Below are positions 1-64,000 of a DNA stretch of 64,000 nt, one piece after another. The translations under genes were made by a program, and so were the position numbers. The notes beneath the pieces were generated by a model. The model did no database searches, was not told the DNA's origin, and was given only the letters and a program-made list of their open reading frames with translations. Location of the stretch: positions 6,324,001-6,388,000 of the forward strand of contig OX597834.1 of NCBI GenBank assembly GCA_951406725.2. The letters run 5' to 3'. The DNA is from Octopus vulgaris. Lineage: Eukaryota. How positions within the stretch are numbered: position 1 is the first letter of the stretch; each line of letters begins with the position of its first letter.

Positions 1-470
1 AAGTCTGCATCGGTTGTCACATTTTACTGCTTTTCCTGCATCTCTATCCCTTTTGTGCATCAGCTATTTGGTTGATATTTCCAGTTCCTGAATTGCAAAC
101 ATATACCCTTCAAAGTGGGAGGTAGTAATCCAGATATTCGTCTATGATAAACTGCTTTGAGGATCAATGTTACTATCATCATGGAGCTTTCTACTAACAT
201 ATCCATAGATAGTCTTCTGCTCATACAGGCTCATCCTTTCATCTAATGATATGTTGCGGTAGAGTCATGCGACTTCTTTGGGCATGTCTTCTAGGTATCA
301 GATAAGGAATGTTGCTCAAGGAGTTACCTTCCAAGTCTTATGATGTTATCAACCTCGTGTATTCAAACTCTGCCGAAGGATGCACTTCGACACTTGGTGG
401 TTAAAAAGATGTTGCCAAAGGGATATGATGCAATATTCAAAGGCACTTTGGATTGATGTTAAGGCTTTGT
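1..470 (-). mobile_element. Degenerate R4/Dong-like (restriction-like endonuclease) non-LTR retrotransposon fragment
   Basis: Minus-strand translation gives ...LTSIQSAFEYCIISLWQHL... and ...TSHFEGYMFAIQELEISTK*LMHKRDRDAGKAVKCDNRCRL, matching the EGxxxAIQEQEI...RCRLC region before the zinc knuckle of RLE elements. It has in-frame stops and runs off the window edge. Confidence 0.7.
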
Positions 471-776
471 CACCTTGTTTTCATTTTAGGTAGAGGTGGT
501 CTACGTCACTGTATGTATGTATGTATGTATGTATGTATGGATGGATTGATGGATTGATGGATTCATGCATGCATGCATGCATCCATTCATTCATGTTTTT
601 AAGTGACAGTGGTAGTTATTTAGATGAATAAGATGATAAAAATATCATTCTTAAAGGATACCATTGTTGCTTAATCCCAGGTCATCTTCCATCAAGCAGG
701 CTTCTGTCCAAATACGTTGAAGACGTGATTATACCATCATATTTTTGGATATAGGGATTTTAGGTCTACAACATCA

Positions 777-2027
777 TATAAGGTTCATTCAAAGAGTATC
801 CAATTATATTCTTTCCCCACCAAAACTAAAGCTACATGGGCAAAATCCTTTTTGTGGGAAGTGATATTATCCTCTTTGCACATTTCTGAAAATTTTCAGA
901 CTGGTAGGCCACATCAGTTCCTGGTTGTTACACCTTGAGTACAGACGTGTAGCATGCACCCACTGGATTTTCGTTTTCACTCAGTAAACTGAACTCATTG
1001 AGCAGAGACCATAAACCCATTTCTCGTCACCAGTGATAAAGGTCTTCATGAGGTCTGGGTCGTAATTTACTGTCCAGTATGTCCTTAGTGATTTCCATGT
1101 AGAGTTCTGTTCACTCTCTCCACATGGACAAATCCTCTATAAAATGGAATCCACTGATTCTGCACTTCTTCCAACTTCAAGAACAATTTCCTGGATTGTT
1201 ACATGACAGTCTTCCATGACTACCATAAATCCTCGAGTATAATCCGCATTTTTTACCCAACATTTAAAGGTCAAAATCCCTAGTGCGTACTATATACGAG
1301 GTTGAAAATGAAAAATATTTTATAAGCTATGTCCGTTTGCATTATGTTATATATACAATAATAATAAAGGATGTTACCACATACATTTTTACAAACCAAG
1401 GACGTTATATAGACCTCCTTGACTCAGGTTAGAGAAGGGGTGATATTATACACAAGGTTTAGGTTTTTCAGAGGTACAGCCCCCTAAAATCCCCTGCGTA
1501 TTATACACAAGGTTTAGGTTTTTCAGAGGTACAGCCCCCTAAAAATCCCCTGCGTATTATACTCAAGGACAGACTATACTCGAGGATTTACGGTATTTGC
1601 TGAATCATCTCAATTGGTTCCTCATTTTAGCTGTTGGATGGCCTGCCTGAGCATGCCTCACTCTTCACTGAGAGATGGCCATGTTTGAAGTGGCTGTACC
1701 ATTCCTTGATCTAAGTTTTTGCCCATGGCATCATCGCCAAAAGCCTGCTGAATCTTCTGGAAGGTTGAGTATCACCAAGTTTTTGGCAAAACTTTATGCA
1801 ATATCTCAGATTGATGCATTTGATGAAAATAAAAAATCTGGCGAGTACACTCTATACATCTGTACTCTAAATGTAAGAGCAAGAAACTGATGTGGTGTTC
1901 TGGCATGAAAATTTTCAATTTCACTTTCACAGGAAAGATGGTGTCACCTCCCATCTAAAGGATCTTGCTTACACAGCATTAGTTTTTGGTAGGAAAAAAA
2001 CAAAGGTGAATATTTTTTGAATACGTA
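777..2027 (-). mobile_element. Internally deleted mariner (Tc1/mariner) element, split by a MITE
   Basis: Minus-strand remnants KFCQKLG..QKIQQAFGDDAMG..KEWYSHFKHG..SGRPST (about 1600-1800) join MEDCHVTIQEIV and DPDLMKTFITGDEKWVYG (1005-1220). Degenerate TIRs lie at about 777-827 and 1981-2027. Confidence 0.8.
1223..1593. mobile_element. TA-flanked MITE (pogo/Tc2-like CCGTA terminus)
   Basis: taccataaatcctcgagtata (1221-1241) matches the reverse complement of tatactcgaggatttacggta (1575-1595) at 20/21 positions. TA duplication is present, with an internal tandem duplication of about 55 bp near the right end. Confidence 0.9.
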
Positions 2028-2451
2028 TCTTTCTTAGTTCTTAACGGAAAGTTCAATAAGGAAAATCAACAGGAGTAGTAGCGGCCGCAGCCACAGCAGC
2101 AGAAGGAGGAACTACGACAACAAAAGCAATAACAAAATCCATAAACACAATAACAAATAGTGTGTAACTTTTCTTTTCGCTTTACTAGGACTCATATTTG
2201 TCACAGTCCAACCGTGACCATTCCATCTATTTCTCTTTGTTTTTTTTTGTTTCTCAGGCATCATTGCGTGACACCTGGGTAAATGTCTTTCACTGTAGCT
2301 TCGGACCGAGCAAAGCTTTGTAAGGAGGTTTCAATGACGGTTATAGTTTCATCCTTTGACACACATTGCTTATTATTGCCCACATAAATTATTTGATATA
2401 TTCATTAGCGATTCGCTAACTCATTCACAGATTTCTATTGTGTAAGACATA

Positions 2452-2871
2452 GGCGCAGGAGTGGCTGTGTGGTAAGTAGCTTGCTAACCAACCACATGGT
2501 TCCGGGTTCAGTCCCACTGCGTGGCATCTTGGGCAAGTGTCTTCTGCTATAGCCCCTGGCCGACCAATGCCTTGTGAGTGGATTTGGTAGACGGAAACTG
2601 AAAGAAGCCTGTCGTATATATGTATATATATATATAAGTGTGTGTGTATATGTTTGTGTGTCTGTGTTTGCCCCCCTAGCATTGCTTGACAACCGATGCT
2701 GGTGTGTTTACGTCCCCGTAACTTAGCGGTTCGGCAAAAGAGCCGATAGAATAAGTACTCGGCTTACAAAAGAATAAGTCCCGGGGTCGATTTGCTCAAC
2801 TAAAGGCGGTGCTCCAGCATGGCCGCAGTCAAATGACTGAAACAAGTAAAAGAGTAAAAGAGTAAAAGAGT
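2452..2871 (+). mobile_element. SINE family A, full length
   Basis: tRNA-like head ggcgcaggagtggctgtgtggtaag...ggttcagtccc, CORE-like cttgggcaagtgtctt, internal (TA)n(TG)n, and (gagtaaaa)n tail. Confidence 0.9.
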
Positions 2872-4162
2872 ATATGCTGGCAATCATCTTCGTCCGAAAA
2901 CAGCCGAGCCGAGATTTAAAAGCTGTTTTTAGCCACACAGTGATAATATAGAGTTCCTTACTTTGGCTTAGATTAAACTGTTTTTTTTCTGTCAATTAGC
3001 TTAAGAAACATGTGATTGCACAAAGTTTACAAACAGATCTTTGCAAAACTCAGACTTACTTTTGATGCAGGTGTAGCTGTGTGGTAAGAAGTCTGCTTCC
3101 CAACCATGTGGTCTCTGGTTCAGTCCCACTGTGATGCACCTTGGTCAAGTGTCTTCTACCATAGCCTTGGACCAACAAAGGCTTGAGAGTGGATTTGGAA
3201 GACAGAGACTGAAAGAAGCTCATTGTGTGTGTGTGTGTGCGTGCGTGTGTGTGCATGTGTGTGTGTGTGTGTGTATGTGTTTGTGTATGTGTGTGTGGGT
3301 GTATATGTGTGTGCTTGTGTGTGTGTATGTGTGTGTGCATGTGTGTGCGTGTGTGTGCATGTGTGTGTATGTGTGTGTGTGTGTGTCTGTGTGTATAAAA
3401 TGAGGCCAAAAAGGAAACACAAAAGTGCAACATAGACTTCCAACCTGTCTCCAGGATGACAACAATTTGAATAAGAACCCTTCTAACCCTTAATGATCCC
3501 ATTTGATCAATGTCAGTATGGGTGGTGGATGTTAGATACTGGTGATGTTGTCTCTGCCATCACCCACTCCCCTGTTGCAAATATTGATGTTAATGATATT
3601 TCTTTTCTAATTAATTGGCAAGGTTAATTTTGCTATTAATCCTTTCAGAGTCCAAAAAAAAAAAAGAAAAAGAAGAAAAGAAAAAGAAAAAAAAGAAAAA
3701 TTTTGACGGGTTTACTTGGATTGTTTAGTGTTGGATGAGTTGCCTTCAATAATGTGTTCTTGTTGTTCTTGTTGTTTGCAGATTGATTTCAGTTTCCATT
3801 TACTCTCACTCGCCTCCTTCACTGCCAGGAAACAAACTCTTCAGAATCCAGCAAAAATGTGATAAATTGTTAAAATTAGTCTGGGAAATGCATCGATTGG
3901 AGCAATATCAGGATTGCATCAATATGCAATTAATGCACACTTGTGCTCAAGTACGATAAACAGTTGGACAGAAAAGAATATTGGATATCTAATTAGTCAG
4001 ACAAAAGGTCAGGGCCTCCAGCAGATTTAGGGTTACTGAAGGTTACTGAAGGGAATTTGCAATATCTGTGTTTTGGCTTGTTTTTTTTTAAATGTAATTT
4101 TGAATTTTCTGGTTATTTCAATGACAGATTTCAATTCATGATTTCATGCAGAAATATATATA

Positions 4163-4748
4163 TATTTCTTTACTACCCACAAGGGGCTAAACATAGAGTG
4201 GACAAACAAGGGCAGACAAACGGACTAAGTCGATTACATCGGCCCCAGTGCGAAACTGGTACTTTATTTATCGACCCCAAAAGGATAAAAGGCAAAGTCG
4301 ACCTCGGCGGAATTTGAACTCAGAACGTAACGGCAGACGACATACATATTTCTTTACTACCCACAAGGGGCTAAGTATAGAGGGGACAAACAAGGACAGA
4401 CAAAAGAATTAAGTCGATTACATTGGCCCTAGTGTGAAACTGGTACTTTATTTATCGACCCCGAAAGAATGAAAGGCAAAGTCAACCTCGGCGGAATTTG
4501 AACTCAGAACATGGCGGCAGACGAAATACCTATTTCTTTACTAACCACAAGAGGCTAAACACAGAGGGGACAAATGGATTGTGTTGATTACATCGGCTCC
4601 AGTGCGTAACTGGTACTTAATTTATTGACCCCGAAAGGATGAAAGGCAAAGTTGACCTCGGTGCAATTTGAACTGAGAACGTAACGGCAGACAAAATACC
4701 GCTAAGCATTTCGCTCGGCACGCTAACATTTCTGCCAGCTTGCCGCCT
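4163..4748 (-). mobile_element. SINE family B: head plus three tandem 184-bp units
   Basis: Unit ends (tatttcttta) at 4163, 4347 and 4531, with a single head at about 4700-4748. The central gcctttcatcctttcggggtcgataaat resembles the MetaSINE/Sauria-type central domain. Confidence 0.9.
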
Positions 4749-5170
4749 CAAGATTTCATATAGAAATATATCTCCAAGCGGGTGCTGAAAAGTTCTTTGC
4801 TTTGGGTAAAAGGAAATACAGGAGGATTTTTCCAACCATCATCTGTTACCGAGCAAGGTAAATATCTCCCATGAAATATTAGCTTTCTTTTTACTTAAAT
4901 ACCGGTAATAAAATGACACCACTTACCTGACAGGGACACTCATTTACAACTACTACATTATGTCAAGGCAAGGTCACAATGATAAATACATACACACTTA
5001 CACACACATAATGGGCTTCATTCAGTTTCCATTTACCAAATACACTAGTAAGTCAGTTAGCTAGGTGTTACAATAGAAGTGATTTGCCCTAGGTTATCAC
5101 ACAGAGGAAATAAACTGAAAACCAAATGGTTAGGAAAGGAACTTCTTAACCACATGGGCATATTCATATA

Positions 5171-5548
5171 TACTCTTTTACTTGTTTCAGCCATTTGACT
5201 GTGGCCATGCTGGAGCATCACCTTTAGTCGATCAAATCGACCCCAGGACTTCTTCTTTGGAAGCCTAGTACTTATTCTATCGGCCTCTTATGCCGAACCG
5301 CTAAGTTACGGGGATGTAAACACACCAGCATCAGTTGTCAAGCAATGTTGGGGGGACAAACATAGACACATACATATACATATATAAATACGACGTGCTT
5401 CTTTTCAGTTTCTGTCTACCAAATCCACTCACAAGGCTTTGGTTGGCCCGAGGCTATAGTAGAAGACACTTGCCCAAGGTGCTATGCAGTGGGACTGAAC
5501 CCAGAACCATGTGGTTGGTAAACAAGCTACTTACCACACAGCCACTCT
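5171..5548 (-). mobile_element. SINE family A
   Basis: Reverse complement of the family A consensus from tail to head. Confidence 0.85.
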
Positions 5549-5623
5549 TCCCAAATATTGTGTTTACAGTGGTGTGAAACTAATAGTAGTTTGAATTTAA
5601 ATCCTTTGTATCTTAAATGATAT

Positions 5624-7039
5624 TCATCATCAACATCATCATCATCATCATCGTTTAACGTCTGCTTTACATGCTAGCATGGGTTGGACAGTTTGACTGA
5701 AGGCTGGTGAGCTAGAAGGCTGCACCTGGCTCCAATCCAATCCAGCTATGTTTCTACAGCTGGATGCCCTTCCTAATATCAACCACTCCAAGTGTGTAGT
5801 GGGTGCTTTTTATGTGCCACCGGCATGAGGGCCAGTCAGGCAGTACCGGCATCGGCCATGTTTGAATGGTGCTTTTTACATGCCACTGGAACAGGAGCCA
5901 GTCAGGCAGCACAGAGCATGATCATGCTTGAATGGTGCTTTTTACGTGCTAGTGGCAGGGGAGCCAGCCAGGCGGCACTGGCAACAATCACCCTCGAATG
6001 GTGCTTTTTATGTGCCACTGGCATGGGTGCTAATCAGGTGGTACTGTCATCAGCCATGATGTTGACATCACTTGTCTCAACAGGTCTTTGCAAGTGCAGT
6101 TTATTGCCTAATGATTGAAAGATGCTCTTAAATGGGTTGGTTATGCTGCACTGGCTTAGGCCATGGTTACGGTCTCACTTGACTTGCCAGATCTTCATAG
6201 CACAGCATATCTCCAAAGGTCTTGGTCATTTGTCATTGCCTCGGTGGGACCCAGTGTTCATAGGTCGTGTTTCAACACCTCATCCAAGGACTTCCCGGGT
6301 CTGCCTCTTCCACAGGTTCCCTCTACTGCTAGGGTGTGACACTTTTTCATACAGCCGTTCTCATCCATATGCAACACATGACCATACCAGTGCAGTCCTC
6401 TCTCTTGCACACCACATCTGATGCTTCTTAGGTCCAACTTTTCTCTTGGAGCACTTAAACTCTACCGTATATGCCCAATGACATTTCACATCCTTTGGAG
6501 CATACTAGCTTCATTCCTTGCAAGCTTATGCATGTCCTCAGCTGTCATGGCCCATGTTTTACTGCCATGTAGCATGGCTTTTTGGACACATGTGTCATAC
6601 AGTCTGCCTTTCACTCTGAGTGAGAAGCCCTTTGTCACCAGCTCTCTGAACTTTGCCCAGGCTATTCTTATTCTAGTAGCTACGCTCTCAGAGCAACCAC
6701 CCATGCAACTGACTTGGTCACCTAGGTAACGGAAGATATCAACTACTTCTAGTTTTTCCCCCTGGAATGTGATGGAAGCTGTTTTCTGCACATTTTCAGT
6801 GTTTATTGCCCCTGAGGATTTGCTACACACAAAAATTATCTTCCCAGTTAGTCTTCCTTTGATATTGCTGCACCACTTAGACTGGGTACATCTTATGGAG
6901 TTTCTACCTAGGCCTTTTCTACAGATTGTGCAGGGCCATCTATCTGAAGGGATTTGTGATTTGTCTGCCTTCCTACTTATTAAGACCTTGGTTTTTACTA
7001 GATTGACTCTAAGGCCTTTTGATTCTAGACCTTGCTTCA
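5624..7039 (-). mobile_element. 3' portion of an RTE-clade LINE (same family as 56605-59615), decayed
   Basis: (ATC)n tail and 3' UTR, followed by KQGLESKGLRVNLVKTK...FRYLGDQVS...LHGSKTWA, homologous to ORF 57392-58570. Confidence 0.9.
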
Positions 7040-7554
7040 AAGTGAAGAATTGCTGTAGATTTGCAGAATGCTTCCTAAATACTGTACTTCGAGCATCTTT
7101 ATCCAATAGTTTCCATTGATGCAGACATGAGTCCAGGACTTCACTCTGTTGCTTAGTAAGTGTTAGATCACAAACTAGATTATTGAGTTCAGGTTGGGTG
7201 ATGAGGTCTGGTTTCATTTCAGATCAACTACGGATTTGGACCCATATAACTATAAAAAAAACATTGAGTTTACTTTTTATAATTTTCATAGATTAGATTG
7301 ACAAATACCTTACGAATACCCCATTAAAATTATATCCAAATCTGTTCACAAACTTTTAGAGTTGTCAGTTTCAGCTTAATCCTGTTTGCACCTAATTCCT
7401 ATGAAAATCATCAGTGAATTTAGTGTAAAATAGTTATTTACGAGAAACTGGAGTGTCACCAAAAAAAAATTAATGTTATATTCGTGATCTACACACGAAA
7501 TACCCCTAGAAAAGGATATTCTCATTTCCGTTTTTTTTTCATTGTTATGCAGTG
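7040..7554 (-). mobile_element. Probable Chapaev3-like (CMC) DNA transposon 5' fragment
   Basis: PDLITQPELNNLVCDLTLTKQQSEVLDSCLHQWKLL matches the ELNDLVRDLxLSKxxAELLxSRLxxWNLL motif that I associate with Chapaev3 transposases. The minus-strand terminus begins CACTG..AACAA at 7554. Family assignment is from memory. Confidence 0.6.
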
Positions 7555-7763
7555 TAATTAAATACTACAAATCCTTTTATTATGTCTGTTTAATAATGAG
7601 ATTAGTACAGTAGATTCTCATAGATTCTAAAGGCAGCCACCATCTTTGTAGTCCCTTTCTCCCACCCTCCACCAATCATTTTCGTGTAAACATACATGAA
7701 TTGCTTCCTTGGCAACTCATAATGCTCTCCCCTCTCCCCTGTGTTCATAAATATGATATGAAA

Positions 7764-8179
7764 AGGCAGCGAGCTGGCAGAAACGTTAGCACTCAGGGTG
7801 AAATGATTAGCAGTATTTCCTCTGCCGTTATGTTCAGAGTTCAAATTCCACCGAGGTCGACTTTACCTTTCATCCATTCGGGGTCGATAAATTAAGTACC
7901 AGTTATGCACTGGGGTCGATATAATCGACTTAATCCCTTTGTCTGTCCTTGTTTGTCCTCTCTGTGTTTAGCCCCTTGTGGGTAGTAAAGAAATAGGTAT
8001 TTTGTCTGCCGTTATGTTCTGAGTTCAAATTCCGCCAAGGTCGACTTTGCCTTTCATCCTTTCGGGGTCGATTAAATAAGTACCAATTACACACTGGGGT
8101 CAATGTAATCGACTTAATCCTTTTGTCTGTCCTTGTTTGTCCTCTCTGTGCTAATGATTCTGCCAGCTTGCCGCCTTAC
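7764..8179 (+). mobile_element. SINE family B: head plus unit plus truncated second unit plus inverted head fragment
   Basis: Unit starts at 7812 and 7996 (period 184) with junction gaaata/ggtattt. 8151-8179 is the reverse complement of the head. Confidence 0.9.
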
Positions 8180-9340
8180 CTATTCCAATACCACCAGCCT
8201 CTCAAAGTACTTTTGTCTTGCAAGTAATGTGGTTACCTCCCCAGGGCTAGTGCCATACAAAAAGCATCCAATAGACTCTGTGAGGTGGTCGGCATTAGAA
8301 ATGGCAACCAGCTATAGTAACCGTGTCAAAGCAGATCTTTCTGGTGCTGGTGCTAGTGCCATGTAAAAAACTCCCAGATCAGTTTGTAAAGAGGTTGGCA
8401 TTAGAAATGGCATCTGGTCCTTAAAACCAAGTCAAAGCAGACAGTGAAGCTTGCTGCAGTTGTCTGGTTTGTCATCTTCTGTCAAACCATCCAACACATA
8501 CCAGCATGGAAAACAGATGTTAATGATGATGCGGAGGCGAAGAATAAATATGAACAAGGAGAATGGAATGAGCAATTCATTTCTTACATAATTTTACAAC
8601 TGTTTCATTGATATTTTATCAGCAGTTATATTTCTATATTATTATTATGATGATAATATAATATGTGTAACAATATTTTGCATCAGATTATTATACAACT
8701 AATATTGCAAAATTATTGACTCATCAGGTTTATGTATAAAATCCATTTGCTGGATTTTTTTTGTATTTTCAAAAGTACATACCCTTCATCCAAGATGTTC
8801 TTATCACTTCATTTGTATTCCATAGTTAAAGCAAAAAAACAAGTACATAATAAACCACAAATTCAGATTAACCACTCAAGAAACAGAATGATTTATAGTG
8901 AATAAAAGAATAAAGGAAATATATAGACACATAAATGATGGCTAAATACATGATAGATTTTTTTTTTCTCCAGAACCATGCATCTATTAATAGTCAGCAT
9001 CTACTCTGATATTATTAAGGAGGCTGGACGTACAATTCACTGTCTACGATTTAATTTGATATTGCTGCGTATTATTTAGAGTAAATGGACAAAAAGTTTT
9101 GCCAGCGTTTAGTTAAGTGTGAACTGGCAGCAGAATTATTTATCATATTCTCCCTCTCTCTCTTGAACACACAAACGCAGACATTTTCCTAAATAGATAA
9201 AACTGAATTATTTCTACGTTTAAATGTGTTTTTTCTCTAGTAATAAATAAATCAGGATATTCATTAAAGAGATTCAGAGTGTCCAGAAAATCAAAATCTA
9301 CTTCCCATGTCATTAAATATTTGTGTGTGTGAGTGTGTGC

Positions 9341-9386
<46 letters not shown>

Positions 9387-9461
9387 GAAAAAATAATAAA
9401 TGGATAATTTAGAAGAACTAAAGTAAAAATATTGCATACAAATAAATTCTATATGTATGTA

Positions 9462-10239
9462 TCTCTTTACTCTTTTACTCTTTTTCTTGTTTCAGTCATT
9501 TGACTGCGGCCATGCTGGAGCACCGCCTTTCATCGAGCAACTCGACCCCGGGACTTATTCTTTCGTAAGCCCAGTACTTATTCTATCAGTCTCTTTTGCC
9601 GAACCGCTAAGTAACGGGGACATAAACACACCAGCATCGGTTATCAAGCAATGCTAAGGGGACAAACAGACACACAAACACACACACGTATATATATATA
9701 TATATATATATATATGACGGGCTTCTTTCAGTTTCTGTCTACCAAATCCATTCTCAAGGCTTTGGTCGGCCCGAGGCTATAGTAGAAGACACTTGCCCAA
9801 GGTGCCACGCAGTGGGACTGAACCTGGAACCATGTGGTTGGTAAACAAGCTACTTACCACACTGCCACTCCTGCGCCTATGTATATATATGTATATATGT
9901 GTGCACCGCCTTTCATAGAGCAACTCGACCCCGGGACTTCTTCATTGTAAGCCCAGTACTTATTCTATCGGTCTCTTTTGCCGAACTGCTAAGTAACGGG
10001 GGACATAAACACACCAGCATCGGTTGTCAAGCAATGCTAGTGGGACAAACACAAACACACAAACATACACGCACACACATATATATACATATATACGATG
10101 GGCTCAATCATCGATCGCCAGATTTCATTTAATACTTCAACAGTGCTTTTCGCACCGTAAGGCAATAGCTTTTTTTTGTGAATGACAGCAGTTATACATT
10201 TGTCAAGTGATGTTGGGGAGGGGACACACAGACACACTA

Positions 10240-10286
<47 letters not shown>

Positions 10287-10457
10287 CACATATACATATA
10301 TACACATGCAACAGGCTTCTTTCAGTTTCCGTCTACCAAATCCACTCACAAGGCTTTGGTTGGCCTAAGGCTATAGTAGAAGACACTTGTCCAAGGTGCC
10401 ACGCAGTGGAACTGAACCCAGAACCATGTAGTTCATAAGCGAGTTACTTACCACACA
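9462..10457 (-). mobile_element. SINE family A cluster: full copy 9462-9878 plus partial copies at about 9903-10100 and 10195-10457
   Basis: Direct similarity to the family A consensus, all on the minus strand. Confidence 0.85.
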
Positions 10458-11379
10458 AAAATACAAAAGGATTTTTTAAAAGCATTAAATGGCTAGGAGG
10501 GTCCATCTGAAAAAAAAAACAGGCACCAAAGGGGTCCATAGGTTATACAACTAATATTGCAAAATTATTGACTCATCAGGTTTATGTATAAAATCCATTT
10601 GCTCTAGGTTATGATTTTATGTAAATTTGGCTGATAAGGAATTACATTGAAGATCCCTTGTTACTTCCCTATTTTGAATTTTGTTGTCATTTAACCCCAG
10701 GTCAAGCAGAACTATGACCAAAAATATTCCACCCATAACTATCCTGTCCTTTTATTCATACTGTGTATCCAAGAGTATTTGGGATGTGTTAGTTTCTTAT
10801 TTAGCATAATAATGAGTAACCTGAGGGAGATGAGTCTACTATTTCTAGTAGGTCAGCAAATTCCAGGCTCCCTTTTTGGCATCTTGTTATCTTTTGTAAC
10901 TGTTCCAGTCATTATACTGCAGCCATGCTGGAGCACCACCTTGAATTCTTGGTCAAAGAAATCAACCTCGGTACTTTGATACATACTCTATTGGTTCTCT
11001 TTTGCTGAACCTCTAAGTCACAAGGATGAAACACCAACACTGGTTGTTAAGCAATGATGGGGAGGACAAACACTGTCACAAAGACACACACACACATGTA
11101 CAATGGGCTTCTTTCAGTTTCCTTCTACCAAATCCACTCACCAGGCTTTGGTTGGTTGAAGGCTATAATAGAAGACATTTTCCCAAGGTACCATGCAATG
11201 GGACTGAACCTAGAATGATGCAGTTGGGAAGCAAGCTTCTTACCACACAGCCACACCTGTGCCTGGACAGGTGAAAAGGTAAATGAACGGATCAGCTTGT
11301 TATGATTTACAATACCTGTCTACCACCTTGCATCAGGTGAGTCTTTGACGAGAAGTAATTTGGTATCCACTTTGATGAA

Positions 11380-13075
11380 TGTGTAAGTGTGTGTGTGTTT
11401 GTGAGTGCGTGTGTATGTGTTTGTGAGTATGTGTACGTGTGTTTGTGAGCGTGTGTGTATGTGTATTTGTGAGTGCATGTATGTTTTTGCGAGTGCATTT
11501 ATGAGTGTGTGTATGTGTGTTTGAGAGTGTGTGTATGTGTGTTTGTGAGTGTGTGTATGTGTGTTTGTGAGTGTGTGTATGTGTGTTTGTGTGTGTATGT
11601 GTGTTTGTGAGTGTGTGTATGTGTGTTTGTGAGTGTGTGTATGTGTGTTTGTGAGTGTGTGTATGTGTGTTTGAGAGTGTGTGTATGTGTGTTTGTGAGT
11701 GTGTGTATGTGTGTTTGTGAGTGTGTGTATGTGTGTTTGTGAGTGTGTGTATGTGTGTTTGTGAGTGTGTGTATGTGTGTTTGAGAGTGTGTGTATGTGT
11801 GTTTGTGAGTGTGTGTATGTGTGTTTGTGAGTGTGTGTATGTGTGTTTGTGAGTGTGTGTATGTGTGTTTGTGAGTGTGTGTATGTGTGTTTGAGAGTGT
11901 GTGTATGTGTGTTTGTGAGTGTGTGTATGTGTGTTTGTGAGTGTGTGTATGTGTGTTTGTGAGTGTGTGTATGTGTGTTTGTGAGTGTGTGTATGTGTGT
12001 TTGTGAGTGTGTGTATGTGTGTTTGAGAGTGTGTGTATGTGTGTTTGTGAGTGTGTGTATGTATGTTTGAGAGTGTGTGTATGTGTGTTTGAGAGTGTGT
12101 GTATGTGTGTTTGTGAGTGTGTGTATGTGTGTTTGAGAGTGTGTGTATGTGTGTTTGTGAGTGTGTGTATGTGTGTTTGTGAGTGTGTGTATGTGTGTTT
12201 GAGAGTGTGTGTATGTGTGTTTGAGAGTGTGTGTATGTGTGTTTGTGAGTGTGTGTATGTGTGTTTGAGAGTGTGTGTATGTGTGTTTGTGAGTGTGTGT
12301 ATGTGTGTTTGAGAGTGTGTGTATGTGTGTTTGAGAGTGTGTGTATGTGTGTTTGTGAGTGTGTGTATGTGTGTTTGTGAGTGTGTGTATGTGTGTTTGT
12401 GAGTGTGTGTATGTATGTTTGTGAGTGTGTGTATGTGCGTTTGTGAGTTACGTGAGTATGTGTGTTAGTTTGTTTGTGAGTCCATGTGTGCATATGTATG
12501 TGTTTCTGAGTGTATCTGTGTGTTTGTTAATGTGTGTGCATTTGTGAATGTGTGTGTGTTTGTGATTCCATGTGTGTGTGTATGTGTGTGCATGCATGTG
12601 TTTGTATTTGTGAGTGTGTGTATGTGTATTTGAGAATCCATGCGTGTGTATTTGTGTGTGTGTTTGTGTGTGTGCATGTGTGTGCGTGTTTGTGTTTGTG
12701 AGTGTGTGTGTCTGCATGTGTGTGTGTTTGTGTTTGTTAGTGCGTGTGTGTGTGTGCATGTGTGCGTGTTTGTGTTTGTGAGTGTGTGTGTGTTTGTGAG
12801 TGTGTGTGTGTGTGTGTGTGCATGTGTGCGTGTCTGTGTTTGTGAGTGTGTGTATGTGCATTTGAAAATCCATGTGTATGTGTTTGTGAATGTGTGTGTG
12901 TGCGTGTGTGTGTATGCATGTGTGCGTGTTTGTGTTTGTGTGTGTGTGTATGTGCATTTAAGAATCAGTGCGTGTGTGTTTGTGAGTGTGTGCGCGTGTG
13001 TGTGTGTATGTGTATTTGAGAGTGCATGTGTATGTGTGTGTTTGTAAGTGTGTGTGTATGTGCGTTTGTAAGAGT
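11380..13075. repeat. TG-rich minisatellite with a 22-bp core unit and degenerate TG flanks
   Basis: The unit gtttgtgagtgtgtgtatgtgt (variant gtttgagagt...) repeats homogeneously over about 11510-12430. Confidence 0.95.
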
Positions 13076-13487
13076 ACGTACCTGTATATGTACAGGTGGG
13101 GCTTCTTTTCTACCAAAACCTTTCCTTGTTGTTATTCTTGTCGTTGTTTTGGTAGTTCTGTTCAGGTTTCAGAATCTGAACTTTAGTTAGTCAATTATCT
13201 TAATGGCCATAAATAGCTTGTAATGAAATAAGGGATTCCCATTTCATTTTGCACTGAATATATAGCAAAAAAATGCTTTAAAAAAACCCCATTTAGTTAG
13301 ATTTATTAGAGATTTTTATATCTTATTTTTAATGTTTTTCCCTTTTTATTTATTTGATTTACTTTTATGTCCTTTGTTATTTAGTTTTCTTTTATGTATA
13401 TGTATATGTGTGTTTGTGTTTGTGCGTGTGTATACATATATATATAAATCTATATGTATATATATATAATGTATTTGTATGTATATA

Positions 13488-13537
<50 letters not shown>

Positions 13538-13640
13538 AGCATATATATTTGTTTATATATGCATATATGCTTAATATATGTATGTGTATTTTGATATTTA
13601 TATATGTATATATATATACATATTTATTTATATATATATA

Positions 13641-13674
<34 letters not shown>

Positions 13675-13702
13675 CATATATATTTATGTATATATATATA
13701 TG

Positions 13703-13736
<34 letters not shown>

Positions 13737-14074
13737 TATTTATATATATATATATATTTATTTATTTATATATATATATAATTGATGTTTTCTATTATTC
13801 AGTACAGGTAATATTTTGATAGATTTTAAAAGCTTTCCTTCTTCCCTTTTTTTTTTCTTCTTCTTCTTCTTTCTACACTTCACCCTTTTATATTCAATAA
13901 TTTAAGAATGTCACTTCATTTTTATATATATTTTGTGATTTAAGAATGTCGCTATATTTTCATAAATTTCGTGATTTAAGGATGACACAAATTCAATAAC
14001 TACAAAAATAAGAACATATTTAAATTTATATTTCGAGAGATAATTATATTCTTGAAAATTATGTTGCCTGTATA

Positions 14075-14462
14075 TCTTTATATATAAAAGTGTGTCTGTC
14101 TCCTACGATTTAGATTCCTAACTACTCCCACATTTTGCGGTGCAGTTTAACCAAAACCGGGTATCTTATAGTCGTGATTCATATCGAGCCCTTCTGGGTA
14201 TTAGCGCGCATCTACGATGAGTCTACGATTTAAAAATATATTTACCATAATTTTTTTCCATTTTAATGCATTTTTTTCGCTATTATATAAGGAAGTAACT
14301 CTCTAAAAATGTCTACGATGAGTCACCGATTTAAAAAAAATTTTACCATCATTTTTTTCCATTTTTAATGCATCTTTTGCTATTTTTTGGCTATAACTCT
14401 CTAAAAATGCTTATATAGTTATTTCCCTTACAAACCCAAGCAACGCCGGGCGATACTGCTAG
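14075..14462 (+). mobile_element. Non-autonomous Helitron, short variant (copy 1)
   Basis: 5' TC, 3' GC-rich hairpin cccaagcaacgccggg followed by CTAG, inserted between A and T with no TSD. Confidence 0.85.
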
Positions 14463-14653
14463 TCTATAATATTTAAGAGTTGCAATGCAGATACTTCACC
14501 GCCAGCCTAACATTTCAAACCTTGCCTGAAAATCGCCTTCGTTCCTGCATCTGTTAATCTGGTCACTGAACCTTGGGCTAAATGTTGTTATTAATTTTAT
14601 TTAGCACTATTAACAATACAGAAGATTTTGTCTGCAGAATCATTTATTATACT

Positions 14654-15166
14654 CTAGCAGTATCGCCCGGCGTTGCTCGGGTTTGTAAGGGAAATAACTA
14701 TATAAGCATTTTTAAAGAGTTACTTCCCTTATAGATGCCAATTCGGGCTTTCTTAGCCATTTCTGTTTTGGTGTCTTCAAGCCATGAAGTTGTTGTTCTA
14801 AAAGAACGCTGGTCTCCTTGACAACGCTTTACGACGTTGATTTCCTTACACTCCCTTCCCCACAGCTTCACGAGGGAGGGAAGAAGGGGGAGAAGCAAAC
14901 AGGTGCAGGTGTGACCATGGACGCCAACTCCGCCGCCATCGACACACGAAAAATTATGCATTAAAATGAAATAAAAAATTATGTTAAATTATTTTTAAAA
15001 TCGTAGACTCATCATAGACGCGCGCTAATAGCCAGACGGGCTCGATATGAATCACGACTATAAGATACCCGAATTTGGGTAAACTGCACCGCAAAATGTG
15101 GGAGTAGTTAGGAATCTAAATCGAAGGGGACAGACACTCACACAACTACAGTTTTATAAATATAGA
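14654..15166 (-). mobile_element. Non-autonomous Helitron, long variant (copy 2)
   Basis: Reverse complement of copy 3, with TC start at 15166 and hairpin plus CTAG end at 14654. Confidence 0.85.
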
Positions 15167-15294
15167 TTTCTGTCAAAATATCCATTAACTCTAATAATTC
15201 CCAGAATTGATTCCCAGAATCTTGGGTTATTTCAGGGCGAGATAATGCTTCAATTGAGAAAGAAGTAAAAGAGTAAAAGAACATGTATATGTAA

Positions 15295-15344
<50 letters not shown>

Positions 15345-15913
15345 ACGTGCAGGTGTGTATATATGTGTGTGTACTCTCTTTTTACTCTTTTACTCTTTTA
15401 ATTGTTTCAGTCATGTGACTGTGGCCATGCTGGAGCACCGCCTTTGGTCGAGCAAATCGACCCCGGGACTTATTCTTTGTAAGCCTAGTACTTTTTCTAT
15501 CGGACTGTTTTGCCGAACCGCTAAGTTACAGGGACGTAAACACACCAGCATCGGTTGTTAAGCGATGTTGGGAGGACAAACACAGACACACAAGCATATA
15601 CACACACATACATATAAATATATATATATATGTTACTATGGCTGCCCCCTCGTTATCGAGTATGGCCATTGCATGAAGCTAAACTGTTACTGGTGCTGTG
15701 ATCGAATGTGACTTTTTAGCCCAGCTAAAGATCTACAATGTCGTGTAATATATATATATATATATATGCAAAATGAGAAAATGGAGAAATATATCTAAAT
15801 CAATCATCAACTATCAGATAATACTGAATCATTTACTTTATTAAAACACTACACAATAGCAATGAGATTAGACATTAATACAGTACAATAATTACAATCA
15901 ATATGGTGAGATA

Positions 15914-16420
15914 TCTATATATATAAAACTGTAGTTGTGTGAGTGTCTGTCTCCTACGATTTAGATTCCTAACTCCTCCCACATTTTGCGGTGCAGTTTA
16001 ACCAAATTCGGGTATCTTATAGTCGTGATTAATATCGAGCCTATTAGCACACATCTACGATGAGTCTACGATTTTAAAAATAATTTAACATCATTTTTTA
16101 TTCCATTTTAATGCATAATTTTTCGTGTGTCGATGGTGGTGGAGTTGGCGTCCATGGTCACACCTGCACCTGTGTTTGCTTCTCCCCCTTCTTCCCTCCC
16201 TCGTGAAGCTGTGGGGAAGGGAGTGTAAGAATATCAACGTCGTAATGCGTTGTCGAGGAGACCAGCGTTCTTTTAGAACAACGACTTCATGGCTTGAAGA
16301 CACCAAAACAGAAATGGCTAAGAAAGCCCGAATTGGCATCTATAAAGGAAGTAACTCTCTAAAAATGCTTATATAGTTATTTCCCTTACAAACCCGAGCA
16401 ACGCCGGGCGATACTGCTAG
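15914..16420 (+). mobile_element. Non-autonomous Helitron, long variant (copy 3)
   Basis: a/TCtatatatataaaac ... cccgagcaacgccggg cgatactgCTAG/t. Confidence 0.9.
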
Positions 16421-18169
16421 TTACTAAATAAATATAGCAAGATATAAAAATACATTTACATTATAACTGACAGCTGTTTTGGCCATGAAGATAGGTATGT
16501 CTCATTTAATCTATTAGCCATATAATGCAGGTATAAATGAGACATTAACAAGAATATCTTATGGCCTCTTCGGAGATTCTAATGCAAGTATGAGTACAAA
16601 CCCTAAAATAATTTACATATAAATATAAATATGAGTGCATACATACTCATATTCTTACATATATATACATATACACAATAATACAATATAAACAATATAA
16701 ATCAATATACATTAACAAACACAATAATGTTCCATATTGAACGCCACAGCTCCTCAACCAACATCAAGAAACCACAACAGACACACTCACACTCAATGCA
16801 GGCATATATATTAAACAGTTCAATATATTAAAATGCGTCACTTCACAAAAAGCCAATAAAGTTAATACCACCACCATAGTACCATCCAAGGCAAGTGGAT
16901 ATCTGCATATATATGCAATCAGTTAAATTCCTCTGTTTGCATGGTATTAATTTTCACAGATGCATTCGATTGGCCTATACTTTTAAATTTGAATTACAAT
17001 AGATATTTTACGGTTAGTTAGCTAGGGAGGGTTGAATTTACAACCCCTATCTCATTTTATATATACATATATATATATATATGTATGTATACATATATAC
17101 GACGGGCTTCTTTCAGTTTCTGTCTACTAAATCCACTCACAAGTCTTTAGTTGGCCTGAGGCTATAGTAGAAGACACTTGCCCAAGGTGCCACACAGTGG
17201 GACTGAACCTGGAACCATGTTGAATGTAGTTTGTATTTTTTTCCTAACCCCCATACTTACTGAGAAAATCGATTAAAACTTTTTCTAATGGAATTTCTCT
17301 CTTTCTTCTGCCATTAAAACAACCAGTTGCTCAGAAGCTGTTTTCTGACGGGGTGGGATCAGGAAACTTTCATATAGCTGGAGGCTCCAATCGAAACAGG
17401 GGACCTGAAATGATTAGGTTGACAAACGCTGATATAGATTATGCCTAACTGAAAACGATCATAGCCACATCATCCAAACAGAATGGGTGAAACTGGGCTT
17501 AGCTGCTAGCATATATATATATATATATATATATATCAAATTAGAGTTAAAACCACTATTAGGCAAATCAAACAATGAAAAACTTAAGCGAATACATAAA
17601 ATTAATTAATTTATATTATTTTAAATATCTATCAAAATTATTAAAAGTTTAATAAAAGATAATGAGTAAAACACTACAATCGTTTCATGGCTCTCCAATT
17701 CGTAATAATTCGAGTTATGGTTACAGTCAATCTTCAGGTGATTGAAATATCTAAAATATAATCAGAAATATTTAAAACAATATTTTTAAGATATAAATAA
17801 TATAATAATTTTACTTATAATAAACTCTATTATCAAACTAAAAACATAGAACTTAACAATTATGATTATATCAAAATCGACTATAATGTTAAATATTAAT
17901 TTTAATTTATAAGGTAGGAAACCTACCCATAATCTAATATCAATGTTAGTCTATATCTAATTACATAAATATTTACAATGACTAATATATATATATTATC
18001 AATGAAAGTATATAAATGTATATAGATATTATAATTAAGATCTAAAATAATCTCTGTAAATGAATGTATATGCACATATAATAAAAAGCTAATAAATTTA
18101 ATTTTTCATATTTAAATATGAAATAGCTAATTTCAAAATATATATGTATGCATGTATGTATGTATGGAG

Positions 18170-18497
18170 TGGTTGGCGTTAGGAAAGGCACGAGATCGCG
18201 TGGTTAAATCATTGGGAGTGAAGGACTCCTAGACTTTGTTAGGGCATCCTTCTAGGAGAAGGTAACTCAGGTAACTGGGATAACTCCGACATAAAACCTG
18301 CTGCTCAGTGGTTACCAATGATGTTGACTTGTTCTTCTTTTTGGATTATGGCTGCTGTTGCTTAGTGAGTGGGATTGACTCAGTGCACAGCCTTTCCTCA
18401 CTTTAACAAAAATCTTCTTGCACAGGCGTTGCACGATAACAACATTGATTGAGCTTCGTGCAATGGCCATGCGCGACAACGAGGGGGCAGCCACCAT
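18170..18497 (+). mobile_element. Possible RTE-type 5' UTR fragment
   Basis: tctaggagaaggtaactc...taaaacct resembles RTE/BovB 5' ends. The last 45 bp or so recur inverted at about 15617-15662. Confidence 0.35.
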
Positions 18498-18502
18498 GTA
18501 TG

Positions 18503-19035
18503 TACTCTTTACTCTTTTACTTGTTTCAGTCATTTGACTGCGGCCATGCTGGAGCACCGCCTTTAGTCAAGCAAATCGACCACGGGACTTATTCTTTGTA
18601 AGCCCAGTACTTATTCTATTGGTCTCTTTTGCCGAACCGCTAAGTGATGGGGACGTAAACACACCAGCATCGGTTGTCAAGCAATGCTAAGGGGACAAAC
18701 ACAGACACACAAACATATACACATATATATATATATATATGATACAGCCTTAAGACATTTATTGGATGGCCGTTGACTCTCAAGAGTTCCTCCGCCCTTT
18801 GACAGGTTTTATTTTTCATCCCGCAGGGTGTCCAATAAACATACATATACATATATACATATACATATATACGACAGGCTTCTTTCAGTTTCCGTCTACC
18901 AAATCCACTCACAAGGCTTTGGTCGGCCCGGGGCTATAGCAGAAGACACTTGACCAAGATGCCACACAGTGGGACTGAACCCAGAACCATGTGGCTGGTT
19001 AGCAAACTACTTACCACACAGCCACTCCTGCGCCT
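18503..19035 (-). mobile_element. SINE family A with an insert of about 95 bp in its microsatellite
   Basis: Full tail-to-head match. The insert at about 18745-18840 is similar to about 36920-37005. Confidence 0.85.
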
Positions 19036-19482
19036 ATGTATGTATATATGAATTATATAGTAATTCTGTAAATAAGACATTCACTGTTTATGGTCTGTTT
19101 CTATCAATAGTCAATTAGCTAAACTGAATTAATCATTTAGTATGACCCTCATACACTCACTTCATGCTAGTATGTACTTATTCTATAACAAATCTGACTT
19201 CCCACATTATAATCATGTGATTTCCTAGTCTGGCATTTCTGTTCCATAAGCCATGTGTTTGCGAGTAAATGTAATTAGAATGGAATGCGTGAATGCACTG
19301 CTCTGTACGATGGGGAATGTGTGTACGTGTGTGTGTGGATGTGTGTGTGTGTGTGTGTGTGTGTTTCTGTAGGAGTATCAACATCTCTTGTCATTCATAT
19401 GGTCCTGTTTTATATTTCCAGTTTCCTAATAATTAGAGACCTACACGTGTGTGTGTGTGTGTGTGTGCGTCTGTGTATACAT

Positions 19483-19544
<62 letters not shown>

Positions 19545-19547
19545 AGG

Positions 19548-20000
19548 ACGCCATGATAGATCGTTAGCTCCTACACACATTTTATTCTCTCCTTGTTTTT
19601 TTCTGTGTATCTTTCTGTCAAAGAGCTTAGGCTAGAAACATAAAATACTTTTTCTATTCCTGAGCGCTATACTAATACATTTGTTTGTTTGTACTCCACC
19701 TGCCTTCGTCTTTTGCTTATTTACGTAAACTTTCCCTTTATATATATATATATATAAATATATATATATATACACACAAACACGCACTTCAGAAATGCAA
19801 CTGCACAATGCTATGAGCAATTTCCTTTCCTTCTTTGGACTTTCCACTTTCCCCTTTCTGATGAAGAGCCAAGCTCAAAATGTCAAAAATTCTCTCTTTG
19901 TACTGAGTATCAAACTAAATCATTCTTTGTGCATCTCTTCTTGTTGTCTTGATTTTATTATTCATTTATATGAATTGATTGTTTATTTGATTTGACTATA
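19548..20000 (+). mobile_element. Two adjacent Penelope-like pseudo-LTR fragments (two subfamilies)
   Basis: 19548-19740 is homologous (inverted) to 24990-25230. 19790-19960 is homologous to about 45430-45570. Each carries a hammerhead-like motif. Confidence 0.65.
19853..19889 (+). ncRNA. Minimal type I hammerhead ribozyme motif, degenerate
   Basis: ccttt CTGATGA a GAGC caa GCTC aAAA tGTC aaaaa. The G12 position reads A. Confidence 0.6.
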
Positions 20001-20021
20001 TACACACACATATATATATAT

Positions 20022-20240
20022 GGCAGAAACGTTAGCACGTCGGACGAAATGCTTAGTGGTATTTTGTCTGCCGCTATGTTCTGAGTTCGAATTCTGCCGA
20101 GGTCGACTTTGCCTTTCATCCTTTTGGGGTCGATAAATTAAGTACCAGTTATGCACTGGGGTTGATGTAATCGACTTAATCCGTTTGTCTGTCCTTGTTT
20201 GTCCCCTATGTGTTTAGCCCCTAGTGGGTAGTAAAGAAAT
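20022..20240 (+). mobile_element. SINE family B monomer
   Basis: Partial head plus one unit ending gtaaagaaata. Confidence 0.85.
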
Positions 20241-20249
20241 ATATATATG

Positions 20250-20289
<40 letters not shown>

Positions 20290-20393
20290 CACACACACAC
20301 ATATATATATGTATATACTAATTTTATTATTATATATTATATATATATATGTGTGTAGATTTATATATATATGTATGTATGTGCGTATGTATA

Positions 20394-20434
<41 letters not shown>

Positions 20435-20437
<3 letters not shown>

Positions 20438-20596
20438 TGCAGGAGTGGCTGTGTGGTAAATAACTTGCTTACCAACCACATGGTTCCTGGTTCAGTCCCA
20501 CTGTGTGTCACCTTGAGCAAGTGTCTTCTACTATAGCCTTGGACTGACCTTGTGAGTGGATTCGGTAGGCAGAAACTGAAAGAAGCCCATTGTATA

Positions 20597-20641
<45 letters not shown>

Positions 20642-20850
20642 CTGTGTTTGTGTGTCAGTGTTTGTCCCTCCCCCATCGCTTGAGAGCTGATGTTGGTGTT
20701 TTTACGTCCCCCGTAACTTAGCAGTTTGTCAAAAGAGACTGATAGAATAAGCATTAGGCTTACAAAGAATAAGTCTTGGGGACGATTTGCTCAACTAAAT
20801 GCGGTGCTCCAGCATGGACACTGCTAAATGACCAAAACAAATAAAAGAAT
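20435..20850 (+). mobile_element. SINE family A
   Basis: Head, microsatellite and tail all present. Confidence 0.85.
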
Positions 20851-21917
20851 ATAGAATTCTTTGACAAGGGAATCATTGATAGTGACTTCAAAGTTTTGGC
20901 TCACTAAACCATCATTGGATGGGCCAACGATGGCTTAGCTATCTGAAACTTTAAAATCATCGTCTGTGCTATTGTTGTTAAAGAATAAAATTCTCTTCTA
21001 CAAAAAGTATTGAGCAATCCTTCAGGTTAATGTAAAATTATTTTTATTTTAACTTAACGTAGAAACAATTATTAACACATACATACACACTCACACAGAT
21101 ACATGTATACATATATGTATACAACCACAAAAGCACACACATATACATGCATACATACATACACACTCACACATATACATATATATATACTCTTTACTCT
21201 TTACTCTTTTACTTGTTTCAGTCATTTGACTGCGGCCATGCTGGAGCACTGCCTTTAGTCGAGGAATCGGCCCCAGGACTTATTCTTTGAAAGCCTAGTA
21301 CTTATTCTATCGGTCTCTTTTGCCGAACCGCTAAGTTACGGAGATGTATACAAAATACCATCAAATACACACACATATACATACACACATACACACTCAC
21401 ACATACACATATACGTATACATATATGTATACCATCAAATACACACACATATACACACATACATACATACACACTCACACATATACATGTATACATATAT
21501 GTATACCATCAAATACACACATATTCATACATACATACACATATATGTTTACATACTTATATACATTCATAAAAATGGTTTGCTTTTGTGATGCTAATCA
21601 ATCTAATCAAAAGACTGAGAACTAGCCAAAATCTGCCAGATAAGAGATTAAAAATAACACAAACCAACCACGGCCACCACCACGAAGTCCTTGTGTATCT
21701 CAGAGACGATTGTGGAATATATATGCAAATTAGAAACCTCTTGAAATGAAACCCCAGTTTGTTGGAAATTTTTCTACTTTCTTGAAGCTATCATTGAGTG
21801 ATAGGCCATTCTTAAAAAGATTATGGAAAAATCCAACTGCTCTAATGTTGAAAGATATTGACATTGTCACTGGAGAACACATGGAATTGTGTCATGTGAT
21901 GGTAATTACAGGAATAA

Positions 21918-22335
21918 GGCGGCGAGCTGGCAGAATCATTAGCACACCGGGCAAATGCTTAGCGGTATTTCGTCTGTCGTTACGTTGTGAGTTCAAATTC
22001 CACCGAGGTCAACTTTACCTTTCATCCTTTCGGGGTTGATAAATTAAGTACTAGTTACACACTGGAGTTGATATAATCGACTTAATACCTATGTCCGTCG
22101 TTGTTTGTTCCTTCTATGTTTAGCCCCTTGAGGGTAATAAAGAAATAGGTATTTTGTCTGCCGCTACGTTCTGAGTTCAAATTCCGCTGAGGTCGACTTT
22201 GCCTTTCATCCTTTCGGGGTCGATAAATAAAGTACCAGTTACGCACTGGGGTCAATATAATCAACTTAATCCGTTTGTCTGTGCTTGTTTGTCCCCTCTG
22301 TGTTTAGCCCCTTGTGGGCAGTAAAGAAATAGGTA
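21918..22335 (+). mobile_element. SINE family B: head plus two 184-bp units
   Basis: Unit starts at 21964 and 22148. The copy ends gaaataggta, i.e. into the first bases of a third unit. Confidence 0.9.
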
Positions 22336-22862
22336 ACTACAGGAATATTTATACCCTCATACACACAACCGATATCACTCTTAGAGAAAAACTAGGAGAA
22401 ATCTGCAGTATAAATGTAATCTACGGTATACGTGAAATAAAACTACTAAACAGGAGTGAGCTAGATGGAAAATAAAACTTGAAGACATCAACAATTTATG
22501 CCCCCATATTGGATGGTTAATCGCAATGAAATATAAAGGTTACACCTCACCATTTATATTTCATGCAAGAATTATCAAAACTCTGTGGTGAATTTCCACA
22601 CCAAGCTCTTGTGGGGAAAGCTAATTTCTCTAAAGAATAAAATTGGAGGCTAGGTGAAAATACCTGCAACTGCTGGTAAGTGTTTTGAACAAACCAGTAT
22701 AGATCATAGATCTGCAGAAGGAAAAAATTACTGTTAAGAAAGCACCCGCCCCCACCTCCCAAGAAAATCTTGAACCATTCTGGTGCAAAATCTGAAATAT
22801 GAAGAGGGATTTCAACCTTAATGTATGGTGACTAACTACAGTTAGGAGAGAATACTGTACCA

Positions 22863-23219
22863 ATATTGTTGTATTTAGGAATGGTCATTTTGCCAGTTTA
22901 GCCAATAAAAACACATGCACTATATATTTGGTGTTGCTTTGCTTCAGTGTAATTTATTTTTTACATTAATCTTAATCTTATTTTGGCCAGAGTTCTTTCG
23001 TCACACTTCTGTGCCCTCATCAGTGGTCCTTTGCTTTCTTCTTTCTTATTTGTGTGTCTCTCCTTACTAACGGTCAGCCATACAAAGAACTCTGGCTGAA
23101 ATAAGATTAAGATTAATGTAAAAAGTAAATAATGCTCAAGCAAAGTAACACCAAATATATAGTGCATGTGTTTTTATTGGCTAAACTGGCAAAATGACCA
23201 TTCCTAAATACAACAATAT
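22863..23219. repeat. Fold-back palindrome with arms of about 135 bp and an 85-bp spacer
   Basis: 22863-22998 is the reverse complement of 23084-23219 with few differences. Confidence 0.9.
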
Positions 23220-23419
23220 CTGTTTCAACACACGATTTCACATCAAGAATCTTTCAAAACATATATATAAACGTAACTGTACCAATATCGACAATGAAAC
23301 ATACACAAGTGACTTGGAAGCTTTCATTATAGCTGTAGGGGAACTGCATGATGGGAAGACAACTGGAAGTGACCTAAGAGTTAGATATTGGTACAAGAGG
23401 CTGACATTTTACAGGAACA

Positions 23420-23640
23420 TCATCATCATCATCATTTAACGTCCGTTTTCCATGCTAACATGGGTTGGACTGTTTGACCGGGGTCTGGGAAGCCAGGAGG
23501 CTGCATCGGGCTCCAGTCTGATCTAGCAGTGTTTCTACAGCTGGATGCCCTTCCTAACGCCAACCACTCTGTGAGTGTAGTGGGTGCTTTTTACGTGCTA
23601 GGGGAGGCTGACAACAGCCATGATCGGTTGGTGCTAGGCC
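23420..23640 (-). mobile_element. RTE-family 3' end fragment
   Basis: (atc)n-tttaacgtccgttttccatgct...ggatgcccttcctaacgccaacc, as at 56605. Confidence 0.85.
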
Positions 23641-24459
23641 TATGAAAGGTCAGATTACGGCACCAAATTAGCTTGCTATAGCATGGACGAAGCTTGTGTC
23701 CAGGGCAGAAAACCATAGGCTCATTGCTTGCCTAAACATTATGTAAAAAGTGTATGCAATCTGCCTCAACCAATTCCACCAGGATTGCTGTGAATTCCAC
23801 AACATACTGAATGATGAACTGACAGGTGTAAAGCAGGAAGTGTGGGGTTTTGCTGAACAACTTTTAATCAACAAAGCTGTCTGAAGTAAGAAAACACCAT
23901 AGAAGCCTTGTGACAGATTGGTTTAATTATAAGAAAGCATTCACATTATTTTCCTCACTCATGGCTGCTGAGGCATCAACATTTGATAAAAGCACCTGTT
24001 ATCTTAGTTGCTGCCTTTGAAAGGTGTATAAAGACCTGGTTAACAATTCTTACATCTACAACTAAGAACAGAATGATTGTCTCCAACGTTATGAATATCT
24101 CAAAGAAAATATTGCAAGAAGATAATCTTTCTGTAATTCTGTTAATTTTAGCGTTAAATCCATTATCATTCCTGCCGCAAAAATCAAATGGCTAATGCTA
24201 GGGTCTGCAAACTGTTAAAGATATTAATATTATCCATAATTTCTTTGTAAATGAAGATTTATGCTAAAAAGGTTGACAATGTCAAAAAACAGCTGAAGTT
24301 AATAACATCTTCAGCTGACAAAGGAATGGAATTTGGTAGAAAACAAAAAAGAAAAAGTTCATATTTGAATGTTGAAAATAAAACCTCAGTCTCAAAGACC
24401 CCAAAACATGTGCTTCCTTGATCTCAATATTCCTCTGTTTCACACAATGAATGATGTAA

Positions 24460-24740
24460 AAGTATCTAGGCATTGACGAAAATAAATCATATGGATGTGC
24501 TGGGAATAAATATAGAGTGACCCAAGAATATTACACCAGACTTAGAAAAATATGACAGTTGGAACTCTTCTCTTACGAAATTTGGGATACTTGATTGGTC
24601 TGTGGAGGAAAGTCACTCATCCATAATAAACATTAAAACCTCCAAGATCCTGACATCAACTGAAAACTTTCACATAAACAGGAACATCAAGAGATTAATG
24701 AAGTAAGAGATTTAAGGTCAGTGGAGACAGCCTTTGAATG
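24460..24740 (+). pseudogene. R4/Dong-like RT C-terminal remnant
   Basis: KYLGIDENKSYG..QEYYTRLRKI*QLEL / FGILDWSVEE..IKTSKILTSTENFHIN..LRSVETAFE, with stops and frameshifts. Same family as 1-470. Upstream 23645-24450 may also belong to it. Confidence 0.75.
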
Positions 24741-24989
24741 TCATATAAACTCTGTCATATAATCTCTCTCAGAGTGCACCTTCAGTCATGAATGACCATA
24801 GGATTGCACCTAAACAGTTACCCTCCAAGGCACAAGTCCAAACTCCCCTCTACATGCCCCTGATGTTATGAAATTGCAAAGACAATCTGGAACTCAACTG
24901 AGGAAAGAAAACTCCGAATAACCTGTCCTTGTTTTCTTAGTATCGTCTATCTGGATGTTTTGTGTTCTTATCCCATTTTGTATTTTTAT

Positions 24990-26155
24990 ATTTACACATA
25001 AATATATATAACGGGAAGCTTTATGAAAATAAACAAAAGACGAAGGCAGGTGGAAAACAAACGAACAATTGTATTAGTATGGCGCTCAGGAAATATAAAT
25101 AAAACAAGTCTTTAACGTTTCGAGCCTACGCTCTTCAACAGAAAGATACACGGAGAGAGAAAAACACAGAAAGAAGGAGAGAAAAAAAATGCGTGCAGTA
25201 GCTAACGAATCAACATGGCGATCTGATTTCGGCCAGAGGTCAAAGATCAAACATGAGACGCGAGAGCGAAATAAGGGGAGATAATAGGGTTGATAAATGG
25301 GTTGAGGGACCAGCTAAAAGTGCGTGGGAGGGGTCTGGATGTGTGTATGTATAGGGTTGGTGTATGTATTAGTATGTATAAGGGTGTGTGTGTGTGTGTG
25401 TGTGTGTGTATGAGAGAGTATTAGTGCGTAAGATTGGTCTGGACGTGCGTATGTATGGGGTTGGTGTATGTATTAGTATGTATTAGTACGTATTGGTATG
25501 TATAGGTGTGTGTGTGTGTGTGAGAGAGAGTATAAGTGCGTATGCGGGGTCTGGACGTGTGTATGTATAGGGTTGGTGTAAGTATTAGTATGTACTAGTA
25601 TGTATTAGTACGTATTAGTATGTATTAGTTGGTGTGTGTATTAGTATGGCACATCATATGTGATGTGATGTGATGTGTAAAGTCATGTGGTGTAGTGAGG
25701 AGAAGAGGGGGAGGGGAGAAGAGGGGGAGAGAAGGGGGAGAGGAGAGGATGGGGGAGAAGGAAGGGGATGAGGGGGATGAAGGATGAAAGAGGGGGAGGG
25801 GGAGAGAGAAGGGGAGAGAGGGAGTGAGGGAGCAGAGGGAAGGGGAAGAGGGAGGGAGAAAGAGGGAAGAAGGGAAGGGGAGTAGGGGTGAAAGGATGAA
25901 GGACTGAAGAAGTAGGGGTGAAAGGATGAAGGACTGAAGAAGTAGGGGTCGGGGGGAGAAAGGATAGGTGAGGAGGGGGGAAAGGGGGGTTAGATGTGGA
26001 GGGGGGAGAGTTGAGAGCAAATGGCGTATAAGAGCGAAGAGAGAAGATTAATTCCTATAATGACAAAGGGTAAAATTAATTAATTAAGAAGTAATCAATA
26101 ATTTCACCAACTAGAATTCAGCATGAAAAAGGACCATTTCACGGTAAACTTAAGT
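24990..26155 (-). mobile_element. Penelope-like element 3' end: GIY-YIG C-terminus, low-complexity 3' region and pseudo-LTR
   Basis: 26010-26054 (minus) reads ELIFSLRSYTPFALN, similar to the PLE terminal motif ExxLIFxLxTxxPxGLN. Purine-rich tract at 25695-26010, three repeats of about 110 bp at 25330-25640, and a hammerhead motif at 25109-25146. Confidence 0.6.
25109..25146 (-). ncRNA. Minimal type I hammerhead ribozyme motif
   Basis: tcttt CTGtTGA a GAGC gtag GCTC GAA ACGT t aaaga. Stem I (tcttt/aaaga) and stem II are intact, stem III is the palindrome ACGT, and core A6 reads T. Confidence 0.65.
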
Positions 26156-26159
26156 AATA

Positions 26160-26508
26160 CTTTATAATTAGGGTTCAGCAAAGATTTGCTTTACCACATA
26201 CCAAAGTTTAGAAATAGCAGCCAAAAAACCTTAGCTATTTCTTCTAATTTAAAAAGGGACTCCCAGAAAAACCAAAATACTTGAAAACAATCCACACAGG
26301 CAGAGAGGAAAAATAACGAAAATCAATGGGTGACCAGATATAGATTGATTTTCATTATTTTTCCTCTCTTACCTACGTGGATTGTTTTCAAGTATTTGGT
26401 TTTCTGGGGTCCCTTTTAAAGTAGAAGAAATAGCTAAGGTCTTTTTTGGCTGCTATTTCTAAACTTCGGTATGTGGTAAAGTAAATCTTCTGAACCCTAA
26501 TTATAAAG
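26160..26508. mobile_element. TA-flanked palindromic MITE with arms of about 170 bp and a spacer of about 16 bp
   Basis: ta/ctttataattagggttc ... gaaccctaattataaag/ta, with arms complementary almost to the centre. Confidence 0.9.
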
Positions 26509-26862
26509 TATATATATATATATATATGTCCAACCCATGCTAGCTTGGAGAACAGACGTTAAACGATGATGATGTGTGTGTGTGTAAATATAAAAATACA
26601 AAATGGGACAAGAACACAAAATTATATGTTAATTGTTAAGGCACGGTTACTGATGAGGATTCGCCTAGCAAATTATTTCATTTGCTAAAATAATCTGAAA
26701 CCTAGGTATGACCATAAAAAATAACAAGGTAAAAGTTTTTATTTTTCATTCCCTTCAAAGATTGCTCTTAAAATGTGGTTTTCGTCATTTTGACTGCTTC
26801 TTCTAGCACGTAAAAATTACCTATTAAAGGTAGTTTTCTCTTGTGTTTAAATGTACAATATT

Positions 26863-26897
<35 letters not shown>

Positions 26898-27318
26898 CAA
26901 CTTATAAATAAGGGCTAAAGAAAATTATTTCTAAGCCAATATGCTGATAATAGACTTTTAAATCGTCAATTTCCACATATAATTTACTCGCTACAGAAAA
27001 CACATAGAGCTGAAATCGAGGAAAGCCAGCCAATAGAATTTTTTAAAAAAGTTCGTTATTTCTATTTTGAATCAATTTCGGAATTAATCTCATAATAGAT
27101 ATTTTCCTCTTCAGTAGAAAATACGAAAAGCCATAAATAAAATACTTACATGCACCCATGGAAAAAAGCTGGAGCAAAATCATGAGTACATATAAGTGCC
27201 CCAGATATATCTAAAAATAAAATCCTTTGGTCAGCCTCAACACACGTGTGAACTGTTCTCCACTACATCTTATAGTGGTTACCTGTCCCTATAGCGAGTA
27301 TTAGTAGTAGTATATATA

Positions 27319-27478
27319 TATAAAATAATATGTTACATTACTCGATAGTCAAGATATTTTATCATAGCATTTTCAAATAGCCAGATAACCGAAGAGATGA
27401 CGTAGTGGATTCCCACTTCGACATCTGAAACTCAGAGTTTTATCTTGACTATCGAGTAATGTAACATATTATTTTATA
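27319..27478. mobile_element. 160-bp MITE with perfect 38-bp TIRs
   Basis: tataaaataatatgttacattactcgatagtcaagata (27319-27356) is the exact reverse complement of 27441-27478. Confidence 0.9.
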
Positions 27479-28098
27479 GATAAATTTCCTCTATTTACAT
27501 AATATTGAGGTCTCTTTCTTTCTTTTGTTATCTTACCATGTTTACCAATATATATATATACATACATAAATTAATGCTATAATTACAACATCAAGGTCAA
27601 TGGCTATAATATATTGTTATTTGATTTCAGAAAAGCTACATATTTATAGAAACTCACAAATAAAAAGAAAGTGGCATGTTGATAAATCATCAGAACTGAC
27701 TTTATGCCATTTCAGTACCAAATGTTTATAAAAAATTGTTTACTGTGTCTTCCTAAAAAAAAATGGATGACTGAATGTTTGGGCGAACGCGATTTGAAAA
27801 CTAATGATTAATGAATGTTGATCCCACTTGGTGTTAATAACTCGTGTTTAATATTTGATATCAGTTTGGCAGAAATGACAGAACACTGAATGCAGCCGTC
27901 ATCATCATTGTTATCACCATCATCACCATCCTCCCCATCGCCATCATCATTGTTTTAATAGCAAGTTCATGCATGCAAGGGTCAGATGAGAGTATGTTTG
28001 GGGCTGAGATTCCTGTGACAGGATTCCTTTCCTATTGCTAACCATTGCTTGTTTCCAAGTGAGGGATAATCTACAAGTCTATTAGAAAAATAAACAGT

Positions 28099-28381
28099 CG
28101 CAGGAGTGGCTGTGTGGTAAGTAGCTTGCCTACCAACCACATGGTTCCGGGTTCAGTCCCACTACGTGGCATCTTGGGCAAGTGTCTTCTGCTTGACAAC
28201 CGATGCTGGTGTGTTTATGTCCCCGTTACTGGGCAAGTTTCCGTCTACTAAATCCACTCACAAGGCTTTGGTCGGCCTGAGACTATAGCAGAAGACTCTT
28301 GCCCAAGGTGTCACACAGTGGGACTGAACCCAGAGCCATGTAGTTGATAAGCAAGCTACTTACCACACAGCCACTCCTGCG
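28099..28381. mobile_element. Rearranged SINE A: plus-strand head, internal fragment, then minus-strand 5' half
   Basis: cgcaggagtggctgtgtggtaagtagcttgc appears at the left end and its reverse complement at the right end. Confidence 0.85.
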
Positions 28382-28549
28382 TCCATATATATATATATAT
28401 TTTATACTTGATTGTTTAAGTCTAGTTCCTGTATACATGCAAATGTATTTTGTACATTAAAACCCTGGGTTTTATCTGGTTATTTGAATCATTGTCTCGA
28501 TGTGTATTTTATGTACATTTATATTTACTCATATTGATTATATATATAC

Positions 28550-28552
28550 ACG

Positions 28553-28585
<33 letters not shown>

Positions 28586-28620
28586 TGCACACATATTTTA
28601 TATATGTACATTGTATACGT

Positions 28621-28660
<40 letters not shown>

Positions 28661-28695
28661 TGCACACATATTTTATATATGTACATTGTATACGT

Positions 28696-28731
<36 letters not shown>

Positions 28732-28766
28732 TGCACACATATTTTATATATGTACATTGTATACGT

Positions 28767-28810
<44 letters not shown>

Positions 28811-28842
28811 TGCACACATATTTTATATATGTACATTGTATA

Positions 28843-28887
<45 letters not shown>

Positions 28888-28919
28888 TGCACACATATTT
28901 TATATATGTACATTGTATA

Positions 28920-28964
<45 letters not shown>

Positions 28965-28996
28965 TGCACACATATTTTATATATGTACATTGTATA

Positions 28997-29045
<49 letters not shown>

Positions 29046-29077
29046 TGCACACATATTTTATATATGTACATTGTATA

Positions 29078-29126
<49 letters not shown>

Positions 29127-29161
29127 TGCACACATATTTTATATATGTACATTGTATACGT

Positions 29162-29199
<38 letters not shown>

Positions 29200-29234
29200 T
29201 GCACACATATTTTATATATGTACATTGTATACGT

Positions 29235-29270
<36 letters not shown>

Positions 29271-29305
29271 TGCACACATATTTTATATATGTACATTGTA
29301 TACGT

Positions 29306-29345
<40 letters not shown>

Positions 29346-29377
29346 TGCACACATATTTTATATATGTACATTGTATA

Positions 29378-29424
<47 letters not shown>

Positions 29425-29459
29425 TGCACACATATTTTATATATGTACATTGTATACGT

Positions 29460-29495
<36 letters not shown>

Positions 29496-29530
29496 TGCAC
29501 ACATATTTTATATATGTACATTGTATACGT

Positions 29531-29568
<38 letters not shown>

Positions 29569-29603
29569 TGCACACATATTTTATATATGTACATTGTATA
29601 CGT

Positions 29604-29641
<38 letters not shown>

Positions 29642-29673
29642 TGCACACATATTTTATATATGTACATTGTATA

Positions 29674-29726
<53 letters not shown>

Positions 29727-29825
29727 TGCACACATATTTTATATATGTACATTGTATATGTACACACCCACACACATATATATATATATTGCACACATAT
29801 TTTATATATGTACATTGTATAATAT
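28550..29825. repeat. Compound minisatellite, about 17 units of a 37-bp core plus (CA)n(TA)n
   Basis: The core ttgcacacatattttatatatgtacattgtatacgta is nearly invariant; only the dinucleotide run lengths vary. Confidence 0.95.
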
Positions 29826-30571
29826 ACGCACGCACACACAGACACACACAGACACACACACACACACACACACACATACATCATGAAATAGAAAGAGTGA
29901 GGCATTCATGATGACATGTATTTAAACATGAGTGTTAAATGTAGTGTTTCCTTTTTTCTTTTTCTCCCAATATTGTACATGACTAGAGAAGTAATCACAA
30001 TATGTTCAATATAATTATATTCATTCTTATATTTGCACACTTGCAAACACATACACACACACACATTTACCATCCACACACACTCACACACACACACAAA
30101 CCCCCACACACAAGCACGCTCTTGTATAGTTATAGATAACTTAGCTAATTTGGGAATGACAGGAAACCATTTTTTTACCTTTAACTATTTTTACGTTTTT
30201 TTTTTTTTTTGTTTTTTTTCATGAATTACAACATTGAATTATTTTAGTTTACCTTTTTAAAAAGTGCAAATATATCTAAAAAAAATTATTTAAAAAATTC
30301 AAAATAATAAAAATGTGAAATTTCTTATCAATGTTTTATTGTTACATAGCAATTCCTTTAGTATTAGATTATCATTATTCCTGACAATTGGCTCGCATTC
30401 TTTTAGTTTCCAAAGAAATTTGAGACATTCTTGTGTCATTTTTCATATTTCATAAAACAGGATTTTTTTTCTTGGTTTTAAAAAAATTTTTAGTATGTTT
30501 TATTTAGTTTTTACTTATTTGCTTTTGAAACTTTCCAACCTTTATACATACATACACACAAAAATACATAC

Positions 30572-30607
<36 letters not shown>

Positions 30608-30643
30608 ATATATATATGTGTGTATCTACATACATATACATAC

Positions 30644-30675
<32 letters not shown>

Positions 30676-31617
30676 ATGTTCACACACACATCAGTATAAA
30701 TATATACACATATATGGATATATATCTATCTCTATATACACAAAATATAATATAATATATATGAATATGTATATATGAAAATTTTACATGCACACACAAA
30801 CACACACACACACGCACATATACATATATAAAATATAGTATAATATATAAATGTATATATATATATAAAATATATACATGCGTATATATATGCGTGTGCA
30901 TGTATGTTTTTCTATGTACAGATGTTTTTTTTTTTCCTCTATTTCACAATTATGTAAATGAGTGAGTCAACTACATCATCCATCTTTCAAGAATGATAAA
31001 AAGTAAAGCCAACAAGCCAAACATTACTTACTGAATAGTATAGAACACCCATGTGTGTGTGTGTGTGTGTTAATATATGTTACTGAGAGCGTGATTTCCT
31101 ATTTTTTGTGGAAGATGGATGTGTTTCATAAAATAATGCGATCATTCAAGGAGTTATGGTGGTGTTGGTTTTGATATCCTCTTTCCATAATACTTTGTCT
31201 CCCATTATTCCTCTTTGAAATTCTATATTAATCTTTATAAATGAGACAAATAAGAGATCTTCTTCAGGTCTCGTGGAATCCTTTATGCAACGAAAATTTT
31301 AGGAAAATAAGAAATAAGTGGAAATTTTACCCGTGAGCGTGTTACATTATAAGGCACAAAACAAAAAAAAAAAAAGAAAATGACTCTCCCCAGACACAAC
31401 AGAATCTGTCTTTACGTTCTGAGTTCAAATTTTGTCGAGGTTCACTTTGCCTTTTGATCCTCTCAGGGTCAATAAAATAAGTACCAGTTGAACACTGGGG
31501 TCAATGTAATCGACCTATGCCCCCGCTCCCCAGAAATTGCTGGCCTTGTGCCAAAATTTCAAATCAATATTTTGGAATTGTCTCACTTATCTTGAAATGG
31601 ATCTAACTTATTGTTAG

Positions 31618-31835
31618 CCCTTCTGACACCAACCTGCTTTAGACTGCCCCAAGTTGTGTGATACAAAATCCATTTCTTAAAGTGTTTAAAATCAAAAAAT
31701 TCCACCAAAGTTTCACTTTATGTCTCTAACACGAGCTTAAAAAAAACGACAAAATTATTTTATTAAATTTTTCATTGTTTTAAAAATTGATTGAAATAAA
31801 GATTGAATTTCATAGAAAAAAATAGTATCACAGGG
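31618..31835. mobile_element. piggyBac-like MITE, degenerate
   Basis: ttag/cccttctgacac ... gtatcacaggg/ttaa. Confidence 0.55.
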
Positions 31836-32009
31836 TTAAAAGTCTAATTTTAATCAATTAGAATATGCCAAATTTCTACATCGACTCTAGTTGCCCCCCG
31901 CCCACCTTTAGTACCAAGATCAATATAATTGATTAAAACTCATGAAGATAATTACCCCAGCTCCACCCTCTATATCATATCCATTAAAAAAGCCACTCAT
32001 CTAATTATT

Positions 32010-32458
32010 TCCCTGGGCTTGGATACATTGAAACTCCAACGTCTGGCAGCTGACTTGGCAGACACCCATAAAATTATTAACCATCTTACAAACAATAACT
32101 CTGAGCACCTTTTCAAACTCCACCTGTCTAACACCTGTGGACATGTTTACTAAGTCAGAAAACAGCACAGCTCCCATGACTTTCGGAAACATTTTTTCAC
32201 GCTGAGTTGCTGAAGCATGGAACAAACTGCCGGCATCAGTTGTTAGATGTCGGAGCACTGCATCCTTCAAAACTTCCATGCTTCCTGAGATTCGCCAACA
32301 CTACACCTAATGTTCTCCACTCCATACACACTCAAGCATGTCTCTGACTCATACACTGTTCACTTTCCAGATATTTGTACATTACTGCATATACTTTAAA
32401 CACTTTTCTGACAAGTTGTGGTGCACCTGAGCACTGTATACAATAATTTCATTATTAT
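32010..32458 (+). mobile_element. CR1-like LINE 3' fragment
   Basis: LQRLAADLADTHKII...SNTCGHVY..RKHFFT..AWNKLPASVV matches the CR1-type TRGH..RKxFFxxRVVxxWNxLP motif. It pairs with 61811-62250. Confidence 0.8.
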
Positions 32459-34130
32459 AATATCATTATTACTACACTCATGGAGTGGTTGGCATTAGGA
32501 AAACATCCAGCTGTAGAAACATTGCCAGATCAGACTGGGCCTGGTGCAGCCTTCTGGCTTCCCAGACCCCAGTTGAACCGTCCAACCTATGCTAGCATGG
32601 AAAGCGGACGCTAAACGATGATGATGATGATGATGATGATGATATTAAATCAGTCACAGACATGCTCCATTCTTTGGCCCACACAAGTATTGTTTTCTCT
32701 AGATCCTTCAGCTTCTACATCTATGCTGTTTTATACCTCAGAGATGGATGGCTGCATGCTACATTCACTTAGGAAGTCTTGACTCTCATGTCTCGACTTT
32801 TCTCATTACTAATGTTCTGTTTACCCCTCCAGATCTCCTGCTAACCCTTGAGTCAAGTCCTTCCTCTTCAAAACTTCACCCACTGGAATTCTTTCCAGAT
32901 CTTTCTGCCAGTCACCGTTTTGCAACAGTTTAAGTATTGCTTCTACTAATAGGCACAACACCTGAAAATGTTTCAGAAGAGGGGGGGGCTAGTTGATAAC
33001 ATTCATTGACTCCCCCCCCACCATCCTAGTGTTAAAGGATTAGATAGAAGCCCTAATATCATCTAAAATCCAAAGGGTTAACTTAAAGGAGTTTTATATT
33101 TATTTTTGATGGTATAGTAATAAATTTTAAAGGTGTTGTCATTGGTAGAAGTTAAAATAAATTTGGTGGTAATGGTGATGTTGGAGGTAATCGTGATGGT
33201 GGTGGTGGTAATGGATTTAATACTGGTGTAGGGATAAAGGTGATAGTAGTAGTAATGGTTATAGTGGTGGTGGTGGTAGCATATATATATAGCAGCATCC
33301 TCCTCCCAAATATAGTAGCAGTTTTTTGAGAGTCTCATCTAAACTTAGGGAATTAGAAGGTGGTGATATTGATGGTGTAGTGGAGGTGATGGTAGTGTTG
33401 TATAAATAGTGATTGTTTTGGTAGGGGTGGTGTGGCAGTGGTGGAAGCGACGATAATGTGAAGGCGGTGTAGTGGTAGTTAGAGTTGTGTTGATAAGGCA
33501 GTAAATTATTAAAAATGTTAAAGTTATGCAAGTTAAGTTTGTTTACAATACATAAGATACATTTTTGAGAACCACTGAAATGAGGATCAACTAAAACTAC
33601 CTGCTGGCAATTGAAAGAAAGAAAAAATTAAAAGAACACACAACTGCATCCACATACACACACACGCACAAAGGAAGACAATTAAACTCTTCAGTTCTAT
33701 CTTCGTTAAAAAAAAAATGGTTATTTAAAATTGTAATTCAATAAGGCAGAGTATTGAATGCAGAAGGAAACAAAAACTAAATCATGATCTAAGAATTCCG
33801 AGTTAAGAAAGTAGCAAAGAAAATATTGAAAGGATGAAAATTTGAAGAAATACATGATGACATGAAAAAAAAGTAATGTAATTCACCCATTTTAAAAAGA
33901 AAATGAGGAGTGTAGAAATCTTTCCCATTGTTTTTACAATTTTAATGTTTTGTAATAATTTCTTTGTAAAAAAAAAAAACCCAAAAAAAAGTTCCCTTTT
34001 CTTTATAAATCTGTAAATGAAATTTAAGTCTTTTCTATTCACAATTTCTAGCCATTGTTAATTTACACCTTTTTCTGTTTCTTTTCTATATAACCATGAA
34101 AAAAAAACCCTCTTCCAAATATATACACAC

Positions 34131-34180
<50 letters not shown>

Positions 34181-34183
34181 ATA

Positions 34184-34227
<44 letters not shown>

Positions 34228-34832
34228 AATATATATATATACATATATACATACATATATACACACAGACACATATATAAGTACACATACATATATATAT
34301 ATATATTTATACACACACACACATGTATTATATATACATACATATACATACATACATACATACATATATACATACATATATACACACATACATGCACACA
34401 CATATATATTAAGTAAAATAAAGGAAACAGAAGTGAGAGAAAAAAAATACTTTTAGCTATTTAAACAAAAGATGAGGATTCACATTAAAGACGGAGAAAG
34501 TGCATTCTTTTTTCTTGAATGAAGTTAATTATAAAGAAAGAAATATAAAATAAAAAAGGCAGAAAAAAATAATGCTCGTTGTCTACCTCTTGAAAAAATA
34601 AGTTGTTGTGTAGAAAAAAAAAAGCTGAGTAAAAAAAAAGCAACAAATGTCATACTCGCTCTCGTCAAATGAAATGAAAATTAACTGTTTCTTTAATTAT
34701 TTAATTTCATTTTTATTTTTCAGGTAACAATTCACAACTTATTAAATGTTTCCATGTCATTCTATTTATTCAATTATTATCTTTGCTGTTTTTTTTTTAT
34801 TATTATTATTGCTTTTATTTTTGCTATTATTA

Positions 34833-34866
<34 letters not shown>

Positions 34867-34953
34867 CATTATTAAAAGAAATCATCATCATCATCATCGT
34901 CATTATTAAAAATTCAACTTTAAATAAATATATTTGCAATTATGTATTTGTGC

Positions 34954-34993
<40 letters not shown>

Positions 34994-35050
34994 GTCTGCA
35001 TATATGCATACGTACTTATATATATATATATAAATATATTATATATATAG

Positions 35051-35194
<144 letters not shown>

Positions 35195-35766
35195 ATATAT
35201 TTATATTTTTATATATATATATGTATATTTTATATATATATATGTGTATGTATGTATGTGCACATAAGTATGTACATACATGCCCACACACACACACACA
35301 TACACACAGGATCAGGATTTCAATTATTCTTTGCTGGAATTGACATTTCCTTGCCTGCATGCCTGTGCAAAGTATGTTTATGTGTGGAACTTTATATTCA
35401 TTGAAAATTTTCCGATTGCCGTCTCACTCTTCACATACAAAATTAAATAAAGAAAAGGAAAATGAAAAACTCAGCAATATTCACAAAAATGAAGAATAGC
35501 AAAGCTGATGATACTTTTAAATGCTTTCATTAACAATGTTTTTGTTTTTTTTTATCTTCCTGTTTTTCTTTTTTTTTTTTCTTTTCATATGTTCCTCAGT
35601 ATTTTGTTTAGATATTATTATTATTATTATTAATATTACTAAGTGTAACAATCTCTAAGTTTCTTGTTAAGTCTCAAATAATCTCTTTCTGGCTACACAA
35701 CTTCAGAACTGCATTCACATCATAATACCTTGCCTATTTCCCTTCCACTCCTCTCTCTCTCTCTCT

Positions 35767-35834
<68 letters not shown>

Positions 35835-36148
35835 ATATATTTAGAAGCTATGGGTTTCATATAATAGGAGTGAAGGAGCTGTACTCTGTTGTTCACGGTC
35901 TCTAACCAAAGTTTAGTACAACCACGACCATAGTAGATTCTACCCCTCCAAATCACAGAGAAGACCACCCACTATCACCCCAGCAGAGAAGAAAAGCACT
36001 GCAGAGCGCTGGAGTGGTTGGACCATACCCACTCAAGACTTCAATAACTACAATCAGGTGAAAGGAATGATTGCACATGCAATAGGGGCTAGCATAAGAA
36101 CCACCTTGAAGAACCACCTAGTAAAGTTTAACAGGAAACTATACATGC

Positions 36149-36320
36149 AGGCGTAGGAGTGGCTGTGTGGTAAGTAGCTTGCTTATGAACCACATGGTTC
36201 CAGGTTCAGTTCCACTGTGCGACATTTTCGGCAAGTGTCTTCTGCTATAGCCCCGGGCCGACCAAAGCCTTGTGAGTGGATTTGGTAGACAGAAACTGAA
36301 AGAAGCCCGTTGTATATATG

Positions 36321-36357
<37 letters not shown>

Positions 36358-36576
36358 TTGTGTGTCTGTTTGTCTCTCCCAACATCGCTTGACAACTGAT
36401 GATGGTGTGTTTAGGTCCCCGTAACTTAGCGGTTCAGCAAAAGAGACCGATAGAATAAGTACTAGGCTTACAAAGAATAAATCCTGGGGTCGATTTGCTC
36501 GACTAAAGGCGGTGCTCCAGCATGGCCACAGTCAAATGACTGAAACAAGTAAAAAAGTAAAAGAGTTAAAAGAGTA
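36149..36576 (+). mobile_element. SINE family A
   Basis: Head-to-tail match. Confidence 0.9.
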
Positions 36577-37160
36577 TGCAGGTTCAAGGTTCAGCCATTG
36601 GTGTCAGTGTAGCTGGAGATGTGGGCTGACCTCTTTATGACCTGGTGGGGCAGAAACCTTAGACAATCTTTAGCAGAACAGTCCTCAATTCTTCTACTTT
36701 ACTGTAGGTATGTAGACGACATTAATATTCTAGTTTAGACCAGCAAAAAATGAAGACAGGTGTATGAACAAAAAGCAGGTGTATTAGTTTGACACTTGGG
36801 AAAAATGGAAACGTCTTTAATGTTTTGTGCCTATGCTCTTTGTCAGAAAACGTTGAGAGAGAAAAAACTGGAAAGAGAAAAAAAGTGTGTTGGGATAAAT
36901 GGTTCAACATCTTCCAATTAGTTGTCAGATGGCCATTGATTCCGATGAGTTCATCTGCCCTTTGACAGGTTTTATTTTATGTCCTGCTGGGTGTCCAATG
37001 AAAACTACCCTCTTTACAAAGCAGGCTTGGTAGGGTTGCTAGTTTAGTCCCTAATGGCTTGACCATGCAACAGATTGTACTTGGTTACATGTTACCAGTA
37101 GCGCTCAAGTGTGACCTGAAATATACATATATACATACATGCCAGCTATCTGCCTGACTC

Positions 37161-37193
<33 letters not shown>

Positions 37194-37218
37194 GTATATA
37201 TATATGTGTGTGTATATA

Positions 37219-37252
<34 letters not shown>

Positions 37253-37263
<11 letters not shown>

Positions 37264-37497
37264 GAGGGCATTATTACACATTAATGCCACATGCTAGGAG
37301 GGACCTACAAAGTCAATACAGTATTGACTTTGAAGGTCCCTCCTAGCGTGTGGCATTAATGTGTAATAATGCCCTTTATATAATATAAATAAATATTTTC
37401 AAGTGAAAAAATTTTCAGATTTTTTCTCTTATGAGGTTTTTCACGCTAACTACCTGATAATTTCTTAAGATTTCTTTTCAAGATTTTATCCTTAATT
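37253..37497. repeat. Hairpin-plus-tail element, copy 1
   Basis: 67-bp inverted arms (37253-37319 and 37321-37387, 3 mismatches) followed by a tail of about 110 bp shared with 47950-48050. Confidence 0.9.
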
Positions 37498-37498
37498 G

Positions 37499-37541
<43 letters not shown>

Positions 37542-37584
37542 AAGTATATATACTGGAAAGCAATACTCTAGTATTGCATTACTA

Positions 37585-37633
<49 letters not shown>

Positions 37634-37887
37634 TAGGTGTGGCTGTGTGGTAAGATGCTTGCTTTCCAACCACATGGATCCGGGCTCAGTCCCATTGTGT
37701 GGCATTTAGGGCAAATGTCTGACTAACCAAAACCTTGTGAGTGGATTTGGCAGACAGAAACTGAAAGAAGCCTGTCGTATATATATATATATATATATAT
37801 AGGTGGTGTACAAAACAAACAGAAGTTTAAACTTCACAACATGTGGTGACTGCTTTTATTTTAATTTTCTGTACATACCTAGGAGGC

Positions 37888-38290
37888 ATAGGAGTGGCTG
37901 TGTGGTAAGTAGCTTGCTTACGAACCACATGGTTCTGGGTTCAGTCCCACTGCGTGGCACCTTGGGCAAGTGTCTTCTCCTATAGCCTTGGGCCGACCAA
38001 AGCCTTGTGAGTGGATTTTGTAGACGGACACTGAAAGAAGCCCGTCGCATATATATATATATATGTATGTGTGTGTATATGTCTGTGTGTCTGTGTTTGT
38101 CCCCCGAACATCGCTTGACAACCGATGCTGGTGTGTTTACGTCCCCGTAACTTAGCGGTTCGGCAAAAGAGACCGATAGAATAAGTACTAGGCTTACAAA
38201 GAATAAGTCCTGGGGTCGATTTGATTCGACTAAAGGCGGTGCTCCAGCATGCCCACAATCAAATGACTGAAACAAGTAAAAGAGTAAAGA
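37888..38290 (+). mobile_element. SINE family A, preceded by a 5'-half copy at about 37633-37790
   Basis: Head-to-tail match. Confidence 0.9.
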
Positions 38291-38580
38291 TCCCTCTGTG
38301 TATATGTGTGATGCCAATCTTACCATTTAACCATTCTGTGTTCAATCTCAATGCATTTATCAATAAATATGTTTATATTATTTTTGTATAATATTAATAC
38401 ATTCATTCATTCATTCCACATTTATTTCGTACTTCAACGTAGACTGGAGTTTATATTGATAGAAGCACTTGCAGAGGATTGGCTAGGTCTTGGCACTTGA
38501 GGCCAAACAAATAAACAAATGTTGTGAAATACATTATTAGAATAAGATTATGTAAAGATAATGTAGTAGTAATAGTTTAA

Positions 38581-38801
38581 CCCTTTAGTGTTCGCATTAT
38601 TCAGCCAAAATTAATGCTTTTTCATCCACATTGTTTTGAATTAATCATGCATTATCTTGTAGCTATGAGATTTTGATGAGGTAGCTGTTAATTTTTAAAA
38701 CAATATTGTGGGGTTGGTGTGAGAGACCAGATATGGCTAGTTTGAAAATAAAACAGGTAGAATATTTTTGGACGGATATGGCTGGTTTAAATGCTAAAGG
38801 G
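38581..38801. mobile_element. piggyBac-like MITE
   Basis: TTAA/CCCTTTAG ... CTAAAGGG/TTAA. Confidence 0.85.
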
Positions 38802-38949
38802 TTAACAGAGAGTCGGCCATGATTGAGTGGACTTATTGCTTAAAGGTGCTCCATCCATGAGCTTCACTTGTCATTGAGACTGTTGTTCAGACACAGAGGA
38901 AGCTCAACTTAGTCGATCTATGATCAAAGATGTTGCAACTTCAACCAAA

Positions 38950-39310
38950 CCATATCATCATCATCACCACCACCATCATCATCATCATCATCATCGTCAT
39001 CATCATCATCATCGTCATCATCATCACCATCATCACCATCATCCGTCGTCGTCGTCGTCATCATCATCATCACCATCACCACCACCACCACCACCACCAC
39101 CACCACCACCATCCTTGTCATTTAGCTTTTCCTTTCCATACTGGCATGGTTTAGATGGTTCGACCGAAAACTGGTAGGCTGAGGATCTCCACCAGGTTCC
39201 AATCTGACTTGGCAAGGGTTTCCCACAGCTGGATGATGTCCTTTTCCAACACCAACCACTCCAAGAGTGCAACGGGTGCTCTTTACATGCCACTGGCACG
39301 GGTGCTAGTT
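38950..39310 (-). mobile_element. Expanded (ATC)n/(CAC)n tail plus a divergent RTE 3' end
   Basis: A trinucleotide run is followed by an RTE-tail-like segment (cagctggatg...ccaaccactcc). Confidence 0.7.
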
Positions 39311-39984
39311 ACTTGACACCAGCATCAATCACAACAACAGCTTCCCTTGGCTTCACAAGTCTTCCAAACATGGCACATCACCAAAGGTCTCAGTCACTAT
39401 TCTTGTATTTGAATATTCGGGGCTGTAGGCGTGACTGTATTGTTGAGAAGCTTACTCCCTCATTATTGGCCTGAAATTCAGTCTCACTGTGAGGCACTCT
39501 AGGCAAATGTTTTCTACTACAACCCGGAGCCAACAAAAAGCATGGGAGTGGATCCATGTATATTTGACTATTTGGGATTGCAGACGTAGCAGTGTGGTTG
39601 AGAAACTTGCTTTCCAATCATTGGCCTTGGGTTCAATCCCACTGTGCAGTACCTTGGGTATGCCTTCTATTAGTCTCAATCTGACAAAGCCTTGAGAGTA
39701 GATTTGGTAGATGAGAGCTAAAAAAAGTTTGTCATAGATATAGATCTATCCATTCATTCATCCATCCATCTATACACGCATGCACAAATACACACACACA
39801 CACACACACTCACAGACACACATATGTATATTCATACATACACACATATGATCGTTTCCACACAATTTTAATCTACCATTTTCACCCACAAGGCATTGGG
39901 TGACACATAAAGATACTTACCTGCAGTGCTGAACCTGAAGCACAATGGCTGCAAAGCAAGCTTCTTAACCATACAACCATGAAA

Positions 39985-40390
39985 TCATCATCATCATCAT
40001 CATCATTTAATGTCCGTTTTCCATGCTAGCATGGGTTGGACGGTTCGACCGGGGTCTGGGAAGCAAGGAGGCTGCACCAGGCTCCAGTCTGATCTGGCAG
40101 TGTTTCTACAGCTGGGTGCCCTTCCTAACGCCAACCACTCTGTGAGTGTAGTGGGTGCAGTTTTCGTGCCACCGGCGCAGGTGCCAGGCGAGGCTGGCAG
40201 CGGACACGATCGGTTGGAGCTTTTTATGTGCCACCGGCACAGAAGCCAGTCAAGGCAGCGCTGGCATCGGCCACGTTTGGATGGTGCTTTTCACGTGCCA
40301 CCGGCACAGGTATCACAACTACAATTTCCATTTAATAATTATTTTGATGTTGATGTACTTGACACAATAGGTCTCCTCAAGCACAGCAGG
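39985..40390 (-). mobile_element. RTE-family 3' UTR fragment
   Basis: Colinear with 56605-57000, including the gtgccaccggc repeats. Confidence 0.85.
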
Positions 40391-40948
40391 TCACCCTACG
40401 AAATATCTTTATTAAAATTCAAAATTTTTTTTTTAACTACCATCTAGTAGCAAGTAGATTTATCAATATAATGAAACATATAGTATTAACTTGAATATAC
40501 GTGTCTCTAAGAACATATGTTTAGTATTTCAATGGAATAATACAAGAGACCGCATGCAAGCCAGACAATTGAGGTATTATCACTTGACAGCTAATTATCC
40601 TTGTTTTGTATTCCACATTGTTATCAATGTGGTCATGATTGCATGAATTCAAGTCAAATTTGGCAATAAATAAGAAATAGTAATTGCATAACACATCACA
40701 CAGAAAGTATTATACAGAATAAGTGACATGGTTTTCCATACCTTCATATTTGATACTGTGTTGAATAACTGTAACTTTACCCTTGTATACACATGATAGT
40801 GGGTTGGATAAATTTATTGATTAATTGATTAACCCTGTCATGATTATATTTCTAATGACCAGGCTCCCTATGTTTCAATTAATTTTCGCTATCATGAAGA
40901 ATATGGACAGGTTTACAGGTTTAGTAAAATAGCGGTAGTTACATCTAA

Positions 40949-40999
<51 letters not shown>

Positions 41000-41328
41000 G
41001 TTGGTCTTGACCAAAACCACAAATTCGTGTTCAGGTTAAATGAGAGTTTTGATCACGATATTAATTTGAATGTGAACACTTTAATGCAAATAGTCTTGGG
41101 TAGACAGGTGTCAAAAAGGTTAATTTGTTGTCGGTTTAAATCAATTGATATTTTATAGTCATCTCCAATATACATTCAAATTCTTCCCTGGACATGTAAC
41201 TCGGCATCCATGAGTTATATTTATGGTTGCTCCAAATCCAGTCATTAAATGTCCATCTTTATTCAATGCTTAACAATCTGTATTAATTTAAGATAAACAA
41301 AGTTCTTTTTTAAACTGAAATATATATT

Positions 41329-41770
41329 GGCGCAGGAGTGGCTGTGTGGTAAGTAGCTTGTTTACCAACCACATGGATCCGGGTTCAGTCCCACTCCGTG
41401 GCATCTTGGGCAAGTGTCTTCTACTATGGCCTCGGGCTGACCAAAGCCTTGTGAGTGGATTTGGTTGATGGAAACTAAAAGAAGCCTGTCGTATATATGT
41501 ATATATATATATATATGTATGTGTGTATGTTTGTGTGTCTGTGTTTGTCCCCCAAGCATTGCTTGACAACCGATGCTGGTGTGTTTACGTCCCCGTCACT
41601 TAGCGGTTCGGCAAAAAGAGACCGATAGAATAAGTACTGGGCTTACAAAAAGAATAAGTCCTGGGGGTCGATTTGCTCGACTAGAAGGCGGTGCTCCAGC
41701 ATGGCCGCAGTCAAATGACTGAAACAAGTAAAAGAAAAAAAAAAAGGAAAAGTAAAAGAAAGAATATACT
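41329..41770 (+). mobile_element. SINE family A inserted in mariner
   Basis: Full copy. The mariner reading (IVENK*/EYIF) resumes on both sides. Confidence 0.9.
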
Positions 41771-42028
41771 CTCATTTATTTTCTACAATGCTCTTTCATC
41801 TATCTGATAGACTTGCAAGGCCCCATCTTCCAAAATTCTCTTGTCCATGACGAAAAATACTGTTCTGACCTTCTGTACAGAATTCATATTTTTTCTGTTC
41901 AAATGATTTTGCAGACTGCGGAATAAATGATAACCAGTTGGGGCAATGTTTGGTGAATATGGGGGGTGGGGCAGCATTTACCATTCCAACTGCTCCAGGT
42001 TTTGGAATGCCATCCTTGTTGAATGTGG

Positions 42029-42478
42029 CTCTCTTTTACTCTTTTACTCTTTTACTCTTTTACTTGTTTCAGTCATTTGACTGCGGCCATGCTGGAGCAC
42101 CGCCTTTAGTCGAGCAACTCGACCCCGGGACTTATTCTTTTGTAAGCCCAGTACTTATTCTATCGGTCTCTTTTGCTGAACCGCTAAGTAACGGGGACAT
42201 AAACACACCAGGATCGGTTGTCAAGCAATGCTAGGGGGACAAACACAGACACACAAACACATGCACGCATATATATATATATATATACATATATATATAC
42301 ATATACATATATACGACGGGCTTCTTTCAGTTTCCATCTACCAAATCCACTCACAAGGCTTTGATCAGCCCGAGACTATAGTAGAAGACACTTGCCCAAG
42401 GTGCCATGCAGTGGGATTGAACGCGGAACCATGTGGTTGGTAAACAAGCTACTTACCACACAGCCACTCCTGCGCCTA
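42029..42478 (-). mobile_element. SINE family A inserted in mariner
   Basis: Full copy splitting the DNAxPH motif. Confidence 0.9.
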
Positions 42479-44475
42479 TCACAGCCACTCCAGTGCATTA
42501 TCTTGATGAAGAACACCTTTCGTCTTGAAACCAAAGATGGTCATTTTTCTTCTAGCACTGACTTAAGCCACTCAAGCTGCTCACAGTAGATCTCCTTTCT
42601 TATCCTTTGGTTTAGGTTTAAAAGTTCAAAGGGGACTAAACCTTTCATATCCCACCAAACAGTTAACAACACCTTACATGAGTGAAGACCTTCTTTAGCC
42701 TGGGTTGCTGGTGTTTCTCCTTTCCCTACCCACTGTCTTCAGTGCTTGATCTTTTGTTAGAGAACCTATTTCTCCTTACCAGTCACTATTCGCTCCAATA
42801 AAGGTTCATTCATGAGTCATGACAGCAAAGGGGAGCACACATTCACTCTCTGCACATGATTAGACTCAGAAAGTTTGCGAGGAACCCAGTGACCCAATTT
42901 TCTGGCTTTTCCAATGGCATGCAGGTGTTGATGAAAGCTTAAATGACCAAATCCAAACTTCTCTGCTAGTCCTTCAACAGTTATGATGGAATTTGGTTCC
43001 ACCAGGGTTTGCAGGACATCCTTGTCAAGTTCTACAGGTCTTCCAGGATGAGGCTCATCTTCTAGGATGTACTTTCTTGCTTGGAATTTCTGGAACCACC
43101 ATTGACACTGGCTTATGCCTATTGTCCGATCCTCATATGCTTCATTAATATTCCTTGCACTTTCCATTGTTTTGTTGCCTTTTTTGAACTCATAAAGCAA
43201 AATATGCCGAATATGCTCTTTGGTCATTTCCATTATAGCTTTGAAAAAATAACCGTTAAAATCGAACTGTACTCTTCCACACTTGCACTAAGAATAAGGA
43301 CAAGGTAAAATTACTACCTGCTTTTACAGCAAGTTCATGCAGATAGTTTATCCCATCCCCCTCTGACTTTTAGTTTATGCAACTGAAAATAATACGCATT
43401 ATGTATGAGATGGCCCAATATATGTGTGTGTGTGTGTGTGTGTTTATATTTTCAAATGTAACTTAGTAGCTTTATTTTATGACGAGAAAGGTTTTTCTTC
43501 TTTTTTATCTTTTGTTTTCTTATTTTTGTTTCTTGCTTTGGAAGAAATAGTGTCATATCATATGTACTTTTGGTGGTTATACCCTACAGGCTTGAAGAGT
43601 CACATAGTAGCTGCCTTTTTTTAGCTCTAAATCTGGTTGTACTGCAGCATGAGAACACAATCGGAACAGGTAATTCACTACAGAAACGAAGAAGTAGAGA
43701 CATGTTTGAAAACAATTTTTTTTCCAATACTCATTAATAGTAAATCATAAGAAAGAAATAGAAATAGAAATAGAAAAAAAAAAAAAGAAAAGAAAACTCC
43801 ATTATGTTCCAACAATGTAAGACAGGATGATAGTAGAAACCACGTTGATTGAAACAAGAATTGTTGTCCGCAAACAAACTGTTGTCAGGAGACAAAACCT
43901 GCCGTCTTCGTATTAGCCATGAGCAATAACCTCACAGAAAATATTTGACACTAATTGGTCAATTAGAACGTGGCATCAACCAACAGCAGACAGAATCAAC
44001 AACAGGAATGTATTTAGAACAAGAAAATGCAGAAGGACTTTTGGTTGACTATTAACACCAGTTTCTACTAATGAGTGTGCAACAGCCAGAATGTAGACAG
44101 TTTTGACTATTTTTGAACACTTTTAATAGTGAATATAATTGGAATATACACACTGGAATGTATTCACAGAAAGTTAATAATCCAAGTTAATTCCTGATAC
44201 AGGTGAACATGAGAATTTTTCCTGTCTAATAATTTGCACCGATCTAACTAGAAATCAACCTACCTACGTCACTTTTTTTTTCTCCATATTTACCTAATCT
44301 CTATTTTCCAGATTCCTGATATTTACATTTTCAGGAATATGAATATTTCCGTACTAATCCAATAACTCTTCTTCACTCTCTATTAAGGGGTATGTATATA
44401 AATATACGTATATGTGTGTGTAGAGAGACAGAAAGATAGATAGATAGATAGATAGATATGCATACATATGTAAAT

Positions 44476-44722
44476 ACTCTTACTCTCTTTTACTCTTTTA
44501 CTTGAGTCAGCCATTTGACTGTGGCCATGCTGGAGCACCACCTTTTAGTTGAGCAAATCGACCCCAGGACTTATTCTTTGTAAGCCTAGCACTTATTCTA
44601 TAGGTTTCTTTTGCCAAACTGCTAAGTTACGGGGACGTAAGCACACCAGCATCGGTTGTCAAGTGATGTTGAATGGGGGGATAAACACAGACACACAAAC
44701 ATATACACATACACACACACAT

Positions 44723-44793
<71 letters not shown>

Positions 44794-44953
44794 TATATAC
44801 GACGGGCTTCTTTCAGTTTCCGTCTACCAAATCCACTCACAAGGCTTTGGTCGGCCCGAGACTAAAGCAGAAGACACTTGCCCATGCAGTGGGAATAGAC
44901 CCGGAACCATGTGGTTCGTAAGCAAGCTACTCACCACACAGCAACTCCTATGC
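44476..44953 (-). mobile_element. SINE family A, followed by a degenerate plus-strand copy at about 44980-45380
   Basis: Tail-to-head match. Confidence 0.85.
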
Positions 44954-45147
44954 CTATATATATATATATATATATGCATAGCTGTGTGGTAAGAAGTTTG
45001 CTTCTCAACTACATGATTCTGGGTTCAATCCCCTTGCATAGCACTTTGGGAAAAATCTCAGGCTAACTAAGGCCTTGTGAATGGATTTGGAGGACAGAAG
45101 CTAAAAGAGGCCTATCATAAATATATGTGTGTGTGTGTGTGTGTGTG

Positions 45148-45179
<32 letters not shown>

Positions 45180-45455
45180 TGTGTGTCTGTGTTTGTCTCC
45201 TGCCACTGGTTGAAAAACAGTGTTGTTTATCTTCTTGTAACATTCAAGGTTTGACAAAGAGACAGATGGAATAAGTGGTTGACTTAAGATATTAAGTATT
45301 GGTTTCAATTTGTTCAACTAAAATTCTTCAAGACATTACCCTGGCATTGCCACAGTTTAAAGACAGAAACAAGTAAAAGATGAAAGGTAATAGATTTTAT
45401 ATATAACTACACATGGATTGTTGGTAATTTTTCTGTCTTTCGCTTTGGACGTTTC

Positions 45456-45492
45456 TCTTTCTGATGAAGAGCTGTGCTCAAAACATTAACGA
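45456..45492 (+). ncRNA. Minimal hammerhead motif, degenerate, in a PLE pseudo-LTR fragment
   Basis: tcttt CTGATGA a GAGC tgt GCTC aAAAC att aacga. G12 reads A. Confidence 0.55.
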
Positions 45493-45626
45493 CTCTCTTT
45501 TTCACTGAGTGTCAAATTAATATATTGCTTGTACACATCCTCACGTTCATTTTTCTTCTTTTTTTTTCTCCGTTTTTTAATTGATTGTTCTTTGAATTGA
45601 CTATGTATGTATATACATACATATAT

Positions 45627-45667
<41 letters not shown>

Positions 45668-46211
45668 AACACACACATATATATATATATACATATATAC
45701 ACTGACTTTTTTTGCTTGGACACTTTTAACTATAGGTTTCCCTTATCTCGAAAAGTAATTTTTAATCGAAAAAAAAAAATTTCTAAACGATGAACTTTTA
45801 TCTTACCTTATATATTATATATTACTTATTAATATGCTTCCTATATATATATATGTATTTTTATAATTTTTTTACATATCTATATATTTATATATTTCTT
45901 TATATTTTTATGTATTTATTATTCTAGGTGTTGTAATGTTAAAAAATATATATTTTTTAGTCGCTAAAGTATTAATCATTAACTTTTAACTGTGATGAAC
46001 TGTATTCTTATATTTTTCTTATATGCTTGTATTGTGTTGTATTTCATCTTCCGTGATGTTATACATGTACATTCTATGTGAAAGAAAAAGCATCATGTGA
46101 TTAAATTGTTCGAGATATGAAATTTTATGTGGATGACCTTGTCTTTGTTTGTTCTGCAACCATAGTTTAATATTTACACATATACATATATACATATACA
46201 TATCCATATAC

Positions 46212-46283
<72 letters not shown>

Positions 46284-47457
46284 ATACGTGCTGTCAAATC
46301 TGACTGGGCCTGATGAAGCCTTCCGGCTTCACAGACCCCAGTTAAACAATCCAACCCATGCTAGCATGGAAAACGGACGCTTAAATGATGATGATGATGA
46401 TGATGATACATACATATATTTTTATATATATATATATGTATATCCTCATTATTTAACAACTGCCTTCTATGCTAGCGTGGGTGGGACTGCTAGCATGGAT
46501 GATATGTATATATGTATATGTATGCACACACTAATAAAGGGAGAGAGATGAGGAACAGAGTTACTGGATTTGTGCAGGTATATATATATATGGCTTTAGA
46601 AAGAGCCCTCAGCTATAGAAACCAGGCAGAAATACATGGAGCTTAAACACACTCAAGGCGTCAGTCAGCCCAAGGCTGTAGTAGATGACCTTTGTCCAGG
46701 GTGCGACACTATGGGACTGAACCTGGAACCATGTAGTTGTGAAGTAAACTTCTTACCACACAGCCATGCATGTGCCTATGGAACAGAAATTACCAAACAT
46801 TGTAGGGTCATGAGGAGAAAAATATGTACTATCCAAATCTAGCAAGTAGAATGCGTAATAGTAACAATCAAAGAGTGTGTACAATGAAAATATATAAACC
46901 AAATGAAAGGAATAGAAGAGAGAGATTAATATTTTGGGTTATGTCTTTTACTAACGAGAACTAAATGGAAATAAAAATTCTAGAAGAAAATGAATTTGAA
47001 ACTGGGATAAGGATTTTAGAAACCCTACTTCCATTGCAGCCGTTGTGGAAAAGGAAAACAGAGATTGGCAAAGCTGAACCAGAAGTGAAGCCATAATCTG
47101 GATTTTGAAGAAAGTGGGTGGGTTAGAGGAGGAGAGAGAGAGAGAGGGAAATAAGTAGAGTGAAATAAACAAAGGGGGAAAAGTGAGAGCAGACCTTGAT
47201 GAGAAGTGTGTGTGATGTGAAGTGTTGTTTAATGTAGGATGTTGTCACTTGTGTAGGATTTAGATAAACTTTTAATATGTGTTTAAGAATATGAAGTGCA
47301 TGTATTTATTTATTCAGCGCTCATTCTTGCAAAGTAATTCATCTGTTATGTAAGCGTAAACATATATAATGTGTAAACAGACACATGATACGCAAAGACA
47401 TTCATATATGTATACACAAACACATATATACATGCACAAACACATACACATATAGGA

Positions 47458-47690
47458 TGGCAAGCGGGCAGAATCATTAGCACACCGGGTGAAATGCTTA
47501 GCGGTATTTCATCTGCTGTTACATTCTGAGTTCAAATTCTGCCAAGGTCAACTTTGCCGTTCATCCTTTCAGAGGTCGATTAAATAAGTACCAGTTATGC
47601 ACTGGGGTTGATGTAATCGACTTAAACCCTTTATCTGTCCTTATTTGTCCTCTCTATGTTTAGCCCCCTGTGGGCAATAAAGAAATAAAT
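47458..47690 (+). mobile_element. SINE family B monomer
   Basis: Head plus one unit ending aaagaaata. Confidence 0.85.
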
Positions 47691-47755
47691 ATTCTCATAC
47701 ACACATATATGCACACACACACACACACACACACATAAATACATATATATGTATA

Positions 47756-48050
47756 TATATTATATAGAGGGTACTATTATTCATAGGTACCGCACGCTAG
47801 GAAGGACTTTTGCAGTCAAAACTACTAAAATAAACAAATTGTACCGAATGCAAAACTTCAAAGCAAGTCATTTAAAAACAGAATTTAGACTGCAAAAGTC
47901 CCTCCTAGCGTGCGGTACCTATGAATAATAGTACCCTCTATATAATATAAATAAATATTTTCAAAGTGGAAAAATTTACAGATTTTTTTCTCTTACGAGG
48001 TTTTTCACGCTAACTACTGATAATTTCTTATGAAGATTTTATCCTTAATT
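47756..48050. repeat. Hairpin-plus-tail element, copy 2
   Basis: 62-bp arms (47756-47817 and 47888-47949, 1 mismatch), a 70-bp spacer and the shared tail. Confidence 0.9.
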
Positions 48051-48091
48051 TTAAATTTATATATGTATATATATATATGTATGTGTGTGTG

Positions 48092-48136
<45 letters not shown>

Positions 48137-48142
48137 GTAGTA

Positions 48143-48270
48143 GAGGTGCAATGGCTCAGTGTTTAGGGCAGCGGACTCGTGGTTGTAGGATCATGGTTTC
48201 GATTCCCAGAACGGGTGTTGTGAGTGTTTATTGCGCAAAAACACCTAAAGCTCCACGAGGGGCAGTGGTG
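48143..48270 (+). mobile_element. Head of a third tRNA-derived SINE family
   Basis: gaggtgcaatggctcagtgtttagggcagcggactcg...ggtttcgattcc carries A and B boxes. The same head occurs inverted at about 49061-49105. Confidence 0.7.
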
Positions 48271-48466
48271 GTGATCCTTGTTGTACTCTTTCACCACAAC
48301 TTTCTCTCCCTCTTTCTTCTGTTGGCTCTTCGCTTAGCCAGCAGGGTGGTGTCATTTGAAGCCTAAAACAATATACATATATATGTATATATATGTATAT
48401 ACTATACTGCTCTATAAAACTTTATAACTTAAAGTGTGCTTCTCTTCTGGATTTATGCTTTACCAA

Positions 48467-48505
<39 letters not shown>

Positions 48506-48634
48506 TACATCCACACACACATACACATACATACACATACATGTGTGACATAAATGCTTATGGACCATAACAAAGCGGTCTGTGGACATGTGCTAAGTAT
48601 GCTTAATGTAGTATGTCGGGAAAGAGGATAAAGT

Positions 48635-49060
48635 TAGTTATTTGTATATATTTTGTGTATGTGAAGTGCATACTATATGCATGTATCACCATCATTACTG
48701 TTTAACGTCCACTTTTCCATGTCTTCATGGGTTGGATGGAAGTTGTTGAGACAGATTTTTCTACAGCTGGATGCTCTTCCCATCACCAACGATTCTGCCA
48801 GCTCACTGCACTTGATGTCCTTAATATCAAAATACCTTGATTCAGATGAATCCTACAAGTAATTAATTTTACTGTGTGTGTGCGTGTGAGAGAGAGAGTG
48901 AGTTGGTGATGGGAAGAGCATCCAGCTGTAGAAAAATCTGTTTCAACAACTTCTCATCCAACCCATGAAGACATGGAAAGTGGACGTTAAAACAGCTAAT
49001 GAATGGTGATACATGCATATAGTATGCACTTCACATACACAAAATATATACAAATAACTA
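48635..49060. repeat. Inverted duplication with arms of about 156 bp and a 111-bp spacer
   Basis: 48635-48790 is the reverse complement of 48902-49060. Each arm contains non-repeat-looking flank plus an RTE-tail piece. Confidence 0.9.
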
Positions 49061-49844
49061 TGACCGCGAGTCCGCTGCCCTAACCACTGGGCCATTGCGC
49101 CTCCACAGTGGGACTGTATTCCTGTATTGAATCAGTAAATTCTGGATGGCCATTAGATTTCTTTATTAAGCTACAGTAGAAAAATCTTTTTGTTCAGATC
49201 TGTATACATCCACAAAAATTCTCTTTCCACTAACTTAATTCTGAATTCAAATCATAGAAGAAAAAACAAAAACACTTCTTTTTAAAATATCTTTTTAAAA
49301 TTTTTCTAATCACTTCTTCTAACTTAATTATACAACCATAAGCCATTACTGAATTAGTTTTAAATCCATTTTGTTTCTTCTAACAATGAATAAAAGACCT
49401 CCAAGATTTTTTTCCCTTGAGATGTTTTCACAGAAATAGAGCATAAATTTGAATGAAATATTCTTGTTGTGAAATTACAACATTTACTACTATCAATGGT
49501 ATTTACATATGTCTGAAATATATATTCAATAAATTCAGTTATTCGTACATTTAGAGAGTGTTATTTATGTCTGCTTTAAAGACTGGCTTTGCTTGTTTAT
49601 TGGATGAAACAATGCATAGAACTAACATTATCAGCAAAATTTGCATTTTCTTGAAGGCTGTTATAAAAGACAAACTTTTTCTCAATGTATTTCTGTTCAC
49701 GTAAAAATATAAATAGATTTTATTGAAACACAGACCAAGTAAATGTTTAGAGTGACGAGTTAAGTTTACTGAATTCTTGAAATGAAGAGCTGTGTTCAAG
49801 TTTAAACTCCTTCCACAAATATATTTGTATAGTTGTGTAGCCCT

Positions 49845-50175
49845 GAATAAACTATGATTGGACAGATTTATGATTAAAGACATTCCAATGGTGACCAACC
49901 TATCTTTTTCTAGACACAGTGCATACAAAACATCATCATCTGCGGTGTATTTTTTGAAGTTGTTCCTTTGTCTTAACATCATGTGATGGGGGAAAGATTT
50001 CCTTGCTTGGAATAAACCATGACTGGACAGATTTATGATTAAAGACACTCCAATGGTGACCAACCTGTCTTTTTCTAGACACAGTGCATACAAAACCTCA
50101 TCATCTGAGGTGGGGGGTTTTTCCCTAAGAGGTTGTTCCCTTGTCTTGAGGGGGGAAATATTTCCTTGCTTGGAA
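49845..50175. repeat. Tandem duplication with a period of about 165 bp
   Basis: gaataaac..tggacagatttatgattaaagac...tttccttgcttggaa occurs twice and runs into an RTE-tail-like segment ending about 50280. Confidence 0.85.
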
Positions 50176-50518
50176 ACAGGTGAGGTTTGATGGCAGGAAA
50201 GGCATCAGGCTGTAGCAAATCTGCTTCAAGAAATTCTGTCTGATGCATGCAAGCATGGAACAGTGGGCCTTCAAATGATGGCGAGGAAGTTGTAAACTGA
50301 GAAAGGTTTGGCTATTGTTTCTAGTAGGAGAGATTTGGCTTCTATTTCTAGCAAACTGAAGCCTTCTCTAGACACCCAAATTAGCTTCAATGCTTTTCAT
50401 TGACCCACAACCCCTTATTGGTTCTTGGCTACCTCACTTGTCTTATAACTCCATCATTGGCTGAAGGTTCCTTTATTAGCTCAAATCTCTTTTGTAAAAA
50501 CTAGGAGAGTTAAAAATT

Positions 50519-50960
50519 AGGCGCAGGAGTGGCTGTGTGGTAAGTAGCTTGCTTCCAAACCACATGGTTCCGGGTTCAGTCCCACTACGTGGCACCTTCG
50601 GCAAGTGTCTTCTACTATAGCCTCAGGCCGACCAAAGCCTTGTGAGTGGATTAGGTAGACGGAAACTGAAAGAAGCCTGTTGTATATGTGTATATATATA
50701 TATATGTGTGTGTGTGTATGTGTTTGTGTGTCTGTGTTTGTCCCCTAGCATTGCTTGACAACCGATGCTGGTGTGTTTATGTCCCCGTAACTTAGCAGTT
50801 CGGCAAAAGAGACGGATAGAATAAGTACTGGGCTTACAAAGAATAAGTCCCGGGAGTTCGAATTGCTCGATTAAAAGGTGGTGCTCCAGCATGGCTAGCA
50901 GTCAAATGACTGAAACAAGTAAAAGAGTAAAAAGAGTAAAGAGTAAAGAGTAAAGAGAGA
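50519..50960 (+). mobile_element. SINE family A, followed by a (CCA)n tract at 50968-51182
   Basis: Head-to-tail match. Confidence 0.9.
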
Positions 50961-51364
50961 GTAAATCCTCACCACCACCACCACCACCACCACCTCCACC
51001 ACCACCACCTCCACCGCCACCTCCACCGCCACCTCCACCGCCATCACCACCACCTCCACCACCACCTCCACAACCACCACCACAACCTTCACCACCACCT
51101 CCACCACCACCACCACCACCACCACCACCACCACCACCACCTCCACAACCACCACCACCACCACCTCCACCACCACCACCATTTACCATCTGTTTTTCAT
51201 ATTGACATGAGTCGTATGGTGTGACGGGAGCTGATGAGTGAGAGGGCTGCACTTAACTGCTATGTCTGCTCTGGCATGGTTTCTGTGGTTGGATGCCCTT
51301 CCTAATGCCAACCACTTCACAGAGTGTACAGGGTGCTTTTTAATGTGGCAGTAAGGTCACCAAG

Positions 51365-51606
51365 CGTAGATTGGCATATTTCGGTCATATTATGCAAGGA
51401 GAATCCCTGGAGAAGGACATCATGCTCGGAATGGTCAGTGGCAAGAGGAAGAGGTCCGACCAAGAACCCGCTGGCTTGACACCATCAGGAGTGATACCGG
51501 AATGGACATGGCCAATCTGGAAGCGGCCCAGGATAGAACTGACTGGAGGACACTGATCCAACGGGTGACCGGGGGTCGAACTTCGACTGAGCGGATAGAG
51601 AGAGAA
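51365..51606 (+). mobile_element. BovB-like RTE 3' end
   Basis: RRLAYFGHIMQGESLEKDIMLGMVSGKRKR..WLDTI..AQDRTDWRTLIQRVT followed by a (GA)n tail. Confidence 0.8.
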
Positions 51607-51832
51607 GGTCACAAAGTAACTCATAAAGGCAAGACCCTCCTCAACTGAGGAGGAGGTGTATTTTGAGGGAGGTGGCTTTGTACCAGATGATGAGAGGTTA
51701 AAGTGTGATAGGAGAACAGGAACTGGTATGTTGCTGTAGAGGAGACACATGGATACCCCAATTGGAAAAGAGAAAAGATGGTAAGGATGGGTGTTGGAAC
51801 AGGAAAGTGAATATTACAGAAGTAGAAGCAAA

Positions 51833-52040
51833 AGGCGGTGAGCTGACAGAAACGTTAGCATGCCAGGCGAAATGCTTAGAGGTATTTCGTCTGCCGTTAT
51901 GTTCTGAGTTCAAATTCCGAGGTTGACTGTGCCTTTCATCCTTTCGGGGTCGATAAATTAATTACCAGTTACACACTGGTGTCAATGTTATCGACTTAAT
52001 CCCTTTGTCTGTCCATATTTTGTCCCCTCTATATTTAGCC
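51833..52040 (+). mobile_element. SINE family B monomer
   Basis: Head plus one unit, followed by (TTA)n. Confidence 0.85.
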
Positions 52041-52147
52041 CCTTGTGGGTAATAAAGAAACAGATTATTATTATTATTATTATTATTATTATGCTTTTTC
52101 CTTCTTTCTTCAAATTTTCTTCCGTTTCTCGCCAAGTGTTTTCCATA

Positions 52148-52198
<51 letters not shown>

Positions 52199-52654
52199 CA
52201 TTATTATTATTATTATCATTATCATTATTATCTTTATTATTATAGGAAAATGTAAAAACACAAACTGAAATTCTAAACACATAACGATGATAATTATCCT
52301 TTATTTATCCTTAATGTTCTCTAGTTAAAACTATTTATATTCATATGCTATTAATACACTTTATAAAGCATTTTCTGAATAATACATCTTTTGACTTTAT
52401 GTAAAAAAAAGAGTCTGCTTAAACGATTCTTATTTGATTTAACTATTGAGTTAGATGAATAGAGTAAAGCTGAGGCACCAGTTTGGATCAAGACCGTATT
52501 GAAGAACTAATAAAGCCATAATAGCTGTCTGTGATGGAAGATTAAGTTATTCTGGTGTTGTTCTTATTACATTCAAACTATTTTGAGATGTTTCAAGTCA
52601 AAAGTGCATACGAGCGCTCTTGGCAGATAAATGTCATTGTGAGGGGGGGGGGTA

Positions 52655-52831
52655 GTAGTAGTAGTAGTAATAACAGCAGCAGCACTGTCACTATAACCAC
52701 CAGCAGCAACTGTAGTAGTAGTAGTAGTAGAAGTAGTAGTAATAACAGCAGCACTGTCACTATAACCACCAGCAGCAACAATAGTAGTAGTAGTAGTAGT
52801 AGTAACAGCAGCAGCAGCAGCAGTAAAAGTA

Positions 52832-52888
<57 letters not shown>

Positions 52889-52903
52889 ATAACAGCAGCA
52901 GCA

Positions 52904-52945
<42 letters not shown>

Positions 52946-53028
52946 ACAGCAGCACTGTCACTATAACCACCAGCAGCAACAGTGGTAATAGTAGTAGTAG
53001 TAGTAGTAGTAGTAATAACAGCAGCAGC

Positions 53029-53062
<34 letters not shown>

Positions 53063-53076
53063 ATAACAGCAGCAGC

Positions 53077-53128
<52 letters not shown>

Positions 53129-53211
53129 ACAGCAGCACTGTCACTATAACCACCAGCAGCAACAGTGGTAATAGTAGTAGTAGTAGTAGTAGTAGTAACA
53201 GCAGCAGCAGC

Positions 53212-53257
<46 letters not shown>

Positions 53258-53268
53258 ACAGCAGCAGC

Positions 53269-53326
<58 letters not shown>

Positions 53327-53406
53327 ACAGCAGCAGCAGTAGTAGTAGTAGTAGTAATAACAGCAGCAGCAGTAGTAGTAGTAGTAGCAGCAGCAGCAGC
53401 ATTGTT

Positions 53407-53438
<32 letters not shown>

Positions 53439-53440
53439 TA
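52655..53440. repeat. (AGT)/(AGC) trinucleotide array with higher-order spacers
   Basis: The spacer agcactgtcactataaccaccagcagcaac recurs at about 52680, 52750, 52950 and 53130. Confidence 0.95.
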
Positions 53441-53885
53441 AGGCAGAATGTTGGCAGAATTGTTACTGTGCGTGGCAAAATTCTCAATGGCATTTTGCCC
53501 ATCTTTATGTTCTGAGTTCAAATTCTGCTGAGGTCTACTTCGTCTTTCATCCTTTCGGGATTGATAAAATTGCATACTGGGGTCGATTTAATTGACTGTG
53601 ACCTGAAAAAAAACATTTTGGGCCTTGGGCCTAGAGTAGAAAAGAATATTTTAAGGTGGTCAGCTGGCAGAAATGTTAGCATGCTGAGCAAAATGCTTAG
53701 CGGTATTTCGCCAGTCTTCATGTCCTGAGTTCAAATTCCGCCAAAGTCAACTTTGCCTTCCATCTTTTGAGATATTTCAAGTCAAAAGAACATGCGAGCT
53801 ACCTTGGCAGATAAATGTCATTCTGTGGGGTTGGTAGTAGTAGTAGTAATAACAGCAGCAGCAGCACTGTCACTATAACCACCAG

Positions 53886-54836
53886 CATGGCTACCAGCAA
53901 TAGTATAATCCAACATTGAGAGTTACTTTTTGGGGGAGATAATTCTTATTAACGTTTAAAAGTTCTTAAAAGGTATTTTCTATTATTTATAATAATAATA
54001 AATTAGGAGAAGCCAGAAGTGAGTGTATGATGAGAATGGTCTTTTTTTTCTTTGGTTAATTTATTTTATTTATATATTGACTTTGATAAAAAATGAATGT
54101 TTAGGTCGGTAAATAGGTAAACTAAATTACTCAACTTATAATTTTAAAATACATACTCTCTCTTTTACTCTTTTACTTGTTTCAGTCATATGACTGCGGC
54201 CATGCTGGAGCACCGCCTTTAATCGAGCAACTCGACCCCGGGACTTATTCTTTTGTAAGCCCAGTACTTATTCTATCGGTCTCTTTTGCAGAACCGCTAA
54301 GTAACGGGGACATAAACACACCAGCATTGGTTGTCAAGCAATGCTAGGGGGACAAACACAGACACACAAACACACACACGCATATACATACATATATACG
54401 AAGGGCTTCTTTCAGTTTCCGTCTACCAAATCCACTCACAAGGCTTTGGTCAGCCCGAGGCTATAGTAGAAGACACTTGCCCAAGGTGCCATGCAGTGGG
54501 ACTGAATCCGGAACCGTGTGGTTGGTAAACAAGCTACTTACCACACAGCCACTCCTGTGCTTTCAAAATATTTTAAATATTTTAAAATTTAAGTTGAGTA
54601 ATTTAGTTTACCTATTTACTGACCTAGAAATTTATTATTTATCAAAGTTAAGATATAAATAAACTAAATTAACCAGGTAAAAAAAAAGACTATTCCCATC
54701 ATTCACTTCTGGCTTCTCCTGATTTATTATTATAAATAATAGAAAATACCTTTTAAGAACTTTTAAACGTTAATAAGAATTATCTCCCCCAAAAAGTAGC
54801 TCACAATTTTGGATTATACGATCGCTGGTAGCCATG
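53886..54836. repeat. Fold-back element with arms of about 260 bp and a SINE A at its centre
   Basis: 53886-54151 is approximately the reverse complement of 54578-54836. SINE A (minus) occupies 54155-54559. Confidence 0.9.
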
Positions 54837-55562
54837 TTTAATTCATGGAGAGAAAATTACCATACAGATTAGTTAACATTTCTTTTTACAAACATTTCTT
54901 TTTCCTACTTTTATTTTATATTTCTGTTGATTATTTACTAAAGGATAATTATTCCAACAACTTCTAGTAATATAATTTTAGTTTGTCTTGTCTTTATATA
55001 GGATGTAAACAGCAAAATAAGTACATATATGCTAGACCTGAAGATTGGCAATATAATCATTTTAATATGGTATTGTACTTAGAGACATTCTGTTTCAGTA
55101 ATATCAGGGAATATGTTGTCGTGAAACGTGCATAGTCTAGATAATGTAAAGTATATGGTTTTTAATAAGAATTGAAGGTATTAATTTTAATAATTTGGAA
55201 TAAAAATTGTAGGCATTAATTTTGATAATTTTAATATTTAGTCCTATATGTACCTATTGTGGATGATGTCCTTCAATAATGATTGAGTAGCTTGAGAGTG
55301 ATTCTGTCCCTTAAACCTACATATATATATATGTATATAATACAGTGAGTAATTCCTTTTAGTACCACTAAATTGAACTTCTCTCCTCTGTGAACTTGGA
55401 AATAACTTCCCTAATATAAATAATAATTATTATATATATATATATATATATATACATATATGCATGTATATATATATATATATACATATATACACATACA
55501 TATAAATATATATATATATATGCATATATATATGCATATACACACACATATATATATACATA

Positions 55563-55919
55563 GGCATAGGAATGGCTGTGTGGTAACTTGCTTGCTTACT
55601 GACCAAATGGTTCTGGATTCAGTCGCACTGTGAGTGGATTTGGTAGACAGAAACTGAAAGAAGCCCGTCGTATATATGTGTATATATATATATGTATATG
55701 TATGTGTGTGTATATATATTTGTGCATCTCTGTTTGTCCCCCATCATCGCTTGACAACCGACGCTGGTGTGTTTACGTCCCCATAACTTAGTGGTTCAGC
55801 AAAAGAAACTGATAGAATAAGTACTAGGCTTACAAAGAATAAGCCCTGGGGTCGATTTCTTCACCTAAAGGCAGTGCTCCAGCATGGCCACAGTCAAATG
55901 ACTGAAACAAGTAAAAGAG
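55563..55919 (+). mobile_element. SINE family A with an internal deletion in the 5' half
   Basis: Head, microsatellite and tail are recognisable. Confidence 0.85.
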
Positions 55920-56425
55920 TTTATATATACATATGCATATATATATATACATATATATACACACATATATATATATACACACATACATATATATATACAT
56001 ATATATACATATACATATATAGATTCAGATGAATTTGGTACTTAGGTCAAAGGCACCAGAATTTTGTATGGTATTATCCATATATCATGTTCTTAAGAAT
56101 GAAATCAACTTCTCTGTCTATATATCTACACCATTTTATAATGTTGGCAAATGAAATAGAGATAAGAATGTGCATTGTCCGGTTGACTGAAAAATTGTAT
56201 AAGTGGCTGAAGATTGCTTGACATTACACTGTTTAATAAAATGAAGTAACATGAAATGATTATACTACACTACTTCGGATATACTCATTGCTTATTTTGA
56301 TTACATATATATATATATGATTTGCCTAATAGTGGTTTTATTTCTAATTTAATATATATATTTATACTGTAAAATTAGATTTAATCCTAAATCTAATTTT
56401 TCCCAGTAAGTTTGGATTTACTCCC

Positions 56426-56490
<65 letters not shown>

Positions 56491-56524
56491 TCATATACAT
56501 ATATATATATACATATATATATAC

Positions 56525-56557
<33 letters not shown>

Positions 56558-56558
56558 C

Positions 56559-56604
<46 letters not shown>

Positions 56605-56608
<4 letters not shown>

Positions 56609-59600
56609 TCATCATCATCATCATCATCATCGTTTAGCCTCCGTTTTCCATGCTAGCATGGGTTGGACGGTTCTACTGGGGTCTGTGAAGCCAGAAGGCT
56701 TCATCAGGCCCAGTCAAATCTGGCAGTGTTTCTACGGCTGGATGCCCTTCCTAACGCCAACCACTCCGTGAGTGTAGTGGGTGCTTTTTACGTGCCACCC
56801 GCACTGGTGCCAGACAGAGCTGGCAAACGGCCACGAACGGATGGTGCTTTTTATGTGCCACCGGCACGAGGGCCAGGCGAGGCTGGCAATGGACACGAAA
56901 CGGGGCGGTGCTGGCAACGGTCGCGAAACAGAAAGTTCTCTTACATGCCACCGGCACTGGTAACACATCTGCAATTTCCATTGATCGATTTCCATTGATC
57001 GATTTCCATTGATCGATTTCGATTCTGATTCTCACTTGCCTCAACGGGTCTTCACAAGTAGATTTTCGACATGCCACCGGCACTGGTAGCACATCCGCAA
57101 TTTCCATTGATCGATTTCGATTCTGATCCTCACTTGCCTCAACACGTCTTCACAAGTAGAGTTTTGTGTCCCAAGAAGGGAAGGTATGCATACGTAGGCT
57201 GGCTCCATCCCATGTAGAAGGCCACGGGTTATGGACTCACTTGTCCTGCCGGGTCTTCTCGCGCACAGCACACTTCCAGAGGTCTCGGTCTCTAGTCATT
57301 TCCTCAGTGAGACCTAAAGTTCGAAGGTCGTGCTTCACCAACTCGTCCCAGGTTTTCCTGGGTCTGCCTCTTCCACAGGTTCCCTCAACCGCTAGGGTGT
57401 GGCACTTTTCACACAACTATCTTCATCCATTCTCGCCACATGACCATACCAGCGCAAACGTCTCTCTTGCACACCACAACTGATGCTTCTTAGGTCCAGC
57501 TTTTCTCTCAAGGTACTTACACTCTGCCGAGTGTGAGTACCAGCATTACACATCCATCGGAGCATACTGGCTTCATTTCTAGTGAGCTTACGCATATCCT
57601 CAGCAGTCACGGCCCATGTTTCACTGCCATGTAGCATGGCTGTTCGTACACACGCATCATACAGTCTGCCTTTCACTCTGTGCGAGAGGCCTTTTGTCAC
57701 CAGCAGAGGTAAGAGCTCTCTGAACTTTGCCCAAGCTATTCTTACTCTAGCAGTTACACTTTCAGCACACCCGCCCCTGCTGCTGACTTGGTCACCTAGG
57801 TAACGGAAACTATCAACTATTTCTAGTTTTTCTCCCTGGAAAGTGACGGAAGTTGGTCTCAGAGCATTTTCAGTGTTTATTGTTCCTGAGCATCTGCCAC
57901 ATACAAAAACCATCTTCCTAGTTAGCCTTCCTTTGACATTGCTGCATCTCTTATGTGTCCATAGCTTACACTTGGTGCATCTTATAGAGTTTCTACCTAC
58001 ACCTTTTCTACAGATCGAGCAGGGCCATCTACCTGAAGGTGTTTGTGATTTGTCTACCTTCCTACTGATTACGACTTTGGTTTTAGCGAGATTGACTCTG
58101 AGGCCCTTCGATTCTAATCCTTGTTTCCACACCTGAAACTTCTCCTCCAGTTCTGATAGTGACTCAGCAATTAGAGCAAGGTCATCAGCATAGAGGAGCT
58201 CCCAAGGGCATCCTGTCTTGAATTCCTCCGTTATTGCCTGGAGGACTATGATAAATAGGAGGGGGCTGAGTACTGAGCCTTGGTGGACCCCTACCTCTAC
58301 CCGGAATTCTTCACTGTACTCATTTCCAACCCTCACCCTACTAGCAGCATCCCTATACATGGCCCGCACAGCTCTCACTAACCATTCATCTATCCCTAGT
58401 TTCCTCATTGCCCACCAGATAAGGGATCGGGGGACCCTGTCGAAGGCTTTCTCCATGTCAACAAAAGCCAGGTACAGAGGCTTATCTTTGGCTAGGTATT
58501 TCTCCTGCAGCTGCCTTACCAGGAATATAGCATCAGTAGTACTTTTCCCTGGCACAAACCCAAACTGCATCTCATCTAAACTAACTCTCTCTCTCTAATT
58601 AGTTGGGCTATGACCCTCTCCGTAACCTTCATCACCTGATCCAACAGCTTGATACCTCTGTAGTTATTTGTATCTAGGGCATCACCTTTACCTTTGTAGC
58701 AGTTGACTATTATACTGCTACACCAGTCATTGGGTATGACCCCTTTGTGTATCACCTGATTAACTATACGGGTGACTAGGCTATAGCCGACACTACCAGA
58801 ACATTTTGAGCAGCTCTGCACTGATTCCTGATGGGCCTGGGGCTTTCCCTGTCTTCATGCTTCTAATTGCCTTAGCTACCACGGAACTATCAACTCGGAT
58901 AGCTGGTCCCTCTGTTGGGTCAACATTCGGCAGACTCTCTTTATCCCATTCATTTTCTTCATTCAGCAACCTTTCATAGTGGCATCTCCAAACCTCTCTC
59001 TTTGCATCCTCATTTAGCGCAAGTGAACCATCTTCCATGCGAACACACTTCTCTCCTACCACATCACGATTCTCTCTCACACACTGTCTTGCAACGAAAA
59101 CACCTCCAGTCTTTGGTCCTCACGGCGCAGAACATTGGCAAATATATATATATTGTTCCACCACCACGTTATTCTAGGTCGAGAGGGGACTTTGCACCAG
59201 CCACAGATCTGGTCAGTGGCTCTCAGCAGGTTGTCCCTTAGAAACGTCCAGCTGTCTTCTACACACACCTGTGATGCTCTATCCCCTTCTACTTCGTATG
59301 TGAGGAACACAGTTTGCAAGTAATATGTCCCTAAATCTCTGTCCATTTGCAGGATCTTTAAGCTTCCAGATCCTTCTTCTCCATATTTGTCGTCTTCTGG
59401 TTGTCCTCCTAGTTGATCCTAAGAAAGTCACTAACTACCAAGTCTATGTTGTGGGGTACATTCTTCACCTGGGAAGGTTTTGGCATTTATAAGCAGCCAT
59501 CTCTCCCTTTAAAGCCTTGTAAGGATGTAGTACAATTTGGCTGGTATGTTGGCCCGATTGGTAAGTGACTAGGTGGCTGATATATTTCCTGAAGTTCATT

Positions 59601-59615
59601 GTTTGGCACATTTTT
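56605..59615 (-). mobile_element. 5'-truncated RTE-clade LINE: endonuclease C-terminus, RT, 3' UTR of about 630 bp and (GAT)n tail
   Basis: Endonuclease-end remnants SHLVTYQSG and ECTPQH, then W..W motifs, DTNNYRGIKLL, QFGF, AFVDMEKAFDRVP, GVHQGSVLSP, YADD, FRYLG and LHGSETW. Broken by several small indels and one internal deletion near 59145. Confidence 0.95.
57392..58570 (-). pseudogene. Reverse transcriptase ORF fragment of the RTE LINE (392 aa) with a PHD-like insert
   Basis: Uninterrupted RT core. The true C-terminus (GRGRPRKTW...DLWK) continues in another frame to a stop at 57237-57239. Confidence 0.9.
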
Positions 59616-60258
59616 AAGAATTCCAATTTTAAACATCTTCAGGATTAGCTTTGATGCAGCAATTTTGCGTGAGTCATCATTCCCTGACCAAATGAAGAAA
59701 GTCAGCATAGTTTTAGAGCAATTTATCCCAAATGCTATGAATTCATGTGATCGTAAATTAGCAATTAATTAAAATCTTTATTAGAAACAGAGGCAATACT
59801 GAAGGATAATATTTATTCTAGTTTAAACTATGATGAAGCACTAATTAATCTTAAGTATTGCTGGTGGAGATGAACTACCTCAATTCTAGTGATCTACATT
59901 GGTCTCAGTCATAAGTATACACCAAGGTCAGTGTTTGAAATCATGTGATCTGGTTCCTTGCCTGTGAGGAATAAGTTGGGGTTTATCTCCTGCTAGTGAT
60001 ATCCAGTATTTTTGCTGCAACATATATCCACATCTTTAAAGACTCTCGACTATCTCACCACTGGGGATAAACCTTTAGAATGTGCTAAAGTTGGATATTT
60101 TGCTAATATAAGAGGTAAAGAGCTTGGTGGAGTGTGAGGTCCACAACTGAATGGTAATGCTCTTGATTCAAGAAGAAATGCTACATTCTCTCACATTGGG
60201 TTTCATTTTCTGAATGAATGCTGCAGAATTGGCAAAGCCGAAGGAATTGAGAGAATGG

Positions 60259-60639
60259 TATGGCGGCGAACTGGCAGAAATGTTGGCACGCCAGGAAAAA
60301 TGTGTAGCCGTATTTTGTCTGCCGTTACGTTCTGAGTTCAAATTCCGCCGAGGTACTTTGCCTTTCATCCTTTCGGGGTCGACCAGGGATGTGATAAATT
60401 GTCTTTCTGGGACCCTGTCGATGTAATTGACTTAAAGTGTCGCTTGAATGCTGTACTGGCTGATCCAATGTATTTCCAGGCTTGGGGGGTTGTATTGCCA
60501 CTGGTAGGGGTTCTGTTCATCTTTGATAAGCAAATGTTTTGTACGCACTGGGAGTCAATATAATTGACTTAATCCGTCTGTCTGTCCTTGTTTGTCTCCT
60601 CTGTGTTTAGCCCCTTGTGGGTAGTAAAGAAATAGGTAT
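60259..60639 (+). mobile_element. SINE family B interrupted by an insert of about 150 bp
   Basis: Head and 5' part of the unit, a gap, then the unit 3' part ending gaaataggtat. Confidence 0.8.
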
Positions 60640-61108
60640 GGCAGATTTAATGTGATTTGGGTGAAAGGAAGAGTAGTGCGGATTAGAGTTGGAGTGAGTA
60701 AGCTTGTAGTGGATGGAAGTGGAGTGGGGTACCTTCTTTATACACACCTGTAATTTGTATTCCATTCTCTATCACCTTCCATTTAGTCATCCTTATAATG
60801 AAACACAAACTATTGAATCTTACTTTCTGATCCTAAAACTCTTCTGATCTTTCCTTCACCCCATCTCCTAACCTTCGAGAATTAGAGGAATCTTGACAAC
60901 CTCCAAGTAGGTCATCATAGCATGTAGCCATATGCAGCCAGACACTTTTAAGCCTGCCCATCAATGATGCAATACCTGCCTCTCTACGTTAGCAATACTG
61001 CACCAGTCACTTGACTTGAGTCACAATACCACATAAACCGGAACTTCTGTTGCCCATCTTCCACCCTCATCTTATATTGCATCGTCTGTAAGCTTTACAG
61101 TGCTCTCT

Positions 61109-61545
61109 CATCATCATCATTGTTCGACCGTGGTCGAGACAATGGAATTTACTATGTTACGCCAGACTTCACAGTCCATCATAGCATTACGGAGGTCCTG
61201 TTACTGGATGTCTTTATCCCTGGAGATTACATCAGGGTAGGAGAGTGTGCGCCCACTGGTATCGCGAGCAGATGGTTTCCAGAGGAGAAGAGTAGAAATT
61301 GCCTCTTTTTTTCAGCTCTACAACAATGTCCAGCAAACTGGACTCTTCTACCTTTCACAAGAGATGATACAGGTGGTAATTTCCCATATATTTGTACTTT
61401 GGTTGGATGGCGCCTCCACGAGAGATTTTGAGCTCTCATAAGGAGGCAAGTATAGGTTCCATCCAACCGCCTCTCAAGCTTCTTTGATAACGTCCAGGTT
61501 TCTGAGCCATATAGTAGAATTGGTTCTCTCTATACAGGAGAAACT
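61109..61545 (-). mobile_element. RTEX-like LINE 3' fragment
   Basis: PILLYGSETWTLSKKLERRLDGTYTCLLMRAQNLSWRRHPTKVQIYGKLPPVSSLVKGRRVQFAGHC, with a (GAT)n tail. Confidence 0.75.
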
Positions 61546-61810
61546 AACAATTACCTTGCTGATTGCTTTTAGGAGCACAATCAGTGCACATTTCTATTTA
61601 TATACCTGGTCAATTTGTCACCACCTGCTTCAACATTGGTCTGTTTGCAGTGTGTGGCATCTTTGTACACCATAGATTCACATCTTAAAAGAAAGGACAA
61701 GAGCATTTTATATTTAAACTCAATATCTTGTCACCAGTATCTTTAAATGAATGTTTTTCTTCTGCTTCCACACTTCTTTTTAGGCCAGTTTTACCATTTT
61801 TATCCTTCGA

Positions 61811-62250
61811 CTTCCCTCTCAAAACTCCGACGTCTGGCAACTGACTTGGCAGACACCCATAAAATTATCACCCATCGTACAAACAATAACCCTGAGCACC
61901 TTTTCAAACTCCACCCATCTAACACCCGTGGACATATTTACAAAGTAAGAAAACAGCACAGCTCCCATGACTTCAGGAAACATTTTTTCACGCTGAGAGT
62001 TGCTGAAGCATGGAACAAACTGCCGGCATCAGTTGTTATTTGTCGGAGCACTGCATCCTTCAAAACTTCCATGCTTCCTGGGATTCGCCAACACTACACT
62101 TGATTTTCTCCCCTCTGTACACACACAAGCATGTATCTGACTCATACATTGTTCGCTTTCCACACATTTCTACATTACTGCATATGCTTTATATGCACTT
62201 TTCACAAGTTGTGGTGCACCTGAGCACTGTATACAATAATTTCATTATTA
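61811..62250 (+). mobile_element. CR1-like LINE 3' fragment
   Basis: LRRLATDLADTHKII..SNTRGHIYKVRKQHSSHDFRKHFFTLRVAEAWNKLPASVV. Near-identical to 32010-32458. Confidence 0.85.
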
Positions 62251-62454
62251 TATTATTATTATTAATTTTCCCCTTTCACCTCACCTTCAACCACTTCTCC
62301 TCCTCATCCCACTCCTTTTCCTTTTGCTTCTCTCACCTATGTTAAATGGAGCAACTTAAGGGCTGGCATGAAGAAGGCTACCCACCCATGAAACACTGCC
62401 TCAAAATGCTCTTTTTGACATTTGCCCACATGAAAAAGAAGGGATAAAAACTGA

Positions 62455-63190
62455 TTATGATGACATTGTTTAAGCTGTTGTTATTGTTGTTGATGATGAC
62501 GATGATGACGACGACGACGATGGTGATGATGACACTGATGATGATGATGATGATGATGACGACAATGACGATGGTGATGCTGACGATGATGATGATGATG
62601 ATGACGACAACGACGATGGTGATGCTGACACTGATGATGACGATGATGATGACAATGACGATGGTGATGCTGACACTGATGATGATGATGATGATGATGA
62701 TGACGACGATGGTGATGATGACACTGATGATGATGATGATGATGATGACGATGATGGTGATGCTGACACTGATGATGACGACGATGATGATGATGATGAC
62801 GGCAATAACGATGGTGATGCTGACACTGATGATGATGATGATGATGACAATGACGATGGTGATGCTGACACTGATGATGATGATGATGATGACGATGATG
62901 GTGATGCTGACACTGATGATGATGATGATGATGACGATGACGACGATCGTGATGCTGACACTGATGATGATGATGATGATGATGATGACGACGACGGTGA
63001 TGATGATACTGATGATGATGACGACGACGGTGATGATGATACTGATGATGATGATGATGACGACAACGACGATGGTGATGCTGACACTGATGATGATGAT
63101 GACGACAATGACGATGGTGATGCTGACACTGATGATGATGATGACGATGACGACTACGATGACGATGGTGATGATGACACTGATGATGAG
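62455..63190. repeat. (GAT)/(GAC) array with a higher-order unit
   Basis: The unit gacgatggtgatgctgacact(gat)n repeats over about 730 bp. Confidence 0.95.
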
Positions 63191-64000
63191 AGCAGGTCTG
63201 CAATGTTTATACATTTCTAAAATTAAAGATTTATCATTTTTTTTTTGTTCTTCTGTATTGGAAGTTTGCCTCTGGTTACAAATAAGTTACCATTACATAG
63301 AACTTGGAAAAACTTTTAAAAACATTTCTGAGTGTGCAATGTTGTTTTGAGAATTCCTATCACATTAATTTTGGAAATATGCCAGTCCAACTATCACTAA
63401 CCTAGCTATCAGTTATTAAAACAAAGAAGTTATTTTAGTAAGTGTATGTTAAATATGCTTTTCAACATATTAATATTCAATAGCATTTACATATTTCACC
63501 TCAGTTGCATTCTATAACAGAACTTTTAGTTGAAAAAATACATAATTCAGTAAAATATTCAACTCATAAATAATAGATGAACTCTTTAATAATTTAATTA
63601 ATACTCTTACGTATACATATGTGCGTGTATGAGAATTTGTGAATAACGTATGTGCATATGTGTATATTGGTAGTATGTGTTTGTGTGTGAATGTGTGTAA
63701 GTGTGTGTCTATAAATATATATATATATAAGGATTTTGCTAGAAAATAATTTCATTGCTAAATTTGATAGAAATCTTTCTATTTGGTGATCAAGTACTGG
63801 CAATGAGATATGCATTAAGCAATATTTCACTGAGGGAAGATTCTACTGATATGATCTGCTCCATAAATAATGCAAAACTGGAAGAATAGAATTTGATTAT
63901 TCAATTCGAAAATCTTTTAGTTCAAAGATTTCATCTATCTCCATTAAAACTTTTGGCTGTTATACATACATATATACACATATATATATATATTCTGATA

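What the first reader, a model, noticed from the sequence alone, without database searches (positions are those of the whole stretch)
4163..4748. SINE family B forms head-(184 bp)n multimers with a fixed, self-complementary junction
Seen in sequence: at three separate loci one tRNA-like head is followed by tandem bodies with the same 184-bp period (4163/4347/4531 minus, n=3; 7812/7996; 21964/22148). The junction is ...aaagaaata/ggtattt(c/t)gtctgcc at three of the four junctions, and a two-substitution variant of it at the fourth. Copies at 22335 and 60639 end a few bases into the next unit (gaaataggta), while monomers at 20022 and 47458 end at gaaata. The 3' end of the unit (gaaata) is the reverse complement of the first bases of the unit (tatttc). 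Inference: in the RNA the two ends of the unit could pair, letting the RT jump back to the 3' end when it reaches the unit start (rolling-circle-like reverse transcription) before it finally reads into the head. A circularised 184-nt RNA or an arrayed master locus are alternatives. I do not recall this architecture being described for a SINE, but I cannot check the literature.
Basis: partly seen in the sequence, partly recalled or inferred. Interest (0 to 1): 0.75.

Follow-up and report, generated by a model that had tools for sequence, protein, structure and literature searches.

The report
Octopus-type SINE with reiterated 184-bp body
A short retroposon in this cephalopod-like sequence occurs at three places as one promoter-bearing head followed by two or three tandem copies of its 184-bp body. 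This is real, but it matches the "SINE-derived tandem array" already described in lizards, snakes and clams, and the proposed rolling reverse-transcription mechanism is not supported.

Summary
Three loci (4163-4748 minus, 7763-8150, 21917-22331) carry one head followed by 184-bp units, and all four junctions read gaaata|ggtattt or a two-substitution variant.

Whole arrays are flanked by their own target-site duplications: 23 bp around the trimer and 16 bp around dimer B. The arrays therefore date to insertion or very near it.

The proposed mechanism does not hold. In RNA that carries a head, the unit's first 13 nt form a conserved hairpin with the head (probability about 1). The 3' end pairs with the unit start only in an isolated 184-nt RNA. 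Units of one array also differed when the array formed, because some carry variants shared with units at other loci.

First units of the three arrays group together, and T2, T3 and B2 group together, but support is weak. Two of three clean duplications start with GGTA(T), the first bases of a unit, which suggests templates that ran into a further unit.

Best reading: source copies with a reiterated body are transcribed and retroposed whole. The same architecture is published for squamate SINE-derived satellites and bivalve TSD-(SINE)n-TSD arrays. No ribozyme or tRNA model matches. Seven units cannot settle the mechanism.

The parts
4163..4748 (-). Trimer: head 4701-4748, unit 1 4531-4700 (170 bp, 14-bp deletion), unit 2 4347-4530, unit 3 4163-4346
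   Evidence: TRF period 184, 3.0 copies; boundaries by string match; sequence read
4749..4771 (-). 5' target-site duplication of the trimer (atatatttctatatgaaatcttg)
   Evidence: Matches 4137-4159 at 20 of 23 positions
4137..4159 (-). 3' target-site duplication of the trimer (atatatttctgcatgaaatcatg), separated from gaaata by 'tat' (4160-4162)
7763..8150 (+). Dimer A: head about 7763-7811, unit 1 7812-7995, unit 2 7996-8150 (155 bp, 3' end lost)
   Evidence: TRF
8151..8176 (-). Inverted head fragment (aaggcggcaagctggcagaatcattag) of the 'aatcatt' head subfamily, abutting the truncated dimer A
   Evidence: blastn hit 8176-8150; sequence; head alignment
21917..22331 (+). Dimer B: head 21917-21963, unit 1 21964-22147, unit 2 22148-22331
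   Evidence: TRF
21901..21916 (+). 5' target-site duplication of dimer B (ggtaattacaggaata)
   Evidence: 15 of 16 identical to 22332-22347, flush with both element ends
22332..22347 (+). 3' target-site duplication of dimer B (ggtaactacaggaata); its first four bases equal the first four bases of a unit
20021..20241 (+). Monomer M1, head 5'-truncated, lying in a TA microsatellite
47457..47687 (+). Monomer M2 (head of the 'aatcatt' subfamily; unit shares 42a, 79t, 82a and 150t with A2)
51833..52062 (+). Monomer M3, followed by an (att)n run
60262..60634 (+). Monomer S with an internal insert or rearrangement of about 160 bp, flanked by ggtat at 60257-60261 and 60635-60639

Best explanation
Family B is an ordinary LINE-dependent SINE of an octopus-like genome. 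It has a head of about 49 bp carrying a box A-like motif, followed by a 184-bp module that carries the box B-like motif, a core, a 3' region and the end ...gtaaagaaata.

In some source copies the 184-bp module has been tandemly reiterated, giving head-(184)2-3. These multi-unit sources are transcribed from the head, and the consensus unit contains no T4 terminator. The RNA is then reverse-transcribed and inserted as one piece, so each array carries a single pair of target-site duplications and inherits the same junction.

The number of units in a copy depends on the source. It probably also depends on where priming occurs. Two copies have target duplications that begin with GGTA(T), as expected if the nicked target annealed to a GGUA(U) that followed GAAAUA in a template running into a further unit. 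The third unit of the trimer looks like a duplicate of the second.

The self-complementary junction is a by-product. The unit begins at the 3' edge of the apical loop of a conserved head/unit hairpin (the anticodon-arm position), so its first bases are complementary to GAAAU(G) in the head. The 3' end of the element happens to read GAAAUA.

Shown: the architecture, the constant junction, the target-site duplications around whole arrays, the hairpin, and the non-identity of units at birth.

Inferred: multi-unit source genes, internal or microhomology priming, and how the first duplication arose.
For: - Target-site duplications flank whole arrays: 23 bp for the trimer and 16 bp for dimer B.
- Four junctions at three loci are identical with no tail remnant. 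In contrast, the true 3' ends of copies are heterogeneous after gaaata: tat, aatat..., (att)n, or the duplication directly. That pattern is expected for an inherited junction and not for repeated free end-to-end jumps.
- Units within an array are no more alike (84-90%) than units at different loci (82-92%), and each lies 5-11% from the consensus. No array is a recent local duplication.
- Position-specific signal: the best ML tree puts T1, A1 and B1 on one side of a branch. That label is clustered as tightly in only 6 of 500 shuffles. T2+T3+B2 group through 83a, and no array forms a clade.
- Same-position pairs across loci share 2.25 derived sites, against 1.12 for different-position pairs and 1.25 for first-versus-later pairs of one array.
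- Two of three clean target duplications begin GGTA(T). GGTA has a frequency of 0.0024 in the window, so the chance expectation is about 2e-5.
- The consensus unit has no TTTT.
- The same architecture, with one unit type at many loci, is documented in squamates (PMC10702118) and bivalves (PMC11481361).
Against: - Only seven array units and three or four monomers were available, and every inner branch of the tree is weak (supports 20-63 / 23-89, none starred).
- Constraining each array to be a clade is not rejected (p-AU 0.15-0.28).
- Each array also has a variant shared by its own units (106c in T1-T3, 150t in A1/A2, 111a in B1/B2). This fits origin from one RNA pool, or gene conversion.
- A2 resembles monomer M2, and B's head plus unit 1 also resemble M2. 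A single ancestral dimer does not explain that mosaic.
- No multi-unit source locus, transcript or partner LINE was identified.
Confidence: 0.5

Rival explanations
1. Arrays are built anew at each insertion by intermolecular template jumping. SINE RNA is cleaved in the apical (anticodon-like) loop and leaves a 184-nt 3' fragment that starts at GGUAUUU. The LINE reverse transcriptase runs off its 5' end and jumps to the 3' end of another family-B RNA. The last template copied is a full-length RNA that supplies the head.
For: - The unit starts exactly at the 3' edge of the 4-nt loop of the strongest, conserved hairpin, and it ends at the element's 3' end.
- Arrays look like mosaics of subfamilies: A2 is M2-like while A1 is not, and B's head plus B1 are M2-like while B2 is T2-like.
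- Each array has one variant shared by its own units.
- End-to-end jumping is an established property of non-LTR reverse transcriptases (bioRxiv 10.1101/792986, abstract; also proposed for SINE module exchange, PMC4758252).
Against: - All four junctions are exact, with no added or missing bases, although real 3' ends of copies vary.
- The tree favours first-unit and later-unit groupings across loci.
- The model gives no reason for target duplications to begin with GGTA(T).
- No head-less unit is present in the window.
Confidence: 0.2
2. Arrays grow at the DNA level at each locus. Either a 5'-truncated new copy inserts at the regenerated ...ata|ggta site at the 3' end of a resident copy, with its 5' end resolved by the ggta microhomology, or slippage or unequal exchange occurs between the unit start (ggtat) and a 3' flank that happens to begin with ggtat.
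For: - Dimer B and monomer S both sit in targets that begin ggta(t), so the 3' flank repeats the unit start.
- B1 is twice as far from the consensus as B2 (20 versus 10 differences) and goes with the head subfamily, as if B2 were added later.
- Insertion into the same locus and unequal recombination are the mechanisms suggested for squamate and bivalve arrays.
Against: - The trimer's 3' flank does not begin with ggta.
- 4-5 bp of homology is very little to give the same junction four times.
- T2, T3 and B2 share 83a, and T1, A1 and B1 share 39a across loci. Local duplication of a resident unit does not predict this.
- Within-array identity is no higher than between-locus identity.
Confidence: 0.12
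3. One reading: within a single RNA the 3' end (GAAAUA) pairs with the unit start (UAUUUC). The reverse transcriptase jumps back to the 3' end one or two times before reading into the head.
For: The six-base complementarity is real. In an isolated 184-nt RNA the end-to-end helix has a predicted probability of 0.32-0.44 and is part of the minimum-energy fold.
Against: - In head-bearing monomer and dimer RNA the helix has probability 0.0, because unit nt 1-13 pair with the head (probability about 1.0; kept in 91% of cells across 9 copies against 37-61% for slid controls).
- The 3' end is the first part converted to an RNA/DNA hybrid, so it is not free when the enzyme reaches the unit start (inference).
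- Units of one array were not identical at birth.
- Fold z-scores are -0.92 and +0.48.
Confidence: 0.05
4. A circular 184-nt RNA is copied by rolling-circle reverse transcription, in the manner of a retrozyme.
For: The tandem head-to-tail units have the size range of animal non-LTR retrozymes, and the ends of the isolated unit can pair. Retrozymes are known tandem, circRNA-forming retroelements (bioRxiv 10.64898/2026.07.22.740005).
Against: - No hammerhead or other self-cleaving ribozyme model matches, even at E<=10.
- Every array begins with a head and ends exactly at the unit end. None is head-less or permuted.
- Units differ at birth.
Confidence: 0.03

Closest known systems
SINE-derived satellites (sSat) of squamate reptiles, e.g. 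sSat3 of snakes and sSat3Ati2 of Aspidoscelis (Vassetzky et al. 2023, PMC10702118)
   Same: The tandem unit is a defined part of a tRNA-related SINE. In snakes it includes the 3' part of the head with box B. In sSat3Ati2 it is the end of the head, the whole body and the LINE-derived region (179 nt, against 184 here). One terminal unit is longer and runs to the SINE terminus, and the same unit boundaries recur at many loci.
   Different: The loci counted there had at least 4 units, reached hundreds of units, showed homogenisation and were often subtelomeric. Here arrays have 2-3 units, show no homogenisation, and carry clear target-site duplications around the whole array. Target-site duplications and the retroposition of arrays are not mentioned in the sections of that paper read here (Background, Squam3-derived satellites, Discussion).
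TSD1-(SINE)n-TSD1 arrays of HCD SINEs in the blood clam Scapharca broughtonii (PMC11481361)
   Same: The first element has a complete tRNA-related head and lacks the tail. Internal units are truncated at the same head position and lack the tail. The last unit has a complete tail, and one target-site duplication flanks the array. This is the same layout, and it is in a mollusc.
   Different: A different SINE superfamily and class, and the arrays analysed there had more than 3 units. No junction sequence or mechanism is given there beyond recombination between target-site duplications.
Dimeric and trimeric (complex) SINEs that amplify as a unit (Alu, Twin, CYN; SINEBase definitions, PMC3531059)
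   Same: A multi-module element is transcribed from the 5' promoter and inserted as one piece with one pair of target-site duplications, and its modules are diverged in a position-specific way.
   Different: Those join complete or nearly complete SINE or tRNA modules. Here only the box-B-to-tail part is reiterated and the copy number varies (1, 2, 3), which SINEBase would treat as an internal duplication within one family.
Chimeric retrocopies made by LINE reverse-transcriptase template switching (e.g. U6-L1 chimeras; from my own knowledge) and SINE module exchange by template switching (PMC4758252)
   Same: A junction exactly at the 3' end of one RNA, with the whole chimera flanked by one target-site duplication.
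   Different: In those chimeras the donor breakpoint varies. Here both sides of the junction are fixed.
Animal non-LTR retrozymes (bioRxiv 10.64898/2026.07.22.740005)
   Same: Short tandem non-coding units that are thought to be retroposed.
   Different: Retrozymes are defined by a type I hammerhead ribozyme in each unit and by circular RNAs. No ribozyme is detectable here, and a Pol III-type head precedes each array.

Membership tests
SINE (LINE-dependent, Pol III-type head) | Short, non-coding, interspersed, many diverged copies | tested here: met
   About 11 copies or fragments in 64 kb, 82-92% alike, plus one copy in an unrelated ENA contig
SINE (LINE-dependent, Pol III-type head) | Head derived from tRNA, with internal box A and box B | tested here: inconclusive
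   tggcagaaacg (box A-like) and gagttcaaattcc (box B-like) are read in the sequence, and a GGCGG/CCGCC acceptor-like pairing appears in the fold. ARAGORN and the Rfam tRNA model are negative even at E<=10.
SINE (LINE-dependent, Pol III-type head) | Target-site duplications of variable length and sequence | tested here: met
   23 bp, 16 bp and 5 bp, all different
SINE (LINE-dependent, Pol III-type head) | 3' region shared with a partner LINE | tested here: not met
   The only LINE family found in the window and in L003 ends ...gttaaacaa(tga)n and shares nothing with ...gtaaagaaata. A partner may lie elsewhere in the genome.
SINE-derived tandem array (sSat / TSD-(SINE)n-TSD) | The repeat unit is a defined segment of a SINE, with a longer terminal unit reaching the SINE terminus | tested here: met
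   Head plus (184)n, with monomers showing the same head and unit
SINE-derived tandem array (sSat / TSD-(SINE)n-TSD) | The same unit boundaries at independent loci | tested here: met
   Four junctions at three loci
SINE-derived tandem array (sSat / TSD-(SINE)n-TSD) | Long arrays (4 or more units) with homogenised units (satellite behaviour) | tested here: not met
   n = 2-3; within-array identity is not above between-locus identity
Complex (dimeric/trimeric) SINE amplified as a unit | Position-specific diagnostic differences shared by independent copies | tested here: inconclusive
   First units cluster (6 of 500 shuffles as tight); T2, T3 and B2 share 83a. All branch supports are weak and A2 groups with monomer M2.
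Non-LTR retrozyme | Hammerhead ribozyme in each tandem unit | tested here: not met
   No ribozyme family among Rfam matches at E<=10 over three copies, and none at the gathering threshold in the window
Non-LTR retrozyme | Circular RNA of unit length | not testable with these tools
   Needs RNA data
CORE-SINE superfamily (e.g. octopus OR2, MIR) | Conserved central CORE domain | tested here: inconclusive
   By eye...tttcatcctttcggggtcgataaattaagtacc resembles the MIR core. Weak antisense hits to HOTAIRM1_4 fall in the same stretch.

The most novel reading that the evidence does not exclude
The arrays are made during reverse transcription from a processed RNA. Cleavage in the anticodon-like apical loop releases a 184-nt 3' fragment whose ends can pair (predicted probability 0.44). 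This fragment serves repeatedly as donor and acceptor in end-to-end template jumps, or after circularisation. Unit number would then be set anew at each insertion, which would be a SINE that multimerises its own body through tRNA-half-like processing.
Probability: 0.12. Interest if true: 0.7.

Novelty: new member of a known kind. Interest (0 to 1): 0.3.

Why it matters
If the favoured reading is right, this is a cephalopod example of a phenomenon so far reported in squamates and bivalves: SINEs whose body is reiterated and which seed tandem arrays.

It adds two small points. Short arrays carry intact target-site duplications, so they can spread by retroposition rather than only by local amplification. 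Target duplications that begin with the first bases of the next unit hint at priming inside multi-unit RNAs.

Family-B copies are frequent in this window (about 11 in 64 kb). The architecture could therefore affect repeat annotation, for example when monomer consensus libraries split such arrays, and could serve as a raw source of about 180-bp satellites. It does not open a new class of element.

Tried and rejected
1. Looking for more copies outside the window.
- A junction-spanning antisense ORF searched in the protein collection gave one ENA contig, which holds a monomer.
- The exact junction pattern in JGI metagenomes gave 0 hits.
- A box-B/core pattern gave one chance bacterial hit in metagenomes and 0 hits in GTDB genomes and IMG/VR.
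- Sequence strings searched in the paper library gave nothing relevant.

2. Reaching octopus genomic DNA through annotated proteins.
- The LINE reverse transcriptase led to a 20.9-kb stretch of Octopus vulgaris chromosome OX597814.1 (L003). It holds only related-family copies and no family-B array.
- The neighbouring NR2C-like gene spans 135 kb, so no DNA was returned.
- A second ENA contig had no copy.

3. The head as a diverged piece of the unit (which would make the whole thing a plain tandem array): rejected. The head against the unit tail is no better than shuffles (607 of 2000).

4. Ribozyme or tRNA models: none.

5. The LINE in the window as partner: rejected, because it has a different 3' end.

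6. CORE-SINE assignment by alignment to a remembered MIR consensus: not significant.

7. Twin priming as an explanation for the inverted head fragment next to dimer A: rejected by reasoning, because neither orientation keeps the RNA 3' end in the direct segment.

8. A profile search of the 50%-clustered protein library was considered and dropped. Clustering would collapse SINE-derived ORFs, so it could not count junctions.

Full report
**What is there**

The window is AT-rich, full of microsatellites and interspersed repeats, and has no tRNA or Rfam family at gathering thresholds. A LINE reverse transcriptase in it is 87% identical to an annotated Octopus vulgaris protein and 83% to an O. bimaculoides one. 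The source is therefore an octopod or a close relative.

Family B occurs about 11 times:
- a trimer on the minus strand (4163-4748);
- two dimers (7763-8150 and 21917-22331);
- monomers at 20021-20241, 47457-47687 and 51833-52062;
- a rearranged monomer at 60262-60634;
- several fragments.

Tandem Repeats Finder reports a 184-bp period at exactly the three loci named in the finding. The four internal junctions read aaagaaata|ggtattt(c/t)gtctgcc three times and aaagaaata|tgtatgtcgtctgcc once.

**Anatomy**

A monomer is a head of about 49 bp (aggcggcgagctggcagaaacgttagcacgccgggcgaaatgcttagc) followed by one 184-bp unit. The unit holds the box B-like gagttcaaattcc, a core, a family-specific 3' region and the end gtagtaaagaaata.

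RNA folding of the consensus pairs head nt 33-45 with unit nt 1-13 in a 13-bp hairpin with a 4-nt loop. Pair probabilities are about 1.0. Across nine decayed copies, 91% of cells in this helix form standard pairs and four pairs change on both sides, against 37-61% for slid controls.

The unit therefore begins exactly at the 3' edge of the apical loop of an anticodon-arm-like hairpin. This explains why its first bases (UAUUUC) are complementary to a GAAAU motif. The natural partner is GAAAUG in the head, and the 3' end of the element, GAAAUA, is a look-alike of that partner.

**Insertion signatures**

- The trimer is flanked by a 23-bp direct repeat (20 of 23 identical) that starts 3 nt after gaaata.
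- Dimer B is flanked by a 16-bp repeat (15 of 16) flush with both ends.
- The rearranged monomer S is flanked by ggtat, flush with both ends.

Whole arrays thus carry one target-site duplication each.

This is not trivial. Two of three clean duplications start with the first 4-5 bases of a unit, whereas GGTA has a frequency of 0.0024 in the window, so chance would give this about 2e-5 of the time. In target-primed reverse transcription the first bases of the 3' duplication are those where the nicked target annealed to the RNA 3' end (established for L1, from my own knowledge). The simplest inference is that the templates of these two copies carried GGUA(U) after GAAAUA, meaning they ran into a further unit.

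The end-to-end helix (unit nt 3-8 with 179-184) has probability 0.32-0.44 in an isolated 184-nt RNA. It has probability 0.0 in a monomer or dimer RNA that has a head. In the dimer, the junction forms a local hairpin (about 0.65) and the 3' end pairs with neither unit start. Fold z-scores are unremarkable.

Re-copying one RNA also predicts identical units at birth. That is contradicted by variants shared with other loci:
- A2 shares the non-CpG states 79t and 82a (plus 42a and 150t) with monomer M2; A1 shares only 150t of these and lacks the other three.
- T2 and T3 share 83a, 95t and 155a against T1, and 83a recurs in B2.
- B's head and first unit carry M2-type markers, and B2 does not.

A free circular unit would give head-less or permuted arrays, and none is present. 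No ribozyme model matches at E<=10.

**What best fits**

Units of one array are no more similar (84-90%) than units at different loci (82-92%). Each unit is 5-11% from the consensus. The arrays are therefore as old as their insertions.

The junction is invariant, while real 3' ends are variable after gaaata. That points to an inherited junction.

In the maximum-likelihood tree the three first units fall on one side of a branch. That label is as clustered in only 6 of 500 shuffles. T2+T3 and T2+T3+B2 are also recovered, and no array is a clade. Same-position pairs across loci share about twice as many derived states as different-position pairs (2.25 against 1.12).

I therefore favour source copies with a reiterated body that are transcribed and retroposed whole. 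Unit number would vary through source differences and through priming at internal junctions.

**Limits**

- Every branch support is weak.
- Array-clade constraints are not rejected (p-AU 0.15-0.28).
- Each array has one variant shared by its own units (106c, 150t, 111a).
- A2 groups with a monomer.

These features fit intermolecular template switching or gene conversion just as well. With seven units the window cannot settle this. I could not obtain more family-B copies: the public collections reachable here gave one extra monomer and one 21-kb Octopus vulgaris stretch without arrays.

**Comparison with what is known**

The layout is published.
- Squamate SINE-derived satellites are tandem repeats of a defined SINE segment, often including box B. 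In one teiid variant the unit is the end of the head, the whole body and the LINE-derived region (179 nt). One longer terminal unit reaches the SINE terminus, and the same unit recurs at up to thousands of loci (PMC10702118).
- In the clam Scapharca broughtonii, arrays of the form TSD1-(SINE)n-TSD1 have a first element with a full head but no tail, internal units truncated at both ends, and a last unit with a full tail (PMC11481361).
- Dimeric and trimeric SINEs and quasi-oligomeric SINEs are in SINEBase's definitions (PMC3531059).

I found no description of such arrays in cephalopods. The family itself may be the known Octopus CORE-SINE OR2 or a relative, but I could not test that.

**Verdict**

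This is a real feature and a new member of a known kind. The proposed rolling reverse transcription is not supported. The one detail worth following genome-wide is the GGTA(T)-initial target duplications, which suggest priming within multi-unit RNAs.

Noticed in passing
window 56617-58570 (-), 5638-7217 (-); L003 9357-11830 (+): Copies of a LINE whose ORF has reverse-transcriptase and PHD-finger domains (87% identical to an O. vulgaris protein). Its 3' UTR holds tandem repeats of about 66 bp (TRF 5802-6038 and 40165-40309) and ends ...gttaaacaa(tga)n. Many 5'-truncated 3' ends are scattered in the window (23419-23598, 32471-32631, 39990-40332, 46291-46401, 51264-51350).
   Followed up: partly
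L003 8170-8770; window 53438-53647 followed by 53648-53768; window 31405-31565: A second SINE family shares the head and core with family B but has a different 3' region (...caaaatttc.ggcct.gtgc...tagaaaggatt) and an (att)n tail. In L003 three full-length copies stand head to tail, each in the (att)n tail of the previous one. This is a different kind of tandem from family B's head-(184)n. At 53438-53768 one such copy is directly followed by a truncated family-B-like head.
   Followed up: partly
window 8151-8176: Dimer A's second unit stops at base 155 and is joined to an inverted 26-bp head fragment of the 'aatcatt' head subfamily. This looks like a deletion between two inverted copies. It does not fit twin priming.
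   Followed up: partly
window 60382-60544: Monomer S carries an internal insert of about 160 bp that includes second copies of short unit segments (gataaatt..., gtcgatgtaattgacttaa) mixed with unrelated sequence.
   Followed up: no
window 4367-4464 (+), 51944-52042 (-): Weak Rfam hits (E 1.4-6.3, far below gathering) of HOTAIRM1 conserved region 4 fall on the antisense strand of the SINE core. This may be because that lncRNA region contains a MIR-like element, which would be a lead for CORE-SINE affinity.
   Followed up: no
window 42817-43233 (-): A 138-aa ORF that looks like the N-terminal HTH part of a mariner/Mos1-type transposase; the rest of the element is degenerate.
   Followed up: no
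L001 (ENA ERZ23499442 scaffold_285125, 543 bp): A family-B monomer sits in a metagenome contig. Its head loop is shortened (gcgaaat-a-gtggtgtttcg), so the head/unit boundary there reads almost like the multimer junction (gaaatag..gt.tttcg). A sister sample (ERZ23499376, L004) holds the octopus-type LINE. These metagenomes evidently contain octopod DNA.
   Followed up: partly
window 11387-13069 and 28548-29850: Large minisatellites: a 44/66-bp GT-rich unit (about 38 copies) and a 73-bp AC/AT-rich unit (about 17 copies, 91% matches).
   Followed up: no
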